Part shown: positions 1 to 64,000 of the stretch, piece by piece | Position numbering within the stretch: position 1 is the stretch's first letter | How the letters are laid out: every line of letters starts with the position of its first letter | Virus record (IMG/VR): IMGVR_UViG_3300021425_004462 | Location: 58,060 to 122,059 of that record | From: a virus | DNA length: 64,000 bases | Strand: one strand, 5' to 3' | Position numbers and translations under genes: made by a program | Notes under the pieces: model-generated | Databases searched by the model: none | Told to the model about the DNA's origin: nothing | The model's input: the letters and a program-made list of their open reading frames with translations, nothing else

Positions 1-1070
1 TCATTTTTTTTTGACAATACCATAATTTCATCTGCAGCTTTATCCCAATCAGAAAATTGTATCAATGGGTGATCACTGCCAAATAAATCGTTCCAATATT
101 CATCTGCCTCGATAATAGGAATGCTCCCACCCTCAATAGCTTCATATAATCTGAACGTATCTGGATTGGTGCGTCCCTTGGGGCAGATAGTAAAAATAGA
201 TTGTTCAATTATTTTTTTATACCTTATAATATCAATACTATCGTTGGATAGCCAGGACTTATTTACGTTAAGGAAATAAGGAGCGTCAATTTTGCTAAGA
301 CTTTTTATTATGTTTTTTCTATTTCCTTTTTTATAAGTTTGACCCATGAAGTTCCAGATGTATTTTTTTTGGGTCATATTAAAATATTTTTCATTCATTA
401 TTCGTGGGTACATTTTTCGATCTTCCTTTATAATAGTTCGAATACCACTATCTTTAGAACTGGTAGATCCTTTATATTCAACATTCATTTCGAAACCTCG
501 AATCAGGAAGTTGTTTAGTTTGTGATATCTAAAACAAAAAAAAGTAAATATATCTCCATACCAATGTTTTATTTCTTCTGGAATATATGTAAAGTCAGCT
601 TTAAAAAAGCAGAAAAACATTCCAGGTCCATGGTTGATTACTGTCTTATAAGGTGTTAGCTCTTTATGGTTGGGGAAATTACTATAATGAAACTCGTGAT
701 TTTTATCTGTCACAAGTTTTCCGTTTATGCTATTTGGGTCCATGAATATACCTCCAACTTTGTTGGGTATATTATTTAATATAAAATTAAATATATCGCA
801 ATCGATTAAGTTGTCGTCATTAATGATGCAACACAATTCGTTTTTAGCTCTATCTACTCCAAGGTTGGCGCTTGCATTAAAGTATAAACCTGTGCTTTGT
901 CGTAGAATTTTAACTTTATTAAAGCTGTATATCCATTCGGGAGTATTTTCGATTCTATTGTCGATAATTAATATTTCATCAATATCACCTGTGTTGTCTA
1001 AATCACAAATTAATTTTTGCATTAATTTATTGGCTTGCCAAACGGTGGGAATTATTACTGAAAATTTCAT
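1..1070 (-). CDS. GT2-like glycosyltransferase fused to the C-terminal part of an exostosin/GT47-like domain (partial, runs off the window start; not in the ORF track)
   Basis: Translated by hand from ATG 1070 (ATGA overlap with the upstream stop): MKFSVIIPTVW...EILIIDN...NLGVDRAKNELCCIINDD (GT-A), then KKYIWNFMGQ...SIFTICPKGRTNPDTFRLYEAIEGGSIPII (GT47-like). No stop before position 1. Confidence 0.8.
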   Translation of the reverse strand, partial: MKFSVIIPTVWQANKLMQKLICDLDNTGDIDEILIIDNRIENTPEWIYSFNKVKILRQSTGLYFNASANLGVDRAKNELCCIINDDNLIDCDIFNFILNNIPNKVGGIFMDPNSINGKLVTDKNHEFHYSNFPNHKELTPYKTVINHGPGMFFCFFKADFTYIPEEIKHWYGDIFTFFCFRYHKLNNFLIRGFEMNVEYKGSTSSKDSGIRTIIKEDRKMYPRIMNEKYFNMTQKKYIWNFMGQTYKKGNRKNIIKSLSKIDAPYFLNVNKSWLSNDSIDIIRYKKIIEQSIFTICPKGRTNPDTFRLYEAIEGGSIPIIEADEYWNDLFGSDHPLIQFSDWDKAADEIMVLSKKN

Positions 1071-2971
1071 TTTAAAAAATTTTTCTTGCAACCTAATGGA
1101 ATAAATGAAACGTTATCAGCGACAGCGTCGCTTCTGTAGTATTGTCGAAATACATGTTTGAAATTTTTGTAATGATCTATCTCTGCGTAGCAATGTTCGT
1201 CACTAAGGTGAACTAATATGCAGTTTTTACATTTATTGAAATATTCCTTCAGTGATTTAATTCGGTTTTTTAAAAATTGTCTAACATTTTCTTCATAAAG
1301 GTTTACATTTTTTGCATATATATCACTATATACTATAACGCTATTTTCTTGAGGGTTTTTCATTTCGATATCAAATACTTTTTCGGGATTCATGTCTTGA
1401 AATAATTCTAATATAAAATCTTCTTCATATAAGTTATTGTTTAAGAATACAATTTTTGCCTCAATAGGTTTTGTGATGGACCGCTTTAGTTTATGGAGAT
1501 CTATCGTGTTTCCCTTTGTGTACATTTTATTATTAAAATCTTCTGATAAAGAGTTTATGAAAACATTTTTTCTGCCTTGACTAAGGAAGTAATCTAAGTA
1601 TTTAAAATCTCCATAATCTTCCTTTTTGCCACAAGGAGGTAGGGGTCTTCCTGGAATTTTAATCCATAGATTTGGAATATTGAATGCATCAGCACAAATT
1701 AATCCATGTAGTGAGCTACTTACTATAGCAGAGCAAGAGTAGATTTTATCTATAACATTTTGCCATTTATCTGTGGGGTTAATTAAATGGAATCTATCGT
1801 CATCTCTGATTAAATTTTTAAAAATATCTATATTAGAAATGTGTGGCACTAATCCTATTTTTTTTCCCAGCTCTTTATTTTTTTTAGGCTTGTAAAACAT
1901 GGGTAAAAGTAAAGCCGGGTCACCGAGGTAGGTATTGCTAACATCCATTCCTGCTGAGCGTACACATTGGAGTGTTAATGGCCCCCTAACGCATCTGAAT
2001 TCATTATTGAAATTTGGTATCTTTTCTGAGTGGTGGTGTAGACCTGCACCGCAGACGATTTCTTTTTCTTTGAGATCGCCTAGAGTTGAACCTATTAGTT
2101 TAATTTGTTTATATTCACCTTTACAATTAAATTTTACGCTATCTCCGAATAAAAACTTAGCGATGGGCACGTTTAACTCGTCTCCAAAATTGCCGAAACC
2201 TTTTTTATAACGCCAGTACGAAACGTTAGTAACTTCTTTGGATGAAAATTTTTCTTTATCGTGTCTTATATCTGAGTTTTTATCAATTTCAGGGTTGTCA
2301 TTTTTTTCATGTAATTGATATGACATTAATGGGTTCAGGTGGTAAATAGAATTTGGCGCAGAGAATAATTTGTTTTGATTGAAAAATTTTTGCATAAAGT
2401 TATCTAGGGCCTCATTTATTCCTCCTTGTTCTACCCACTGACATAAAGTGGATGCTGCTTGCTTGCTTAGTATGTATGAGCTTGCGTTCATATGCCAATA
2501 ATGATCATTTTCTGAGAAGAAATTATTTTTTTTAATATTAAAGAAGTGGTTATTGTATTCTTTTGTTACCTTATGATAATGAGGTTTATTCCAGGGTTGG
2601 CAGCCACCTAGGTATATTAAGTTATAATTATTAGGTATATAATTACTGTAAACTTGATTCCAGGAATTGGTAAACCCTTTTTTAAAGACTACATCGTCTT
2701 CTAGTATTAAATAATTATCGGCCTCTCTATCTAGTGTTAGCTGTTTCCATAACCTGTAATGACTTAGAGCGCATGCTATTTCTGCTTTTGTTAGCTTATT
2801 GAAAGATTTTTTAAAAATATTTTTTATTTCTTGATTAAGTTCTAATTCTTTTGCGTTAATAGCTGGAAACCTTTCCGCTGAAAATGGTAGGTTTTTGTTT
2901 ATATGATCTAACCTATCTTTTCGTCTATCAAGGTTTATAAAAAAAGATCTACTTATTCGATTTAATTTCAT
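1067..2971 (-). CDS. Multidomain protein: GT25 + polysaccharide pyruvyl-transferase-like + N-terminal part of an exostosin-like domain
   Basis: INLDRRKDRL, EIACALSH and LILEDDV (GT25); GNFGDEL, VRGPLT, GDPALL and SSSLHGLICADA (pyruvyl-transferase-like); C-terminal LVHLSDE...VFRQYY...FIPLG. Confidence 0.8.
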   Translation of the reverse strand: MKLNRISRSFFINLDRRKDRLDHINKNLPFSAERFPAINAKELELNQEIKNIFKKSFNKLTKAEIACALSHYRLWKQLTLDREADNYLILEDDVVFKKGFTNSWNQVYSNYIPNNYNLIYLGGCQPWNKPHYHKVTKEYNNHFFNIKKNNFFSENDHYWHMNASSYILSKQAASTLCQWVEQGGINEALDNFMQKFFNQNKLFSAPNSIYHLNPLMSYQLHEKNDNPEIDKNSDIRHDKEKFSSKEVTNVSYWRYKKGFGNFGDELNVPIAKFLFGDSVKFNCKGEYKQIKLIGSTLGDLKEKEIVCGAGLHHHSEKIPNFNNEFRCVRGPLTLQCVRSAGMDVSNTYLGDPALLLPMFYKPKKNKELGKKIGLVPHISNIDIFKNLIRDDDRFHLINPTDKWQNVIDKIYSCSAIVSSSLHGLICADAFNIPNLWIKIPGRPLPPCGKKEDYGDFKYLDYFLSQGRKNVFINSLSEDFNNKMYTKGNTIDLHKLKRSITKPIEAKIVFLNNNLYEEDFILELFQDMNPEKVFDIEMKNPQENSVIVYSDIYAKNVNLYEENVRQFLKNRIKSLKEYFNKCKNCILVHLSDEHCYAEIDHYKNFKHVFRQYYRSDAVADNVSFIPLGCKKNFLK

Positions 2972-4070
2972 TTATTAATTTACTATATATATTTATATTT
3001 TTATATTCAAACGGACTAAATTGACTTAGGTGGGATCGAGCTTGCTGTGTATATTCACTTAAAGTTTTTTGATGATTTAAGATTGCATTATATAATTGAT
3101 TGGATCCCATTTTGATGTCGTGTTTGCTATAATAATATCCTATATCACATAGACTGGGGCAATTATGGATTAGGGGTAAGCCCATATATAATTGCTCGAA
3201 ATTCGCATAATTGAATTCATTATCATTCTGGTGGCTAATAACTGTACTACCAAACTTACTTAATGCATCGAGTGACCCCCATCTGTTATTAAAAAAACAG
3301 AAATTTTTCTTGCTTAAGATATTTAGTCTTTTTACGAAATTTTCAAAATATTTTCCAGTCCTGATTTTTTCTGCGCAAAAAGTATTGATAGCTCCTAAAG
3401 TGCCGGGCCTTTCGGTTTCAAGTCTTTCGCAAATCATTAAGGGGACAAAGCATGTTTTTATTGTATTTAAGTTTGGTTCGAAAATGCAGATTTTATTAAC
3501 ATAGTCAGGCTTAAAGAATGGATTTAAGTTTTTTTTATTTAGATCTTTAATTTTATCTTGAACAAAAGATGGTTCCCATATCATGGGAGTTACTATAACA
3601 TCATCCATCCCGTAGTATGTTTTTATGTATTCTATACCAGAGGAGTGATGTGGAAGGATCCATATTTGATCTATATACTTATTGGTATCTTTGGGATTAA
3701 TTTGTATATCTTGATTTTTATATCTTTCGTCAAATAAAGTATTATATGTATCTATGTATAATTTATGACCAAAATGAGCTATGATAATTTTTAATTTAGG
3801 ATTACGATCCTTTAATTCTTTATATATTTTTGCGGGGATATCGTATCCCGCGATAATTAGAATGTCTAGTTTTTCGTTTTTATCGATAATTAAATCTTGT
3901 AGTAGCATACCCTTGTGCTTAAAATGCATTTTATTTTTGGGTATATCTTTAGTAATATAATAGCATTCATGACCTATTCTTTTGAATAAATCATAAAGGA
4001 AGACAATATTTTGCTGCATTCCATTTGCCCAGAATGCAATGGACATATCGAGGGTAATTCCTATTTTCAT
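2949..4070 (-). CDS. DUF2827-like putative GT-B glycosyltransferase
   Basis: MKIGIT..WANGMQQNIVFL, IFEPNLN..KTCFVP, SHQ..NEFNY, LPLIHN, GYYY motifs; paralogue of 4067-5143. Confidence 0.7.
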   Translation of the reverse strand: MKIGITLDMSIAFWANGMQQNIVFLYDLFKRIGHECYYITKDIPKNKMHFKHKGMLLQDLIIDKNEKLDILIIAGYDIPAKIYKELKDRNPKLKIIIAHFGHKLYIDTYNTLFDERYKNQDIQINPKDTNKYIDQIWILPHHSSGIEYIKTYYGMDDVIVTPMIWEPSFVQDKIKDLNKKNLNPFFKPDYVNKICIFEPNLNTIKTCFVPLMICERLETERPGTLGAINTFCAEKIRTGKYFENFVKRLNILSKKNFCFFNNRWGSLDALSKFGSTVISHQNDNEFNYANFEQLYMGLPLIHNCPSLCDIGYYYSKHDIKMGSNQLYNAILNHQKTLSEYTQQARSHLSQFSPFEYKNINIYSKLINEIKSNK

Positions 4071-5143
4071 GACAATAATTTTTTATATTTCTCTATCACG
4101 AATGGATTGTTAGGTGAGAATTTATTAAGTATAGTTTCAGATTGTTTCTTGTATTCTTCTAAATTTTTATCGTGAAAAGTTAACGCTAGCCTTAGTGCTT
4201 CAGCGCCTTTTTTCGTATCATATTCAGGGTAGAAATAACCAGCTGATTTTATATATTCAGAGTTATGCACTAGGGGGATATTGAAATATAATGCTTCAAG
4301 ATAAGTATAATTCAGCCCGTTTAATAATTGATTTGATAGTGATACTGAAATTTTGTTCGCAAATAAATTAGTTACTCTTTGCCTGTGATTGAAATTCACT
4401 TTTCCACCTTTTTGTATATCTAGTTGCCACATCATTCTTTTGAAGAAATTAGCTTCTTTTAGTTTTGATGTGCAATAAACATTTAATGATTCAAATAAAC
4501 TTTTATCTTCCGAGTAAAGTTCTTCTGCTATCATGATTGAAGGTAGGCAGTGTTTTGTTGTGTTTAAGTTTGGTTCAAAAATTCCTATATGCTTGGGCTT
4601 ATCTTTTGAATAAAAGCAACTTTTACCGGCTTTATTCCATATCTTTTCATGCATTTTCATATATTGCGAACTCCATATATATGGAAGTTCGAGGACTTTT
4701 TCATTTTTGTAATAAGTTCTGAAATAATTGAAGGAAAATTTGTAATGAGGTGATACCCAATTTTCGTCAACTCTATATGGGATTAAGGGGGATGTTGTAT
4801 TCCAGCTTGATTGTTCTATGTCAGCTAATAATCTATTTCCATAGTGGACATGAATGTTCCTGCATGCAGGTTTAAGTTCTTTTATCTTATCTATTATTGA
4901 ATGCTTTAGCATCCATGTAGTTTGTAGGACAGCATATAGATCATCTATATAATCTAGTATTTCATGCTCTTCTAATATTAATATATCTGTAGGTGGGTCT
5001 ACGCAATCATCTATTTTGTGATTTACTGCAATTATAGGCTCGAAGCCTATGTTTTGTAAAAGTTCAGCCAGGAATACAATGTTTTGTTGCAAGCCATTGC
5101 TGAAAATTCCGTTTTTGTAATTCGCGGTCAATAATATTCTCAT
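4067..5143 (-). CDS. DUF2827-like putative GT-B glycosyltransferase
   Basis: FSNGLQQNIVFL, WVSPHY, PYIWS, IFEPNLNTTK, NGLNYTYLEALY..PLVHNS, AGYFY. Confidence 0.7.
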   Translation of the reverse strand: MRILLTANYKNGIFSNGLQQNIVFLAELLQNIGFEPIIAVNHKIDDCVDPPTDILILEEHEILDYIDDLYAVLQTTWMLKHSIIDKIKELKPACRNIHVHYGNRLLADIEQSSWNTTSPLIPYRVDENWVSPHYKFSFNYFRTYYKNEKVLELPYIWSSQYMKMHEKIWNKAGKSCFYSKDKPKHIGIFEPNLNTTKHCLPSIMIAEELYSEDKSLFESLNVYCTSKLKEANFFKRMMWQLDIQKGGKVNFNHRQRVTNLFANKISVSLSNQLLNGLNYTYLEALYFNIPLVHNSEYIKSAGYFYPEYDTKKGAEALRLALTFHDKNLEEYKKQSETILNKFSPNNPFVIEKYKKLLS

Positions 5144-5153
5144 TGACTAAATT

Positions 5154-5158
5154 TACAC
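5154..5158 (-). promoter_or_regulatory. GTGTA upstream motif (candidate phage late promoter)
   Basis: Minus strand TTGTGTAAATTTAGTCA-ATG; core lies 10 nt before ATG 5143. Confidence 0.65.
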
Positions 5159-5160
5159 AA

Positions 5161-8124
5161 TTAATCTTCAGAAATAACAAAAGAAGCTGGATTTAATGTT
5201 GATGTATTTGCGGATCTATTTAGTTTATCTAAATTAAAAATAAAACTTCCGTCTGAATCCGTAAGTCCGCTTGAATTGCATATTGTAAATTTATTATTCA
5301 CATCGTAAGAATTATCTAATTGTATTCCATCAGAATAAGATTGATAGGTATATATTGTTCCTCCATTTGGAGCTGTACCGCCTTCAGAAACATTTTCAAA
5401 AGTTACGTTACTAGTGTTTGAAACAGTAGTTCCTATGTTAGCAAGGCCTGCCCCTAAGCTATTTGGGGAAGCATTGACTGTTCTGGATGAGAATCCTGCA
5501 AGGGTATAATTTGGATTAGTTAAAATTGAATTTGTTGTAATTCCCGCTAAATTAGTTGCAGTTACACTCCATGAAAAAGTTCCTTTTGTATCAGAGTCTG
5601 AAACTGTAATTGTATAAGAATTGCTTGTTTTTCCTGTTCCAGAACTATTTATAGTAAGAGTAGATTGGTTGCTTTGGGACGAATCTAGAGTTAAAGTTGG
5701 AGTGTTTAGCATTAACTGTGAACTTTCAAGATCGAAATTGTCTGATATTCCTGACGGTGAGCTTGATAGTTTTAAAGACAAATTGTTTATTGATAAAGTT
5801 AGTGGTGCGTTCGCTATATTTACTACATCTTGGAGTTGGATAGTTATACCATTTGATGTTTTTGTTCCTGATAGGGTGAAATTGTCAATAGATATATTAT
5901 ATGAACCACCTAGTCTAGAAACCTCTTTTTTAACTAAAGCGTACCCGTTTGAACTAACCTTGGGTGAAGTATTAATGCTTACAGTTTGCGTACCCCCTGA
6001 AGTGGGTTGTAATCCACTATGACTTAAATTTACGCCAGATGACGCAACTGCAGATAAATTTGGTTGAGAGTTGATGAAGTCTATCACTGGGCCGACATAG
6101 GGCCATCCAGCAGGGCGTTTTGGGAAATTAATTATAAGCATACTCCCGGAAGTAGTGACAGATGCAGGGTTTCCATAGTTAATTAAATTTAATCTAAGAT
6201 TTGTATAGGCTCCTTCAGCGTAAGGTCCGGTCATGGTAACTGTTACTACCCCTCCGGGTTGATTTAAAAGTGTTCTAACTGTAAAATTTCCATAATATTC
6301 TAATTCATTGTCGAATTGACTGTTGGTAGAGAAATTTAATTCACCGGCTCCGCCTAAGTTGCTATCATCTATGTAAAGAGTGTCTATGTTATTCTTTTCA
6401 AAATTAATAGTAGCGGATTCAGAATTTTTTAATGCGCTTTGATTAAGTGGATAATCTATTCCTAGTATGTTTAAGTGAGGTATTGATCCGTTGTTTAATG
6501 TCGCTGTATCTGATGTCGTAAACTTATCGCTCAGTGTGTTGAAATTGTTTTTTGCAATAAATGCCGCTGGTTGATTGCCATCTCTAGTTGAAGAGCCTAT
6601 TGAGCCGTATACGTTTATAGGAACGGTGAATTTATAACTTCCATCTGGTAGTGTTGACTTGTTGTAATTTGAATTATATGATGACTGAGATCCATTTGAT
6701 ACACCTTCATTCCTAACCGATAAAGATATATCATTTATAGAAGACCCTTTTCCGTCTATAAAAACTTCTGATTCAACTATGTCTCCAGCTTTTAACTCGG
6801 ATGAACCTATTGAATGTGGAGATGTAGCCGATGAAGCTATCGAACTTAATGAAGCTCCAGTTATCTGTGGACCATTCGCTATTTTTACTATGGCGTTTTT
6901 TCTATCAACAGCTCCGTTTCCAGATCTTACCGCAAATATTTCAATATTATTAGAGTTATTAAAAATTCCCTGAATATAATCAACTGTTTTTGTGGATTCG
7001 AATGAATTGGGATTGTTTATTGATACGTCTTGACTTGGGGTGTATAAAATTGAGTCTGTAGAACTATTCCAATTGGATATGCTATTAGAGAAGGTGGTAG
7101 ATTCTCCCTCTCTTAGTCCATCAGAGCGACCGTTATATGATGTTGGATTATTTATAGATATAATTGGGTAATCTTGGTCTACAGGTCGAGTTCCGCTTAC
7201 GTTTGAAATAACTTCAGAAGAAACGGCTTTTCCAGTAGATCCAAAAGCGTTAACAGCTTGTAGTGATACTCCATATGATCCATTTACTATATTTGATACG
7301 GTAATAGGTATTGTCGCAGTGAAGATACCGTTGTTTTCGGTTAGCGCATAACTAGTGAAATTTATTTCTTCAGCTAAACCTGATTCTAAAACCTTAATAG
7401 AATCAACATCACTTGTATCGAAGTCTGCATAAATATTTAAAATATCTCCTTGTTTTAAATGAGAGCTCCCTTGGTTTTGTCCGTTTTTCGGTGTAGAATT
7501 TTGTATAGAATCTATCCTGATTTCTATAGCTTCTGGCCCGCCTCCCGCTTCTGTTATAGGTAGAATAATACTCCTGCCATTTGCTTCTCCACTAAGTTGT
7601 GTTTTACCTTCTATGTTTACATTGTCTAGAAAACCAATAAATCTTCTTGTATGTTCTCCTAGTTGCTGTATGTTTTCAAGAGGTATTTCTTGTCCTTCTA
7701 TAGAGGCTTGCCCCAAGTAATCTCCATTGGGTCCATCCCACTGCATTTCCACTTTTAAATTAGAGGCAGATGTAACTTCAACGGAAGATAGATATAAATT
7801 TGGGTTAGGGGTATTGTTGTAATTTTTATTTGTTACTCCGTCATTGTCTATAACGTCAGAAAAGAAGACGAATTCAGCTGAACCTGACTCAATTTGAGAT
7901 ATCGATCCACCTAGTGTTCTAACGTCTACTCCGTCTAAAGTTAATCCGCTAACAAAATTTCCACTAAGGAACTCTACCGAATCCGTCGTTCTTATGTTTT
8001 GGTCCATAGAAACACGTAAACCGCCGAAATATAGGTTATCAAAAACTCCTGTAGCCCAGGCTCTTGTTATCTTACCTATGCCACCTTCACCACTGTTTCT
8101 TGGAACTAAATTTCTTGTACCCAT
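5161..8124 (-). CDS. Ser/Thr/Asn-rich putative virion surface protein (probable Ig-like beta domains)
   Basis: 987 aa, beta-strand-like S/T/N/G composition; N-terminal TRNLVPRNSGEGGIG..W resembles fibre motifs; GTGTA motif upstream. Confidence 0.6.
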   Translation of the reverse strand: MGTRNLVPRNSGEGGIGKITRAWATGVFDNLYFGGLRVSMDQNIRTTDSVEFLSGNFVSGLTLDGVDVRTLGGSISQIESGSAEFVFFSDVIDNDGVTNKNYNNTPNPNLYLSSVEVTSASNLKVEMQWDGPNGDYLGQASIEGQEIPLENIQQLGEHTRRFIGFLDNVNIEGKTQLSGEANGRSIILPITEAGGGPEAIEIRIDSIQNSTPKNGQNQGSSHLKQGDILNIYADFDTSDVDSIKVLESGLAEEINFTSYALTENNGIFTATIPITVSNIVNGSYGVSLQAVNAFGSTGKAVSSEVISNVSGTRPVDQDYPIISINNPTSYNGRSDGLREGESTTFSNSISNWNSSTDSILYTPSQDVSINNPNSFESTKTVDYIQGIFNNSNNIEIFAVRSGNGAVDRKNAIVKIANGPQITGASLSSIASSATSPHSIGSSELKAGDIVESEVFIDGKGSSINDISLSVRNEGVSNGSQSSYNSNYNKSTLPDGSYKFTVPINVYGSIGSSTRDGNQPAAFIAKNNFNTLSDKFTTSDTATLNNGSIPHLNILGIDYPLNQSALKNSESATINFEKNNIDTLYIDDSNLGGAGELNFSTNSQFDNELEYYGNFTVRTLLNQPGGVVTVTMTGPYAEGAYTNLRLNLINYGNPASVTTSGSMLIINFPKRPAGWPYVGPVIDFINSQPNLSAVASSGVNLSHSGLQPTSGGTQTVSINTSPKVSSNGYALVKKEVSRLGGSYNISIDNFTLSGTKTSNGITIQLQDVVNIANAPLTLSINNLSLKLSSSPSGISDNFDLESSQLMLNTPTLTLDSSQSNQSTLTINSSGTGKTSNSYTITVSDSDTKGTFSWSVTATNLAGITTNSILTNPNYTLAGFSSRTVNASPNSLGAGLANIGTTVSNTSNVTFENVSEGGTAPNGGTIYTYQSYSDGIQLDNSYDVNNKFTICNSSGLTDSDGSFIFNLDKLNRSANTSTLNPASFVISED

Positions 8125-8133
8125 TATTTATAT

Positions 8134-8138
8134 TACAC
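8134..8138 (-). promoter_or_regulatory. GTGTA upstream motif
   Basis: Minus strand TTGTGTAATATAAATA-ATG; 9 nt before ATG 8124. Confidence 0.65.
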
Positions 8139-8146
8139 AAATTGTA

Positions 8147-9403
8147 TTAAAATGATATATCGTCAGTAAATGCTTCAGGGCCAGTATTGTATCTCCATAT
8201 ATTAGACCTTAACTCTAGGTCGTTTTCGCTTTTTAGTATCCACATTGTATCAGAAATAAAAACATGATCGTTTGGTGTTACATCTCCGTCTTCATTTATT
8301 TCGAAGGCTTCTTGTAATTCGTACCTATTTAAAGATCCAGTTATTTCAAATGAAGTGTCATCTAGCCTCGAAACCTGTCTTTCCACAGATTCTATTTTAG
8401 AATCTAGTAAAGCTCCTGTTTGATTTAAATTACCACTGAGAGATTCTATTTTAGAGTCTAGGAAGACTCCTGTTGTGAAACTACCACTAAGAGATTCTAT
8501 TTTAGAGTCTAAAAAGTTTTTTGTTTCGCTTAAATCACCGCTTAAAGATTTTATTTCAGAGCTTAGTAAATCTCCTGTTTGGTTTAGAGTTCCGCTAAGA
8601 GATTCTATTTTAGAGTCTAAGAAGGCACCTGTTTGATTTAAGGTTCCGCTGATAGATTCTATTTTAGAATCTAAGAAGATGCCTGTTTCATTTAGGGTTC
8701 CACTAAGAGATTCTATTTTAAAGTCTAAGAAGGCACCTGTTTGATTTAAGGTTCCGCTGAGAGATTCTATTTTAGAATCTAAGAAGATGCCTGTTTCATT
8801 CAGGGTTCCGCTGAGAGATTCTATTTTAGAATCTAAGAAGATGCCTGTTTGATTCAGGGTTCCACTGAGAGATTCTATTTTAGAATCCAAGAAGGCGCCT
8901 GTTTGATTTAGGGTTCCACTGAGAGATTCTATTTTAGAATCCAAGAAGGCGCCTGTTTGATTTAAGGTTCCGCTGAGAGATTCTATTTTAGAATCTAAGA
9001 AGGCGCCTGTTTGATTTAAGTTTCCGCTTAATTCTTGAATAAATTTTAATACATTAACGCCGCTAATATGTATTGATTCACTGTTTCCAGATATAAAGTC
9101 GATTGTATCTGTATTTATGTGTCCAGCTTCTCCACTATCAAAAAATATCTTTAACCCAGATAATTCAGTATAGTTTCCTGTTTTTACAGAAAGAGTATTA
9201 GAGACTATATCGTCTGATATGGTTCTTGTGTTTGTTAGTACATCAAAAAAGCCGGAAGTAGATTCTAGTATGTACGAGTTTAGTTTTACTGTTTCTAACC
9301 TCTTGCCATCTATCAAGACAAGAGGATCTTCGGGTTCTTGTCCGACAATGTACTTTTTGTCCCCTATCCTTCTTAAGGATTTTTTAATTTCAAAGAAATC
9401 CAT
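8147..9403 (-). CDS. Putative virion coiled-coil/fibre protein with 18-aa tandem repeats
   Basis: About 12 copies of DSKIESLSGTLNQTGAFL. Confidence 0.6.
   Translation of the reverse strand: MDFFEIKKSLRRIGDKKYIVGQEPEDPLVLIDGKRLETVKLNSYILESTSGFFDVLTNTRTISDDIVSNTLSVKTGNYTELSGLKIFFDSGEAGHINTDTIDFISGNSESIHISGVNVLKFIQELSGNLNQTGAFLDSKIESLSGTLNQTGAFLDSKIESLSGTLNQTGAFLDSKIESLSGTLNQTGIFLDSKIESLSGTLNETGIFLDSKIESLSGTLNQTGAFLDFKIESLSGTLNETGIFLDSKIESISGTLNQTGAFLDSKIESLSGTLNQTGDLLSSEIKSLSGDLSETKNFLDSKIESLSGSFTTGVFLDSKIESLSGNLNQTGALLDSKIESVERQVSRLDDTSFEITGSLNRYELQEAFEINEDGDVTPNDHVFISDTMWILKSENDLELRSNIWRYNTGPEAFTDDISF
8388..9031. repeat. 54-bp coding tandem repeat, about 12 copies
   Basis: Recurrent gagattctattttagaatctaagaaggcgcctgtttgatttaaggttccgctga with point variants. 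Confidence 0.95.
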
Positions 9404-9408
9404 AAAAA

Positions 9409-10800
9409 TTAAAAATTATCGTATAACCCTGTTTCTTTGTATGTAACTGCGTACTTTATAGAGAAACCTGATATGGTATGCGGTCTTTTAACATAAATTC
9501 TTCCGGCTTCATCGTTTTCTATCTTTACTGCCATATCTATATCTAAATATATAAGATCTTCTGTTTTGGGAGACACGGGCTCAGAGTTGTCAAGTCTTCT
9601 TTCTGATGTGTGAAATTGTATAGGATAAGATGATTCATTGTGAATTACGACGCTTTCAACTAAACCTCTCTCATAAAGATCATTAAAGTCTATAAGCTCG
9701 TAAGAATTAATTAAGCTTGCGGATTTATTTTCTTGCCTCATTCCAAATTCTGTGTCTGTATGGAAGCAAAATTTACTATCTACGCATCTATTAGGGTCTG
9801 TATATTCTGCATGAATAAAGTAATCCGGGTGACCTGTTTCTAATAATGATTTATTTTTTCTTCCATTTTCAAAATAAGTTCCAAATACATCATCCATGAG
9901 GTTGCGATTTTCTCCATAACAATTTCCGCTATCTATACCGTATCTTTTTGTATCAGAAATAGATTCAAGAAGTAAAAAATCTTCTTCTATTTTTTGAGAA
10001 ACAGTTTTCGTTCTAAGCTTCCATGGTTGGTATAATTCCCTTCTTTCTATTTGGTGCCATATGTCTACAAGTTTTCCGGAAATTCCTACAAGCTCTCCAG
10101 AAATACCCACCAATTCTCCTGATATTCCATGAGTGCCTTCAACTAATTCTTCTGAAATTTCTACTAATTCTCCAGATATACCTTCCGTTCCTTCAACTAG
10201 TTCCTCTGATATTTCATGAAGCTGTCCAGAAATCCCTTTTAATTCTGAAGACATATTATCTAGATTTCCTGAAACACCAGATAGTAATCTATGAGTTTCT
10301 TGATCTGAATCTATTTCTACATCAATGTGAATACTAGAAAGTTCTCCAGAAATACCCGAAAGTAATCTATGAGTTTGTGTGTCCTCATCAATTTTTACAT
10401 CAATATGAATATCTGAAAGTTCTCCCGAAATTCCAGATAAAAGCCTATGGGTTTCTATGTCATTAGACAGAGAAAGTTGGCCAGAGATTCCAGATAAAAG
10501 CCTATGGGTTTCTATGTCATTAGACAGAGAAAGTTGGCCAGAGATTCCAGATAAAAGCCTATGGGTTTCTATGTCATTAGACAGAGAAAGTTGACCAGAG
10601 ATTCCAGATAAAAGCTTATGAGTTTCTGTATCGCTGGGCTCAATTGATAAGTCTAAATTATCTATCGTTATTCCGCCAGCCGGCTCCCATCTACCACTAG
10701 CTTTATTCCACTGATATGAAAAAGTAGGCTGAGGTGATAGGTGATCTAATTGCGTTATATCTTTATATAACGGATTATTTTTATAATCTTCGTTGGCCAT
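9409..10800 (-). CDS. Putative virion protein with SG-rich repeats
   Basis: ETHRLLSGISGQL and GISGEL repeats; GTGTA motif upstream. Confidence 0.55.
   Translation of the reverse strand: MANEDYKNNPLYKDITQLDHLSPQPTFSYQWNKASGRWEPAGGITIDNLDLSIEPSDTETHKLLSGISGQLSLSNDIETHRLLSGISGQLSLSNDIETHRLLSGISGQLSLSNDIETHRLLSGISGELSDIHIDVKIDEDTQTHRLLSGISGELSSIHIDVEIDSDQETHRLLSGVSGNLDNMSSELKGISGQLHEISEELVEGTEGISGELVEISEELVEGTHGISGELVGISGELVGISGKLVDIWHQIERRELYQPWKLRTKTVSQKIEEDFLLLESISDTKRYGIDSGNCYGENRNLMDDVFGTYFENGRKNKSLLETGHPDYFIHAEYTDPNRCVDSKFCFHTDTEFGMRQENKSASLINSYELIDFNDLYERGLVESVVIHNESSYPIQFHTSERRLDNSEPVSPKTEDLIYLDIDMAVKIENDEAGRIYVKRPHTISGFSIKYAVTYKETGLYDNF
10070..10628. repeat. Nested coding repeats: near-perfect 57-bp units, longer variant units and 21-bp GISGELV units
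   Basis: 57-bp period visible at about 10430-10628 (aagcctatgggtttctatgtcattagacagagaaagttggccagagattccagataa). Confidence 0.9.
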
Positions 10801-10810
10801 ACGAAGATAT

Positions 10811-10815
10811 TACAC
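10811..10815 (-). promoter_or_regulatory. GTGTA upstream motif
   Basis: Minus strand AAAAGGTGTAATATCTTCGT-ATG; 10 nt before ATG 10800. Confidence 0.65.
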
Positions 10816-10822
10816 CTTTTTT

Positions 10823-11167
10823 TTAGTCTCTATCTAAGTGGTGTTTTATGCCGTTTCTTTTCTTGCTATATTCTTTGAAATATTTTTGCTGAACTGGATC
10901 ATACCCTAGTTTATCTTTTCTTTTCTGACTAAGTTCTCTACTTTGATCAACTAAGTCTCCATATGTACCTTTTTGGTTTGCTGTTTTTTGTATAAAAGCT
11001 TGATTATCAAAAGGATCTGAGCTTGAATCTATACTAGCCTGAGGAATATCCCACACTCTATTCCATTTAATCCCTTCTTGATCTATATAGATGTGTTCAT
11101 CATTCATTGATTGAATAATATCTATAGTTTCTTCTGTCTCAGGGTGTTCGTATGTATATAAAGGCAT
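10823..11167 (-). CDS. FmdB-like small protein lacking the Zn-ribbon cysteines
   Basis: N-terminus MPLYTYEHPETEETIDIIQSMND resembles the MPxYxYxCxxCG FmdB start. Confidence 0.5.
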   Translation of the reverse strand: MPLYTYEHPETEETIDIIQSMNDEHIYIDQEGIKWNRVWDIPQASIDSSSDPFDNQAFIQKTANQKGTYGDLVDQSRELSQKRKDKLGYDPVQQKYFKEYSKKRNGIKHHLDRD

Positions 11168-12222
11168 TATTCTAATATTTTTTCTAAAGTATTTTTGTAT
11201 GTAAATTTATTTTTTAGTTTATTGCCTTCGGTATTTTCTTTTTTACAAATAGTTTCAGCTTTTTCCATTGCGGATATAAATTCTTCGTCATCAAAAGTAT
11301 ATATACTGCCTTGGTTGAAGTCAGAACCTTTTTTAAAAAAAATGTTATCATAAACTTCTTCTTTTCCGTTTGGCTCAATTAATATAGAATTATCTTTTGA
11401 GGCCCAGTCTTTATGTGCAGTTGAATTTAATACAATACTCCATTTCCCTAGGCATGTGGCATTGAAGGATGGTAGGTTCCAACCTTCTGCACCACTCATA
11501 CCTCCAAGATCGATATCTATTGAGTTTAAAAAATCATTAACTTGAGAGTTTTTAGGTAAAAATGGCAAGAAGTTTATGTTTCCATAACTTTTTCCTTGAA
11601 GTATATTTCTTATGGAAGCTTCCATTTCTTCTTTTTTGAAAAATGGATTAGAAATGCAACACGTTAATTGGTATTTGTAGTTATTGCCATATTTCTTGAT
11701 CCAGTTTCTTATAATTTTTTCTGTATGCTTTCTTTTTTCTAGCTTACCCATTAAACCAAAATGAATCTTATCGTTTAAATATTTTTTTTCGGTATTATAA
11801 AAAGAATCGTCAAAACCTAACGGCGCATAGGATGCGTTATTAAATTTACCTGCAGAATAAGAACTGCTAAAAACAACTTTATCTTGAAGTTCTGCTATTT
11901 TTACCTCTGATTCTGTGGGTTGATCTAATTCGTAAAAAGTGTAAAGTATTTGATTTTTAGATATCCTGCTTTCTGCGCCATTTAAGTGCCACATCTGAAG
12001 GGTCGTTGTGTTTTTATCTAATTTTTTATATCTATTATTAACCCCGTCTTCTACCCAAAGTTTAAAATTAGAGTCATTTATTTTAAATGAACTGACATCC
12101 ACATTGCCAGTTGGGAAAATTGCTACATCTATATTTTTAGAGTATATTTCTTTTAGTAAATTAAAGCAAACATTACCAAAAGATAGTGAGTTAAGTGGAC
12201 CTTTAAATATTAATTTGTTCAT
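11167..12222 (-). CDS. GT4-like (GT-B) glycosyltransferase
   Basis: GKLEKRK and SGAEGWNLPSFNATCLGK (EGxxLP-type motif). Confidence 0.75.
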   Translation of the reverse strand: MNKLIFKGPLNSLSFGNVCFNLLKEIYSKNIDVAIFPTGNVDVSSFKINDSNFKLWVEDGVNNRYKKLDKNTTTLQMWHLNGAESRISKNQILYTFYELDQPTESEVKIAELQDKVVFSSSYSAGKFNNASYAPLGFDDSFYNTEKKYLNDKIHFGLMGKLEKRKHTEKIIRNWIKKYGNNYKYQLTCCISNPFFKKEEMEASIRNILQGKSYGNINFLPFLPKNSQVNDFLNSIDIDLGGMSGAEGWNLPSFNATCLGKWSIVLNSTAHKDWASKDNSILIEPNGKEEVYDNIFFKKGSDFNQGSIYTFDDEEFISAMEKAETICKKENTEGNKLKNKFTYKNTLEKILE

Positions 12223-12605
12223 TAAAATGGAATATCTGCGAATTCATCGTCTTCTTGAGTATTTTGTTTTTCTTTAGGTACTGGATTATCTGTTGAGTTT
12301 TCATTATTTCCACTTAAAAATGTAACTAAATCAGCTATACAATATATTTTATTTCTTGTTTGTCCTTCTGCATTTTTCCAAGAATTTAAATGGAGCCTTC
12401 CATCTATCATTACTTTCCTGCCTTTACTTAAGAATCTAGCGCAGTTATCTGCAGTCTTGTTCCACGCTTCTACATCTAGATAAAGGACATTATCTGACGG
12501 TCTGTTGTTTATTGCTATAGTGAATACGCAAACTTTTTTACCTGTTTTAGTTTCTTTTACTTCTGGGTCCCTTGTTAAATTTCCTAGTCCTATAAATCTA
12601 TTCAA
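12222..12605 (-). CDS. ssb: Single-stranded DNA-binding protein
   Basis: GNLTRDPE, FTIAIN, LSKGRKV.IDGRL, and acidic C-tail DDEFADIPF. Confidence 0.95.
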   Translation of the reverse strand: MNRFIGLGNLTRDPEVKETKTGKKVCVFTIAINNRPSDNVLYLDVEAWNKTADNCARFLSKGRKVMIDGRLHLNSWKNAEGQTRNKIYCIADLVTFLSGNNENSTDNPVPKEKQNTQEDDEFADIPF

Positions 12606-13209
12606 TGTTAAATTCTCCTTTTAGTTCGTTTTGTATTTCTTTAATTGCTGAGTTATGTATATTTATGCAACCTTGGATACTTAAGTTTAATGAATCTCCT
12701 ATATTTTTCCAGGGCATTACTTTATTTTTCATTCCTTCAATGTATCTCATGTTGAATATTTTTTCAACTCTTTTATCTGGATGATTATCTATTATCTTTA
12801 AAACTTTATTAAATATATCTTCTTTTATAGAGTTTGCTATGTCTTTAGATTCTTCTGATTCTTGATCTGTCATATTTTCTATAAAATCTGAGTTAAAAAC
12901 AGGTCTTCTTTTATTTCTGTTGTACGTGTTTAGGCAGTTCCATTTTGTTTCATTACCTAAATATGTGCTGAATTTGGTACCTTTCGTTTCGTCGTATTTT
13001 AATGCAGCCATGTATATCTTGTATTCTTTTTCGTTAATTAACTCGTCTTTATCAATATAATTGCTTTGCCTAGAAGAATATGCATTTACCATATCTATAT
13101 ATATTCCGCTATGCCGATCTACTAATTCATTTAAACTCTCTTCAATATCATGTTGATTTTTTATATTATTAATAAGTTCAGAATCGGATTGATTATTGAA
13201 ATAGTTCAT
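12598..13209 (-). CDS. Phage-encoded sigma70-family sigma factor (regions 2 and 4)
   Basis: AALKYDETKGTKFSTYL (region 2); IFNMRY...WKNIGDSLNLSIQ (region 4-like HTH). Confidence 0.8.
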   Translation of the reverse strand: MNYFNNQSDSELINNIKNQHDIEESLNELVDRHSGIYIDMVNAYSSRQSNYIDKDELINEKEYKIYMAALKYDETKGTKFSTYLGNETKWNCLNTYNRNKRRPVFNSDFIENMTDQESEESKDIANSIKEDIFNKVLKIIDNHPDKRVEKIFNMRYIEGMKNKVMPWKNIGDSLNLSIQGCINIHNSAIKEIQNELKGEFNIE

Positions 13210-13738
13210 TGTATATAGAATTTATTTTATTGTTTATATATAGATTATCTGTTTCTCTGAAATTTTTCCACTTTACTCTATATTGGGACATGTTTTTTAA
13301 GATAGGATCGTTCTTTAATTCCTCCTTATTGGGCGCGATGTTTCCGTGCCTTTCGATATGGATTGTTTTTCCGCCCTGAGATTCAACCCATTCTATTTCA
13401 TTTTTATACCTAACATCTGTAATGAAGACATAATCCTGATTGATACTTTTAAGTTTATTGGAGAGCCTATCGATCCAACAGTTCTTGTTAAGCCTTCTTC
13501 TTACCTTTGTCCCATAGCATACCAAGAAAGGTCTGATGATTTCTTTCTCTGTATTGATTTCGGTAAATGCTGATATACCTATATTCTTCTTGAGAAAATC
13601 ATCACATTCTTCTTTTAATTCATCAGCAAACGCTAGTCGTTTGGATGAAATATTTTTATTACTTAATTTTTTGGATAAGAACTGAAACAGAGTATCCTTA
13701 CCTGATCTCGCTAATCCTGATATTCCTATAATTGTCAT
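13193..13738 (-). CDS. Deoxynucleoside monophosphate kinase (T4 gp1-like P-loop)
   Basis: IIGISGLARSGKDT, FADELKE, ITDVRYKNE. Confidence 0.8.
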   Translation of the reverse strand: MTIIGISGLARSGKDTLFQFLSKKLSNKNISSKRLAFADELKEECDDFLKKNIGISAFTEINTEKEIIRPFLVCYGTKVRRRLNKNCWIDRLSNKLKSINQDYVFITDVRYKNEIEWVESQGGKTIHIERHGNIAPNKEELKNDPILKNMSQYRVKWKNFRETDNLYINNKINSIYNELFQ

Positions 13739-14046
13739 GAACCGAAAATGTTTTTGACCTTAGAGGATAAATCATGAAATCCGGCATTAGCTAACATTCG
13801 TGATACTGAGTGATAGCTCGTTACTTCATTCATGTCTTCATCTACCTCGTTTGGTATATAGTCTTTACTTATCTTTGACGAAATCATGACCGAGGATAGT
13901 TTCAAGTCCTTACCTCGCTCCGCTAACATATTTACTAATGCTTTTGTGCAAGCCTCTGTTTCATCTTCAGCAGACAAAACTATCGACCAATCAGAGCATT
14001 TAACTATGAAACATGTTTCTTTATCTAAATCGATAATATTTTCCAT
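13735..14046 (-). CDS. Hypothetical protein (start revised to ATG 14046)
   Basis: The ORF-track TTG at 14082 is the -35 box; an in-frame ATG lies 7 nt after TATAAT. Confidence 0.7.
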   Translation of the reverse strand: MENIIDLDKETCFIVKCSDWSIVLSAEDETEACTKALVNMLAERGKDLKLSSVMISSKISKDYIPNEVDEDMNEVTSYHSVSRMLANAGFHDLSSKVKNIFGS

Positions 14047-14053
14047 GCTTTGA

Positions 14054-14082
14054 ATTATAGCCCATAGTTGAAGTAAAGTCAA
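14054..14082 (-). promoter_or_regulatory. Sigma70-type promoter, probably leaderless
   Basis: TTGACT-17 nt-TATAAT-7 nt-ATG. Confidence 0.85.
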
Positions 14083-14127
14083 TCTTATTTTATATATTTA
14101 TTAAATTAAGATATATAGTATATCCTA

Positions 14128-14180
14128 TTGAATAACAATGCACAATTTTTTGCACGTCACTAATTCAATTTTTTGAATAA
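14128..14180. repeat. Short direct/inverted repeats between the divergent promoters
   Basis: CAATTTTTTG at 14143-14152 and 14166-14175; TTGAATAA at 14128-14135 and 14173-14180. Confidence 0.6.
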
Positions 14181-14183
14181 GAC

Positions 14184-14212
14184 TTGACAAAAATCTAATT
14201 TAAGTATAAGAT
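14184..14212 (+). promoter_or_regulatory. Sigma70-type promoter, probably leaderless
   Basis: TTGACA-17 nt-TAAGAT-7 nt-ATG 14220. Confidence 0.8.
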
Positions 14213-14219
14213 CTATCGA

Positions 14220-14543
14220 ATGAAAAAATTCATACAGATACCATTAGCTATTCAAGAGGATATTATTTCGGGCAAATTAATTGGTAACGATCTAGTTGTT
14301 TACTCCTACCTCGTTGATAAGGCCGGGCACGGCAAACCTATATATTTTTCTAACAACAAGATAGCAGGAGAACTAGGCGGAATGTCTTACGGTAAAATAT
14401 CGGCAAGCCTAAGCAGACTATATAAGGCTAAACATATTTTAAGAAAAAAAACAGCAGGAAATACAATGACACAGTTAAAGACTGTTGTTATAAATTCCAA
14501 AAATATCATGATAAAGGGGAGGCAGCATGAAGATATCTGTTAG
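14220..14543 (+). CDS. Winged helix-turn-helix protein (resembles replication-initiator N-terminal domains)
   Basis: FIQIP..I...L...DLVVYSYL...YFSNNKIAGELG.S...ISASLSRL...HILR. Confidence 0.65.
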   Translation: MKKFIQIPLAIQEDIISGKLIGNDLVVYSYLVDKAGHGKPIYFSNNKIAGELGGMSYGKISASLSRLYKAKHILRKKTAGNTMTQLKTVVINSKNIMIKGRQHEDIC

Positions 14544-15480
14544 GATGGAGGGTGGCTTAGGTGACCACTTCGCCGCTAATAGATTCATTCCTGCAATTAA
14601 GGAATATTACCCTGGGTGCGAAATAGACCTATGGTCAGACACGGAAGGTAGCCCGATACAGTCAGATATACTTAAGGAAATGTGGCCAGACCATTTCAAT
14701 AATGTTTTTGTTTTGGAAAAAAAGAAACATAAAAAATTTCGAATAAAATCATCAAATTTCCCAGAAGAAGATTATAGAGGGTCAATTAAAAATGTATCAC
14801 CTAATGATATGAAATTAATGGAAGGGGCTTATGATAAGTTTTACGACCTACATATTGACTCCTTAGATTGGTTGAACCATGACTACGATTGGTTTAAGTA
14901 TTTTAATATCTTTCCAAAACCCACTACCAACTTAACCGAAAATATAAAGTTACCTTTTGACAAATTCATTTTAGCGCACCTTTATGCGAGAGACGGTGCA
15001 GATTCAAATATGGAAGATTGGTATATTAAGAGATTAATTAACGATATAACAAAAGATTTCAACTTAATAATTCTTTACGATAGTCATTCCAAACATAAAT
15101 ACGAAGATTTTCTGGAATCAAAAAACCCAAAATTACATTTAGTGCACGCAGATCTAAGGCAAATATTTTATCTGTCCAGTAAATGTACAGCTATGTTCGG
15201 TATTGATTCAGGGATACGATATATTCCATATCATTTTGGTAAACCCACATTCACTTTCTCAAAATATTGTCAAAAATACGGAACGGTTCAATACTCTTAT
15301 TTAATTAGATGGTTATTTAATGAAAAGTACGTTTTTCCTTTACATTATGACATTAGTAGCGCAAGTCAAATAATAAAAAATTGCTTACGCAATCCTGCGT
15401 ATAGATTATACCCTTTCTTACTAGATGATATAGAGCGTCTGGTTGCCCAGAGAGACATTACGGAATATATTACAGAATGA
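14527..15480 (+). CDS. GT9-like (heptosyltransferase-type) glycosyltransferase
   Basis: GGLGDH..RFIPAIKEYYP and FGIDSGIRYI. Confidence 0.65.
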   Translation: MKISVRMEGGLGDHFAANRFIPAIKEYYPGCEIDLWSDTEGSPIQSDILKEMWPDHFNNVFVLEKKKHKKFRIKSSNFPEEDYRGSIKNVSPNDMKLMEGAYDKFYDLHIDSLDWLNHDYDWFKYFNIFPKPTTNLTENIKLPFDKFILAHLYARDGADSNMEDWYIKRLINDITKDFNLIILYDSHSKHKYEDFLESKNPKLHLVHADLRQIFYLSSKCTAMFGIDSGIRYIPYHFGKPTFTFSKYCQKYGTVQYSYLIRWLFNEKYVFPLHYDISSASQIIKNCLRNPAYRLYPFLLDDIERLVAQRDITEYITE

Positions 15481-16265
15481 AAGTAGCATTATGGTTTAGT
15501 GGGAAATTAGGAGACTGGGAAGAATGTTTAAAGTCGATAACAGAAAATATTATCTGGCCACTAAAGCCAGATATTTTCGTTACAACTTGGGACGATCAAC
15601 CCTCTTACGACTTCTGCCAATACTATAAACCAGTAAAACGTCAAATATTGAACTTCGAAAAAGCAATGGCATCGCTAGCGCCAACAGACAAGCTCCCATA
15701 CCAGCCAAACAAAGGATTAATACCTATGTTAGTAGGAATTAAAGCCTCTAATACTATATTCCAAAACTACGCTTTATTAAAAAAAATCAATTACGATTTA
15801 GTAATCAGGATAAGACCAGACATACAAGTATTAGAACAAATAAAACCTCATGAAATAAAAGATTGTTTAAAAAATAAACATATTAGACTACCACTATTTG
15901 AGAGTACCAATATATACAATCATGAAGAAGAAATCAAAAAACAATTTAGCTTCAGTTTTGTATATGACAAAGCTTCTCTGCCAAATCAAATAAATGATCA
16001 GCTAGCTATTGGACACCCCGACCAAATGAATAAGTACGCAAATTGTTTATCAAGCGTAGCAACTGCAATAAAAATTATGTGGAATGAAGGTTACCCTGAA
16101 TATATGATCAAAGTGCCAGAGTCAGTAATAACAATGTGCCTAAACTTACAGCAATGTAAATACAAGCAATTAACAGGAACAAATCCGTTTGGTAATATTA
16201 ATACAATCCTGTGTAAAAATGGCAAAAAATGGAGAAACCAAGGACACAACTCAATTTCAGTTTAA
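15477..16265 (+). CDS. Putative glycan-modifying protein (KVALxFSG...YDLVIRxRPD type)
   Basis: Motif pattern typical of proteins in phage and giant-virus glycosylation clusters; resembles 18817-19620. Confidence 0.5.
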   Translation: MKVALWFSGKLGDWEECLKSITENIIWPLKPDIFVTTWDDQPSYDFCQYYKPVKRQILNFEKAMASLAPTDKLPYQPNKGLIPMLVGIKASNTIFQNYALLKKINYDLVIRIRPDIQVLEQIKPHEIKDCLKNKHIRLPLFESTNIYNHEEEIKKQFSFSFVYDKASLPNQINDQLAIGHPDQMNKYANCLSSVATAIKIMWNEGYPEYMIKVPESVITMCLNLQQCKYKQLTGTNPFGNINTILCKNGKKWRNQGHNSISV

Positions 16266-17221
16266 TGAAAATTTTCTTTCCAGATATCCACATAACTTTA
16301 ACAAAAAATTTAAGCAAATCCTTGCAACAGCTAGGTCACCAAATAGTACTACCCTCAAAAGATTACCGCATAACAGAGTTACCTCCTCAAAATTGGGTAT
16401 GGAACACTTCCCACTCAAAAGAATCTATTAAAAAATTCGACCTAGCGTCTAATTCTATTTTCGTAGATAAAGAAGAGCTTTTCGATATAAAACCTGACGT
16501 TATATTTGTTAGTGCATTCGAAAATCAATTCGAAGTACTAAATATTATATGGCCTGAAGCTAAAAAATGGGGAGCAAAACTAGCATTTTACAGCGGAAAC
16601 GATTATTGGGACACGGCTTATCCGTGGGAGATAATACAAAACTATATGCCCGCAGACCAACTAGCAGCAAAGCTTTGCGCTAAACACAAAAAACATTTTT
16701 TTCATTACAAACCCTGGATTGATTATGAAATGTTTTCCTTTGATGGGGTTTCTGACGGCAAAAAGATAGGTACATATATATGTGATTACAAAAATAACTT
16801 CCCGGAAGACTACGAGTGCTATACTCAAACCATTCGAGCTCATAATGCAGAATATATTTTATGCGAAAAAGAAACAAAACAAAGAACTTCAGAGATAATG
16901 AACGAAACAATCTCTACCTTACATATAAAAAGACTAGAAGGTTACGGTTTTGCTATTATCGAAAGCATGGCAAAAGGTAGACCGGTCTTTTTCTGGGAAC
17001 CTTTAACTGAGGGCAAAAGCTACCTTCAATGGTTAGAGCTTGGGGTTACCGGCTTTACATTTAGAGATTTAGGGGATTACATTTCTCAACAAAATTTCTT
17101 AATAACAGAAACTGAATTTAGACATGAAGTACAGAATAAGTGTGCCGAGAGGATAAGAGATATAATAAATAATGAAGAAGAGAATTTAAAATTAGACAAT
17201 TTCTTAAATAATCTATTATGA
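16265..17221 (+). CDS. GT4-like glycosyltransferase (start revised to ATG 16265)
   Basis: EGYGFAIIESMAKGRPV and GVTGF; TAATG coupling with the upstream stop. Confidence 0.75.
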   Translation: MKIFFPDIHITLTKNLSKSLQQLGHQIVLPSKDYRITELPPQNWVWNTSHSKESIKKFDLASNSIFVDKEELFDIKPDVIFVSAFENQFEVLNIIWPEAKKWGAKLAFYSGNDYWDTAYPWEIIQNYMPADQLAAKLCAKHKKHFFHYKPWIDYEMFSFDGVSDGKKIGTYICDYKNNFPEDYECYTQTIRAHNAEYILCEKETKQRTSEIMNETISTLHIKRLEGYGFAIIESMAKGRPVFFWEPLTEGKSYLQWLELGVTGFTFRDLGDYISQQNFLITETEFRHEVQNKCAERIRDIINNEEENLKLDNFLNNLL

Positions 17222-17916
17222 AACTGAATGATTTATTTGATGCGGTTTATTATATTAACCTTGACTCAAGAACAGATAGAGATGAAGAGTTTTGGGAATT
17301 AAATAATAATTTTTTATGTAAAGAACGGACAATTAGAATATCTGCGTTTGATGCGAGAAACACAAATGTAGCAGACGGGGTCTTACCTCTAATGCGTGCA
17401 AGAGCGGCGCATTCAGTAAGCTATTCTAAACCTTTCCGCCATGCAATTGAGAATAACTTTAAAAAAATATTAGTTCTCGAAGATGACGCTGAACCAATGA
17501 TCAAGGACCCAGAAGAAATGTATTCCTTGATTAAAAATTGCCAACAAACAGATTATGATATATTATTCCTTGGAGGGACAGTCCAATCTCAATTAACAAA
17601 AGAAAATGAATTTCTGTACAAGGTTAAAAATAATGTACTAACCACACATGCAATATCTTTTTGTGATAATAATAACCTATTTAAAACAATAGCCCCATTA
17701 GGTAATAATTATGAAGCTACATTTGAGTACCTAACTAGACAAAGAAATTGTTTTGCGACAGACCTACTTACTTCAGAACTTACCTTAAAATACAGAAGTT
17801 TTTTTCCCAAGAGCCTTATCTACGGCCAATACGAAAGCTTTTCAGATATAGATGGAAAGAATGCATCTTACAATAACGATATGATAAATAGATTCGATAA
17901 ATTTACCGCATCATGA
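17218..17916 (+). CDS. GT25-like glycosyltransferase
   Basis: YYINLDSRTDR, ILVLEDDA, DILFLGG. Confidence 0.8.
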   Translation: MKLNDLFDAVYYINLDSRTDRDEEFWELNNNFLCKERTIRISAFDARNTNVADGVLPLMRARAAHSVSYSKPFRHAIENNFKKILVLEDDAEPMIKDPEEMYSLIKNCQQTDYDILFLGGTVQSQLTKENEFLYKVKNNVLTTHAISFCDNNNLFKTIAPLGNNYEATFEYLTRQRNCFATDLLTSELTLKYRSFFPKSLIYGQYESFSDIDGKNASYNNDMINRFDKFTAS

Positions 17917-18812
17917 AAAAAACTAACTTCGGAGTATTAGTATACCAAAATCAATATTTACCTGAATGTTCTTCGATTAATGTTGGAGACTACATACAAT
18001 CATTAGCGGCGTTAAATATATATAAAAAAATTATAGAAGAAAAACTTAATGTTTCATTCGAAATAGATGAATTCACTAATTTAGTTTTAGAGAATAATAT
18101 AGACGGATTTAATTTTATTTTCATCAAAAGAGATAACTTACATGAACAATCCCAATATCAAGGATTAGATAATATCATCACAATCATGAATGGATGGTGG
18201 ATGTGGCCATTTAATAAAAACAAAGAATTAAGTTTTGAGATACCCAAAAATTTAAAACCCATATTTACTTCGTTCCATATTTACGATAATAACTTACTTA
18301 ATGAAAAAAATATTAAAACTTTCGAAAGGTTTCAACCGATAGGCTGTAGGGACATAGATACATTAAATAAATTAAAAAGTAAAAACATAGATTGCTTCTT
18401 TTCTGGATGCCTAACCACAACAATAGATTTTTATGACTGGGAAGGTCAGAATTCAGATTCAGTACTACTAGTTGATTATAACAAAAATAATTTAAATGTA
18501 AATGAATCCAGACTGACACATCATACCCCAGAAATTAAGGAAGATTTTAAAAAAGGATTTAAACTAGGGCTTAATCTACTTAAAAAATATAGTTTATGCA
18601 AAAAAGTATACACCTCAAGAATACATTGCTATCTTCCGTGTCTAGCTATGGGCGTACCCGTTGAATTTAATTACGGAGATAATTCTAAGCTTAATACCTG
18701 GGGTACGGGCAATGAAAGATTCAACGGTTTAAGGGAACTTGGGGCAGAACAAGATAAACTGAATAAAATTCAACTAGGATTCGATCAAATCATGAATCAC
18801 ATAAAAATATAA
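17913..18812 (+). CDS. Polysaccharide pyruvyl-transferase-like protein
   Basis: NVGDYIQSLAA, MNGWW, PIGCRD, FSGCLT, TSRIHCYLPCLAMGVPV. Confidence 0.75.
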   Translation: MKKTNFGVLVYQNQYLPECSSINVGDYIQSLAALNIYKKIIEEKLNVSFEIDEFTNLVLENNIDGFNFIFIKRDNLHEQSQYQGLDNIITIMNGWWMWPFNKNKELSFEIPKNLKPIFTSFHIYDNNLLNEKNIKTFERFQPIGCRDIDTLNKLKSKNIDCFFSGCLTTTIDFYDWEGQNSDSVLLVDYNKNNLNVNESRLTHHTPEIKEDFKKGFKLGLNLLKKYSLCKKVYTSRIHCYLPCLAMGVPVEFNYGDNSKLNTWGTGNERFNGLRELGAEQDKLNKIQLGFDQIMNHIKI

Positions 18813-18816
18813 TACA

Positions 18817-19620
18817 GTGAAAAGGATAGCTATATGCTTTAGGGGAAAATGTTCCGACGAAAATATACATTGGGCTACAGGCACGCTTAGAAAAACAGAT
18901 TACAAAAAAACCTTAATTTCTATAAGAAATAATTTAATAAATACTAACCCAAATTATAATTTCGACATATACCTACATGGCTGGATATCTGAAGAAGCTG
19001 ACTCAAACAAGATAGAATCAGATTTTAATGCAAAATTAAGCAAACTTGACAAACAGATAGACTTTTCTCCGTATTACGAAAAAATTAAAAACTACAGAGA
19101 GATATTGCAATCTAGATTTAGCCATTTACATCAGAAAAATCAATATTCCTACAATGATATAAAATTTTTCGATTATTTTAATAATATATTCTCATATGCA
19201 TACAGTATATCTAATGCGGTAAAACTAATAGATCAACCTAAGAATTACGAATTAATAATAAATACTAGATACGACATTAATTTAATAGAAGCCATAAATT
19301 TAAATTCACTAGATAAAAATAAAACTTATACTGACAACACAGGATTAAACCACAGCCCTCTATTTTATGGTGATTTCATACATATTTCGAAACCAGAGAA
19401 GAGTGTTTTATGGGCAAATTTTTTCAATTTTTTAAGCGAAGAGATCTTCTTTAAAAAAGATTTTGAACAATGGGCGAGAAGCTTTAAATCAAAAAATATT
19501 AACGGAAAAACCGACCACGGTATATATTCACCTCAAATGATATACGCTAATTTTTCCCAGACACACACACCACACAGAGATGTTGTGCCAAAAATAAACG
19601 CATCACTTTTTAGATATTAA
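18817..19620 (+). CDS. Putative glycan-modifying protein
   Basis: RIAICFRG...DIYLHGW...YELIINTRYD; same motif pattern as 15477-16265. Confidence 0.5.
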   Translation: MKRIAICFRGKCSDENIHWATGTLRKTDYKKTLISIRNNLINTNPNYNFDIYLHGWISEEADSNKIESDFNAKLSKLDKQIDFSPYYEKIKNYREILQSRFSHLHQKNQYSYNDIKFFDYFNNIFSYAYSISNAVKLIDQPKNYELIINTRYDINLIEAINLNSLDKNKTYTDNTGLNHSPLFYGDFIHISKPEKSVLWANFFNFLSEEIFFKKDFEQWARSFKSKNINGKTDHGIYSPQMIYANFSQTHTPHRDVVPKINASLFRY

Positions 19621-19622
19621 TA

Positions 19623-21044
19623 ATGATAAAAGCGGTACTATTTGACTTAGATGGAGTTCTCGTTGACTCAAGAGAAATGCATTACCTAGCACTAAATAAA
19701 GCTTTAGAATATATAGATCCAAAATTTATAATCAAAAGAGAAGAACATCTATCTACTTTTGACGGTTTACCAACAAAAAGTAAACTCAATAAATTAACAG
19801 AAACAAAAGGTTTACCAAAAGATCTTTACAATGAAGTATGGAAGCTTAAGCAAAAATTTACAGTTGAAGCAATAAACGAGCAGTACTCTGTAGATGAGAG
19901 ATTGTGTGGTATACTTAAAAATTTAAAGGAAAAAGGGATCAAAATGTGCGTTTGCTCTAATTCTATCAGAGAAACTACAAAAATGATACTTTTAAGGAAG
20001 GGGCTTATAGAGTATATTGAATTTTTGATAACGAATGAAGACGTAAAGAATCCAAAGCCTAACCCTGAGATGTATTTAAGGGCAATGATACGACTTGGAT
20101 TATCACCTAAAGAATGTGTTATAGTAGAGGATTCTCACATTGGAAGAAAGGCAGCTATGCTATCAGGAGCAAGTCTTTGCGCTGTAATAAATCCAAATGA
20201 TGTCGAATTATCTAAAATAGAATATATTATACAAAAAGCAAATGATAAATCAAAACTCAACCCCAAATGGCAAGGAGGAAAAATGAACGTACTTATACCA
20301 ATGGCTGGAGCGGGATCCAGATTCGAAAAAGCTGGATATACATTCCCTAAACCATTAATCGAAGTTAGAGGTCAACCAATGATACAGGCAGTCGTCAATA
20401 ATATAAATATTGACGCAAAACATATCTTTATAGTGCAAAAGGAACACTTTAAAAAGTACAACCTAAAAGAAACTTTAAATGCAATATCACCAGGTTGTGA
20501 TATCGTAACAGTAGAAGGAGTAACTGAAGGCGCAGCTTGCACAACCTTATTAGCTAAAGATTTAATAAATAACAACGAACCTTTATTAATAGCAAACTCA
20601 GATCAATTTGTAGAATGGGATAGTAATCAATTCATGTACTCTATGGTGGGAGACACTATTGACGGAGGTATACTAACATTCTACTCTACGCACCCCAAAT
20701 GGAGCTACGCAAAATTAAATGAAGACGGTTTTGTTTCGGAGGTTCAAGAGAAGAAACCTATAAGTGATAAAGCTACAGTAGGTATTTACTACTGGACGAA
20801 AGGCTCTGATTACGTCAAATACGCAGAGCAAATGATTGAAAATAATACAAGGGTGAACAACGAGTTCTACGTATGCCCTGTTTACAATGAAGCTATCAAA
20901 GACAACAAGAAAATTAAAATTTTTGATATTCCGAAGATGTGGGGCTTAGGAACACCAGAAGACCTAAATTATTTTTTAGAGCACCAAGGAAAAGAAGATT
21001 CTGATCCAGATATGTGGGCTAACACCCCAAACCCTAATGAATAA
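19623..21044 (+). CDS. HAD phosphatase fused to a nucleotidyltransferase (NTP_transferase)
   Basis: FDLDGVLVD, KPNPEMY and VEDS (HAD); PMAGAGSRF..GYTFPKPLI, EKKPIS and GLGTPEDL. Confidence 0.9.
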   Translation: MIKAVLFDLDGVLVDSREMHYLALNKALEYIDPKFIIKREEHLSTFDGLPTKSKLNKLTETKGLPKDLYNEVWKLKQKFTVEAINEQYSVDERLCGILKNLKEKGIKMCVCSNSIRETTKMILLRKGLIEYIEFLITNEDVKNPKPNPEMYLRAMIRLGLSPKECVIVEDSHIGRKAAMLSGASLCAVINPNDVELSKIEYIIQKANDKSKLNPKWQGGKMNVLIPMAGAGSRFEKAGYTFPKPLIEVRGQPMIQAVVNNINIDAKHIFIVQKEHFKKYNLKETLNAISPGCDIVTVEGVTEGAACTTLLAKDLINNNEPLLIANSDQFVEWDSNQFMYSMVGDTIDGGILTFYSTHPKWSYAKLNEDGFVSEVQEKKPISDKATVGIYYWTKGSDYVKYAEQMIENNTRVNNEFYVCPVYNEAIKDNKKIKIFDIPKMWGLGTPEDLNYFLEHQGKEDSDPDMWANTPNPNE

Positions 21045-21363
21045 GTTTAATTTAAAAGATTTTACAAGAGGCTGGTTCATTGGCAACTTCAACCCTTCTC
21101 TAATTAAAACTAACGATGTTGAAGTTGGAGTTAAAGAATATAAAGCTGGAGATTATGAAGAATTTCATCACCACAAGATTTCAACAGAAATCACTTGCAT
21201 TACAAAAGGAGAAGTAGAAATGAATGGAGTGAGGTATAAAGAGGGAGATATTATTGAAATAAAACCCTTAGAAGGTACAGACTTCAAGGCGATTACAGAC
21301 AGTCAAAATGTTGTCATAAAACTTCCTGGGGCAAATGATGACAAATATCTAGGAAAAGCATGA
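21037..21363 (+). CDS. Cupin-fold protein
   Basis: RGWFIGNF.P, HHHKISTE.T.I..G; typical neighbour of this nucleotidyltransferase type. Confidence 0.75.
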   Translation: MNKFNLKDFTRGWFIGNFNPSLIKTNDVEVGVKEYKAGDYEEFHHHKISTEITCITKGEVEMNGVRYKEGDIIEIKPLEGTDFKAITDSQNVVIKLPGANDDKYLGKA

Positions 21364-21782
21364 TACTAGTATCTCATAGAGGAAATATATCTGGACCAAA
21401 TCCAGAAAAAGAAAATCATCCAGACTACATAAAAGAAGCTCTTTCGCAAGGATTTGATGTAGAGGTAGATATATGGGGAGATAAAGAATTATGGCTTGGT
21501 CACGATAAACCTCAATACAAATGCTCAGTTAGTTTCCTTATTAACAATTACCAAAAGCTATGGATCCATTGCAAAAACTTAATAGCTATAGATATATTGT
21601 CTGAATTTAAAGTTTTAAATTACTTCTGGCATCAAAACGATGACTATACATTAACCTCTAAAAATTTTATATGGACATACCCAGGTAAACACGTATGCAA
21701 TAAAAGCGTCTTAGTTGTAGATGACGCAAGAGAATATGCTGGCCCGATTTGCTTTGGTTTATGCTCTGACTATATTAGGTGA
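21360..21782 (+). CDS. Short GDPD/PLC-like phosphodiesterase
   Basis: SHRGN, ENHP, GFDVEVD, LGHD, WIHCKN, CSDY. Confidence 0.75.
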   Translation: MILVSHRGNISGPNPEKENHPDYIKEALSQGFDVEVDIWGDKELWLGHDKPQYKCSVSFLINNYQKLWIHCKNLIAIDILSEFKVLNYFWHQNDDYTLTSKNFIWTYPGKHVCNKSVLVVDDAREYAGPICFGLCSDYIR

Positions 21783-22645
21783 ATATTAGCGATATATTTT
21801 CAAAAAATTATTTCAAACATAACTACCACTTAAGCCAGGAGCAAAGATTTCTTCACAGCTTCCTTGAAAGGTACTTATTGAGAATGGAGCGGTACATTGA
21901 AACCGTATCTATAATTATTCAAGGAAAATTAAACAAGAGGTCTATTGATACCATTCCAGAATACTTAAAGTATGGGGAAGTTATTATCAGCTGCTGGGAC
22001 AATGATGATTTATCTATGCTTGATAAATATAAAGATAAAGTTAAAATCATAATAAATAAATATTCGAACGCAAAAACAAAACAAAAAAAAACAGGAAGTC
22101 AAGCTCCCTGGATCTTTCAAAATTTAACAACACTAAACGGCCTTAATGCCGCAAGCGGATACTTATGCATTAAGTTAAGATCTGATGAAAGTTATCCTAT
22201 CCTAGACCCATTAATAAATAAATTTAAAAATAATAGAGACACAAAAGATCCAAGTACGAATTTGTACAAAGATTATAAAATAATCACATCAAACATTTAC
22301 TTTAGGCACGACAGAGAGAACAAATTTCACCCATCAGATCACATAATAGCAGGAACAAAAAGTCGAATGCTAGAGTCCTTTAAGTTATCAAACTCCTATT
22401 GTTATAAACCTCACACAAAATTCCCAGAGCAATTAATAGCTCACGCAATAATTAACAGCTATTTCGACCCCGTTAATAAAAGAAAAGATAGAGTAAAAAA
22501 CGAAAATTCTAAAGAGTTAATGAAAAAACATTTTGACATAATAAGAATAAAAGATTTACCTAATCATATATGGACTTCAAGCTACAGAAAGTATGATCCA
22601 TTATACAGCGAAGAAGACTGGTGTCATGATATAAATTCCATATAA
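21779..22645 (+). CDS. WavE-like lipopolysaccharide synthesis protein
   Basis: SIIIQG, VIISCW, Q..TTLNGL, IKLRSDE, FHPSDH, PEQ. Confidence 0.65.
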   Translation: MNISDIFSKNYFKHNYHLSQEQRFLHSFLERYLLRMERYIETVSIIIQGKLNKRSIDTIPEYLKYGEVIISCWDNDDLSMLDKYKDKVKIIINKYSNAKTKQKKTGSQAPWIFQNLTTLNGLNAASGYLCIKLRSDESYPILDPLINKFKNNRDTKDPSTNLYKDYKIITSNIYFRHDRENKFHPSDHIIAGTKSRMLESFKLSNSYCYKPHTKFPEQLIAHAIINSYFDPVNKRKDRVKNENSKELMKKHFDIIRIKDLPNHIWTSSYRKYDPLYSEEDWCHDINSI

Positions 22646-22652
22646 ATAATAG

Positions 22653-22687
22653 TTGAGAAAATAAATACAGGACATATAATCCTGTAT
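22653..22687 (+). promoter_or_regulatory. Sigma70-type promoter with an 8-bp inverted repeat around the -10 box
   Basis: TTGAGA-16 nt-TATAAT-8 nt-ATG 22689; ATACAGGA(22665-22672)-CATATAA-TCCTGTAT(22680-22687). Confidence 0.7.
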
Positions 22688-22688
22688 C

Positions 22689-23249
22689 ATGAGTATTTCA
22701 CTTTATAAACCAAATAGCAAAAACACAGGGTGTGCTTTTAATTTTAAAATCGGAGTAAATAAGTCTAAAGAACCTGTAATTTACGCAAGCGCTATCCAGC
22801 AGTATAGCTGGGACGATTCAAAGAAAACCGGAAACTTTTCAGGAAACGGGACTGATCCAGATAAAAAAATAAACTTAAAATTCACAGAGTTTGAAATAGG
22901 TGGAATAATTAGCGCTTTTAAAAACAGAAATGAATTCTCTACATTTCACGCGTTCGAAGAGAATAAGACGTCAATCAAATGCACCCCATGGGATAAAAAA
23001 AGTAAAGTAAAACAAGGAGATAAAGAAACCTGGGTGACTATACCTGCATTCGGAATTAATGTTACGCGAAACGGTAATCAAATTTTCAGAATACCCATTG
23101 AACCTGGAGAAGTTGAAAATTTAATGGAATTTTTAAAATTTTATCTATCAGAACTATATAAACATAGAAGAAAAGAAGAGATTAAAAGACTCAAAGAATC
23201 CCAATCACAAAACACTTCATCAGGTAATAGCGGCGCAGCCCCTTTTTAA
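22689..23249 (+). CDS. Hypothetical protein, possibly a Whirly/PC4-fold ssDNA-binding protein
   Basis: SLYKP..., WD..KK, K(F)TEFEIGGII pattern; ends in ...AAPF. Confidence 0.4.
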   Translation: MSISLYKPNSKNTGCAFNFKIGVNKSKEPVIYASAIQQYSWDDSKKTGNFSGNGTDPDKKINLKFTEFEIGGIISAFKNRNEFSTFHAFEENKTSIKCTPWDKKSKVKQGDKETWVTIPAFGINVTRNGNQIFRIPIEPGEVENLMEFLKFYLSELYKHRRKEEIKRLKESQSQNTSSGNSGAAPF

Positions 23250-25153
23250 TGAAGAAAAAAATCTTAATACATAGTAATCATTGTAAAGCGTATACGGGTT
23301 TTGGTAAAAATGCTAAAAACATTCTACTCCATTTACATAAAACAGGTAAATATGAAATAGTAGAATTTTCAAACGGCATTAAATGGGGAGACCCTTCTTT
23401 AAGTTTATTACCATGGAAAGCTCAAGGTTCGCTACCAAACGACCCCTCTATAATTAAAAAAATAAATCAAGATCAAGCCTTATACAGAAACGCTGGTTAT
23501 GGCGGGCAAACTATAGACAAAATTATAGAAGAAGAGAAACCAGATCTTTATTTAGGGATTGAAGATATTTGGGCCTTTTCTGGTTATACAGACAAAAAAT
23601 GGTGGAATAAAATAAATTGCGCAATCTGGACTACCCTAGATAGCCTACCAATTTTACCCGAAGCAGTTAGCGCCGCTCCTAAAATAAAAAATTATTTCAC
23701 TTGGTCTTCTTTCGCATCTAAAGCTTTAAACAAACTAGGGTATGATCATGTAAAAACCTTACATGGAGCAATAGATTGTAAAAATTTTTACAAAATTAAA
23801 GATGAAAAAAAATTAAATCTTAGGAAAAAATTCAATATAAGCGACAAAGATTTCGTAATTGGTTTTGTATTCAGGAATCAACTAAGAAAATCTGTACCAA
23901 ACTTATTAGAAGGTTATAAAATTTTCTGCAAAGAAAACCCTGACTGTTCCGCAAAACTTCTATTGCATACTCACTGGAAAGAAGGTTGGGATATAACTTC
24001 CTTAATTAAAGAAAAAGGCATTAACCCTAAAAACATTTTAACAACCTATATCTGCTCTCATTGTAAAAATTTTGAAATAAAACCTTACGAAGAAGAGGGC
24101 AAGGATTGTCGACTTTGTGGTGCAGAAAAATCACAGGTAACTCCAAACACAAAATTAGGAGTTACAGAGTCTCAACTTAATGAAATATACAATATCATGG
24201 ATGTTTACTGCCATCCATTTACTAGCGGAGGTCAAGAAATACCAATACAAGAAGCTAAATTAACAGAGCTTGTTACCCTAGTAACAAATTATAGTTGCGG
24301 AGAAGACTGCTGTACAGAAGAAAGCGGAGGCTTACCATTAAATTGGTCTGAATACAGAGAACCTGGAACTCAATTTATTAAAGCCAGTACAAGCGCAAAA
24401 AGCATAGCAAATCAACTAAAAAAAGTTTTAAAAATGAAGCCCGCAAAACTAAAAGAGTTAGGGCAAAAAGCTAGAAACTTTGTTATAAATAATTATAGCA
24501 CTGAAGTTATAGGAAAAAAACTTGAAGATTTAATAGATGGCATGCCTAAAGTAGATTGGGATTTTGATTTCAAGCCTGTAGAAAAAAACCCAGACTATAA
24601 CCCCCCAGAAATTAAAGATGATGGAGATTTCGTAAAAGATCTATACAAAAATATTCTTCAACTCGAGGTCGGAGAATCCGATGAAGGTTATCTCCACTGG
24701 ATTAAAAGACTTTCCTCAGATATGGATAGAGACTCCGTGTTAGCTTATTTTAAAAATGTAGCTAAAAAAGAAAACAAAAAAAACGAAAAGATAGATTTTA
24801 GAGACATACTGGATAAAGATGACGAAGGAAAAAGATTGCTTTTCTCTATACCAGAAAGTATTGGAGATATATACATGTGCACATCTTTATTAAAAAATAT
24901 AAAAAAATTATACCCCAAATATAATATTTATTTTGCAACAAAACCAGAATATTTTGAAATTTTAGAAGGTAACCCTTATATACATAAAGTTATACCTTAT
25001 AGTAACAGTCTAGACAGTCTTCCTGCCATGGAGGGACAAGGCAACCATAAAGGTTATTTCGAAATAGCTTTCCTACCCTTTATCGGCACACAAAGAATGT
25101 TAAATTACATACATAATGGAAAGGATAAAATACAATTTAATATATGCACTTAA
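23249..25153 (+). CDS. GT4 glycosyltransferase with a Zn-ribbon insertion + DUF4214-like helical domain + GT9 N-terminal lobe
   Basis: TGFGK, RNQLRK, HPFTSGGQEIPIQEAKL; CSHC...CRLC; FVKDLYKNIL..EGYLHW; SIGDIYMCT..NPYIHKV. Confidence 0.75.
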   Translation: MKKKILIHSNHCKAYTGFGKNAKNILLHLHKTGKYEIVEFSNGIKWGDPSLSLLPWKAQGSLPNDPSIIKKINQDQALYRNAGYGGQTIDKIIEEEKPDLYLGIEDIWAFSGYTDKKWWNKINCAIWTTLDSLPILPEAVSAAPKIKNYFTWSSFASKALNKLGYDHVKTLHGAIDCKNFYKIKDEKKLNLRKKFNISDKDFVIGFVFRNQLRKSVPNLLEGYKIFCKENPDCSAKLLLHTHWKEGWDITSLIKEKGINPKNILTTYICSHCKNFEIKPYEEEGKDCRLCGAEKSQVTPNTKLGVTESQLNEIYNIMDVYCHPFTSGGQEIPIQEAKLTELVTLVTNYSCGEDCCTEESGGLPLNWSEYREPGTQFIKASTSAKSIANQLKKVLKMKPAKLKELGQKARNFVINNYSTEVIGKKLEDLIDGMPKVDWDFDFKPVEKNPDYNPPEIKDDGDFVKDLYKNILQLEVGESDEGYLHWIKRLSSDMDRDSVLAYFKNVAKKENKKNEKIDFRDILDKDDEGKRLLFSIPESIGDIYMCTSLLKNIKKLYPKYNIYFATKPEYFEILEGNPYIHKVIPYSNSLDSLPAMEGQGNHKGYFEIAFLPFIGTQRMLNYIHNGKDKIQFNICT

Positions 25154-26298
25154 TAGAACAATATGCACTTTCGTGTGGAGTTAAAATAGATAAGCCACAT
25201 ATTGAAGAATCATTCTTTCCAGTACCTTTTGAAAAATACATAACCATTCATGCTAGTAGCGGCATGGACTCCAAAAACTATGATTACTATTCAGACGTCA
25301 TAGAAATGATTACTCCATATTTAGCAGAAAAAGATATTCATATTATACAGATTGGAGCCAAAGACGACATAAAATTAGATGGCTGTGAACATTTAAACGG
25401 AACAACTACAATAAGACAGACATCTTATATAATTAAAAATAGTTTATTACATTTTGGCAACGACTCATTCTCAACTCATGTAGCTTCAGGTTTTAATAAA
25501 AAAATAGTTTGCCTATATAGTATATTATACAAAGAATGTTGCGGCCCATATTGGGGCGATAAAAACAATCAGATCTTAATAGAGTCACACAGAAACGGAC
25601 TGAAACCGTCTTTTTCGAACAAAGAATCTCCCAAAAGTATTAATTTAATAAATCCAGAAACTATAGCCTCCAGCATACTAAATTTACTAGAGATAGATAA
25701 TGAATTAGAAAAAATTAATACAATATACATAGGTAAGGAATACGCTTCATCATCAGTTTCTGTTGTTCCAAACTATGTAATGCCATCAAATTTTGCGCAA
25801 GGACAACCAATGAATATATGGGGCCACGAGTTCTTCGATGAGGGAAATATAGTCCAATGGGCATATGGAAGAAAATGTAATATTTTTTTAAAACAGAACA
25901 TGTCAGTAAAATACCTAGACACAATAAGGCAAAACATTAATCAAATCAATTATTTCATAAATGATAATACTGACGCGAAATACTTTGAAGTTTTAGAGAG
26001 AGGAGGTATTAATTTTAAACTAGTTTGTGAAGATGCAAATAAAATCAATGAGTACAGAACGAAATTTTTCGACTGGAACATTCACCTAGTAGAAAAAAAA
26101 CAAAAAAAAGACCTTGACATAATAGACAAAATCTGCGATAATACTCGCTATAAAAGCTCCCTACAAATACTATCAAATGGAAAAATGTATAATAGCAAAG
26201 CAGCCTGGAGGCAAGATATCACAGAAAGTGATAAAATTATAGATTGCGATGAATTCTGGGAGCAAGTAGAACACTTCAAACTTTACAACAAAAATTAA
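25144..26298 (+). CDS. GT9 C-terminal lobe + unknown domain
   Basis: YITIHASSG..KNY, IIQIG, LHFGNDSFSTHVASGFNKKIVCLY. Confidence 0.7.
   Translation: MHLIEQYALSCGVKIDKPHIEESFFPVPFEKYITIHASSGMDSKNYDYYSDVIEMITPYLAEKDIHIIQIGAKDDIKLDGCEHLNGTTTIRQTSYIIKNSLLHFGNDSFSTHVASGFNKKIVCLYSILYKECCGPYWGDKNNQILIESHRNGLKPSFSNKESPKSINLINPETIASSILNLLEIDNELEKINTIYIGKEYASSSVSVVPNYVMPSNFAQGQPMNIWGHEFFDEGNIVQWAYGRKCNIFLKQNMSVKYLDTIRQNINQINYFINDNTDAKYFEVLERGGINFKLVCEDANKINEYRTKFFDWNIHLVEKKQKKDLDIIDKICDNTRYKSSLQILSNGKMYNSKAAWRQDITESDKIIDCDEFWEQVEHFKLYNKN
26114..26142 (+). promoter_or_regulatory. Intragenic sigma70-type promoter upstream of 26300
   Basis: TTGACA-17 nt-GATAAT with a TGn extension. Confidence 0.55.
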
Positions 26299-26299
26299 T

Positions 26300-27121
26300 A
26301 TGTCAACAAAAACAACCGCAGATAATTCAGTAACATACGAAGCGCAAACTTCAATTAAAACTTCTAAAAAATCGATACCAGAAAAATATTTAAAAGGTCC
26401 AGGTCGTTTTTGTAGAGATGGATTTGGACTATTAAATGAAGTATCATACGAATTTGATGAAGATGGCTCAGTGAATTGGAGATCTATGATCAAAGATGAA
26501 CATTTATTCCCAAATAAATCATGGTTCGATTTACGCAAAAAAGATGTACCGAGAACAATCGACGGACTAAAAGATCATCAATTGCTTATTAAATTGTCGG
26601 GAATCAAAGAGCTTGCCAAACTGCGAGGGTTCTCGGACGTATCTTATGAAGTTGTTAAATGTCAATCAGATCACGTTGCAGTTATCTGTAGAGTAACTTT
26701 TTTACCTAATTACGAAACAGGAGGTAAAGCTGTAACCTTTCAAGATATGGCGAATGCAACTTTAAACAATACAAGTAGTTTTGCAACAAAGTTTTTAGAG
26801 ACTATAGCCTGCAACCGCGCATTTGTACGCTGTGTTAGAAACTTTCTTAACGTTCATATCGTTGGAGATGATGAAATAGACAAATCTTCTCTTAATAATA
26901 ATACACAAGTTAATGTATCCGCAACACTGACACCCTATTCAATGATAGAAAATTTAGCTAAAGATAAATTAAATTGTGGAAACTTTGAAGAATTTAAAGT
27001 TGTTCTTCGTGACTGGTGGGCCGCAGGTAAATATAAAAACGACGAAGTTAAAAACTGGAACGACTATTCAGATATTCCCGCAACACAAGCAAGAATATTA
27101 ATGAAAGTAATAAACGAATAA
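26300..27121 (+). CDS. Putative single-strand annealing protein (Rad52/Sak/RecT-like superfamily)
   Basis: IKLSGIKELAKLRG...ANAT..N....FLETIACNRAFVRCVRNFLNV...DEI. Confidence 0.6.
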   Translation: MSTKTTADNSVTYEAQTSIKTSKKSIPEKYLKGPGRFCRDGFGLLNEVSYEFDEDGSVNWRSMIKDEHLFPNKSWFDLRKKDVPRTIDGLKDHQLLIKLSGIKELAKLRGFSDVSYEVVKCQSDHVAVICRVTFLPNYETGGKAVTFQDMANATLNNTSSFATKFLETIACNRAFVRCVRNFLNVHIVGDDEIDKSSLNNNTQVNVSATLTPYSMIENLAKDKLNCGNFEEFKVVLRDWWAAGKYKNDEVKNWNDYSDIPATQARILMKVINE

Positions 27122-27124
27122 AGT

Positions 27125-30100
27125 TTAAAAATTATTTTCTAGTTTAGATATTCTTTCTTCTAAAGACTCTATTGTTTTTTGTTGCTCTTTAATAGCTCCA
27201 ACTAAAAATGGAATTATACCATCGTATTTAAGACCAAGGTATCCATCTTCTCTTTGCTTAACTAAATGAGGAGCAATCTTCTTAACATCTTGAGCGATCA
27301 AGCCATAATCTTTTCCGGAATAAATTTTAGACTTATTATTCCACTCAAACTCAACTCCTTTTATTGATAATATTTTAGATAAAGGGTTTTTGATTTCAAT
27401 AATATTATCTTTAAGTCTTTTATCTGAAGAAGATCCATAGAAAGCCACAACATCTCCAGTTACAGTTAAACTAGTTCCTGTTATATCTCCTCCGTTCAAA
27501 CTTGAGCTTGCATTTATGGTTGTACCATTTATAGTAGGAGAAGTTATCGATGTGCTAGTTAAATCAGTTATAGTTGCTTCAGCGGAAGTTATATTTTTAG
27601 CATTAGAAATAGTTGCATGATTTATTGTAATGAGATCTGAAGCAGACTGCCCTAATGCAAATTTATTATCGCCGTTAAGTATTCCTGCCATAAAGAAATT
27701 CTCATTATGAGTTCGTATATAAGCAGTGCCATTATTATCGTAGTCATCTTGATCTCCTATAGTAAGAATATCTTTCACTACAGATGATTCTGTGATTAAT
27801 AATTTTGTTGCGACACTAGAAAATTGTGCACCTAAACTCCGCCAATCACTTGTGTTTTGATCTGGGCGCTTATTAACATTATCTCTTAAAGCTATATAAT
27901 CAGAACCGCCGTAACGAACTATATCTACATTAAGATTATCCCCTACAGCGCCCTTATAATTGGTTGCATCATTCCACTCCCCCCTATAACTAGGCCCTGA
28001 GCCTCGCTCGCCCCTATCACCTTTAAAAGTCACAGAGAAAGTTTGCTTTTTAGTGATTGGAGAGGCAGAAACTTGACCCTTAAAATCCTTAACTGTAATA
28101 TTATAGTTAATAAATGCTCCATTATCTGTAGATTTAAATCCAGAAGCATCAGCAAAAATTAATGTTTTACTTGAAATTGATTGAGATCCGGCAGTTATAT
28201 TTGAAGAAGGGCTCGCTTGAACAAAAAATTCTCCATCCGATAGCTGAGACCCGCTAGTTACTTCGCCCGCTGCGCTTCCATATTTTCTAGGTGTTAATGC
28301 AACACTTCCAAGGAAAACTTGAATATTTGTACCAGATCCAGTTGGTGATGGATCATTTTCTAAATCATAAGTTAAGCCATGATGCTCATTACTTAATATA
28401 ATAGTGGTGGCATTAGAACCAGCTCTTAAAGCAAAAATACTTATTTGATCTGAAGCCAATTCAGAGTTGGCCGAACCTGTTTCAGAAAAATTACAAGTTA
28501 TAGTCGCTAAAAGACTCTCTGAAGTACCTTTAATATCAGCGGGAGGCACATAAACAATTTCATCTAAATCTTCAATGTAAGAGCCTTCGGTATAAGATCC
28601 TCCCCCTATTCGTTTTAGTGTGCCGAGTCCACTTTTTGAATATTTATAAAATTTATTCCCCCCAAGATCATTGCGAGGGGCAGCGCTTATAGTTATATCG
28701 CCAGAAGTTATTTTGGTTAAATCATCTTCATTGTAAGATACGGCCTGAACTGGAGATGCGGTCAGATCAACCGCTCTAGCAGGGCTTCCCTCTTTATTCT
28801 TACTTAAACTTTGTCTTTTTGTAAAAGTTTTTGATTGTCCGTCTTGATCCTTTACAGTAATTTGGTAATCTATATGAGCTATATTAGAGCTAGATGTCCA
28901 ACTAGCTACCTTAAAACTGGGCTTTGTAGTGTTAGAATCAAGAGTTACTCCTGATAGAGTAGTTTCAACATGAAATTGTTCAGGTGCTAAATTTGCCTTT
29001 ACATTTTGATAAGAAAAAGATGTAACCCCCTCAAAAACAGATATAGTATTTAAAGTATTATCAAAATTTAAATTTTCTTGGTTATTAGCTCCCAAGGTTA
29101 CAGGTACATTTGAAAATTCTTGAGACATAACGACCGTCAAGGCATTAGAGCCTTCTTTTAACCCGAAAATAGTAGTCCTGTCTTCAGCAACAAATTCAAA
29201 GTCGGAACTTGATTCATTATTACTTCCGTCCCAAGATCTGCATTTAATTTTTATAGGAAGATCGTTAGATTCATAGGTTCCAGCAATTTTGCCGCTTCCA
29301 GAACCTATAGCGAGAGTTATTTTTTTATCTTTTGTTTTATAAGAAGCTGGAGGATTATCTATATCGTTAGGTACAGGTTTAGTGCCTAGGGGGGGATGCA
29401 ATATTTGCCACTCATTATTTGTATTACTGTATTTATAAAAGATAAATTCGGGATTATTATTATGAAAATTAAATCCTTCTACCTCTACGTCTATAGATGT
29501 AGGAGCCCTAACATTCCCAACGGTATCATATTGTATTGTTTGGTCTGTTACGCTTAATTCAATACCCCTGCTTTTCTTACCCTCTCTTGATTTTGTGAAG
29601 GTATACTTTTTATCAAATCTAACAGGAGGAAATTCATCATTAGCAGAATTATCAACGTATTTATTATCAAAAATAGGTAAATCAAGCACAGCTTCGCTAA
29701 CAATATTATCATTAGAATCTATTAATCTTTCAGGTAAATTAAGAATTTCTAATTCTGCCAATTTAACTTGCGCTCCATCTATAGTTCTAGTTATGGTATT
29801 TATTCTATAGTTTGTACCCAAAGTAAAATCCTTTAAATTATGAGCTATTGTTCCAACACTATAAGAATCACTTTCGTATGGACTGCTTGAATCAAAATTA
29901 TAATACTTGTGTCCCCTTCTAAATATTATAGCCGTTTTCCCTTCAGCCAATAGAGACGTTGTAACTTGGCCATACTCATCCGCAACATATGTATGATTTT
30001 CATTCTCTAATAAAACAGTATAAGAATCATTTCCGGGCTGACTGCCGTATACAGTAACAAAGTCGCTAGCTAAAAACAAGTCGGTAGGGCCATTGCCTAG

Positions 30101-33100
30101 ATCTACATTTTCATGTATAGCAGAAACTTTACAAGTAAAAGGAGTCATGGACATTCTTGGTATATGGTCTCCATATTTGTCAATCAGACTTGCTGTACCC
30201 AGAGCGCCATTAATTGACCAATTATTTTCATTATTCTCCAACAAAACAAGGTCAGATGGTTTCAAGCTTTTTCCAGTATAAAAATCAAACCTGACATTAC
30301 CAAAAGTATTAAAAGCGCCAGCAGATAATTTTAAATCATTGCTTTCGTTTTTATCTTCGTCAAAAAATCCATCAAAATCATAATTATATATTTGATTCTC
30401 GACATCCAAATCAACATAAACCGCAGACGCTCCATCTGCAACAAAATCTACAGCCAAAGATCTCTCCATAGAAGTCTTAGCTCCAGAAACATTTATTATA
30501 ACAGAACTATACTGAGGCAAAATACTTGAACTAGATTCATCATTAAATCTTATCATTTTTTCAAAACCAGTAACCGAAAGCTCTGCTTTTGCTAATCTAG
30601 CTCTAAGCGCTCCGTCCGAACCATCGCTAAATAATGATGCGTCATATTTAAATCCTGAAATTTCATAAAGATCTCCATTTCTAGAATTCTTAAACTGATC
30701 GTAAGAGAAAAATTCATAACCATCAGGAGAAGACAATCTAAAAAGAACATCATGAGGACCCATGGTACTATTTTGATATGTTGCAGTAAACACGCACTTA
30801 TCTTCTTGCCTTGCAGGTAAATATGTACCATCAGATTGCTCTACATACATAAAAGATTTAGGCTCTGCACTCATATCAAGAAAAGTGTATTCTGCGCCAT
30901 CAAATTGTTTTAATTTTCCAAAAAGGGTCAATGAGTCTCCATCGAAAAACAGTTTTCCATCAGGAGTTTGAAAAACGAATGTTCCATCTCCACTAACAGC
31001 GAAACCCTGTTGAGGAGCCCCATTACTATCTTTGCTATCTAAGCCTCCAAAACCTGCACTGCGAATTTGCCCGCTTAAATTATTGCCACCGATTTGTAAA
31101 TCTTGACCATATATAACTTCAGATCTTAACTTATCTGCAGTCAAATTATGGATCTTAGCATTTGTTATCGCTGCATTTTGTATATGTGCACTACCTATCG
31201 AAGCATTGGAAAAAGAATGCCACATAGGAGAAGGTATACCCCCTGCATTTCTTGCTATAATAAAATCATCTGTTTCACCAAGTAAATTAATCTTTGCTTC
31301 GTCAACTCCTATACTAGTTCCCTCTCCTGCGGGATGATAGGATGAAGTATCATAACCTCCACTATAAACTATATTTCTTAAAGGATTTGATATTTCTGAA
31401 GTAAGCAGCTCATTACCCCCTCCTTCCCCTACAAGGCCAAGCTCCTCTTTTTGCTGAGAAGTTAACTGTACAATATTTTTATCATGAGTAGGTATTCTTC
31501 CAGTAGCGCTCCAGTAAATAAAAGGGTCTTCTGTTTTTCCAGCTTCAATAACATAACCCGTGCCTTGATAGTAGACAAAGTGCCTCACCCATTCTACAGA
31601 ACCCTCAGAAGTATTGCCTTTAAATGGATTATTTGGCACTAGAGAAAGAGTGTTGGGAAATGCGGTGGTTATATTTTGTTCAAAATCAGATATATCTGTA
31701 GTTTTTACTTGTCCCAAAGTTAACTCTAAACCCTCTAAATTATCAGAGCTTGAGTTACTTGAGCCAGTGAAAGGTCCTTTATTTCCCGCAAAATCTACAG
31801 GTCTAACCCAAAAATATCTACGATCATTTGCGAGACCTTTTTGAGAAGCTTGCACTGAAGGAGCAGAAGCATCTATATTAAATATATTAGTAGCATTTAC
31901 GATATCTCCAGCAAAGTCATTAAATTCTTTAGGGATCTCGCCAATTGTATATTGAACTCCTTCAATTCTTCTATATCCTGTAGAGTTTTGATGTTGACTC
32001 AAAAATTTTCCGTCGCTGAACTCTAAAAATTTATCAGACAAACCTGTGGACTGCCAAACTTCATAATAATCTATATCATTAGGCTTGCTATTAATTAACC
32101 CATTATCTTTTATTTGTGAACCGGGCTGAGACCAATTCAAGAAATAATTTTCAAATGAAGTATTCCCTTCAAGCCCTTCAACCGGTCCAGGAATTTCGTC
32201 TGTTGTTATATTTAGAGCTGGCCCAGGGTATGAATTAGGATTTCTTGAATAATAATTTTTAGGTAGAACCCATACTTTTTCTAAGTTTCCCTGATTATTA
32301 GTGCATTCGAAAAGCTGACCGCTACCAAAATCATCGAAAGGTAATATCTTATAATAATAACCTGTAATTTCTTCTCCAACTTCAGGGTTATCGTCAATAA
32401 TTTGATTAATATTATCACCAAAACTTAAATCTCCTGCACCCAAAACGCTTTTCACGAAAGGAGCTTCTCCCCTAATAGGTTTTTTATTAGAATCTAGAAT
32501 AGAAAAATTTTCTTTATCAGACCTATATAAAACAACTTCGCTAGTTTTTTCGCCTCTTCCATTGGCGTAATTAAAATTAAATTTTACTTTAGTTACTTGA
32601 TCTTTAGAATCAGCGGTAAAACCTTGAGTCTTAATGACTGGAGGAGGATTATCTCCTATGATTCTTTCTTTTTGAATTACTTCCCCTAAATTATTAATAA
32701 TACCAAGCTCTAGACCCACAGATCTTTTACCGCTTTCAGGCAGATACTTATCTCCATGTATTTGATTATTTAATTCGCGAGTATATTCAAAGTTATAAAA
32801 AACCTTGGCATTATGTATGTTTCCTACAAGAGGTCTATTACCAAGGTCGTCTACATTCGATGACAAAGTATCATTACCTTCGGTTATTCCAGTTAAAAAT
32901 TCATTAGTATGAGGATCAAATAAAGAACCGCTAATTCCAACTATTCCAGGAACAACATCTTGTTTAAATAAAAATTTATATTGATTTAAATCTACTAAAT
33001 TACCGACGCCATCAACAACATCCCAATTAAAAATGAGATCATCTTCTCTTTCGTCAAATCTAATATTATCTAACTTAATGGAAGTAGCAACTTTTTTTAG

Positions 33101-34354
33101 AGTTCCGCCTTCCTCTAAGCCATTTTCTGTTAAATTTAAATATTCTTGAATACCATATTCATCAACGGCGGCAAAAGAATAATAATAATCAAACCCAAAT
33201 TTTTGTTGATTTGAAAAATCTTCCTTACTTCCAGCTTTACCGAACGAACCAAAAATTGGAGGTTTTCCAAGATCTTGCCAGTATTCGGTTGAGGGAGGAG
33301 AAGTATTGCTTGGGTCATTTTGGTGATTTTTCTTAGCTTCATATACCTTACCATCTTCAAATAAAACTTTATCTCCAATATCATATTGAGTTGTAGATAA
33401 TTGAGAATATTCTTCTGCATCTCTAATCGAAGTATAATAATTGACATTATCAACAATGCTATTTGAGCTATAAATTTCATAGTCCTGCTGAATATAAAAA
33501 CCTTGACAATTTAAATTTAAAAAGTCAGTATCTGCACAAATATATGACGCATTGAATTTCCCACCCTCCATATTATATAGAAAATTATCTATATTAGATG
33601 GGTAATTTATTCCAGTCATAACCCCAGTACAAGTTCTATTAAACTTATCGTGAGCAACAATCTCAAGGGTTAAATTTCGATCTATATCTAATTCATTAAA
33701 AAAGTTTTCATTTAAATTTATAGAAAAATCCCTATAGTTATTTAATGAACCTAAAACATCTTGAGACAAAAGGATATCTCGCAACGCTTCTGATTCGCTC
33801 AATATAGAGTTATCAATTGCCTCGGGATTCTCACCGGTTTTAAAGGATAGTGAAAACTTATTAAAAAAAGTGTCGCCGAGCAATTCGCTTGAAAGAACCT
33901 GACCCTCTTTTGCATGTCCGTATGGAGCTATCAAACTCCAAGATATATCTGCGGATCTTCCTACGTATTCTGATTTTATGTAAAGAGAATCTCCCTGTGT
34001 TAAAGGTTCTTTAATAATCTCTTTTCCAATAGATGCATCATTAGGAAGATTATCTATATTAATATCTGAAAATGTAAAAGTATTTTCCAAAAAATTAGGA
34101 AAAATTTCAATTCTATCTTGAATAAATTCAGAACGAATACCTATATCACTTACAGCAAAAATTCTAACATCAAAAATTCCATAATTACCCTGAAGGGGAA
34201 CTGATTTGAAAACACTATCCCCTTCACTTTCAACCAAAGATGAGCCCCTTCCTAATTCGTATCTAAATGAGTAATTATCAGAAGTGCCAACAACTTCATA
34301 ACTTGCGTTAAGGTCGTTAACCGTAAATTCTACACCTATAGCTGTTCTAGACAT
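27125..34354 (-). CDS. Central tail fibre, distal part (FN3-like, DUF1983-like and repeat modules; C-terminal peptidase S74 chaperone)
   Basis: YFWVRPVDFAGNKG (FN3-like); NASIGSAHIQNAAITNAKI; SSDKRLKDNI...W...G.IAQ (S74). Confidence 0.85.
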   Translation of the reverse strand: MSRTAIGVEFTVNDLNASYEVVGTSDNYSFRYELGRGSSLVESEGDSVFKSVPLQGNYGIFDVRIFAVSDIGIRSEFIQDRIEIFPNFLENTFTFSDINIDNLPNDASIGKEIIKEPLTQGDSLYIKSEYVGRSADISWSLIAPYGHAKEGQVLSSELLGDTFFNKFSLSFKTGENPEAIDNSILSESEALRDILLSQDVLGSLNNYRDFSINLNENFFNELDIDRNLTLEIVAHDKFNRTCTGVMTGINYPSNIDNFLYNMEGGKFNASYICADTDFLNLNCQGFYIQQDYEIYSSNSIVDNVNYYTSIRDAEEYSQLSTTQYDIGDKVLFEDGKVYEAKKNHQNDPSNTSPPSTEYWQDLGKPPIFGSFGKAGSKEDFSNQQKFGFDYYYSFAAVDEYGIQEYLNLTENGLEEGGTLKKVATSIKLDNIRFDEREDDLIFNWDVVDGVGNLVDLNQYKFLFKQDVVPGIVGISGSLFDPHTNEFLTGITEGNDTLSSNVDDLGNRPLVGNIHNAKVFYNFEYTRELNNQIHGDKYLPESGKRSVGLELGIINNLGEVIQKERIIGDNPPPVIKTQGFTADSKDQVTKVKFNFNYANGRGEKTSEVVLYRSDKENFSILDSNKKPIRGEAPFVKSVLGAGDLSFGDNINQIIDDNPEVGEEITGYYYKILPFDDFGSGQLFECTNNQGNLEKVWVLPKNYYSRNPNSYPGPALNITTDEIPGPVEGLEGNTSFENYFLNWSQPGSQIKDNGLINSKPNDIDYYEVWQSTGLSDKFLEFSDGKFLSQHQNSTGYRRIEGVQYTIGEIPKEFNDFAGDIVNATNIFNIDASAPSVQASQKGLANDRRYFWVRPVDFAGNKGPFTGSSNSSSDNLEGLELTLGQVKTTDISDFEQNITTAFPNTLSLVPNNPFKGNTSEGSVEWVRHFVYYQGTGYVIEAGKTEDPFIYWSATGRIPTHDKNIVQLTSQQKEELGLVGEGGGNELLTSEISNPLRNIVYSGGYDTSSYHPAGEGTSIGVDEAKINLLGETDDFIIARNAGGIPSPMWHSFSNASIGSAHIQNAAITNAKIHNLTADKLRSEVIYGQDLQIGGNNLSGQIRSAGFGGLDSKDSNGAPQQGFAVSGDGTFVFQTPDGKLFFDGDSLTLFGKLKQFDGAEYTFLDMSAEPKSFMYVEQSDGTYLPARQEDKCVFTATYQNSTMGPHDVLFRLSSPDGYEFFSYDQFKNSRNGDLYEISGFKYDASLFSDGSDGALRARLAKAELSVTGFEKMIRFNDESSSSILPQYSSVIINVSGAKTSMERSLAVDFVADGASAVYVDLDVENQIYNYDFDGFFDEDKNESNDLKLSAGAFNTFGNVRFDFYTGKSLKPSDLVLLENNENNWSINGALGTASLIDKYGDHIPRMSMTPFTCKVSAIHENVDLGNGPTDLFLASDFVTVYGSQPGNDSYTVLLENENHTYVADEYGQVTTSLLAEGKTAIIFRRGHKYYNFDSSSPYESDSYSVGTIAHNLKDFTLGTNYRINTITRTIDGAQVKLAELEILNLPERLIDSNDNIVSEAVLDLPIFDNKYVDNSANDEFPPVRFDKKYTFTKSREGKKSRGIELSVTDQTIQYDTVGNVRAPTSIDVEVEGFNFHNNNPEFIFYKYSNTNNEWQILHPPLGTKPVPNDIDNPPASYKTKDKKITLAIGSGSGKIAGTYESNDLPIKIKCRSWDGSNNESSSDFEFVAEDRTTIFGLKEGSNALTVVMSQEFSNVPVTLGANNQENLNFDNTLNTISVFEGVTSFSYQNVKANLAPEQFHVETTLSGVTLDSNTTKPSFKVASWTSSSNIAHIDYQITVKDQDGQSKTFTKRQSLSKNKEGSPARAVDLTASPVQAVSYNEDDLTKITSGDITISAAPRNDLGGNKFYKYSKSGLGTLKRIGGGSYTEGSYIEDLDEIVYVPPADIKGTSESLLATITCNFSETGSANSELASDQISIFALRAGSNATTIILSNEHHGLTYDLENDPSPTGSGTNIQVFLGSVALTPRKYGSAAGEVTSGSQLSDGEFFVQASPSSNITAGSQSISSKTLIFADASGFKSTDNGAFINYNITVKDFKGQVSASPITKKQTFSVTFKGDRGERGSGPSYRGEWNDATNYKGAVGDNLNVDIVRYGGSDYIALRDNVNKRPDQNTSDWRSLGAQFSSVATKLLITESSVVKDILTIGDQDDYDNNGTAYIRTHNENFFMAGILNGDNKFALGQSASDLITINHATISNAKNITSAEATITDLTSTSITSPTINGTTINASSSLNGGDITGTSLTVTGDVVAFYGSSSDKRLKDNIIEIKNPLSKILSIKGVEFEWNNKSKIYSGKDYGLIAQDVKKIAPHLVKQREDGYLGLKYDGIIPFLVGAIKEQQKTIESLEERISKLENNF

Positions 34355-37300
34355 TATATACTTAAATCTGAAAGGATTAAACTTGTTGGGGCTTCAGGCA
34401 AAGTCATATTAGCCTGAGGCGGAATTGGCATTAAAGGAACTCTAACAGACGAGTCCTTGTCGACAAAATTAAATTTAGAAGAGTTATACTCAATACCTTG
34501 AACTTCATATTGATTGTTATCTAATTCTTTTACACTTAATGTCCTAAATAATTGAGATTCAAAAGCCCTAGAAGCTTTAGTGCTTACATCTTCAACAAAA
34601 TAAATTTCTCCTTTATCGGATATTGTTGCGCCTTGAAATTGCTCATAAGCAGAAGTAGAATCAATTAATTCTATAGTATTAACATCAATATATATTGTAT
34701 TCCATTCTTTATTTATAATATTATTTAAGCCCTGATTAGAAGAATTGAAATTTTTAATTTTTATTTTTCTATTTTTAAATAAATCAACTCCATGATTTTC
34801 ATTTAATTTTATTATAAGAGCGTTAACGTTTTGCCTAGAGCTGTCTTCTGAAGAGCTTTCTATACTCAATATCTCAGATTCATTATAAGCAGGATTCGAA
34901 GATTCTTCTAAATAATTACTAACTTCTGAAGGAACCGATGTTGGGATTTGATTAGAGTTGGAAGATTCTCTAAGTTTCAAACCTAAAAATTGACTAGACA
35001 CATGAATAACATCAAAATTTCTATCTCCTAATAAATATGTATCACCTACAGAGTACCCAGATATGTTATTATAAACATATATTCTTATTGGGTCAGGGTT
35101 GCTACCTTCATACACAACCGCAGCCCACGAACCTCCAGATATTGCATCGAGGTAAAACCATGCAATTTTATTCTCTCCAAAAGAATGCGTTTTTGCTATT
35201 TCTGAATTACTCCACACCCAACCTATTTCTGTCCAAAAAAACCAAAACCCATCATTCCCAGAATTATCTTTATTAACCATATTTCCTAAGTACAACCAAC
35301 CAAAACTCACAGACCAAAACCAATCACTACCCTCAGGATTATATATTTGTCCAAATAAGCTTGAATTATAAAATTTGTCAGGCTCAGGGTTACCTGATTG
35401 ATTAACAAAAACTCTATTCAAAACCCCGCTATAGGTAGAAGGTTGCCCTCTGGAGCCGCTAGATCCGAAAAGGCCTCTTAAAGAGAATGATGCACCTATT
35501 TCTAGCTTTTTGAACGCTTTTAAGGTTGCTTGGGAAATAGAACTACCTATATCTTCTACAGAAACAAAATGCTCGCCACCCTCATTAAGGAAGTAATCTT
35601 TTCCTTCGTCAATTATATTAACCTCCTTACCATTGGAGGTTTCTGATACCTTAAACGTATTCGATGTAGAGTTTATTACAAAATAAGAACTAACCCCCTT
35701 CTTTTCTTTATCTAAGCCAGACGGCAAAACCCCAAGAGAAGAAAATCTAACTCTATCACCATCCTGAAGACCGTGTTTATATATATTTATTGTATTAGTT
35801 GCAGTGTCTACAAAAAATTGAAATTTTATCCTTAAATCCGAAATAAGAGTTTTTTGCCCTTGAGGCCCTTTGTTTTTAAGATTTTCATCAACAATTATAG
35901 ACCCATCGAATCTTAAAGCTTGAGGGGCGCCAATAGAATCTATATCTATATCTTGATCCTCTTTAGATATTTCATTAATAGCTCTTGCAGAAATAGATTC
36001 ATAAGTTTCTCTATCAAGCCCAGTATTTATTAAAATTTCTACACGCCTGATATTAGGCACATTCCTTAAACTCTTATCTATTAAAATACTTAACCTATCT
36101 TTTTCTTTTGTATCTCCATTTTCATCAATATATTCACTTTTTGTTAACAAATCAAGTATTCTTCCACTCATAGACTCTCCACTTCTATTTTCGTCAGACA
36201 CCTCGAAAACCGAACCTGGATAAAGAAATGCTCCTTCCGTACCAGTAACAAATTGAATTTTTTCTGATTCTAAATTAGAAGAAGCAAGAACCCATTTAGC
36301 TAATCTCCTGGCCATACTTTTAGAAGTTATCCCTAACCCCATAGTTTCTTTTTCTATATAACCATATATTTGCATAGCGGCCGGATCTTCTTCGTAAACA
36401 ACATCAGGCTTATAGTTCTTTTCTCTATTATTAAATCTTACAAGACTCGCGGTAATTTTTTTATTCCTTGCGAATCCAGAATATGAAAACCCTTCTTTTT
36501 TTCTTACATTAGAATTGTTAAATAGAATAATTGGATTTTTTTTCGAATCTTGCACTACTGATATTTTACCCGCGGTGTATATAACCATACCCCTGAATAA
36601 TGAAGCTAGAGAATTAAGAGAGTTAACTGCTTCAGACTGTTCAGTTAAATATAGATTGCAAGCAAATCTTGGTTCAACAGTAGAATGGTTAATCTGAGTA
36701 GCGCAAGCTCCGATTGTCTTTCTAATATTGCCATCAGCATAAGATGATGGCACATCATTAAAAGCTGGCCCAGATAATGTTAAAACCATTTTACTACCAT
36801 TTAACACTTCAGACCTTATCAAAAATCTTTCCTCAATATTGTACTCCCCGCTCCTAATTGAAGAATTTTTAGATAAATTTTTCCTTACAGCTATGGCTTT
36901 CGATGAAGTCCCTGAGATTTGATCATCAGAATAATTATGTTGATGAATGAAAAAAGCAACTTTCTTACCTTGGAACTGTTGATTTTTTCCAAAATCTTTT
37001 AAAAAATCCTCAACCCCATATGCAACTTCTTGTATATTTCCAGAAACATTTACGTATTGAATAGAGTCAATAGTTATAGTAAAACTTCCGGCAGAAGTTC
37101 CTGAATTATAGTCTATATCATTATTTGTAGTAAAAGCCAAAGGGAATCCCGTTTTAGTTTCTATTGGATAATTAGTCTCAACAAGTTCATCGCAATATTT
37201 TGATATCTTATAGAGCTGCCACTTATCAACCATTAAATCACTTACGCCGTATCTACCAAGCCCATACCTATAATTAGTTAACAAATCAAAAAAGACCCAA

Positions 37301-39096
37301 GCAGGATTATTACTCCAATATTTTTTTTCATCAGATATAGAAAAAATGGATTGATTTTCATCTGATTGCCCTTTAAATAAACCGTCCCAAGGCCCATCGT
37401 ATCGCCTAGACTCAGGGTCATAGTTAGAAGGAATTAATACTTTTTTAAGTTTTGCGTGATAAGACCTTAAAGGTATATTTTGGAAATTTTTACTATCAAA
37501 ACGAATTTTTACGGCGGCAGTATTTGGGTAAATTAGTTTTTCATTTATCATTTCTTGAACATAAGCAATTCTTAGCATTTTATTCCTCATAACTCCACCA
37601 ACATTTCCAATATATGTACTATTTGATCCTAACGGATTATCGTAAGCTACATTGTTAGCTTGATCTTTTGTCAGATCAAGTTCTGCATTTAATTTTACTA
37701 CAGAAAAACTTAATTGCTCAGAGTTATTAAAAAATAATACCTTTGGATCATATTTTATAGAAATACTAAAGTTGTAAGAGCTTGACGCTAACCCCTGCAC
37801 AAAGAAGAACTGATTAGAGCCTGACTCTATAATTTGTATACCTCTAGTAATTTTTGATGAATTTACCTCTGTTGCGCCTTCCGTCGCTTTTATGAAATCT
37901 ATATCGCTACGACTAATTCCACTATCAGGGTTTAAAATATTTATTCTCTTACCGTTTTTTGTTATGAATATAGCGAACCTCATGGAATCACTAAGCGAGT
38001 CTCCAGGGTCATCATTCATTTGCAGTAATTGCACAGAAAATTCAAAGACAATTTGATCTACATCGCTACTTGTTATTCCATGAGAAAAAATATACGCACC
38101 CCTATTAATAGCTTGATTAAAATCCTCATAAACAGAAATTCCAGTGCTACCAACATAAGGTCCCGGACCATGAAGCTTTGTATTATATTCTATTGTATAA
38201 CTACAAGTATCCGAAAGTGAGCCAACATCTGTCTCAGAACCATCCTTTAAAACAGGTCCGCCTTTTTTATTTTTTTGATCCTCATTTAAAACGTAATTAA
38301 AAGTTGCAGAGCTCCCTTCTGAAGTTGTATTTTTAATAGGGACATTATTTAAATAAATACCTTGACGAATATCTTCTTTAGGCAAAAGATTTCCTCTCTC
38401 ATCAACTAATCCAGCTATAGGACCTTCACATAGAGCATCTATATATTCCGTTTCAGAAAAAGACTCTAAAACTGTAGAGTTTGAAGTGGTATTCCTTCTT
38501 AAATCAAATGTTTCAACTTTAGCATTTATATTTACACAACCAACTCTCAAAAGACCGTAACCCAAGGGAACAGGAATCCCTTGAGCTTGTCGATTCCTAC
38601 TGCCAGACATTAACATTGATTTAGTGGAAACTTTTGTTCCTGGCTTAGGCGGCTTAGGTGGCTTAAATAAGGCTTGAACAACAAAAGATATAGCAACAGC
38701 AACAGCGACATAAGTTGCAACAGTTAACGCTCCAGCGAGAAAAGTCGAAGTTACACCCATCTTCACCCAAAATCCAAATACAGCGGTACTTGTTATAGCT
38801 CCCCCTTTAGGTACTGGAACTAAATGCAACTCATTAGATTCAATTTTATCAGCTATATTATTACTTAATTTAAGCAAATTTTCATCAAGATCATCTTCCC
38901 CACTAATATTTTCAGGTTTTTTAGTAAGTATAACATATTTATTTCCTTTAATATGCTCAGACGATGTATAACTATAAAAACCATCCGAATTAGCTTCTAT
39001 AGCAGCTAAAGCTTCTTGCACAGAATTAATATTCAACTCAAAACTCGAGCCAAACTTTTTACCTAATTTTCCATGCAGATAAACCTTTTTCATCAC
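34354..39096 (-). CDS. Lambda gpI-like domain fused to gpJ-like tail tip/host-specificity protein
   Basis: KKVYLHGKLGKKFG and QGIPVPLGYG (I-like); LCEGPI.GLVD, YPNTA, PSNYDP, WDG.FK, NNPAW, KYCDELV, EPRF.CN (J-like). Start is GTG 39096 or ATG 39093. Confidence 0.9.
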   Translation of the reverse strand: MMKKVYLHGKLGKKFGSSFELNINSVQEALAAIEANSDGFYSYTSSEHIKGNKYVILTKKPENISGEDDLDENLLKLSNNIADKIESNELHLVPVPKGGAITSTAVFGFWVKMGVTSTFLAGALTVATYVAVAVAISFVVQALFKPPKPPKPGTKVSTKSMLMSGSRNRQAQGIPVPLGYGLLRVGCVNINAKVETFDLRRNTTSNSTVLESFSETEYIDALCEGPIAGLVDERGNLLPKEDIRQGIYLNNVPIKNTTSEGSSATFNYVLNEDQKNKKGGPVLKDGSETDVGSLSDTCSYTIEYNTKLHGPGPYVGSTGISVYEDFNQAINRGAYIFSHGITSSDVDQIVFEFSVQLLQMNDDPGDSLSDSMRFAIFITKNGKRINILNPDSGISRSDIDFIKATEGATEVNSSKITRGIQIIESGSNQFFFVQGLASSSYNFSISIKYDPKVLFFNNSEQLSFSVVKLNAELDLTKDQANNVAYDNPLGSNSTYIGNVGGVMRNKMLRIAYVQEMINEKLIYPNTAAVKIRFDSKNFQNIPLRSYHAKLKKVLIPSNYDPESRRYDGPWDGLFKGQSDENQSIFSISDEKKYWSNNPAWVFFDLLTNYRYGLGRYGVSDLMVDKWQLYKISKYCDELVETNYPIETKTGFPLAFTTNNDIDYNSGTSAGSFTITIDSIQYVNVSGNIQEVAYGVEDFLKDFGKNQQFQGKKVAFFIHQHNYSDDQISGTSSKAIAVRKNLSKNSSIRSGEYNIEERFLIRSEVLNGSKMVLTLSGPAFNDVPSSYADGNIRKTIGACATQINHSTVEPRFACNLYLTEQSEAVNSLNSLASLFRGMVIYTAGKISVVQDSKKNPIILFNNSNVRKKEGFSYSGFARNKKITASLVRFNNREKNYKPDVVYEEDPAAMQIYGYIEKETMGLGITSKSMARRLAKWVLASSNLESEKIQFVTGTEGAFLYPGSVFEVSDENRSGESMSGRILDLLTKSEYIDENGDTKEKDRLSILIDKSLRNVPNIRRVEILINTGLDRETYESISARAINEISKEDQDIDIDSIGAPQALRFDGSIIVDENLKNKGPQGQKTLISDLRIKFQFFVDTATNTINIYKHGLQDGDRVRFSSLGVLPSGLDKEKKGVSSYFVINSTSNTFKVSETSNGKEVNIIDEGKDYFLNEGGEHFVSVEDIGSSISQATLKAFKKLEIGASFSLRGLFGSSGSRGQPSTYSGVLNRVFVNQSGNPEPDKFYNSSLFGQIYNPEGSDWFWSVSFGWLYLGNMVNKDNSGNDGFWFFWTEIGWVWSNSEIAKTHSFGENKIAWFYLDAISGGSWAAVVYEGSNPDPIRIYVYNNISGYSVGDTYLLGDRNFDVIHVSSQFLGLKLRESSNSNQIPTSVPSEVSNYLEESSNPAYNESEILSIESSSEDSSRQNVNALIIKLNENHGVDLFKNRKIKIKNFNSSNQGLNNIINKEWNTIYIDVNTIELIDSTSAYEQFQGATISDKGEIYFVEDVSTKASRAFESQLFRTLSVKELDNNQYEVQGIEYNSSKFNFVDKDSSVRVPLMPIPPQANMTLPEAPTSLILSDLSI

Positions 39097-39116
39097 CTTA
39101 GACCTTAATTTTAATA

Positions 39117-39482
39117 TTACACACTAATTTCATGAAAATAAAAACAATCTGTCTTTAAACTATATATTAAAAAGGGAAGTCCCAACATAGAAGAATTTTG
39201 CTTATCAGAAAAGCTTGGCTTCTCAGATATGTTTATGTGAGAATGAAAGATGCAATATATATTTTTCGCAAGAATATAAGCGGGATTAATGATAAAAGTT
39301 TTCTCTGGGGAAGCGCTTAAATTTTCTAAAGGTATAAATTCATACTTGCCTCTTTCTAAGGTAAAGATGCCACAAGATTCTTGCTTTGGTCTTTGTAGAG
39401 AATATATTTTTGCTTCTTCAAGCAATTCTTCTGGAATATCACCTTTCAACAGGAAATTGCTCTGTTCCAGGAAAACCCCCAA
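39117..39482 (-). CDS. Lambda gpK-like JAB/MPN domain protein (no NlpC/P60 part); start may be TTG 39449
   Basis: ESCG, IFHSH, PS.SD; lies between L and I/J. Confidence 0.8.
   Translation of the reverse strand: MGVFLEQSNFLLKGDIPEELLEEAKIYSLQRPKQESCGIFTLERGKYEFIPLENLSASPEKTFIINPAYILAKNIYCIFHSHINISEKPSFSDKQNSSMLGLPFLIYSLKTDCFYFHEISV
39118..39122 (-). promoter_or_regulatory. GTGTA upstream motif
   Basis: Overlaps the last codons of the K-like gene; 21 nt to GTG 39096, with AAGG twice in the leader. Confidence 0.55.
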
Positions 39483-40518
39483 ACCTTAACCCTCTATCAT
39501 CAGATTTATTGTAAGGCAAAAGACTTTCGTCTTTTTGAGAAAATCTTTTTTTGCAGGATTCTATACTTTTACTGCAGGCATCTTCAAGCCAATACTCTTG
39601 ACTAAAAAAAGGGTGAAAATCTTTAGCGGAATCATGTTTTTTTGCGCACACAAAAACCTTAGGGGTTGAGACATAAGGATCTTGAGAATGATGATTTATA
39701 ACCTTCACTACATCGTTCATATCATAACCCTTTTGATTTTCGCTGTCGCCATCTTTACCGAATCTACTCCATTCAGCAATACTAGATATACCATCTGGAT
39801 ATACTGATGGATTAATATACCCTTCGCCATTTCTAGCGAATGAAGAAGTTAATGGTTTACCAGAAGAGGTCTCAATGGGAAGACCTTTATACTTGCAACC
39901 AATTTCGCACCTATAAGTCCAATTGCAGTACTTAGACAAAACAACTCTAGCCGGAACCATTGAGTCTTCGATTTCCAAAACAGAAGTTAACTCAAATTCA
40001 ATGAAAGCGTTTTGTTCGCCGACTTTTTTATTTACATAAAAGACATCATCTAAAAAACTTGCCCCAGGATCAGACATTCCAAATGGATTTTCAAACAAAT
40101 CATTGATGTTTCTGTTTAAATAATTATTATTATCCAAAAAAGCTGCGTAAGTTCTTTTTCTTGTAACCTTACAGCCCAAAAAATCTTTATTCATCTTTAC
40201 AATTTTAGATAATAGGCCCGCCGGAGAAGCAATTCTTAATTTCGGCCTAGGCATTTTGCCGTCGCTTTTTTTCTCAAAACCTGAAGCGTTAATAGGAAGA
40301 GGCTGATAAGCATTTCCTTGCCAATATATAGGATTAGTTCCATTTTGCATTGAGCAAAACCTGTATATAGGTTCTGATTCAACAGAAGTGTCCAACAACG
40401 ATTCAAACTCCTCCATTACATACTGTAAGCTACTAAAATCTATTTCAAAAAGCTCAATGACTACATCAGGCAAAATAGATACAGCCTGCCTATTTAACTT
40501 TACTTCAGAACTTCCCAT
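39439..40518 (-). CDS. Lambda gpL-like minor tail protein
   Basis: IELFEID, WQGNAY.PLPI..SGFE, PRP.L, C.W.YR...C, C.K...C..RF, FGGFPG. Confidence 0.9.
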   Translation of the reverse strand: MGSSEVKLNRQAVSILPDVVIELFEIDFSSLQYVMEEFESLLDTSVESEPIYRFCSMQNGTNPIYWQGNAYQPLPINASGFEKKSDGKMPRPKLRIASPAGLLSKIVKMNKDFLGCKVTRKRTYAAFLDNNNYLNRNINDLFENPFGMSDPGASFLDDVFYVNKKVGEQNAFIEFELTSVLEIEDSMVPARVVLSKYCNWTYRCEIGCKYKGLPIETSSGKPLTSSFARNGEGYINPSVYPDGISSIAEWSRFGKDGDSENQKGYDMNDVVKVINHHSQDPYVSTPKVFVCAKKHDSAKDFHPFFSQEYWLEDACSKSIESCKKRFSQKDESLLPYNKSDDRGLRFGGFPGTEQFPVER

Positions 40519-43517
40519 TATATACTAATATTAACTATACCTTGTAAATTTTCTATAATACCATCATTAATAACATTAAATGTTGAAGTAGAAAAAGATT
40601 GAGTTCTTTTCGTTATTAATATATCATCATCTTCATTAGAAATATTATTACCTTGATTATCTACAATATAAACCAGTGATTCATCAGATATATATATTAT
40701 ATCAGCAAAACCTTTTTGCCCACCCTTAAGCTTCCTTATAGATTTAGATTTGAAAAACTCCTCATCAATAAATATATCACAATATTGCCTTTTCGCTAAA
40801 ACAGAAGAATAGATGAGCCCGTCGTTTCTTTGTGTGAAAAGATTTGATCTATTACCGCCAACCTTCTGTTCTGAAAACGTCCCATCTCCATTATCAATCA
40901 TAACCCTAAAAGATATTTCTCCTTCCGGCCCGTTGGTAAAAACTTTGCTTAGTTTAATATACTTAGAGTTTAAATCAAACGGAAGATTACTGGAAGGTAA
41001 TTGAAAAATATAATCATTATTATTTAATTCATCCGGAACAATTAAAGGAATTTCCGTAGACTGTTGCCCTAAAATTTGAAACTTTACATCAGGGTGTGAA
41101 GACATTTCCATAGAAGATATATTAACTTCCGAATCGCCAATATTCTCAAAGAATATTCTATGCCTAAAATTTCGAGCTTGATCTATAATATCCTCAGGGG
41201 TAGATATATTAACAGGAGAAGAAAACTTAAGCTGGCCAGGACTCTTATCTACCACGTTAAACCTATTATCAATTTTTTCTGCAGAATAATTAAATGGAAT
41301 CTGTTTGAAATTTACAGATATATTATGACAATTTTTATACACATAGGTATGGTTCCACGATTCGCAGATAAAATTTAACTTCCTATCGTAAGGCGCGGGA
41401 GGAGAATATATAAAAGGTAAAAAGCCCAAATGATCTTCTAAAAAATGAAGTATGGCATAAGCTTCAGAGTCATCCCTAGAATTAAAGTTCAAATTTAATT
41501 CTAACAAACTCTCATTTATTCCTTCCCTGTAGTATTGAGAATAACCATTTACAGAAGATATTCTTGATAAATAAAATTTTTGATTCACATCTAAACCAAT
41601 AGACGGCTTCCATGTAAATTCCCTACTCCAAACCCCTGTATTTAAGTCCTTAAATTTTAATACTTGATCCTCATCATAATAAGACTCAACAGGAGGAGTA
41701 TCAACAGTCGGATTCTCAGAAATATTATAGTAGTATTTATGATTACCGCTTGAGAAAACAACATCATTGTATTCATAATACTCGGAAGAAGAATAACTAT
41801 CCGCTCTTTTTACAAAAATCCCTTCGGACTTATTCAGGATAGATGAACTAAAATTTTTTAAAGTTAGAGATATATCATTGCTATTCTCAAAGTTCATTTT
41901 ATGATTTACTTCGTCACACAAAAAACGAGTGGTTTGTGAATTCAAAGAATCATATGGATGAAACGAGGACTCTCCAGCCCATAAAAATCCAGATATACCT
42001 TGCGAATACTTTAAGTAATCAGTTGGAGAATCTCTTTCTAATTGCCCTTGATGATTTTCGACAAAATGTATAATTGCATTAGATTCCTTGTTAGTTCTAT
42101 TCTTAAAGTTTAGATCTATATTCAAACTTAATCCATTAATTGACTTTGGGGCTCTAAAGATATATCCATTACCATATTCAATTTCATTATTTTCCATTTT
42201 ATAAGATACTTTAGATCCATAATCCGCATCAAAGAAAAATAAATCAGAGCTCCAAACATCTGGGCTATCAGAAGGAAAAGAATCGAGAATATTGATTGAT
42301 AGTTCATTAGATGAAGCAGCTTCGAATTCCTTAATTTCGGTCGAATCATTAATGCCTTGAATTAATATTTTAGACCTAAAATCTTTTTCTAGCTCCGGTG
42401 TAGCTACAGAAGGCGGAGAAGGAAGTGAAACGCTTGGCGAATTAGGGTAGTCTCTTTGCTGAACAGCTCTAGGAACTTTTTTACTTTGCTGAACATTACT
42501 AATCCTATACCATTTACTATTAGTAAAGTTATAAACCCCAATAGCCTCCCGATCATCTTTTGATTTTTGGCTAATAGCCCCAGGCCACCTTTGCCAATAA
42601 GTCCAACCTGCAGGGCCATAGTAACCTTCTCCACCATCAAACAAATAAGCTAACCCCTGACTACTTAAACTTTGATTAGTATAGAACCAATCAGGGTTAC
42701 TGTCATCTAGATTTTCTACTTGAGGTAAATAAAAATTAATTTCTTTACTTGAACTTTCTATGGTTGAAAAATTTACCAACCCAAAACTTGAATGAGAAAC
42801 TTCTAATTCGCTAATCGGTATAAGCAAGTCGTCTATTCCACCAGGATCGCTTTTATAATAATGATAGCCAAACCCATCTACATCTAAATTCTTAGGTAAA
42901 CTAGGATGAGACAAACCCCCTGTTTCTTCATATCTAAGCCATTGATAATAAATTTTGTCAAACAAATAAACCCACTCACCAAAGTCTCTGCCGTACCAAA
43001 AAAAGTTATCTAAAACAATATTATCCGAACCAGCAACATTATTTTTTAAAAACCAAGATCCTTCAAAAAAACTGTCAGAGCCCACTTCTGTTGCACCTAA
43101 AATATCCTCAAAACTTAAGCTGGACTTAATCCTAATATCAAAATTTTTATTTATTTCATATATTTTATATTTACCATTAGAACCCTCTTGAGAGCCGTTT
43201 ATTTCGATAGTCTGACCCTCCTTAAAAGAAACACCTAAAGTATCCAATTGATTATATTCATCAATAATGTTATTGGTATGCCTACCTTTTATTTTTATAA
43301 ACTTTCTTCCACTAGGAACTAAAGAAAATCGATTAGCAGCCTCAATTTGTGCGCCACCGCCACGAACATTATCTTCTCTTGCATAGTAGAAAAGCCCATC
43401 CCCAGTATTATAAACAAAATCAAATTTCTCGTATGCGCCGTCAGGATCAAATACGCCGCTATAATTAGAGATATGGCTCATTTGTTGATTTTCGAAAACT
43501 TTATATTCTCCAGCCAT
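40518..43517 (-). CDS. Distal tail protein with two lambda gpM-like domains and inserted modules
   Basis: YGNGY....SING....L.F..R....AIIHF.E.H.G occurs twice; sits upstream of L. Confidence 0.7.
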   Translation of the reverse strand: MAGEYKVFENQQMSHISNYSGVFDPDGAYEKFDFVYNTGDGLFYYAREDNVRGGGAQIEAANRFSLVPSGRKFIKIKGRHTNNIIDEYNQLDTLGVSFKEGQTIEINGSQEGSNGKYKIYEINKNFDIRIKSSLSFEDILGATEVGSDSFFEGSWFLKNNVAGSDNIVLDNFFWYGRDFGEWVYLFDKIYYQWLRYEETGGLSHPSLPKNLDVDGFGYHYYKSDPGGIDDLLIPISELEVSHSSFGLVNFSTIESSSKEINFYLPQVENLDDSNPDWFYTNQSLSSQGLAYLFDGGEGYYGPAGWTYWQRWPGAISQKSKDDREAIGVYNFTNSKWYRISNVQQSKKVPRAVQQRDYPNSPSVSLPSPPSVATPELEKDFRSKILIQGINDSTEIKEFEAASSNELSINILDSFPSDSPDVWSSDLFFFDADYGSKVSYKMENNEIEYGNGYIFRAPKSINGLSLNIDLNFKNRTNKESNAIIHFVENHQGQLERDSPTDYLKYSQGISGFLWAGESSFHPYDSLNSQTTRFLCDEVNHKMNFENSNDISLTLKNFSSSILNKSEGIFVKRADSYSSSEYYEYNDVVFSSGNHKYYYNISENPTVDTPPVESYYDEDQVLKFKDLNTGVWSREFTWKPSIGLDVNQKFYLSRISSVNGYSQYYREGINESLLELNLNFNSRDDSEAYAILHFLEDHLGFLPFIYSPPAPYDRKLNFICESWNHTYVYKNCHNISVNFKQIPFNYSAEKIDNRFNVVDKSPGQLKFSSPVNISTPEDIIDQARNFRHRIFFENIGDSEVNISSMEMSSHPDVKFQILGQQSTEIPLIVPDELNNNDYIFQLPSSNLPFDLNSKYIKLSKVFTNGPEGEISFRVMIDNGDGTFSEQKVGGNRSNLFTQRNDGLIYSSVLAKRQYCDIFIDEEFFKSKSIRKLKGGQKGFADIIYISDESLVYIVDNQGNNISNEDDDILITKRTQSFSTSTFNVINDGIIENLQGIVNISI

Positions 43518-44434
43518 TACTTAATAATCTCTTTAATTGTTATTTCAGAAGAAGCGAGGGAACCTTCTTGTATTGAAATAGATTGATTTTGAATTTTACC
43601 CTTGGAGGAAAACTTAGCTAGCTTTTCTCCATTCAAGCCATAAAGATAAGCAGAGATTTCTGAATCAATTATACCCTCTATAGTGTTCAAGTTTTGATAG
43701 TCTCCAAACATATTTAAATTTTGCACGATTTCATTTCCCGATATAGACATTTCAGATTCAATCTTTTCAACAGAAACTCTATTAGGTGCAGGGCCATCAG
43801 CATTAGTAAAAATATATGTATTTTCATTTTCTCTTATATTATTATTAAGTTTTCTTTCTACTTTTATACTATATCTTAGCGATGAAGCTTCAAACTGCCC
43901 TCCAGCAATAGAGTCTGAATTTATCCCAGCAACCTTTAAATTTCCAAAAGATTTTAATGAATGCGCAAAATCAACCAAACCCTTACGGAACCTTTTGTCA
44001 ACATTTTTTCTTATAGTTCCATAAATATCATATTCCGCAGAAGCTCTTATTACAGAAAAAGGGGTCATTTCAAAACCAAAAGATTTTAGATACATATTGT
44101 TGAACGAGTATCTACCTACTTCATTATTATCTATAGGTTTTTCGGACATGCCTTCCTTAATATCAAACAATCTATCTATTGAATTGGGAGAACCTTCTTG
44201 AGCAAACGTTTCTGCAGAAATATAAAAAGACAAAGACAAGCTTCCCTTTAATCCATCCGTGGCTGCATATTTGACAAATTCAGTCTTCGACCCAACAATT
44301 GACAAATCCAAATCACCATAAACCCTTTCTTCTTGAAGAGACGGAGCAATAGACAAGCTTGCGCTGCTGACCATAATATTCTTACCGTTTAAAGTAATCT
44401 TTCCATCTTCAAATCTTAAGTATGGATTTTTCAT
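43517..44434 (-). CDS. Tail-tube-like minor tail protein
   Basis: Lies between the tape measure and M-like genes; weak motif similarity to the tube paralogues. Confidence 0.5.
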   Translation of the reverse strand: MKNPYLRFEDGKITLNGKNIMVSSASLSIAPSLQEERVYGDLDLSIVGSKTEFVKYAATDGLKGSLSLSFYISAETFAQEGSPNSIDRLFDIKEGMSEKPIDNNEVGRYSFNNMYLKSFGFEMTPFSVIRASAEYDIYGTIRKNVDKRFRKGLVDFAHSLKSFGNLKVAGINSDSIAGGQFEASSLRYSIKVERKLNNNIRENENTYIFTNADGPAPNRVSVEKIESEMSISGNEIVQNLNMFGDYQNLNTIEGIIDSEISAYLYGLNGEKLAKFSSKGKIQNQSISIQEGSLASSEITIKEIIK

Positions 44435-45561
44435 GATGCAGGATTATGGTAAGTATCATAACCTTTATAACTTAAAGATATAGACATTTCACCCTCTATA
44501 GATGAATTTATAGTCTCTCCGATTAATCTTACATTATTTCCGGTAAAAGAGTTGATGATAGTATCATTTCTTGAATCTCTTAACTCTATTTCTACAGTGC
44601 TTTTTGGAGCGGATTGAATTCTATCCTTAACCTCCCTAACTTCATATTCATCTGCAATCATAGTAAAATTTATATTAGTTTCAATTGGGTACTCCACATT
44701 AATTTGTATAGGCTCTAAGTTTTGATAACTTGCCTGGTTTGTCAAATTCCAATCTTCATTGTCTCCCTTTGGTAATGCATATATTGGATTTAAACTAATT
44801 GATCTACTATAACTGAAATCACTAATAGCGTCGATCTCGAAATCGCTCACTTTTAGTTTTATTTTTGATTGATCAGTGAATTGAACCTCAGGGTGTTCTT
44901 GGTGAATAATGTCCGATAATTTATATGAAACCCCTTGGAAAGCATTTTTACCCAAACCAAGAACGTCTCCATCTTCTACTATTATAGATTCATCATATAG
45001 ACTAGCGTATAAACCTTCAGATATGGAAATATCTTTTTGAATAAATTTTGGCTGTAAATTTACTGTGCCCGCATCAAGAACCCTTCCTAAAGAATTAGTA
45101 TAAAAAACATAATCTCCGTCAAACGAACTCATATGATCACTTTTTAATTCATAAGAATTTGTTTTCATTACATTTTTACCTAGTTCTCCATAAACAGTTA
45201 TATCTGTTTGTATTTCAGGTATTTGGCCAACAGAGCAAGATATAGAATAACTATTAATTCTCCCGTTCTTAAAACCGAAACCCTTACGATTATCATCGTA
45301 TAATATAACTCCACTCAAATTATTTTCATCAAAGGAATATTTCCCTAAAACATTAGTTTCAAGCAAAGGGTCAAAACCAACCATTTGTCTTGATATTGAA
45401 AAATTACCCTCTAAAGGTTTTTCGATTAATGCATCTATAAAACCAACTCCAGCAACCTTAATAGGTTTTTCGCTAATACCATAACTTCCATCAATATTAG
45501 TCACGCCAGATAGCGCATAGCCATTTACAACTATTGTTTGCTCATAATTAGAATAGCTCAT
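44431..45561 (-). CDS. Tail-tube-like minor tail protein
   Basis: NGRINSYSISCSVGQIP aligns with NGYISNYSVEASVGSMP of 56180-57472. Confidence 0.6.
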   Translation of the reverse strand: MSYSNYEQTIVVNGYALSGVTNIDGSYGISEKPIKVAGVGFIDALIEKPLEGNFSISRQMVGFDPLLETNVLGKYSFDENNLSGVILYDDNRKGFGFKNGRINSYSISCSVGQIPEIQTDITVYGELGKNVMKTNSYELKSDHMSSFDGDYVFYTNSLGRVLDAGTVNLQPKFIQKDISISEGLYASLYDESIIVEDGDVLGLGKNAFQGVSYKLSDIIHQEHPEVQFTDQSKIKLKVSDFEIDAISDFSYSRSISLNPIYALPKGDNEDWNLTNQASYQNLEPIQINVEYPIETNINFTMIADEYEVREVKDRIQSAPKSTVEIELRDSRNDTIINSFTGNNVRLIGETINSSIEGEMSISLSYKGYDTYHNPAS

Positions 45562-48500
45562 GATGGACGAGTATCTTCAAGTAATCCTCCTGGTCTTTGC
45601 TCTTCAACAATTACCCCTAAAACTTGTAGTTTTATTTTTTCTGTCAACTCTTTCATTCTATCTCTAGAATCCTTACTTTTATCATCTCCGTCTTGAGAAT
45701 TTTCTTGAGATTGTTTTCCAGATTTATCGATATTAAGAGTTATATTAAAATTATTAGTTGCCGAGGATGAATTAACTTTAGATACCCCAGGATCTTCGCT
45801 CCCGACCATGCCTCCGTCATAAAATTTACCTGCATTTATTTTGTCAAGCATAGGTTTACCAATTTGTCTTGCACTACTTGCCTTTATAACATATTCTCCT
45901 TCGCTAAGCATTGCTGGAATTTGGTCGATCCCAGATTTACCAGAAATATGTCCACCAGAGGCGTATTTATTAATTCGTCCTCCGTTATTAAAGACTCCCG
46001 GCGCAATGGGAACACTACCTTCCATACCAGCGCTAACACCTCCTGGAACAAATGTTGCCCCCGGATTAAATAAGCTGTTAACCCCCATACTTAAACCAAT
46101 AGATAAAGCAGTGCCAAGTAATTGATTCCTCAAAGCCTTCTTTTTCATTTTTTTTCTTATAGCCTCCTGCCTTTTCCTCTCTCGTTCTGCGCGCATAGCC
46201 GAAGCAGCATCAGTATCTTCCGCCAGAGCGACGCTTTGGGCTTCTCCGCTATAGAAAAAACCAGACATAGGCATACTTTGATAAGCTCTGCCAGAATCAA
46301 TCCATCGACTTGATCCTTTATTGGCGCGTAGTGCAGAGCCAGGTTCACCTCCTGCGTTTAAACCTTGAATCTCACCTCTTGCATTTAAATTATGCATAAA
46401 ACTTGAGCCGTACTTATTTACAGCTCTTCTATTCATAACATACTCCCCATTTGTTACCATTGCAGGAACGCCTCCACCTGCAGAGTATTTTCTCACGCTT
46501 CCTCCGTTAGACATAAGTCCCATGCTTCCTACAATTGTATTTGCCGCAGAAGTTAAAAATGCATTTTGAATAGCTTGAAGAAAGCCGATTGCAATATTAT
46601 TCAAAACATCACCTAAGTCTTCGCTTCTATTAATGGCCGCATCCATAGCCGAGACTAGTCCATCACGAAAATGAGTTGCGGTTATCGTTCCTAACTGGTA
46701 ATCCAATTTACTAGCGTCATCTAACATCTTATCAGATGCGTCAGTAAAACCGCCAGAAAAAGATGCTTCATGCTTAATTTGTTCTGCAGCTATTCTCTTC
46801 TCTAGAGAAAGCTGTTTTGTTTTTTGATCGATAATGGCATCATTTGTGGCTTTAATTTGCTCACTTCGATCGTGGCTTTTTCTAAGTTCTTCAGTTAATT
46901 TTCTTTGCGCCCCCTCTTTTGTTTCGCCTTTTTTTAATTCTATATCTCCAGATTCTAAACCTTTTTGCCTTTGGGTTAATTCCAATCGCTTTTCAGCCTC
47001 TTTACTTTCTTCTATTAGTTGATTTTTTCTTATTTCAGCTATTTCATAACTTAAATCTAGTTCTTTTTCCCTAAACTTTATGTTATGACGTTCTGATATC
47101 CTTTTGTAGCCTGGACCATCAGAAAGAGTGCGTTGCAATTTTGTGGTTTTTCTAACTTCATTACTGATTTTGTCCCCTAATGCCATCGTCCTAATATAAT
47201 CTTGGTGAGCTTCTTTTTGCTTCTTTATTGCATCAAGTCTACCGGCAACAAGATCATTTATCACTTTTTCCTTACCAGCCCTTTCTCCAGCTAACTCGTT
47301 CTCTTTCTTTGCAAGGTCAACGGAGTTTTCCTTTGCTAAAACCATAACTTCTATTTTCTTCTTAATAGCATCATCAACTTTTACTTGTTCATATAAAGTT
47401 TGGAGTTCTTCAGCACTCATCTCATTTAATCTTTCGGTAAGATTTACTGTTTTAGCAAGAAATTCTAACCTAGACTTATATTCTGTGCTTTGAGGATCTA
47501 CATCGCCATAATCCTTGTCCATTTCTGATTTTAATAAATTTTTCTTTAATTCATTTTGCAACGTGTCATCTTTCATTGATAAAAGCTGATTTCTCAAGTT
47601 GGCAGATGCAGAATCTTCTTTGAGAGCTAGTTGTTCAGAGGCTCTATTTAAAGCTTCTTGGTATTTAATTTCTGATTTTTGCCGTTCTGTCAAAAATTCA
47701 CCCCCAAGAGAAGTTAGAGCTTTTAAATCCATTGCTTGTTTATCATATTTATCTTTTATCTTTAACTGGCTCATCGCCGCCGCTTTTTGAGCTTTTAATT
47801 GAGCTTTTTGGAGATTAAGTTGAAGAATAATTCCTTCATTTTGTTTTGTATTCAAGTCTCTTTGCGCTTCTACCTGCTTAAGTATATCTGCATAAGCTTT
47901 TGCTATTTCTGCAGGGTTTCCTTCGTCGATTTGTTTTTTTAATTCTTCGGGGGAGAAATATTCGAGATCGCCCTTATCAAAGCTTCTCCCTCTTGCGGTT
48001 GAACCTTTTTTAAGGGCTGCAGTTTGAATTTTCATATCTGCAGGCAATTCATCTAATGCAGCCTTAATCGCTTCGGGTCTAGCGGCAGTACCCATTTGAG
48101 CTAAGATTTGATCTTCAATTCTTTTTCTTTGTTCTTCCGAACCTCTTCTTTCTCGTCTTTGCGTCGCACCTCCTCGATTCGAGACCATTTTTCCTGTATA
48201 AACTGCTTTATCAATTTGCTCTCTTGAAACATTTATTCCAGATTCTTTTAATAGATTTGAAATTGCAGATGGAGAACCTGCCCCTCTTCTAAGTATATCT
48301 TGCATATCTAAATTAAGACTGCCTAGCATTTGACTCCTAACATTTTCTCCCATTCTCATACCAAATCCACCACTTTTACTTGGGTCTATAGCGGAGAGCT
48401 TATTGAAATTATCCACATCTATCTTTCGCTTTTTTCCTCCAAAAGAAAATTCTACTAAACCACCTTTTCCAAAATTTGTTTTAGCTAAAGATGGTGCTAA

Positions 48501-51500
48501 CGATTGAGCTAAAGCAGCACCAGTTTGAATGCTTGCTTCTGTTCGTGCTTTCGCGAATTCCTGCTGAGCAACTGAAGCTTCTTTAGCGCTATTTGCCAAT
48601 CCATACAAAGCTCCGCCTACGGCACCTATTGCCGTACCAAGAGGTCCAAACATCATGCCCATTGCAGCGCCTGTACCTGCGCCCATCAAGGCCCCACCAG
48701 CAGCATAACTTCCCCCTTGCATTCTTTGAACTCTTTCTTGCTCGGTTTCTCCTTGTCTTCCTTCTTGTAAAAAGCCAGCAATCATTGGAGCTCCCATCAT
48801 TAAACCCATACCCCCAAACCCAGACAACCCTCTTCCAACCGCACTATTTGAAAAAGCTTGATTAGCGTTAATAGCTTTTTGTGTTAAACCTCCAGCTCTA
48901 GCAGCAATCCCCATTTTTTTAGTAGAATCTGCAGCCATTTTTGATGCATAAGCTTGATCTTGAAGATTTCTCGTTAATTGTTTTTCAACACCTTGCAATC
49001 TTTTAGTTACATCTTTTCCAGATTTCTTTAGTTGGTTAAGTTCTTTTTGTTCTTTAAGTAATTTTTTATTTTCAACATTTAATTCTTTTTGTAATTCGGC
49101 TGCTGACTTATATTCATCTCTTCCTGCACCAAAATCAGATAAAAAGCTTGAGGCGTAATTAGGCACATACCCGTTGGCTCCAAATACATCTTTTAATCCA
49201 TTTGGTTCGTCTCGAGTATTAGTTACTCCAAGACCAATTGGATTACCTTTATTCATTAGAGCGGGATGTGTTCCTACTCTGATTTGGGAAACGGGAACTC
49301 CTGCCTCTCGCTCTCTACCTATTGCATCAGATAATGGGTTTGCGAAATTAGGAATGTAACCTTGCGCAAACAAACCTCTTTTTTGCGTTCTTGGATCAAC
49401 TCCTGGTTTTTTGCCAAAAGCAAATGCTAGTGCAGGATCAGTACTTTTACCTCCAGAGCGAAAAAGCTTTTCTTTGAGTATTTTATCGGCCATGTTCTGA
49501 GCATTACTTGTAGAATCTTGAGCTTTGTAATCAGCCAGATTAGTTTTAGACCAGCTTCCTCCAAATAATAATTTTAGATCCTCTTTTTGCTCTTTAGTAG
49601 GATTCCTTAAATCAAAATCTCCACCTATACCCTGAGCAACACCTTCTATGCCACCAGATTGCCCCTTTACTTGTTTTATTTTTGTACTTATAGCAGCTTC
49701 AAATAATGCTCCCACAACAGAAGTTAGAGCTCCAGCTGCCCCACTAGAGCCATCATTTAATGAATCTTTTATAGATTTTAAGCTAGCCGTCCCCGTCCCA
49801 ATTCTAAAAGAGTCGGCAAGCATTTTACCTTGTCTAACCGCAGTTTTCTCAACAGATTCATAAAGCTGTTCGACTAAATTTTTTTTCTTATTTTCCGCTC
49901 TTGTGGAAGCATTTTGTAAGACGCCATATTTTTTAAATCTTACTTTTGGTAATTTAGCTTTAGGCACTCCATATATAGAGGTTGCTGGTTTCTCTAAAAC
50001 AGTTCTAGAACCAGTTTCGGGAGTTAGCATATGCGCGTAATTAATAGCGTTAAATATTTGTCCCTGAGGATTGACTCCTGCTCCGCCTCGATTAAAATTA
50101 GGAACAAACCCTTTAGCTGCGTATGGATCAAATCCATGTACAGCCCCAAATGCTTGTTGATAATTTTTGCCTGCCTTACTAGACAAAGGAGGCATTATTG
50201 CTGGTTGACTTAATCCCGAGAATGTTTTTACTTTTTCTGCGCTATTATAAATAATAGATCCCTCGCCAGGCATATCCATTGATCTAATACTTCCTGCAGC
50301 ATACCCACCGCGAGCAGCTTGTTCTCTTTCTGGATTTGCAAAATTTGGTATATGACCATAAGCCCTTCCCCTGCGAGGTGTTAGGTTTGCTCCGAAGCCT
50401 TTCGAGTATAATGTAGCTGCACTGCTTTTAGCGACAGAGTCGAGCATTTTTGCTTCAGCCACTTGAGCTCTTAAAAGTCCAAGAATAATTTTTTCTTTTT
50501 CTGTCCTAGAAATGTCCGTGCGCAACATTTCTTTGCTCAACTCAGAGCTTCTTCCAAACAGTCCTACAAGAGATGTTTGAATTGCTTTTTGTTTTTGAGC
50601 TTCGCTAGTTACTCCAATTAATGAAGTTAAACTTTCTTTAGCGAAACTTGCAGCTTTTAAAAATAACTTACCGAATACAGCTGTTATAATAACTAAGCCT
50701 GGACCACTAATTACGTTACCTAAACCTCTCAGGAATCCATTTGCAAATTTATTTCCAGTTCCTTCTCCGTCTCCTAAAATTCCAGATAAACCCTCTGCGC
50801 CGCTTTTGACTATATTTAAAACCTTTTCAATTCCTGGGGCAAGCATTATCTCCCCGATTTGAGCAGAAACTTGTTTAATTGCTAGCCCAGTTTCGGTCGC
50901 CATCGCGGCCATGGTATTTCTTAATTGTTCATTTTTTTCTATAGCTTCGTTTGTTGCTCCTGCAGAAATTTGAGTTGCGTTCGCGAGAATACCATTTTGT
51001 TTCGCGGCATCACCAAGAACAGCTTTCAAAACGTTGATTTGAAAAACTCCACCGACAGTCTGAGCTATTTGAGCTTTTTGAGCTTCAGATAATGAATCGA
51101 AAGTGTTTGCGAGATCAGTTAATATTTTTTTTGCTCCAAGCGTTTTACCTTCGACATCTCTAACAGCAATCCCTAAATTCTCAAGTTGATTTAAAGTATC
51201 AGTTCTTCCAATACGAGTAAAAATTGTTTTAAAGGAGTTACCAATAACTTTACCGCCTCGAGCTGTTTGTTGCTGAGCGGCAGTAACCAAGCCAATTAGC
51301 TCATCAATATCTACTCCAGCCCCTTTAGCTGCCGCACCAGTTCTAGCTATAGCGTCAGCGAAATCTTCTGCGCTAACCGCAAATTTAACATCAACAGCGG
51401 CGAACTTACTTACTAATTCAGTAGTATCTTTAATTTGATTACCATAAGTATTCATTGCAGCGGTTAAAGATTTAACTGCTTCAGCGGAATCCATACCTGT

Positions 51501-51980
51501 CAACCTAGTAAGAATAAGTGCGTCTTTTGTGCGCTTTAAGGATTCTTCTACGCTAAGGCCTTGACGAGCATATTCTGTCGCTGCATCGGCAGCCACTTTG
51601 AATGCAGCCCCAGTTTCTTTAGCTACTTTAAACAATCCATCACTAAATGCATCTAGCTTTTGAGTGCTCAGGCCCATCACGACATTGATATCTGCTAAAG
51701 ATTTCTCAACTTCAACCATATTACGAACCATTCCTTTAAATGCGTCCGCCATACCATTAATTATTGCCATGGAAGCTCCGAAAGCTATAATACGAGCATT
51801 TGCAGCTTCCATCGACTTGCTGAATTCATCAGCAGCCCGTTTCATGTTTCCTAGGGGTTGAGTTGCACCCTTATCATCAACCGTAATTTTAATGGGTTGA
51901 CGCCGAATTCTGTTTACAGCAGACTGAACCGCTGCCTCAAGAGGTTGTGTATTACCGTGTACATCAAGATTTATAGCCAT
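45558..51980 (-). CDS. Tail tape measure protein (TP901-type core) with internal motif-delimited domains
   Basis: Helical Ala-rich N-terminus (AATEYARQG, IGNSFKTIF.R); C-terminal IPAMLSEGEYV motif; position in the tail operon. Confidence 0.9.
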   Translation of the reverse strand: MAINLDVHGNTQPLEAAVQSAVNRIRRQPIKITVDDKGATQPLGNMKRAADEFSKSMEAANARIIAFGASMAIINGMADAFKGMVRNMVEVEKSLADINVVMGLSTQKLDAFSDGLFKVAKETGAAFKVAADAATEYARQGLSVEESLKRTKDALILTRLTGMDSAEAVKSLTAAMNTYGNQIKDTTELVSKFAAVDVKFAVSAEDFADAIARTGAAAKGAGVDIDELIGLVTAAQQQTARGGKVIGNSFKTIFTRIGRTDTLNQLENLGIAVRDVEGKTLGAKKILTDLANTFDSLSEAQKAQIAQTVGGVFQINVLKAVLGDAAKQNGILANATQISAGATNEAIEKNEQLRNTMAAMATETGLAIKQVSAQIGEIMLAPGIEKVLNIVKSGAEGLSGILGDGEGTGNKFANGFLRGLGNVISGPGLVIITAVFGKLFLKAASFAKESLTSLIGVTSEAQKQKAIQTSLVGLFGRSSELSKEMLRTDISRTEKEKIILGLLRAQVAEAKMLDSVAKSSAATLYSKGFGANLTPRRGRAYGHIPNFANPEREQAARGGYAAGSIRSMDMPGEGSIIYNSAEKVKTFSGLSQPAIMPPLSSKAGKNYQQAFGAVHGFDPYAAKGFVPNFNRGGAGVNPQGQIFNAINYAHMLTPETGSRTVLEKPATSIYGVPKAKLPKVRFKKYGVLQNASTRAENKKKNLVEQLYESVEKTAVRQGKMLADSFRIGTGTASLKSIKDSLNDGSSGAAGALTSVVGALFEAAISTKIKQVKGQSGGIEGVAQGIGGDFDLRNPTKEQKEDLKLLFGGSWSKTNLADYKAQDSTSNAQNMADKILKEKLFRSGGKSTDPALAFAFGKKPGVDPRTQKRGLFAQGYIPNFANPLSDAIGREREAGVPVSQIRVGTHPALMNKGNPIGLGVTNTRDEPNGLKDVFGANGYVPNYASSFLSDFGAGRDEYKSAAELQKELNVENKKLLKEQKELNQLKKSGKDVTKRLQGVEKQLTRNLQDQAYASKMAADSTKKMGIAARAGGLTQKAINANQAFSNSAVGRGLSGFGGMGLMMGAPMIAGFLQEGRQGETEQERVQRMQGGSYAAGGALMGAGTGAAMGMMFGPLGTAIGAVGGALYGLANSAKEASVAQQEFAKARTEASIQTGAALAQSLAPSLAKTNFGKGGLVEFSFGGKKRKIDVDNFNKLSAIDPSKSGGFGMRMGENVRSQMLGSLNLDMQDILRRGAGSPSAISNLLKESGINVSREQIDKAVYTGKMVSNRGGATQRRERRGSEEQRKRIEDQILAQMGTAARPEAIKAALDELPADMKIQTAALKKGSTARGRSFDKGDLEYFSPEELKKQIDEGNPAEIAKAYADILKQVEAQRDLNTKQNEGIILQLNLQKAQLKAQKAAAMSQLKIKDKYDKQAMDLKALTSLGGEFLTERQKSEIKYQEALNRASEQLALKEDSASANLRNQLLSMKDDTLQNELKKNLLKSEMDKDYGDVDPQSTEYKSRLEFLAKTVNLTERLNEMSAEELQTLYEQVKVDDAIKKKIEVMVLAKENSVDLAKKENELAGERAGKEKVINDLVAGRLDAIKKQKEAHQDYIRTMALGDKISNEVRKTTKLQRTLSDGPGYKRISERHNIKFREKELDLSYEIAEIRKNQLIEESKEAEKRLELTQRQKGLESGDIELKKGETKEGAQRKLTEELRKSHDRSEQIKATNDAIIDQKTKQLSLEKRIAAEQIKHEASFSGGFTDASDKMLDDASKLDYQLGTITATHFRDGLVSAMDAAINRSEDLGDVLNNIAIGFLQAIQNAFLTSAANTIVGSMGLMSNGGSVRKYSAGGGVPAMVTNGEYVMNRRAVNKYGSSFMHNLNARGEIQGLNAGGEPGSALRANKGSSRWIDSGRAYQSMPMSGFFYSGEAQSVALAEDTDAASAMRAERERKRQEAIRKKMKKKALRNQLLGTALSIGLSMGVNSLFNPGATFVPGGVSAGMEGSVPIAPGVFNNGGRINKYASGGHISGKSGIDQIPAMLSEGEYVIKASSARQIGKPMLDKINAGKFYDGGMVGSEDPGVSKVNSSSATNNFNITLNIDKSGKQSQENSQDGDDKSKDSRDRMKELTEKIKLQVLGVIVEEQRPGGLLEDTRPS

Positions 51981-52009
51981 ATTACCTTATTCCTTAGTTC
52001 AGGTAATTA

Positions 52010-52014
52010 TACAC
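52010..52014 (-). promoter_or_regulatory. GTGTA upstream motif
   Basis: TTTAGTGTATAA, 29 nt before the tape measure ATG; leader contains AAGGAATAAGG. Confidence 0.6.
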
Positions 52015-52020
52015 TAAATA

Positions 52021-53007
52021 TTACTCTACGCCGTGCAATTTCATCAAATCCTGCATATTTAAAGTCCCGCCTTTTTTCTTTGCTTCTTCGTATAAACTTA
52101 CTCCACCCTTAGGCTTCTCAATGCCAAGATACTCATAATCTTCATCTTTAGCACCTACAAGAGTTCCCGCAGCACCTTGCGATAGTTTATCTTTTGCTTT
52201 ATCTCTTTCTTCTTTTGAGCTGCTACCAAACTCTAATAATTTAGCAGGATCTTTTCTTATGCTTTCTGGTATATTTTCATTACTATCAAATATATTTTTA
52301 AATACTCTAGTATAAACAATTAATCTTATTTGATTATATGTTAATGCACAAAATGGCTTTCCATAAAATTGCATACTATCTTCAGCAAAACTTAAATATG
52401 GACTATAAAAATCTTCTAATATTGTATATTGTATATTTTCTTCAGTAAAGCCCTTAAATATTTCATTATAATTAAATATATATTTCTTAATGTCATGATC
52501 TTCCAATTCATCATAAATTTTTTCACTAAATAATACTTCATTTAAATTCTTATCTTTGTAAAAACTTTTAATCATATAAAAATCATTCATACGATCTTTT
52601 GCATATTTTTCACAAGTGTTACCAATAAGAGATTCTTTGTGATTTTGTTTTTCTAATAAAGTTTTTTCCTCTTTGTCTATAAGCTCAGACTGTTTATCGA
52701 TAGAGCTTTTAAGTACCATTTTATTTCGGGCTTTCTTTAAGCTATCAATAAAAATAGTTTTTTCTTCAATAAACTTATCTTCCGCTTTGCTCCACTCTCC
52801 TTCTTTAATTAAGAAGTCAAGCATATCCTTTTCTGTCGGAACTCCACGTTTTTGCGCGATTTTGAAATACTTATTTTCCACCTCTTCAAGCTCTACTTGA
52901 TCGTGAGGTGTTAGGTGCTTAATGTATATAAATTCTTCTTCGATTATAGCCGTAGAGTATCCCCGAACTATATCTCTAAATATTTTTCTGCGCGCTACAG
53001 TTTCCAC
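52021..53007 (-). CDS. Putative tail assembly chaperone
   Basis: Charged helical protein immediately upstream of the tape measure gene (positional inference). Confidence 0.5.
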   Translation of the reverse strand: METVARRKIFRDIVRGYSTAIIEEEFIYIKHLTPHDQVELEEVENKYFKIAQKRGVPTEKDMLDFLIKEGEWSKAEDKFIEEKTIFIDSLKKARNKMVLKSSIDKQSELIDKEEKTLLEKQNHKESLIGNTCEKYAKDRMNDFYMIKSFYKDKNLNEVLFSEKIYDELEDHDIKKYIFNYNEIFKGFTEENIQYTILEDFYSPYLSFAEDSMQFYGKPFCALTYNQIRLIVYTRVFKNIFDSNENIPESIRKDPAKLLEFGSSSKEERDKAKDKLSQGAAGTLVGAKDEDYEYLGIEKPKGGVSLYEEAKKKGGTLNMQDLMKLHGVE

Positions 53008-53012
53008 GCATA

Positions 53013-53834
53013 TTAAATCCTACCTTCTTCGATATCTTCGTCTAGTTTCGCGAAATCAGCTGTTGATACTGCGCCAGAACTATAATACCAGAAGCTAAAT
53101 AATGCAGCAACTTTACCACCAACAATATCGTAAAGTTCATCGCCTTCTTCTTCAAGCTCATAATATCTCTCTAGCTTTTGATCAAAGTCATTTCCCTCGA
53201 ATAGCGGAATAAGATCATCACTATCTTCTTTTTGAGTATAAGTGAGATGAAGAATATACCACTGAATAACTTTATTTTCTGCACGAACATCTGCAGTATG
53301 ATTAAATAAATTAGAATATGAAGTTTCTACATCAACAATATTTTTTCTAAGCTCAGTGATTTCAGCGGAAATATCATCTAATTTTTTTTGATCTTCGTCA
53401 GAGATGCTACTTTTAATTCTGACCCTTTCGCTTTCTTGGGATAACTCGCCATAGCGGATATACATTTTTGTTAAAGCTTTTGCGTCTTCCTCTGGAAGTA
53501 GCCCTCCTGTATCGCTGTACTTTTTTGCTAACATGGCTTTAGTAAGAATTCCTTTTTTGACGCACTTACTCATCTCAACACTAAATTCTAATTCCGCATC
53601 TTCGATTTGTCTACGGGTTGGTTGTTTCATGACAAGTCTATAAGGCACAGGTTCTTCAACTTCTTTCGTCATTGAAACCTCTTCTTCCTCGCCAGTCTCT
53701 TCGTTTTTAATCTTTTTTGTTTCGGTCTGTTTAACCTTTTCTTTCTTTTCAAAAGTAAAACTATAAATTTCACGTAATTTTTTACGAGTATCATTCATAG
53801 TTGGTGTCTTTTCTGGTGTTTCCGTAGTTGCCAT
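53013..53834 (-). CDS. Putative tail assembly chaperone
   Basis: Acidic helical protein two genes upstream of the tape measure gene (positional inference). Confidence 0.5.
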   Translation of the reverse strand: MATTETPEKTPTMNDTRKKLREIYSFTFEKKEKVKQTETKKIKNEETGEEEEVSMTKEVEEPVPYRLVMKQPTRRQIEDAELEFSVEMSKCVKKGILTKAMLAKKYSDTGGLLPEEDAKALTKMYIRYGELSQESERVRIKSSISDEDQKKLDDISAEITELRKNIVDVETSYSNLFNHTADVRAENKVIQWYILHLTYTQKEDSDDLIPLFEGNDFDQKLERYYELEEEGDELYDIVGGKVAALFSFWYYSSGAVSTADFAKLDEDIEEGRI

Positions 53835-53841
53835 AATATTT

Positions 53842-54129
53842 TTATTTAAATGTAAATCCTATAGTATAATTATCTAATTCTGTTTCGATATTTCTAATAG
53901 TTTCGTTGCCAATATCTAAAGTTCTTTTTCTTAAATATTGCAACTTCTCTTCATCGAAGTAATTAGCTTGATTGATAATAGGTTCACAACCTTCAGGCAG
54001 ATTCCGTTTTAATTTTTGAAAATGAATCTGATGCTCATTATGCAAATCCTCAAGCATAACGAGGAAACCCTTAAATAGGGAAACCGTATTCCTTTGACAG
54101 GACTTCTTGAAAATACCTTCTGCGTCCAT
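53842..54129 (-). CDS. Hypothetical protein (start revised to ATG 54129)
   Basis: The ORF-track start overlaps the GTGTA motif; MDAEG is preceded by AAGG. Confidence 0.6.
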   Translation of the reverse strand: MDAEGIFKKSCQRNTVSLFKGFLVMLEDLHNEHQIHFQKLKRNLPEGCEPIINQANYFDEEKLQYLRKRTLDIGNETIRNIETELDNYTIGFTFK

Positions 54130-54152
54130 AAACCTTGTACCTACAAAGGTAA

Positions 54153-54177
54153 TACACAAAAAATATAGTTTAGTGTA
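54153..54177. promoter_or_regulatory. Back-to-back GTGTA motifs (54153-54157 minus, 54173-54177 plus)
   Basis: Each points into one of the divergent genes; the plus copy is 9 nt before ATG 54187. Confidence 0.7.
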
Positions 54178-54186
54178 AAGTTACTT

Positions 54187-54654
54187 ATGGCAGAATTTTT
54201 ATCATCGACTGACAGGGCCGCGATTGCAGCCAATTTACTTGATCTTCATGATACATTTGGAAGAGATATAATTGTTTACAAAGAAGCTCAAAAAGTAATT
54301 ATTAGCACAGACCCAAACTACAACTATTTATATAACACCGGAGGCGCAACTAATCAAAGCGTAGAAAACGTCCCTGTTAAAAAAGTATTTAAAGCAAGAA
54401 TAAGATATGATACAGATCGCAGTTTAGAAAATTTCGGAGAAGCAGACGCACAAATAAAAATTGATAGACCAGATGCAAATAGTTTAGTTAGAATTAAATT
54501 AAAAATCGAAGATTATCAATATATAAAAGAAGCTAAAAGAATTGAATTTGACGGCAGAATGTTCAGGGTAGAATCTGATCCTAGAGCTCACGGACTTTTT
54601 GATGTAGTTCAATTTTATACTTTATACCTCAGACCAATCGAATCAAGTGGCTAG
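54187..54654 (+). CDS. Putative head-closure/head-tail joining protein
   Basis: Size, beta-rich C-terminus (RIEFDGRMFRV...YTLYLRP) and position before neck/tube genes. Confidence 0.5.
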   Translation: MAEFLSSTDRAAIAANLLDLHDTFGRDIIVYKEAQKVIISTDPNYNYLYNTGGATNQSVENVPVKKVFKARIRYDTDRSLENFGEADAQIKIDRPDANSLVRIKLKIEDYQYIKEAKRIEFDGRMFRVESDPRAHGLFDVVQFYTLYLRPIESSG

Positions 54655-55270
54655 AATAAAAGATAGATCTGTTAGAGATAGCGTTCAAAAACAACTTAGA
54701 TCAGATAAAGATTTAAATTTACAAGTTCGTATTTTAATAGATAAACAATTTAAAACGGCGCATCAAAAATTACTTTCAGACTTCAGAGCTCATCCTATTA
54801 CGAGAGAATTAAAGGTTGCTGAAGGAGCTCCTAATTATAGTGGAGGCTTGTCAGAAGGAAATCTTTTTGGCTTTATAGGTTTCGAATCAGGCTATGACCC
54901 TATTGGGCCTATTGAACAATTATTAGTGAAAGCGAATATTTTAATTAAACAAAGAAGAGTAATGAGATCAGGTTTTACTTGGGCTTATGCGGTAAATATA
55001 CCATCAATAAATGATCTTTATAAAGTGACCCCGATGCCATGGGCTCAAGGATCTAGTTGGCTAAGAGAGCTTGAAGGCAGGGGTATACCAAATCTGGGCC
55101 AATACATGTATGTTGACGCCAAGAGCAGTCGTTCTTCCGAAGGCATACAAGGAGGTAATAGGTTAGGTGGTAGACTTAGAATGGCATATATAAAACCTAT
55201 GCTAGAAGAATTTGAAAATAATTTAAATAATATTAGTGGCGCACAAAGAATATCTGCGCGCAATTTTTAA
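54647..55270 (+). CDS. Putative neck/tail completion protein
   Basis: Positional inference; basic protein with GNLFGFIGF and W...E.G motifs. Confidence 0.4.
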   Translation: MARIKDRSVRDSVQKQLRSDKDLNLQVRILIDKQFKTAHQKLLSDFRAHPITRELKVAEGAPNYSGGLSEGNLFGFIGFESGYDPIGPIEQLLVKANILIKQRRVMRSGFTWAYAVNIPSINDLYKVTPMPWAQGSSWLRELEGRGIPNLGQYMYVDAKSSRSSEGIQGGNRLGGRLRMAYIKPMLEEFENNLNNISGAQRISARNF

Positions 55271-55272
55271 AT

Positions 55273-56121
55273 ATGAAACCGCAATTCCAACACGAAGTAA
55301 CAACAAGTTTTATGTTATGGGCAGATAATTTTCTATTAAGAAAAGGTGAAGCTTATACAAATTATGTATCAACTTTCTATCCAAACACGAGTGACGATAG
55401 ATTAGGCCCAGGATTAGTCAGCTATAGCAGCCCTCACAAGCAGTGGGTTTTTGATAGCAGCATAGAAGGCGCAAATATTCCTAGCGGAGTATATGATGAC
55501 GGCACATTTATCCCAAGAGATGCAGATGGATTAAAATTAGACTTTGATAACGGACGAGCAATACTTGATTCTTCATTTGGAGATTCTAAATCTACAGTTA
55601 GTGGAGAATATGCAGTAAAAGACTTTAATTTTTATATCACTAATCAAACAGAAGAGCAATTAATAATAGATAGTAAATTCGATACAAATAATAGATTTAA
55701 ACAAGACGTATCAGGAATCGCGCCTTATAAACAAGTTATACCTGCTATCTTTGTTAATTCAGAAATATCAGAGAATGAACCTTATTCGTTCGGCGGAGAA
55801 GATAAAACATCAACAAATATAAGATGTGTTGTTTTCGCAGAAAATACATATCAACTTGACGGCGCGCTATCTATTTTTAATGATGCAAAAAATGAAGTAT
55901 ATGCAAAATTAAGTTTTGAAGATTATCCATTAAATGAATATGGAGATGTTACAGGCTTTAATTATAAACAGCTTTCAGATAATACAAAACAACAATACTT
56001 TCACATAGAAGAAGCGCGAGTTTCTAAATTAAGCGACAGAATAAATAAAAATATAGACCCTAGTTTATTTGTGGGATTTATTGACTTTGAGGTAACTAAT
56101 TTAAGATTTCCGCGATCATAA
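55273..56121 (+). CDS. Putative tail terminator/neck protein
   Basis: Directly upstream of the major tube gene; PAIFV and GFIDFEV motifs. Confidence 0.45.
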   Translation: MKPQFQHEVTTSFMLWADNFLLRKGEAYTNYVSTFYPNTSDDRLGPGLVSYSSPHKQWVFDSSIEGANIPSGVYDDGTFIPRDADGLKLDFDNGRAILDSSFGDSKSTVSGEYAVKDFNFYITNQTEEQLIIDSKFDTNNRFKQDVSGIAPYKQVIPAIFVNSEISENEPYSFGGEDKTSTNIRCVVFAENTYQLDGALSIFNDAKNEVYAKLSFEDYPLNEYGDVTGFNYKQLSDNTKQQYFHIEEARVSKLSDRINKNIDPSLFVGFIDFEVTNLRFPRS

Positions 56122-56141
56122 TTCCCTTTTATAAATAAAAA

Positions 56142-56146
56142 ATGTA
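56142..56146 (+). promoter_or_regulatory. Variant motif ATGTA upstream of the tail tube gene
   Basis: AAAAATGTAACT; one mismatch to GTGTA, in a 58-nt intergenic gap. Confidence 0.35.
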
Positions 56147-56179
56147 ACTAGAGAAAGAAATTTAACCTTTTAAAATATT

Positions 56180-57472
56180 ATGGCAGACAAACATAGAGCA
56201 CGAGTAATTTATCAAAGTGAGGCATTATATGCAGGCACAGTTGACGCTACAGGACATCACTTTAGTACCGCATCTGACTGGAGTACCAGAGCAGGATATA
56301 AAACGCACGCAACATACGCATCTGCAGTTGCGGAGGGAGGAGAGATTCGTACAGGTATTCAACAACTAAGAAGAGTGCAGAGCGCAAACTACAGCTTTTC
56401 CATTAATAGGCAAGATGTAAATCAGTTTGGGCAATTAGCAAGAATTGACTCTGTTGCGATAGATCCTCCGACAGTAACTTTAGATTTCTCTTATTATATT
56501 ACTAATGGAGTTAATGAAAGAATTTTAGGAATGAATGTATTGGGTGAACAAAGTGCTCTAGCTGATGAAATAGTAGAAGGCTTAGTTTGTGGAGACCCAG
56601 TTGGCCATGATGGACAAAACTTTTTCATCTTAACTACTTGCGAAGGCCATGACGCCGTAAATAATACAGACATGGATAATATGAAAAACGTGATTGCTCT
56701 AGGCAATGGTTACATATCCAATTATTCTGTAGAAGCTTCGGTGGGTAGTATGCCAACCGCAAACGTTACAGTCGACGGACTTAACTTAAAAAGTTATGTT
56801 GGTACAACAGGGCTAGCCTCTCCTGCAATCAATACAAATTATGGAATTCCTGTTGACGGAATTGAATTTAGTATTCCACCTGCAATTAGTGGAGTTTTAA
56901 ATGATAGTGCTCCAAACCTAGATGACGAAACAGAAGGCTGGTCATGCTTGCGTCCAGGAGATATCACAATGTCTCTCGGAACAGATGGAAGAGCTGCAGA
57001 ATTTGAACAACTTCCAAGCGCAGATGCTCCATATGATTACACTCCAGGAGCAGCGCATATTCAAAGCTTTTCAATTGACATCCCTCTTTCTCGTTCTATT
57101 CTTAATAGACTTGGTAGCCCTTATGGATATGCTAGAGTTGTAGACTATCCAGTTAACGTTAATGTTAGCGTTAATGCGATTATGTCGGACTTAAAAGAAG
57201 GTAATGTAGCAGATTTGATCTGGGACACAGAAGAACATGATTTGGTATTTACTCTTCGCGAACCAGAACCTTATGGTACAGGAAAGAAAGCTATCGAATA
57301 TAGAGTGAAAGGAGCTCTTCTTGAGGGAGAATCATTTAGTTCCTCTATTGGAGATAACAAGAGCGTAGATTTGACATTTACCGCTCAAATTGGTGGCCCA
57401 GAAGATTTAGCAAGAGGACTGATGATCTCTGGATCAAGAAACGCTTTAACTATTACCGGGCAATTTGCTTAA
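56180..57472 (+). CDS. Major tail tube protein (internally duplicated fold)
   Basis: RVQSANYSFSINRQDVNQFG and HIQSFSIDIPLSR...LG; followed by a terminator; no sheath gene in the window. Confidence 0.7.
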   Translation: MADKHRARVIYQSEALYAGTVDATGHHFSTASDWSTRAGYKTHATYASAVAEGGEIRTGIQQLRRVQSANYSFSINRQDVNQFGQLARIDSVAIDPPTVTLDFSYYITNGVNERILGMNVLGEQSALADEIVEGLVCGDPVGHDGQNFFILTTCEGHDAVNNTDMDNMKNVIALGNGYISNYSVEASVGSMPTANVTVDGLNLKSYVGTTGLASPAINTNYGIPVDGIEFSIPPAISGVLNDSAPNLDDETEGWSCLRPGDITMSLGTDGRAAEFEQLPSADAPYDYTPGAAHIQSFSIDIPLSRSILNRLGSPYGYARVVDYPVNVNVSVNAIMSDLKEGNVADLIWDTEEHDLVFTLREPEPYGTGKKAIEYRVKGALLEGESFSSSIGDNKSVDLTFTAQIGGPEDLARGLMISGSRNALTITGQFA

Positions 57473-57502
57473 AAGGTATTTAAAAAATCTCTTATAATAT
57501 AG

Positions 57503-57527
57503 AAAACCCGCTTTATGCGGGTTTTTT
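57503..57527. terminator. Bidirectional intrinsic terminator
   Basis: AAAACCCGC-TTTAT-GCGGGTTTTTT between convergent genes. Confidence 0.9.
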
Positions 57528-58647
57528 ATTTATCGTAAATCCTTAAACCTTTTGAAACACTAACTCCAAAAGAAAACGAACTGGATACATTAGACTGGCC
57601 TCCTATTTGATTAGTAAAAGATTGAGATTTTAATTGAGCATTATCTATAGCGATATTTTGAATAACGTTAGCTTCCGCTAAGGTTCCTTTTTGATGAGAT
57701 CTATCGGTATGTTTTATCAATATTTCATATCTTGAACCCTCTCTAAAAAAAGATTCTATTTGACCAGTAGAATACTCTCTTACGATCATATTTATATCAG
57801 CAGATGCAATAATAGGTAATTTTAGTTTTCTGTCAAATACATAATTACTACCAAACCCAAAGATATCTTGGCGATCTACAGGTAGATTAATATTTACACT
57901 TTGAATGGCTGCATGCACCGATTCTAATGGAGCTCCTCCATATTCACCCGCTTTTTTTGTAATTTCAACGATCATGTCTCCAGGCATAATTGCATTAGCT
58001 TCCTCTTGAAGACTTTCGCTAAAAGAGTCTTCATCAAGATATAGCCTTTCCTCAGAAAAGGGGTTATTAACGCCAAGTTTAACTGATGGTAGCGAAGGGA
58101 CTTCCTCAGGGTTATAAATATCAAATTTCAAGTTGCTTCCAGCATAAGAAATTGTTGATTCGGGCAAGGATCCTACTTCAGCGCTGTAAGAGTAATTTTT
58201 TAAAAAACAGTTACCAAAACCGATTACATGATATCCCGAAAAACCATTTTTTTCCACAAAGTTTAGATCACGAAGATCTCTGTCATTAGCTCCCACAGCA
58301 ACTATGTTTATATCGTCTGTAGAATCTGCTTCAAAAAAATTCTTAAAAACACTTCCATCTGACTTGTTATATAACCCAATTGCTTGTTCATTTTGTCCGC
58401 TAGAAAAAAGATAATTAATCTCGCATGTTACTTCTGGTTGACGCAATATTGGAGACTCATCATTTCTTAATACTAAATTATCAGAACCGATTTCTTTTAT
58501 GTCTATAGCTGGATGCTGGAAACCATAATTAAAACTCTGAACTCTAATTAAATCCCCAGAAGTTGTACCATTATCTTTGTATGCTGGAAAATCAGTTACT
58601 AATATACCTAATTTTTCATATGTTATTCTTGAAACCGCGCAGCCCAT
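57526..58647 (-). CDS. Tail tube paralogue
   Basis: RITYE, RVQSFNYGF, GFGNCFLKNYSYSAEVGSLP, IMPGD and AIQS align with 56180-57472. Confidence 0.7.
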   Translation of the reverse strand: MGCAVSRITYEKLGILVTDFPAYKDNGTTSGDLIRVQSFNYGFQHPAIDIKEIGSDNLVLRNDESPILRQPEVTCEINYLFSSGQNEQAIGLYNKSDGSVFKNFFEADSTDDINIVAVGANDRDLRDLNFVEKNGFSGYHVIGFGNCFLKNYSYSAEVGSLPESTISYAGSNLKFDIYNPEEVPSLPSVKLGVNNPFSEERLYLDEDSFSESLQEEANAIMPGDMIVEITKKAGEYGGAPLESVHAAIQSVNINLPVDRQDIFGFGSNYVFDRKLKLPIIASADINMIVREYSTGQIESFFREGSRYEILIKHTDRSHQKGTLAEANVIQNIAIDNAQLKSQSFTNQIGGQSNVSSSFSFGVSVSKGLRIYDK

Positions 58648-58656
58648 TAATGCAAT

Positions 58657-58681
58657 TACACCTTTTGATCTATTAAGTGTA
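58657..58681. promoter_or_regulatory. Back-to-back GTGTA motifs (58657-58661 minus, 58677-58681 plus)
   Basis: Minus copy 9 nt before ATG 58647; plus copy 17 nt before ATG 58699. Confidence 0.7.
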
Positions 58682-58698
58682 TAAATAAAAGACTAGCT

Positions 58699-60108
58699 AT
58701 GCCAAATAAAAGAATTTCAGAACTTAAAGAAACAGAGGACTTGTCCGCTGATTTAGCTTCTCATCATTTTCCCTACCATCCCTTTAATGGATTATTAAAT
58801 GAAGATGACGCAGATATTGAATTTTTGGTAGCTAGAGAAAAAATAAACAATTACAAGATAAACTACCAAGATCTTAAGACATCTATTTTAGATCACTGTG
58901 TGTTTATGACTGGCCAGCAATTAATTAGCGGACAAAAGATTTTTACAGATGTATGTACATTCCAAAGTAGAATACAAACAAATGAATTAATAGACATAAC
59001 TCTAACTGGAGACATTAGTGGCGTTGCAATTGTAGGAAAAACTGGGCTACTTGAAAACTTAAGAGTAGGAAAACCTTTTTACAACCGGGAATTAGACGAA
59101 TCTACATATAACTTACATATATCAGGCGACACCTTGATGCTTGGAGACGCTCGCCATACAGGCCATTTTAGGCAAGAAGGGGACTATTTAAGGTTTGGAG
59201 ATTCGGTGCAGGTTGGAAATACAGTTATCTCTGGAAGCAAAACTTACACGAAAGACATTTATGCAGACGAAAAAATTATACACCTGAATGATGAAGATAC
59301 ATTTTTGCAGTTAAGTAATGAGTCTATTAATTTTACCGCTGGAAGTTCAACAAAAACAGAATTAAAAGAAGATTCTCAAGAAATTATATTTCATACTAGC
59401 GACGAGAATCAAGCTCAAATCAATAACACAGGTTTTTTATCCATAAATAATACGGACCCAATTGGAGAACTTTCGGTAAGCGGAAAAGCTTTTGTAGAGA
59501 ATATATACAGATATGATGATTTTTATAAAACGTTCTATAGAGTATATGGAGGTGATAGCGAAACGGTTTCATTCAAGCACGAAATAAGGCCCGGAAATAA
59601 TGAGTATAAAATAAATTTACCAAAGACTTTTTTCGATAAACCAATTATTTCATTAAGTCTCGAGGGCCATAACGTTCCTCCTATTTCCGTTCCAATTATT
59701 AAAAATTTAACAGAATATAACTTAAATATAAAGTTCCCCCTTGAGATTACCTCAAGAGGCTACTTGCTACACGTGACAGCGCTGGAAACATCATTTAAAA
59801 AAGGGAGTAATTATGTTCACTACGAGAAGTACCCGCACGTATCATGTGAAGACGCAGGCTCAAATAGACTTGCAATCCAAAGATTTAAAACTCCATTCTC
59901 AAATCCAGGCAAAGAATTTAAAATCAATTTTCCAATTGATTTCGGAACAACGCCAATTGTGTCGGCAACAATAGAAGGCGTAGATACAAATGTAGAATAT
60001 GCCATATTTAGTGTAAACAAAAGTTCATATAACATTATTTTTTCAAAAGAGATAAACAACTTCACAGTACATACTTTTTCAAGCATATCAGGATATAAAG
60101 GTTTTTAA
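58699..60108 (+). CDS. Putative fibre/appendage protein with two C-terminal lectin-like repeats
   Basis: NKRISEL N-terminus, TGQQLISGQKIF, two IN(L/F)PxxF..P domains; paralogue of 60112-62349. Confidence 0.6.
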   Translation: MPNKRISELKETEDLSADLASHHFPYHPFNGLLNEDDADIEFLVAREKINNYKINYQDLKTSILDHCVFMTGQQLISGQKIFTDVCTFQSRIQTNELIDITLTGDISGVAIVGKTGLLENLRVGKPFYNRELDESTYNLHISGDTLMLGDARHTGHFRQEGDYLRFGDSVQVGNTVISGSKTYTKDIYADEKIIHLNDEDTFLQLSNESINFTAGSSTKTELKEDSQEIIFHTSDENQAQINNTGFLSINNTDPIGELSVSGKAFVENIYRYDDFYKTFYRVYGGDSETVSFKHEIRPGNNEYKINLPKTFFDKPIISLSLEGHNVPPISVPIIKNLTEYNLNIKFPLEITSRGYLLHVTALETSFKKGSNYVHYEKYPHVSCEDAGSNRLAIQRFKTPFSNPGKEFKINFPIDFGTTPIVSATIEGVDTNVEYAIFSVNKSSYNIIFSKEINNFTVHTFSSISGYKGF

Positions 60109-60111
60109 TAA

Positions 60112-62349
60112 ATGAACAAAGATAATAGAATTTCAAACTTAGGTCGCAAGCAATACTTGAAATCTCATGGGCTTGAACCTTTTCCTCATGCAGCTATGCC
60201 TGTAAGCCAAGGAAATGAAGATGATGACATATTATTTCTTATTACAGAGTCTGGATCTCATAACGAAAAGATAAACTACAAAAACCTAAAAGCTTCAATA
60301 TTGGACAATTCAGTTATGCTAACGGGCAACCAATTAATTAGCGGAGAAAAAACTTTTGCAGATGTATGTACATTCCAAAGCACAATTTATACAAATGAAA
60401 TTATAGATATTGTTCAAACTGGAGATATAAGTGGAAATATTTTTGTTGGACAAACAGGTCTTTTTCAAAAAGTGGGTATTGGTTTAGATTTTTCGGACAG
60501 AAGGGAAATGAAACCTGTTTATAGCGACTTTCCAGACTCGGCCGAAGGTTATATTTCATATGATTTTGGAGGAGGAATAAAAACAGAAACACTTTCGGAC
60601 CAAAATTTCAATTTTTACTTAACTTCTGGAGACGGACAAGACTATACGTTTACTGGAGATGCCAATGGAAAGGATCCAAGTTTATCGGTAAAACAGGGAG
60701 ATCAACTCAATTTTATTAATGAAATAGGTGCTCATCCATTATCAATTCAAGATTATAATGGTAATATAATTGCCCAAGAAAACCAAGGGCTAACGACTTT
60801 CAATGCGTCTGCTACCGGAGCGTATTTTTATCAATGTACGGTTGTCGGTCACCAACAAATGAGCGGGAATATACTGGTAACCAAAAATTCTTTTGGAGGA
60901 ATAGACTTTAATGCTCCAGGAGAACCAAATTTAAATACCTCTATATCTTCTTATGAGATTTATGAGCCGCTAGGATATTATAACTCAAATACGCCTGAGT
61001 CTCAATTAAACAACGACACCACAAACATAACTCTTGATGGTCACTTATTGCACCCTGATGATGTTCATAGGGAAATGAGGGGAGCTTGGTTAGAAATTAA
61101 TTTCGAAAAACCTTTTCATTATAAAGGATTTTCAATATATAGAAAAAACATAGAAAGCGCAGCCCAAAACCTTAAAGTAGTTGCCTCTAATGACGGAAAA
61201 AGCTGGCGCACAATTCATAAAGTTTCAGGGTTAAGCCAATCGGATTATAACGACGAAAACACTGAAACCTCGTTTTCTTTAAATCAGTATATCGAAGATA
61301 AATATTCAAAATATAGGCTTGTCGGAGAAAAAACATTTTCAAAACCATTTTGGGATTTAGGTCATTTTAGTTTTTCTGGTGTTTTGATAAAAGAGTTTAC
61401 CACAATTAAAGAACCTCAATATACACTCCATGTTTCAGGAGAGTCATGTTTTATAGGAAACACAACACATACAGGATTTGCGAGGCATAGCGGAGATTTA
61501 TATAGAATAGGCAATTTCACACAAACAGGAAATTCATTCATTGACGGAAGCGAAAAAATCACTGGAAACATTTTTCTCGGAAAAACATTGTACCATTTAA
61601 ATGATGAAGATACTTTTATTGAATATACTGACGATAAAATAGACATAACGGCAGGTAGCGGAACAAAAATCGTATTAAATGAGATAGAAGATAACAAAAT
61701 TCAATTTTTTACAAACGGAAAAGAACAAGCAAGGATTGACCAGAGTGGATTCTTCGGGATAAATACAACAACTCCCTTCGCAGAGCTTTCTGTGACTGGG
61801 GACGCATACCTAGAATGTTTATTCACGACTGGTCTAGACGGACAATGGGAAAGAGTATATGGAGGAAGCGATGAAACAGTTTCATTTACCACCGAATTAA
61901 ATAAAGGCTCAGATTCTTACAGAATTAATTTTCCAAAAACTTTCGGAGAAGAACCATCAGTTACTTTATCTCTAGAAAATAATGAAGGTGGACCTATTGT
62001 ACCATATTTTATTTCTGGAGTAAACTTGCACGAATACCACATAAACTTTGGTTCAAATTTATTAAATGATGGATATAAAATTCATACATCAGCTAGAGTA
62101 ACAGGGCAATCAGCAGTACACAAAACAAGAACTCAATCTTTTATTACAGAAGTTTCGGGGGGCAAGGATATTTATGAAATTGATTTTCCAGAACCATTTC
62201 ATACAGAGCCCGTAATTTCAACTGCGATAGAATCGAAAGACATACTAATACCTTATTTGGTTTCTGGAGTCAGTAAAAATTCCTACAATTTAATTTTCGG
62301 ACAACAGTTACCCACATCATGCAAAATACATACTCATGCAGTTCGTTAA
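60112..62349 (+). CDS. Putative fibre protein with inserted cupredoxin-like and F5/8 type C (CBM32/discoidin)-like domains
   Basis: AHPL...YFYQCTVVGHQQMSG; AWLEINF...VASNDGKSW...YRL. Confidence 0.7.
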   Translation: MNKDNRISNLGRKQYLKSHGLEPFPHAAMPVSQGNEDDDILFLITESGSHNEKINYKNLKASILDNSVMLTGNQLISGEKTFADVCTFQSTIYTNEIIDIVQTGDISGNIFVGQTGLFQKVGIGLDFSDRREMKPVYSDFPDSAEGYISYDFGGGIKTETLSDQNFNFYLTSGDGQDYTFTGDANGKDPSLSVKQGDQLNFINEIGAHPLSIQDYNGNIIAQENQGLTTFNASATGAYFYQCTVVGHQQMSGNILVTKNSFGGIDFNAPGEPNLNTSISSYEIYEPLGYYNSNTPESQLNNDTTNITLDGHLLHPDDVHREMRGAWLEINFEKPFHYKGFSIYRKNIESAAQNLKVVASNDGKSWRTIHKVSGLSQSDYNDENTETSFSLNQYIEDKYSKYRLVGEKTFSKPFWDLGHFSFSGVLIKEFTTIKEPQYTLHVSGESCFIGNTTHTGFARHSGDLYRIGNFTQTGNSFIDGSEKITGNIFLGKTLYHLNDEDTFIEYTDDKIDITAGSGTKIVLNEIEDNKIQFFTNGKEQARIDQSGFFGINTTTPFAELSVTGDAYLECLFTTGLDGQWERVYGGSDETVSFTTELNKGSDSYRINFPKTFGEEPSVTLSLENNEGGPIVPYFISGVNLHEYHINFGSNLLNDGYKIHTSARVTGQSAVHKTRTQSFITEVSGGKDIYEIDFPEPFHTEPVISTAIESKDILIPYLVSGVSKNSYNLIFGQQLPTSCKIHTHAVR

Positions 62350-62354
62350 AAAAA

Positions 62355-62359
62355 GTGTA
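62355..62359 (+). promoter_or_regulatory. GTGTA upstream motif
   Basis: AAAAGTGTATAAATTAAA-ATG; 9 nt before ATG 62369. Confidence 0.7.
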
Positions 62360-62368
62360 TAAATTAAA

Positions 62369-64000
62369 ATGATATCTAAACATATATTTAATTCGGATGT
62401 AATAAGTGGAAACAATTTATGGATTGATGAGATACGTTCAACCGGAGATACGGTATATATTGATGACAATGTAAATATTTCAAATAATGTCGATATATCA
62501 GGTAATGTTTTTATCAAAAATAATTTAACAGTAAAAGGCAGCACGACTACACTCGATACAATCACAGTGACAGTTGATGACCACAATATTGAATTAGGTT
62601 CTGTAGACAATCCTACAAATACTACCGCTGAAGGGGGTGGTATAACCCTAAAGGGCTCTACAGATAAAAAATTCACATGGGGATCTACCTTCAATGAGTC
62701 ATGGGAATCAAGCGAAAATTTAGGGGTTGCAGATGGAAAATATATATTTGCAGATAAAATTAGAGCAAGAGATTCTGCGGGATTATTTTTAGAAGACGAT
62801 GGTGGAAACGGAATTTTTGTAAAAGATGGAGGCAATGTTGGCGTTGGTACAACAAATCCAGGAGAGAAGTTAAGAATTGAAGAGTCAAACTCTGGAGTGC
62901 ATTTAATGGCAAGATTTCAAGATGTTTCTAATTCTGATTTAGTAAAAGGTATTCGAATAAATAAAAGAAACAAAGCAAACTCACAAAACACTTTTTTTGA
63001 CCTATCTATTGACGCAGAAGAAAATAAAATAGGAATAGGATTAGGAAACAATTCAGCAGAGCTTTCAAATGGAAAAGCAGATTTATCTAATTCAGAGATA
63101 GTTATAGATAGCTTTGGCCGCGTAGGGATTGGAGCTACAAGCCCTAGTCACGAATTAACTATTGGATCATCAACTGATCCTGGAACAACTGATGAAAGGT
63201 TAAAAATATTTAGAGGTGCGGACGATGCAGGTCAAAATCTTGAAATGGGATATAGAAGTATCACAGTGACTCGCGACTCAAATACATTAGCACAGCCACA
63301 ATCAACTTTCTCAATCAAGCAAAGAGGTAGTAATGGTGAAAGAACAGAGATATTCGTCGACTCCATGGGTAATTTAGGTATTGGCACCATAGTCCCAAGC
63401 GGAAAGTTAGATGTTAACGGAGACATTAAATTCAATGGAGACATACTTCCTTATACATCCGAAACCTTTGATATAGGGTCTGCTTCAAAAAAAGTTAGAG
63501 ATATATACTTAAGCGCATCATCCTTGCATATAGGTAACCAAGATATTTCTGTAGACGCAGAGGAAACGCTTCTACTTCCTTCCGGAGTTAGGATTGGATA
63601 CGTAGGGGGCCCTAAATTTTCCACAGACGGAACGGATCTTTCATTAAGTTCATCACTATCTTTAGCAAATATGCTATCTGTTTCAAAAGCCGCAACTTTA
63701 TCAAACACCCTTTCCGTTGCAGGAGCTACTACGCTTTCAGATTCTTTATCTGTCGCCGAAAACGCTACTTTATCGAAAGCTCTTTCGGTTGGAGGGGCTG
63801 CTTCCGTTGCAGGAGCTACTACGCTTTCAGATTCTTTATCTGTCGCCGAAAATGCTACTTTATCGAAAGCTCTTTCGGTTGGAGGGGCTGCTTCCGTTGC
63901 AGGAGCTACTACGCTTTCAGATTCTTTATCTGTCGCCGAAAATGCTACTTTATCGAAAGCTCTTTCGGTTGGAGGAGCTACTACGCTTTCAGATTCTTTA
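62369..64000 (+). CDS. Long tail fibre protein (partial, runs off the window end; not in the ORF track)
   Basis: Translated by hand: MISKHIFNSD...NLTVKGSTTT..DHNIELG..GGGITLKG..GNVGVGTTNP, GRVGIG, GNLGIGT, then LSVxGAxTL repeats. Confidence 0.85.
   Translation, partial: MISKHIFNSDVISGNNLWIDEIRSTGDTVYIDDNVNISNNVDISGNVFIKNNLTVKGSTTTLDTITVTVDDHNIELGSVDNPTNTTAEGGGITLKGSTDKKFTWGSTFNESWESSENLGVADGKYIFADKIRARDSAGLFLEDDGGNGIFVKDGGNVGVGTTNPGEKLRIEESNSGVHLMARFQDVSNSDLVKGIRINKRNKANSQNTFFDLSIDAEENKIGIGLGNNSAELSNGKADLSNSEIVIDSFGRVGIGATSPSHELTIGSSTDPGTTDERLKIFRGADDAGQNLEMGYRSITVTRDSNTLAQPQSTFSIKQRGSNGERTEIFVDSMGNLGIGTIVPSGKLDVNGDIKFNGDILPYTSETFDIGSASKKVRDIYLSASSLHIGNQDISVDAEETLLLPSGVRIGYVGGPKFSTDGTDLSLSSSLSLANMLSVSKAATLSNTLSVAGATTLSDSLSVAENATLSKALSVGGAASVAGATTLSDSLSVAENATLSKALSVGGAASVAGATTLSDSLSVAENATLSKALSVGGATTLSDSL
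63712..64000. repeat. Near-perfect 90-bp coding tandem repeat (at least 3 copies)
   Basis: ttccgttgcaggagctactacgctttcagattc... starts at 63712, 63802 and 63892; encodes SVAGATTLSDSLSVAENATLSKALSVGGAA. Confidence 0.95.

What the first reader, a model, noticed from the sequence alone, without database searches (positions are those of the whole stretch)
49155..50357. Tape measure protein as a possible effector-delivery polyprotein: GxxPNF motifs bracket cargo domains
Seen: four motifs, GHIPNF (50340-50357, aa 542), GFVPNF (50094-50111, aa 624), GYIPNF (49344-49361, aa 874) and GYVPNY (49155-49172, aa 937). Each is preceded by A-x, and together they split a non-helical, Gly/Pro-rich region into modules of about 82, 250 and 63 aa inside an otherwise helical ruler. 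Knowledge: tape measure proteins are often proteolytically processed and are ejected into the host. Inference: the motifs are cleavage or recombination boundaries for interchangeable injected cargo. I know of no description of such a system.
Basis: partly seen in the sequence, partly recalled or inferred. Interest (0 to 1): 0.8.

Follow-up and report, generated by a model that had tools for sequence, protein, structure and literature searches.

The report
Tape measure protein with swappable cassette
The tail "ruler" protein of this uncultured marine phage has a short peptide repeated four times that fences three inserted modules, and related phages replace the enzyme-like middle module wholesale exactly at that peptide, so the tail may carry an exchangeable protein into the host, though neither cutting nor delivery has been shown.

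Summary
Four A-x-G-[HFY]-[IV]-P-N-[FY] motifs lie at aa 542, 624, 874 and 937 of a 2140-aa TP901-type tape measure protein (TMP; 45558-51980, minus strand). They occur nowhere else in the 122-kb phage genome.

The motifs are family-wide: all 120 best relatives carry 3-6 copies. They fence two nearly invariant small modules, A (82 aa) and F (63 aa). These flank a hypervariable module B (about 230-330 aa, at least 20 types).

DNA homology to relatives stops at the last codon of motif 2, resumes at the first codon of motif 3, and stops again after motif 4. TMPs that are otherwise 95-100% identical carry unalignable B cassettes. Contigs from three independent seawater studies join across B at the same edges. 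Twenty-five of the 120 relatives have a different layout, mostly extra fenced modules.

B keeps G, E, D, [E/D]xK and K in 213-219 of 220 copies, which looks enzyme-like. No HMM or fold search identifies it, so the nuclease reading is unproven.

Recombination and module boundaries are supported. Cleavage and injection as cargo remain untested. The scan has already found this motif-fenced TMP design on other DNA (43 notes, at least 34 genomes). I found no description in print.

The parts
45558..51980 (-). Tail tape measure protein gene, 2140 aa
   Evidence: ORF. PF10145 matches at 2.2e-29 and TIGR01760 at 8.5e-31. Fourteen PHROG tape-measure families match. Lambda-like tail-tip genes lie downstream.
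50778..51755 (-). TP901-type TMP core region (aa 76-401)
   Evidence: TIGR01760 match. Median identity to the window is 76-89% over 119 relatives.
50340..50357 (-). Motif 1, GHIPNF (aa 542-547), start of module A
50094..50111 (-). Motif 2, GFVPNF (aa 624-629), end of module A; DNA homology to B-swapped relatives ends here
   Evidence: blastn HSPs end at gene nt 1887-1890, which is aa 629-630. Contig joints and loose ends lie at 50091-50094.
50094..50357 (-). Module A (aa 542-629), a near-invariant adaptor module
   Evidence: Median identity is 80%. A 33-sequence alignment has mean column identity of 83%. There is no Pfam or PDB match.
49362..50093 (-). Module B (aa 630-873), a hypervariable exchangeable cassette
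   Evidence: Median identity is 29%, and only 60 of 119 relatives align over more than half of B. There are at least 20 types at 45% identity. The cassette is swapped in near-identical backbones. AF2 gives pLDDT 70 and pTM 0.60.
49482..49712 (-). Conserved core of B with invariant G757, E761, D790, [E/D]817, K819, K833
   Evidence: Counts over 220 B domains are 216, 217, 216, 218, 219 and 213.
49344..49361 (-). Motif 3, GYIPNF (aa 874-879), start of module F; DNA homology resumes here
   Evidence: HSPs resume at gene nt 2617-2620, which is aa 873-874. Joints and loose ends lie at 49349-49362.
49155..49361 (-). Module F (aa 874-942), a near-invariant adaptor module
   Evidence: Median identity is 85%. 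A 33-sequence alignment has mean column identity of 81%. There is no Pfam or PDB match.
49155..49172 (-). Motif 4, GYVPNY (aa 937-942), end of module F; homology to relatives ends here, including L019 which shares this B type
   Evidence: HSPs end at gene nt 2828-2833, which is aa 942-944. Loose ends lie at 49153-49156 in X2 and X3.
48585..48836 (-). Gly/Ala/Met-rich hydrophobic stretch (aa 1049-1132) just after the modules; a candidate membrane segment
   Evidence: Sequence, coordinates, partly conserved in the family consensus. The membrane role is inferred from TMP literature (passages).

Best explanation
The stretch is a motif-fenced insertion site inside a TP901-type tape measure protein of an uncultured marine siphophage, whose host is probably in the Flavobacteriales.

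Two constant modules, A and F, each begin and end with the peptide A-x-G-[HFY]-[IV]-P-N-[FY]-A. They bracket a slot that holds one exchangeable cassette (B) and, in some relatives, further cassettes. Because A and F stay about 80-90% identical at the DNA level across the family, they act as homology arms. Recombination between co-infecting relatives replaces the whole cassette while leaving the ruler intact (shown).

B is a folded module that keeps an invariant G..E / D / [E/D]xK / K constellation while the rest of its sequence diverges to about 20% identity. It is therefore most likely an enzyme, possibly a metal-dependent nuclease-like hydrolase (inferred).

TMPs are expelled from the tail into the host envelope ahead of the DNA. 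B is therefore probably carried into the cell as a ready-made protein (inferred from TMP biology, not shown here).

The motif lies in segments that are predicted disordered on their own. I read it as a conserved junction peptide: a hinge, a docking site or a processing site. Which of these it is remains open.
For: TMP identity.

Motifs are real and specific to this protein: 4 sites against 0.03 expected; 4 in the genome, all in the TMP.

Family-wide occurrence:
- 120 of 120 best relatives carry the motif. Copy numbers are 4 in 95, 5 in 22, 6 in 2 and 3 in 1.
- Ala is at -2 in 463 of 505 motif copies and at +6 in 406 of 505.

Module architecture: A-B-F in 95 of 120 relatives and other layouts in 25. 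Those are A-B-C-F in 12, A-B-D-F in 5, A-B-D-C-F in 2, A-B-E-F in 2, a long insert followed by A-B-E in 2, one lacking motif 2, and one with a duplicated motif.

Conservation contrast: median identity to the window is A 80%, F 85%, B 29% and ruler 28-33%.

Codon-precise breakpoints: homology to L004, L005, L006 and L011 covers gene nt 1-1887/1890, then 2617/2620-2828/2833. At the genome scale an 85-87% block runs from about 7 kb upstream to aa 630. B is lost, F returns at 91-92%, and homology is lost again after aa 945.

Decoupling of B from the backbone:
- P0011 is 96-100% identical in the N-terminal part, A and F and 86-98% in the ruler and C-terminus, but 27% identical over 39% of B.
- 218 of 266 pairs with N-terminal identity of at least 95% have B under 40% identical or unalignable, and 20 of 266 have B at 90% or more.
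- 32 pairs share B at 80% or more with N-terminal identity under 85%.

Natural populations: contigs joining 49352-49362 to 50091-50094, the two edges of B, occur in 3 of the 4 runs laid, from 3 studies. Loose ends lie at the same edges and at 49153-49156.

Enzyme-like invariants.

B folds: pLDDT is about 80 and 70 overall, with strands and terminal helices at 85-92.

Motifs sit in low-confidence linkers: all four lie in segments with pLDDT under 50.

Breadth: a B profile finds 139 clusters at 50% identity with E<=1e-3. Of the 122 new proteins among them, 97 carry the motif.

Precedents for TMP-borne enzymes and TMP processing: P23-45, T5 pb2, Sle1.
Against: No cleavage, ejection or enzyme activity has been measured.

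B matches no Pfam family. It matches no PDB sequence profile.

B matches no solved or viral fold. Foldseek gives nothing at E<=0.001. VIA gives a best Z of 5.1-6.0, on helical hairpins only.

Invariant charged residues could instead form a structural salt-bridge or binding site.

Three folded B domains of a trimeric TMP would not obviously fit a tail-tube lumen. This is my own reasoning; the trimer is taken from the T5 passages.

The breakpoints at the motifs may only mark where conservation begins and ends, not where crossovers occur.

The relatives were selected by similarity to aa 520-960, so the architecture counts are biased towards this layout.

The joints were called at 85% likeness. 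For most of them the sequence in between is not known, and three have a short side under 30 letters.
Confidence: 0.55

Rival explanations
1. Polyprotein reading. The motifs are cleavage sites. During tail assembly or after ejection the TMP is cut at each G-ar-[IV]-P-N-ar, releasing A, B and F as free proteins, with B acting as a free effector.
For: The motif is short and invariant at G, P and N. It lies in predicted flexible linkers at every module edge, as expected of processing sites. TMPs of T5 and lambda are proteolytically processed, and T5 pb2 is cut between its hydrophobic stretch and its enzyme domain (passages).
Against: There are no data on cleavage. The motif occurs in no other protein of the genome, so it is not a shared maturation-protease site, and no protease was identified near the gene. 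Cutting at all four sites would detach the conserved N-terminal 541 aa from the ruler, which is hard to reconcile with length measurement unless cutting follows assembly. Asn followed by an aromatic residue is not a spontaneously labile bond (general chemistry, recalled).
Confidence: 0.2
2. Structural or host-adaptation reading. The motif is a docking or hinge peptide, for the tail tube, an assembly chaperone, or a host periplasmic prolyl isomerase acting on the invariant [IV]-Pro bond. B is not an enzyme but a binding domain for a variable host envelope or membrane factor, or a decoy that varies to escape host sensors of TMPs.
For: A and F are conserved far above their surroundings, as expected of modules that contact a constant partner. 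Infection by HK97 needs a host inner-membrane protein and the periplasmic chaperone FkpA (passage). A bacterial Avs receptor senses a conserved TMP segment (passages), so selection on TMP surfaces is plausible. B has no recognisable catalytic fold.
Against: Six residues (G, E, D, E/D, K, K) are kept in 213-219 of 220 B domains while everything else drifts to about 21% column identity. That pattern is more typical of an active site than of a binding surface for varying targets. No partner has been identified.
Confidence: 0.2
3. Specific sub-claim: B is a PD-(D/E)xK (restriction-endonuclease-fold) nuclease that cuts host or competitor DNA on entry.
For: The residue order is a helix carrying E, then hydrophobic-D, then [E/D]-x-K, then K, with D and [E/D]xK each on a predicted strand.
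Against: No PD-(D/E)xK HMM matches. Pfam scans of the window's B and of 18 B types give nothing consistent. Mrr_cat finds nothing in the genome even at E<=10, while it rings in 11 of 14 control genomes. The predicted topology puts a helix between the D strand and the [E/D]xK strand, whereas the canonical core has a hairpin there (recalled). No nuclease appears in any fold search.
Confidence: 0.25
4. The motifs are chance or low-complexity repeats with no significance.
For: None found.
Against: Four sites are observed against 0.03-0.07 expected. The motif is conserved in 120 of 120 relatives and in 97 of 122 more distant B-carrying proteins.
Confidence: 0.01

Closest known systems
Phage T5 tape measure protein pb2 (Linares et al. 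2023, PMC10038345; passages read)
   Same: It is a TMP that carries an enzyme domain next to a hydrophobic stretch. It is expelled on receptor binding. It is proteolytically cut between the ruler and the enzyme domain, and it is trimeric.
   Different: T5 has one C-terminal metallopeptidase and a single cut after R1127. It has no repeated fence peptide and no reported cassette exchange. Here the cassette is internal (aa 630-873), upstream of the hydrophobic stretch, and of unknown fold.
Thermus phage P23-45 gp96, a TMP fused to a virion RNA polymerase (PMC10770324; passages read)
   Same: A large folded enzyme forms part of a TMP and is proposed to enter or act at the cell with the incoming DNA. 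It sits in the N-terminal part of the TMP.
   Different: It is a single fixed enzyme with recognisable catalytic motifs. No G-x-x-P-N-F fences and no module swapping are described in the passages I read.
Sle1-type TMP-related effectors of actinobacterial contractile injection systems (PMC13277306; abstract and outline read)
   Same: A TMP-like carrier has a functional domain that differs between relatives and can be exchanged experimentally ('reconfigurable platform').
   Different: It belongs to a contractile nanomachine, not a phage tail ruler. The variable domain is C-terminal, and no delimiting repeated peptide is mentioned in the abstract.
Polymorphic toxins (CdiA with its VENN motif, Rhs with PxxxxDPxGL); recalled, not read here
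   Same: A short conserved peptide marks the border between a constant delivery part and a highly variable, horizontally exchanged enzyme domain. The conserved flank provides the recombination arm.
   Different: Those toxins have a C-terminal variable domain with an adjacent immunity gene. Here the cassette is internal and fenced on both sides, lies in a virion protein, and no immunity gene was looked for or seen.
Mycobacteriophage TMPs with embedded peptidoglycan-hydrolase motifs, and SPbeta YomI/CwlP (recalled; 'yomI: putative transglycosylase' appears under TMP matches)
   Same: TP901-type TMPs with small or large enzyme inserts.
   Different: Those inserts are recognisable muralytic families. 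No repeated fence motif and no cassette series have been reported for them.
Polyvalent proteins of phages and conjugative elements (Iyer et al. 2017). The lead came from earlier scan notes. The paper is not in the library as far as search 57 showed, and I did not read it.
   Same: Large multi-domain proteins with shuffled enzymatic modules that are thought to enter the recipient with the DNA.
   Different: I could not check whether TMP hosts or a fence peptide are described there.

Membership tests
TP901-family tail tape measure protein | Match to the family core (PF10145 / TIGR01760) above the curated cut-off | tested here: met
   PF10145 scores 103.2 bits against a cut-off of 33.2. TIGR01760 scores 107.2 bits against 28.8.
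TP901-family tail tape measure protein | Position in a siphovirus tail module, upstream of the distal tail and tip genes | tested here: met
   Downstream ORFs match Phage_min_tail (5.7e-23). They also match minor tail PHROGs, and tail assembly protein plus central fibre J and tail fibre PHROGs.
TP901-family tail tape measure protein | Sets tail length and is present in the virion | not testable with these tools
   This is an uncultured phage contig with no virion data.
PD-(D/E)xK nuclease superfamily | Conserved E ... D ... (D/E)xK residue order | tested here: met
   E761 is kept in 217 of 220 B domains, D790 in 216, [E/D]817 in 218 and K819 in 219.
PD-(D/E)xK nuclease superfamily | Significant profile match to a known family of the superfamily | tested here: not met
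   There is no consistent Pfam hit for the window's B or for 18 B types. Mrr_cat gives nothing at E<=10 in the genome, with the control positive in 11 of 14 genomes. A profile against PDB sequences gives 0 hits. No HHsearch against a full library was available.
PD-(D/E)xK nuclease superfamily | Alpha-beta-beta-beta-alpha-beta core fold, with D and (D/E)xK on neighbouring strands of one sheet | tested here: inconclusive
   In the AF2 model D and [E/D]xK lie on strands separated by a helix. Fold searches list no nuclease, but a missing match does not exclude the fold. Model coordinates could not be inspected.
PD-(D/E)xK nuclease superfamily | Metal-dependent nuclease activity | not testable with these tools
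   This needs an experiment.
Viral or phage polyprotein with defined cleavage sites | A recurrent short site at every module junction, in an accessible linker | tested here: met
   The motif sits at every junction. All four copies lie in segments with pLDDT under 50.
Viral or phage polyprotein with defined cleavage sites | Actual cleavage at the site, and a responsible protease or autocatalytic module | not testable with these tools
   There are no proteomic data. The motif is absent from other proteins of the genome, and no protease was recognised among the neighbours scanned.
Polymorphic-toxin-like exchangeable cassette system | A conserved delimiter peptide with horizontal replacement of the domain beyond it | tested here: met
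Polymorphic-toxin-like exchangeable cassette system | Toxic activity of the variable domain and a cognate immunity gene | not tested
   No toxicity data exist.

The most novel reading that the evidence does not exclude
The peptide A-x-G-ar-[IV]-P-N-ar-A is the universal junction and release signal of a plug-in cargo system in the tape measure proteins of many uncultured aquatic phages. Each fenced module would be freed at the peptide once the TMP is expelled. The tail would then inject, ahead of the DNA, a changeable set of ready-made enzymes. In this window that set is a single enzyme of a new, nuclease-like fold that is swapped among near-identical phages in an arms race with host defences. 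This would be a phage counterpart of polymorphic toxins.
Probability: 0.15. Interest if true: 0.85.

Novelty: new variant of a known kind. Interest (0 to 1): 0.62.

Why it matters
TMPs are usually treated as passive rulers and channel formers, with a few known cases of a single fused enzyme. Here one short peptide defines a slot in which a whole enzyme-like domain is replaced between phages whose TMPs are otherwise 95-100% identical. The same edges are seen in wild populations from several studies.

If the cassette is delivered, this is a general and evolvable route by which siphophages bring pre-made proteins into the cell before any gene is expressed. It would bear on host takeover, on anti-defence, and on why defence systems sense TMPs.

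The finding also gives a ready handle for experiments and engineering. The constant A and F arms mark where foreign modules are tolerated. The six invariant residues of B are direct mutagenesis targets for a domain family with no known fold or function, present in at least 139 sequence clusters.

Tried and rejected
1. Identifying B by sequence. Pfam on aa 530-960 and on B gave nothing. Pfam on 18 B types gave only scattered single hits. NCBIfam and PHROGs hit only the N-terminal TMP part and the C-terminal half, not A, B or F. PDB sequence searches with one sequence and with a profile gave nothing meaningful or nothing at all. The ESM Atlas gave only unnamed viral clusters at 0.84-0.86.

2. 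Identifying B by fold. Two AF2 models were made.
- Foldseek against PDB gave nothing at E<=0.001.
- Foldseek against BFVD gave nothing.
- VIA wide gave a best Z of 5.1 and 6.0, on helical hairpins only.
- The VIA second look gave a best Z of 3.8.
I therefore do not file B as a nuclease.

3. Mrr_cat HMM on the whole genome: no match at E<=10. I did not build other PD-(D/E)xK family alignments for hhalign.

4. Homology of A to F. hhalign aligns only the 16-column motif, so I dropped the idea that A and F are duplicates. Profiles of A and F against PDB gave only chance-level rows. A and F had no match in 50,697 cultured phage records at E<=1. The full TMP matches cultured phages only over aa 5-480.

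5. Complex prediction with three copies of module F: verdict 'no answer', score 0.00, controls not folded. This is no evidence either way.

6. Pfam on extra modules C and D of relatives (locus references): nothing. Module E was not examined.

7. Depth in the laid contigs is much lower over B than over A and F in X2, X3 and X4. The tool states that contig depth and uncovered parts cannot be used, so I rely only on joints and loose ends.

8. Literature. No paper describing the fence peptide was found with these searches:
- 'tape measure protein' + 'nuclease domain'
- 'tape measure protein' + 'polymorphic toxin'
- 'polyvalent proteins' + 'tape measure'
- 'tape measure' + 'PNF' anywhere, which returned mostly physiotherapy papers
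- 'tape measure protein' + cargo + domains + ejected
Supplements of the P23-45, T5 and Avs papers may hold TMP processing or domain data that I could not see.

9. Host. Only 3 loci in 2 Flavobacteriales MAGs carry module A in the species-representative genomes, and one relative is named as coming from a Crocinitomicaceae MAG. This is a weak host hint from binning only.
Full report
**What is there**

The window is the second half of a 122,059-bp IMG/VR virus record, estimated 86% complete. The ORF 45558..51980 on the minus strand encodes a 2140-aa protein. Three lines of evidence identify it as a tape measure protein (TMP):
- PF10145 matches aa 120-311 at 2.2e-29.
- TIGR01760 matches aa 76-401 at 8.5e-31.
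- Fourteen PHROG tape-measure families match.

Downstream lie lambda-like tip genes. One carries a Phage_min_tail domain, several match minor tail PHROGs, and there are a fused tail-assembly/central-fibre J-like protein and a 2409-aa fibre. The genome is 34% G+C. Module A of the TMP is found in only 3 loci of 2 Flavobacteriales MAGs among species-representative genomes, which is a weak host hint.

**The observation**

They read GHIPNF, GFVPNF, GYIPNF and GYVPNY at aa 542, 624, 874 and 937, each preceded by A-x. They are the only occurrences in all six frames of the whole genome; shuffled genomes give a mean of 0.07.

**The motif across relatives**

A search with aa 520-960 found 667 relatives at E<=0.001 among 8000 scored candidates, and the best 120 were kept. 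All 120 carry the motif: 4 copies in 95, 5 in 22, 6 in 2 and 3 in 1. Beyond the residues fixed by my search pattern, Ala is at -2 in 463 of 505 copies, Ala at +6 in 406, and Pro at +8 in 254.

Clustering the inter-motif segments gives a simple grammar. Module A (about 82 aa) comes first, then module B (228-334 aa), then optional modules C (about 92 aa), D (about 127 aa) or E (244 aa), and module F (about 63 aa) last. The window's layout A-B-F occurs in 95 of 120 relatives. The other 25 have extra or altered modules, and each added module brings one more motif. This set was selected by similarity to the query region, so the proportions are biased.

**Which parts vary**

Median identity to the window over 119 relatives is as follows:

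| Region | Median identity |
|---|---|
| N-terminal part | 89% and 76% |
| Module A | 80% |
| Module B | 29% |
| Module F | 85% |
| Ruler | 28-33% |
| C-terminus | 46% |

Only 60 of the 119 relatives align over more than half of B. A and F are therefore islands of very high conservation (33-sequence alignments: 83% and 81% mean column identity). B is hypervariable, with at least 20 types at 45% identity among the 120 proteins.

**Exchange of B**

Several relatives are almost the same protein as the window except for B. P0011 is 96-100% identical in the N-terminal part, A and F and 86-98% in the ruler and C-terminus, but 27% identical over 39% of B. P0013, P0015 and P0016 give no BLAST alignment in B at all. 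P0002 shows the converse: it shares N, A, B and F at 98-100% but has a different ruler, at 24-57%.

Over all pairs of 108 full-length proteins, 266 pairs are at least 95% identical in the 500 residues before motif 1. Of these, 218 have B under 40% identical or unalignable and only 20 have B at 90% or more. In addition, 32 pairs share B at 80% or more with backbones under 85% identical.

At the DNA level, homology to loci L004, L005, L006 and L011 runs from gene nt 1 to nt 1887-1890. That end point is aa 629-630, the last codon of motif 2. Homology resumes at nt 2617-2620 (aa 873-874, the first codon of motif 3) and ends at nt 2828-2833 (aa 942-944, the end of motif 4).

With 10-kb flanks the same picture holds at genome scale:
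- A collinear block of 85-87% identity runs from about 7 kb upstream to aa 630.
- B is lost.
- F returns at 91-92%.
- Most of the ruler is lost after aa 945.
- In L019, which shares the window's B type, the block runs uninterrupted to aa 945.

**Wild populations**

I laid Logan contigs of four seawater or marine runs from four studies on 48900-50600 at 85% likeness. Contigs join 49352-49362 to 50091-50094, the two edges of B, in X2, X4 and X6. The shorter side of these joints ranges from 23 to 126 letters. Five joints have 31 letters or more and three have fewer than 30.

For most joints the sequence in between is not known. In one joint, 1670 other letters replace 1112. Loose ends, where contigs run on unlike the window, sit at 49349-49358, 50091-50093 and 49153-49156 in X2, X3 and X4. 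These fit replacement of the cassette rather than deletion. The tool's own caveats on metagenome joints at this likeness apply.

**What B is**

B is a folded unit. In the 431-residue model it has pLDDT of about 80. Modelled alone it has mean pLDDT 70 and pTM 0.60. The fold is a four-stranded sheet, a long helical hairpin, then strand-helix-strand-helix.

In an alignment of 18 types with only 21% mean column identity, G757, E761, D790, K819 and K833 are invariant, and position 817 is always E or D. Over 220 B domains the counts are 216, 217, 216, 219, 213 and 218 respectively.

This is the residue order of PD-(D/E)xK nucleases, and the same idea occurred to first readers elsewhere in the scan. 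Every formal test failed to confirm it. The negative results are listed in full under Tried and rejected. In summary:
- HMM and sequence-profile searches found nothing.
- The Foldseek and VIA fold searches found no related fold.
- The predicted helix between the D strand and the [E/D]xK strand is not the canonical hairpin, as far as I recall that fold.

I therefore call B enzyme-like and of unknown fold, and give the nuclease reading about 25%.

A profile of B finds 139 clusters at 50% identity with E<=1e-3, of which 69 are at 1e-10 or better. Nearly all are long TMP-like proteins with B near aa 620-900. Of the 122 new proteins, 97 carry the motif. Of the 25 that do not, 17 are shorter than 600 aa.

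**What A, F and the motif are**

A and F match nothing in Pfam, PDB sequences or cultured phages. They are related to each other only through the extended motif A-x-G-x-I-P-N-F-A-x-P. All four motifs lie in segments that AlphaFold2 leaves at pLDDT under 50. They therefore behave like linker peptides that need a partner or a context.

**Mechanism**

Shown: the motifs are module edges, the cassette between A and F is exchanged horizontally, and A and F provide long conserved DNA arms on both sides.

Inferred:
- B is an enzyme.
- B enters the cell with the TMP. TMPs are expelled into the envelope ahead of the DNA (passages).
- Its variability reflects conflict with the host. A bacterial receptor that senses a TMP segment is known.

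Open: whether the peptide is cut. T5 pb2 is cut between its hydrophobic stretch and its enzyme domain, so processing is plausible. However, the motif is in no other protein of this phage, and no protease was recognised nearby.

**Comparison and novelty**

TMPs with one fused enzyme are known: the T5 pb2 peptidase and the P23-45 virion RNA polymerase. A TMP-like effector with an exchangeable domain was described for a contractile injection system in 2026 (abstract). A repeated fence peptide with codon-precise cassette replacement inside a phage ruler was not found in five literature searches. I class it as a new variant of a known kind.

**Earlier scan notes**

The scan itself has reported the same design on other DNA: 43 notes in at least 34 genomes. 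Follow-ups on close relatives reached the same two conclusions, that the swap is confirmed and the nuclease is not shown. I reproduced both here independently on this window.

New here, relative to the short note summaries I could see, are three items: the pairwise decoupling counts, the genome-scale block structure, and the joints in wild contigs. I could not see the full earlier reports, so some of this may overlap with them.

Noticed in passing
window 46374-46511 and 45822-45989 (-), TMP aa 1824-1869 and 1998-2053: Two copies of a C-terminal repeat of the form GG..(K/R)YS/A.GG ... (V/I)PAM(V/L).xGEYV(M/I) ... N(A)(R/G)G. Many of its columns are at least 90% conserved in the 80-sequence family alignment. 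It is probably the tip-proximal conserved end of the TMP.
   Followed up: partly
window 48585-48836 (-), TMP aa 1049-1132: A Gly/Ala/Met-rich hydrophobic stretch directly downstream of module F, conserved in the family consensus. It resembles the glycine-zipper or membrane segments discussed for TMPs, but no membrane prediction was run.
   Followed up: no
window about 49150 (TMP aa 945) and the flanking 10 kb: The end of motif 4 is also a genome-scale mosaic boundary. The roughly 7 kb upstream plus TMP aa 1-945 are 85-87% identical to relatives, while the ruler and distal tail genes downstream are only patchily 65-75% identical.
   Followed up: partly
window 34354-39096 (-): A 1580-aa ORF combines a tail assembly protein I-like N-terminus (phrog_32, aa 1-199) with a central tail fibre J-like body (phrog_31, 9.7e-115). 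This looks like an I-J fusion.
   Followed up: no
window 5161-8124 (-): A 987-aa protein whose C-terminal 260 aa match a PHROG annotated 'tail sheath' (phrog_15433, 1e-36). That is odd for a phage with a lambda-like non-contractile tail module, and may be a mislabelled family.
   Followed up: no
window 1067-2971 (-), 19623-21044 (+), 23249-25153 (+): Two glycosyltransferase-like proteins and a HAD-hydrolase-like protein. The latter two lie in a plus-strand gene block at 14220-27121. This may be a glycan or nucleotide-sugar module of the phage.
   Followed up: no
relatives P0027 and P0033 (3432 and 3427 aa), about aa 640-1130: A roughly 500-aa run of degenerate tandem repeats (GSKNQ..PQERQ-like, rich in Ser, Lys, Gln and Glu) follows a first A-like segment, ahead of a second copy of module A.
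   Followed up: no
relatives, e.g. L007:2396-2692 (module C), L008:4192-4590 (module D), P0067 aa 936-1185 (module E): Three further fenced module families are inserted between B and F in 23 of 120 relatives, all without Pfam matches where tested. Module E was not examined.
   Followed up: partly
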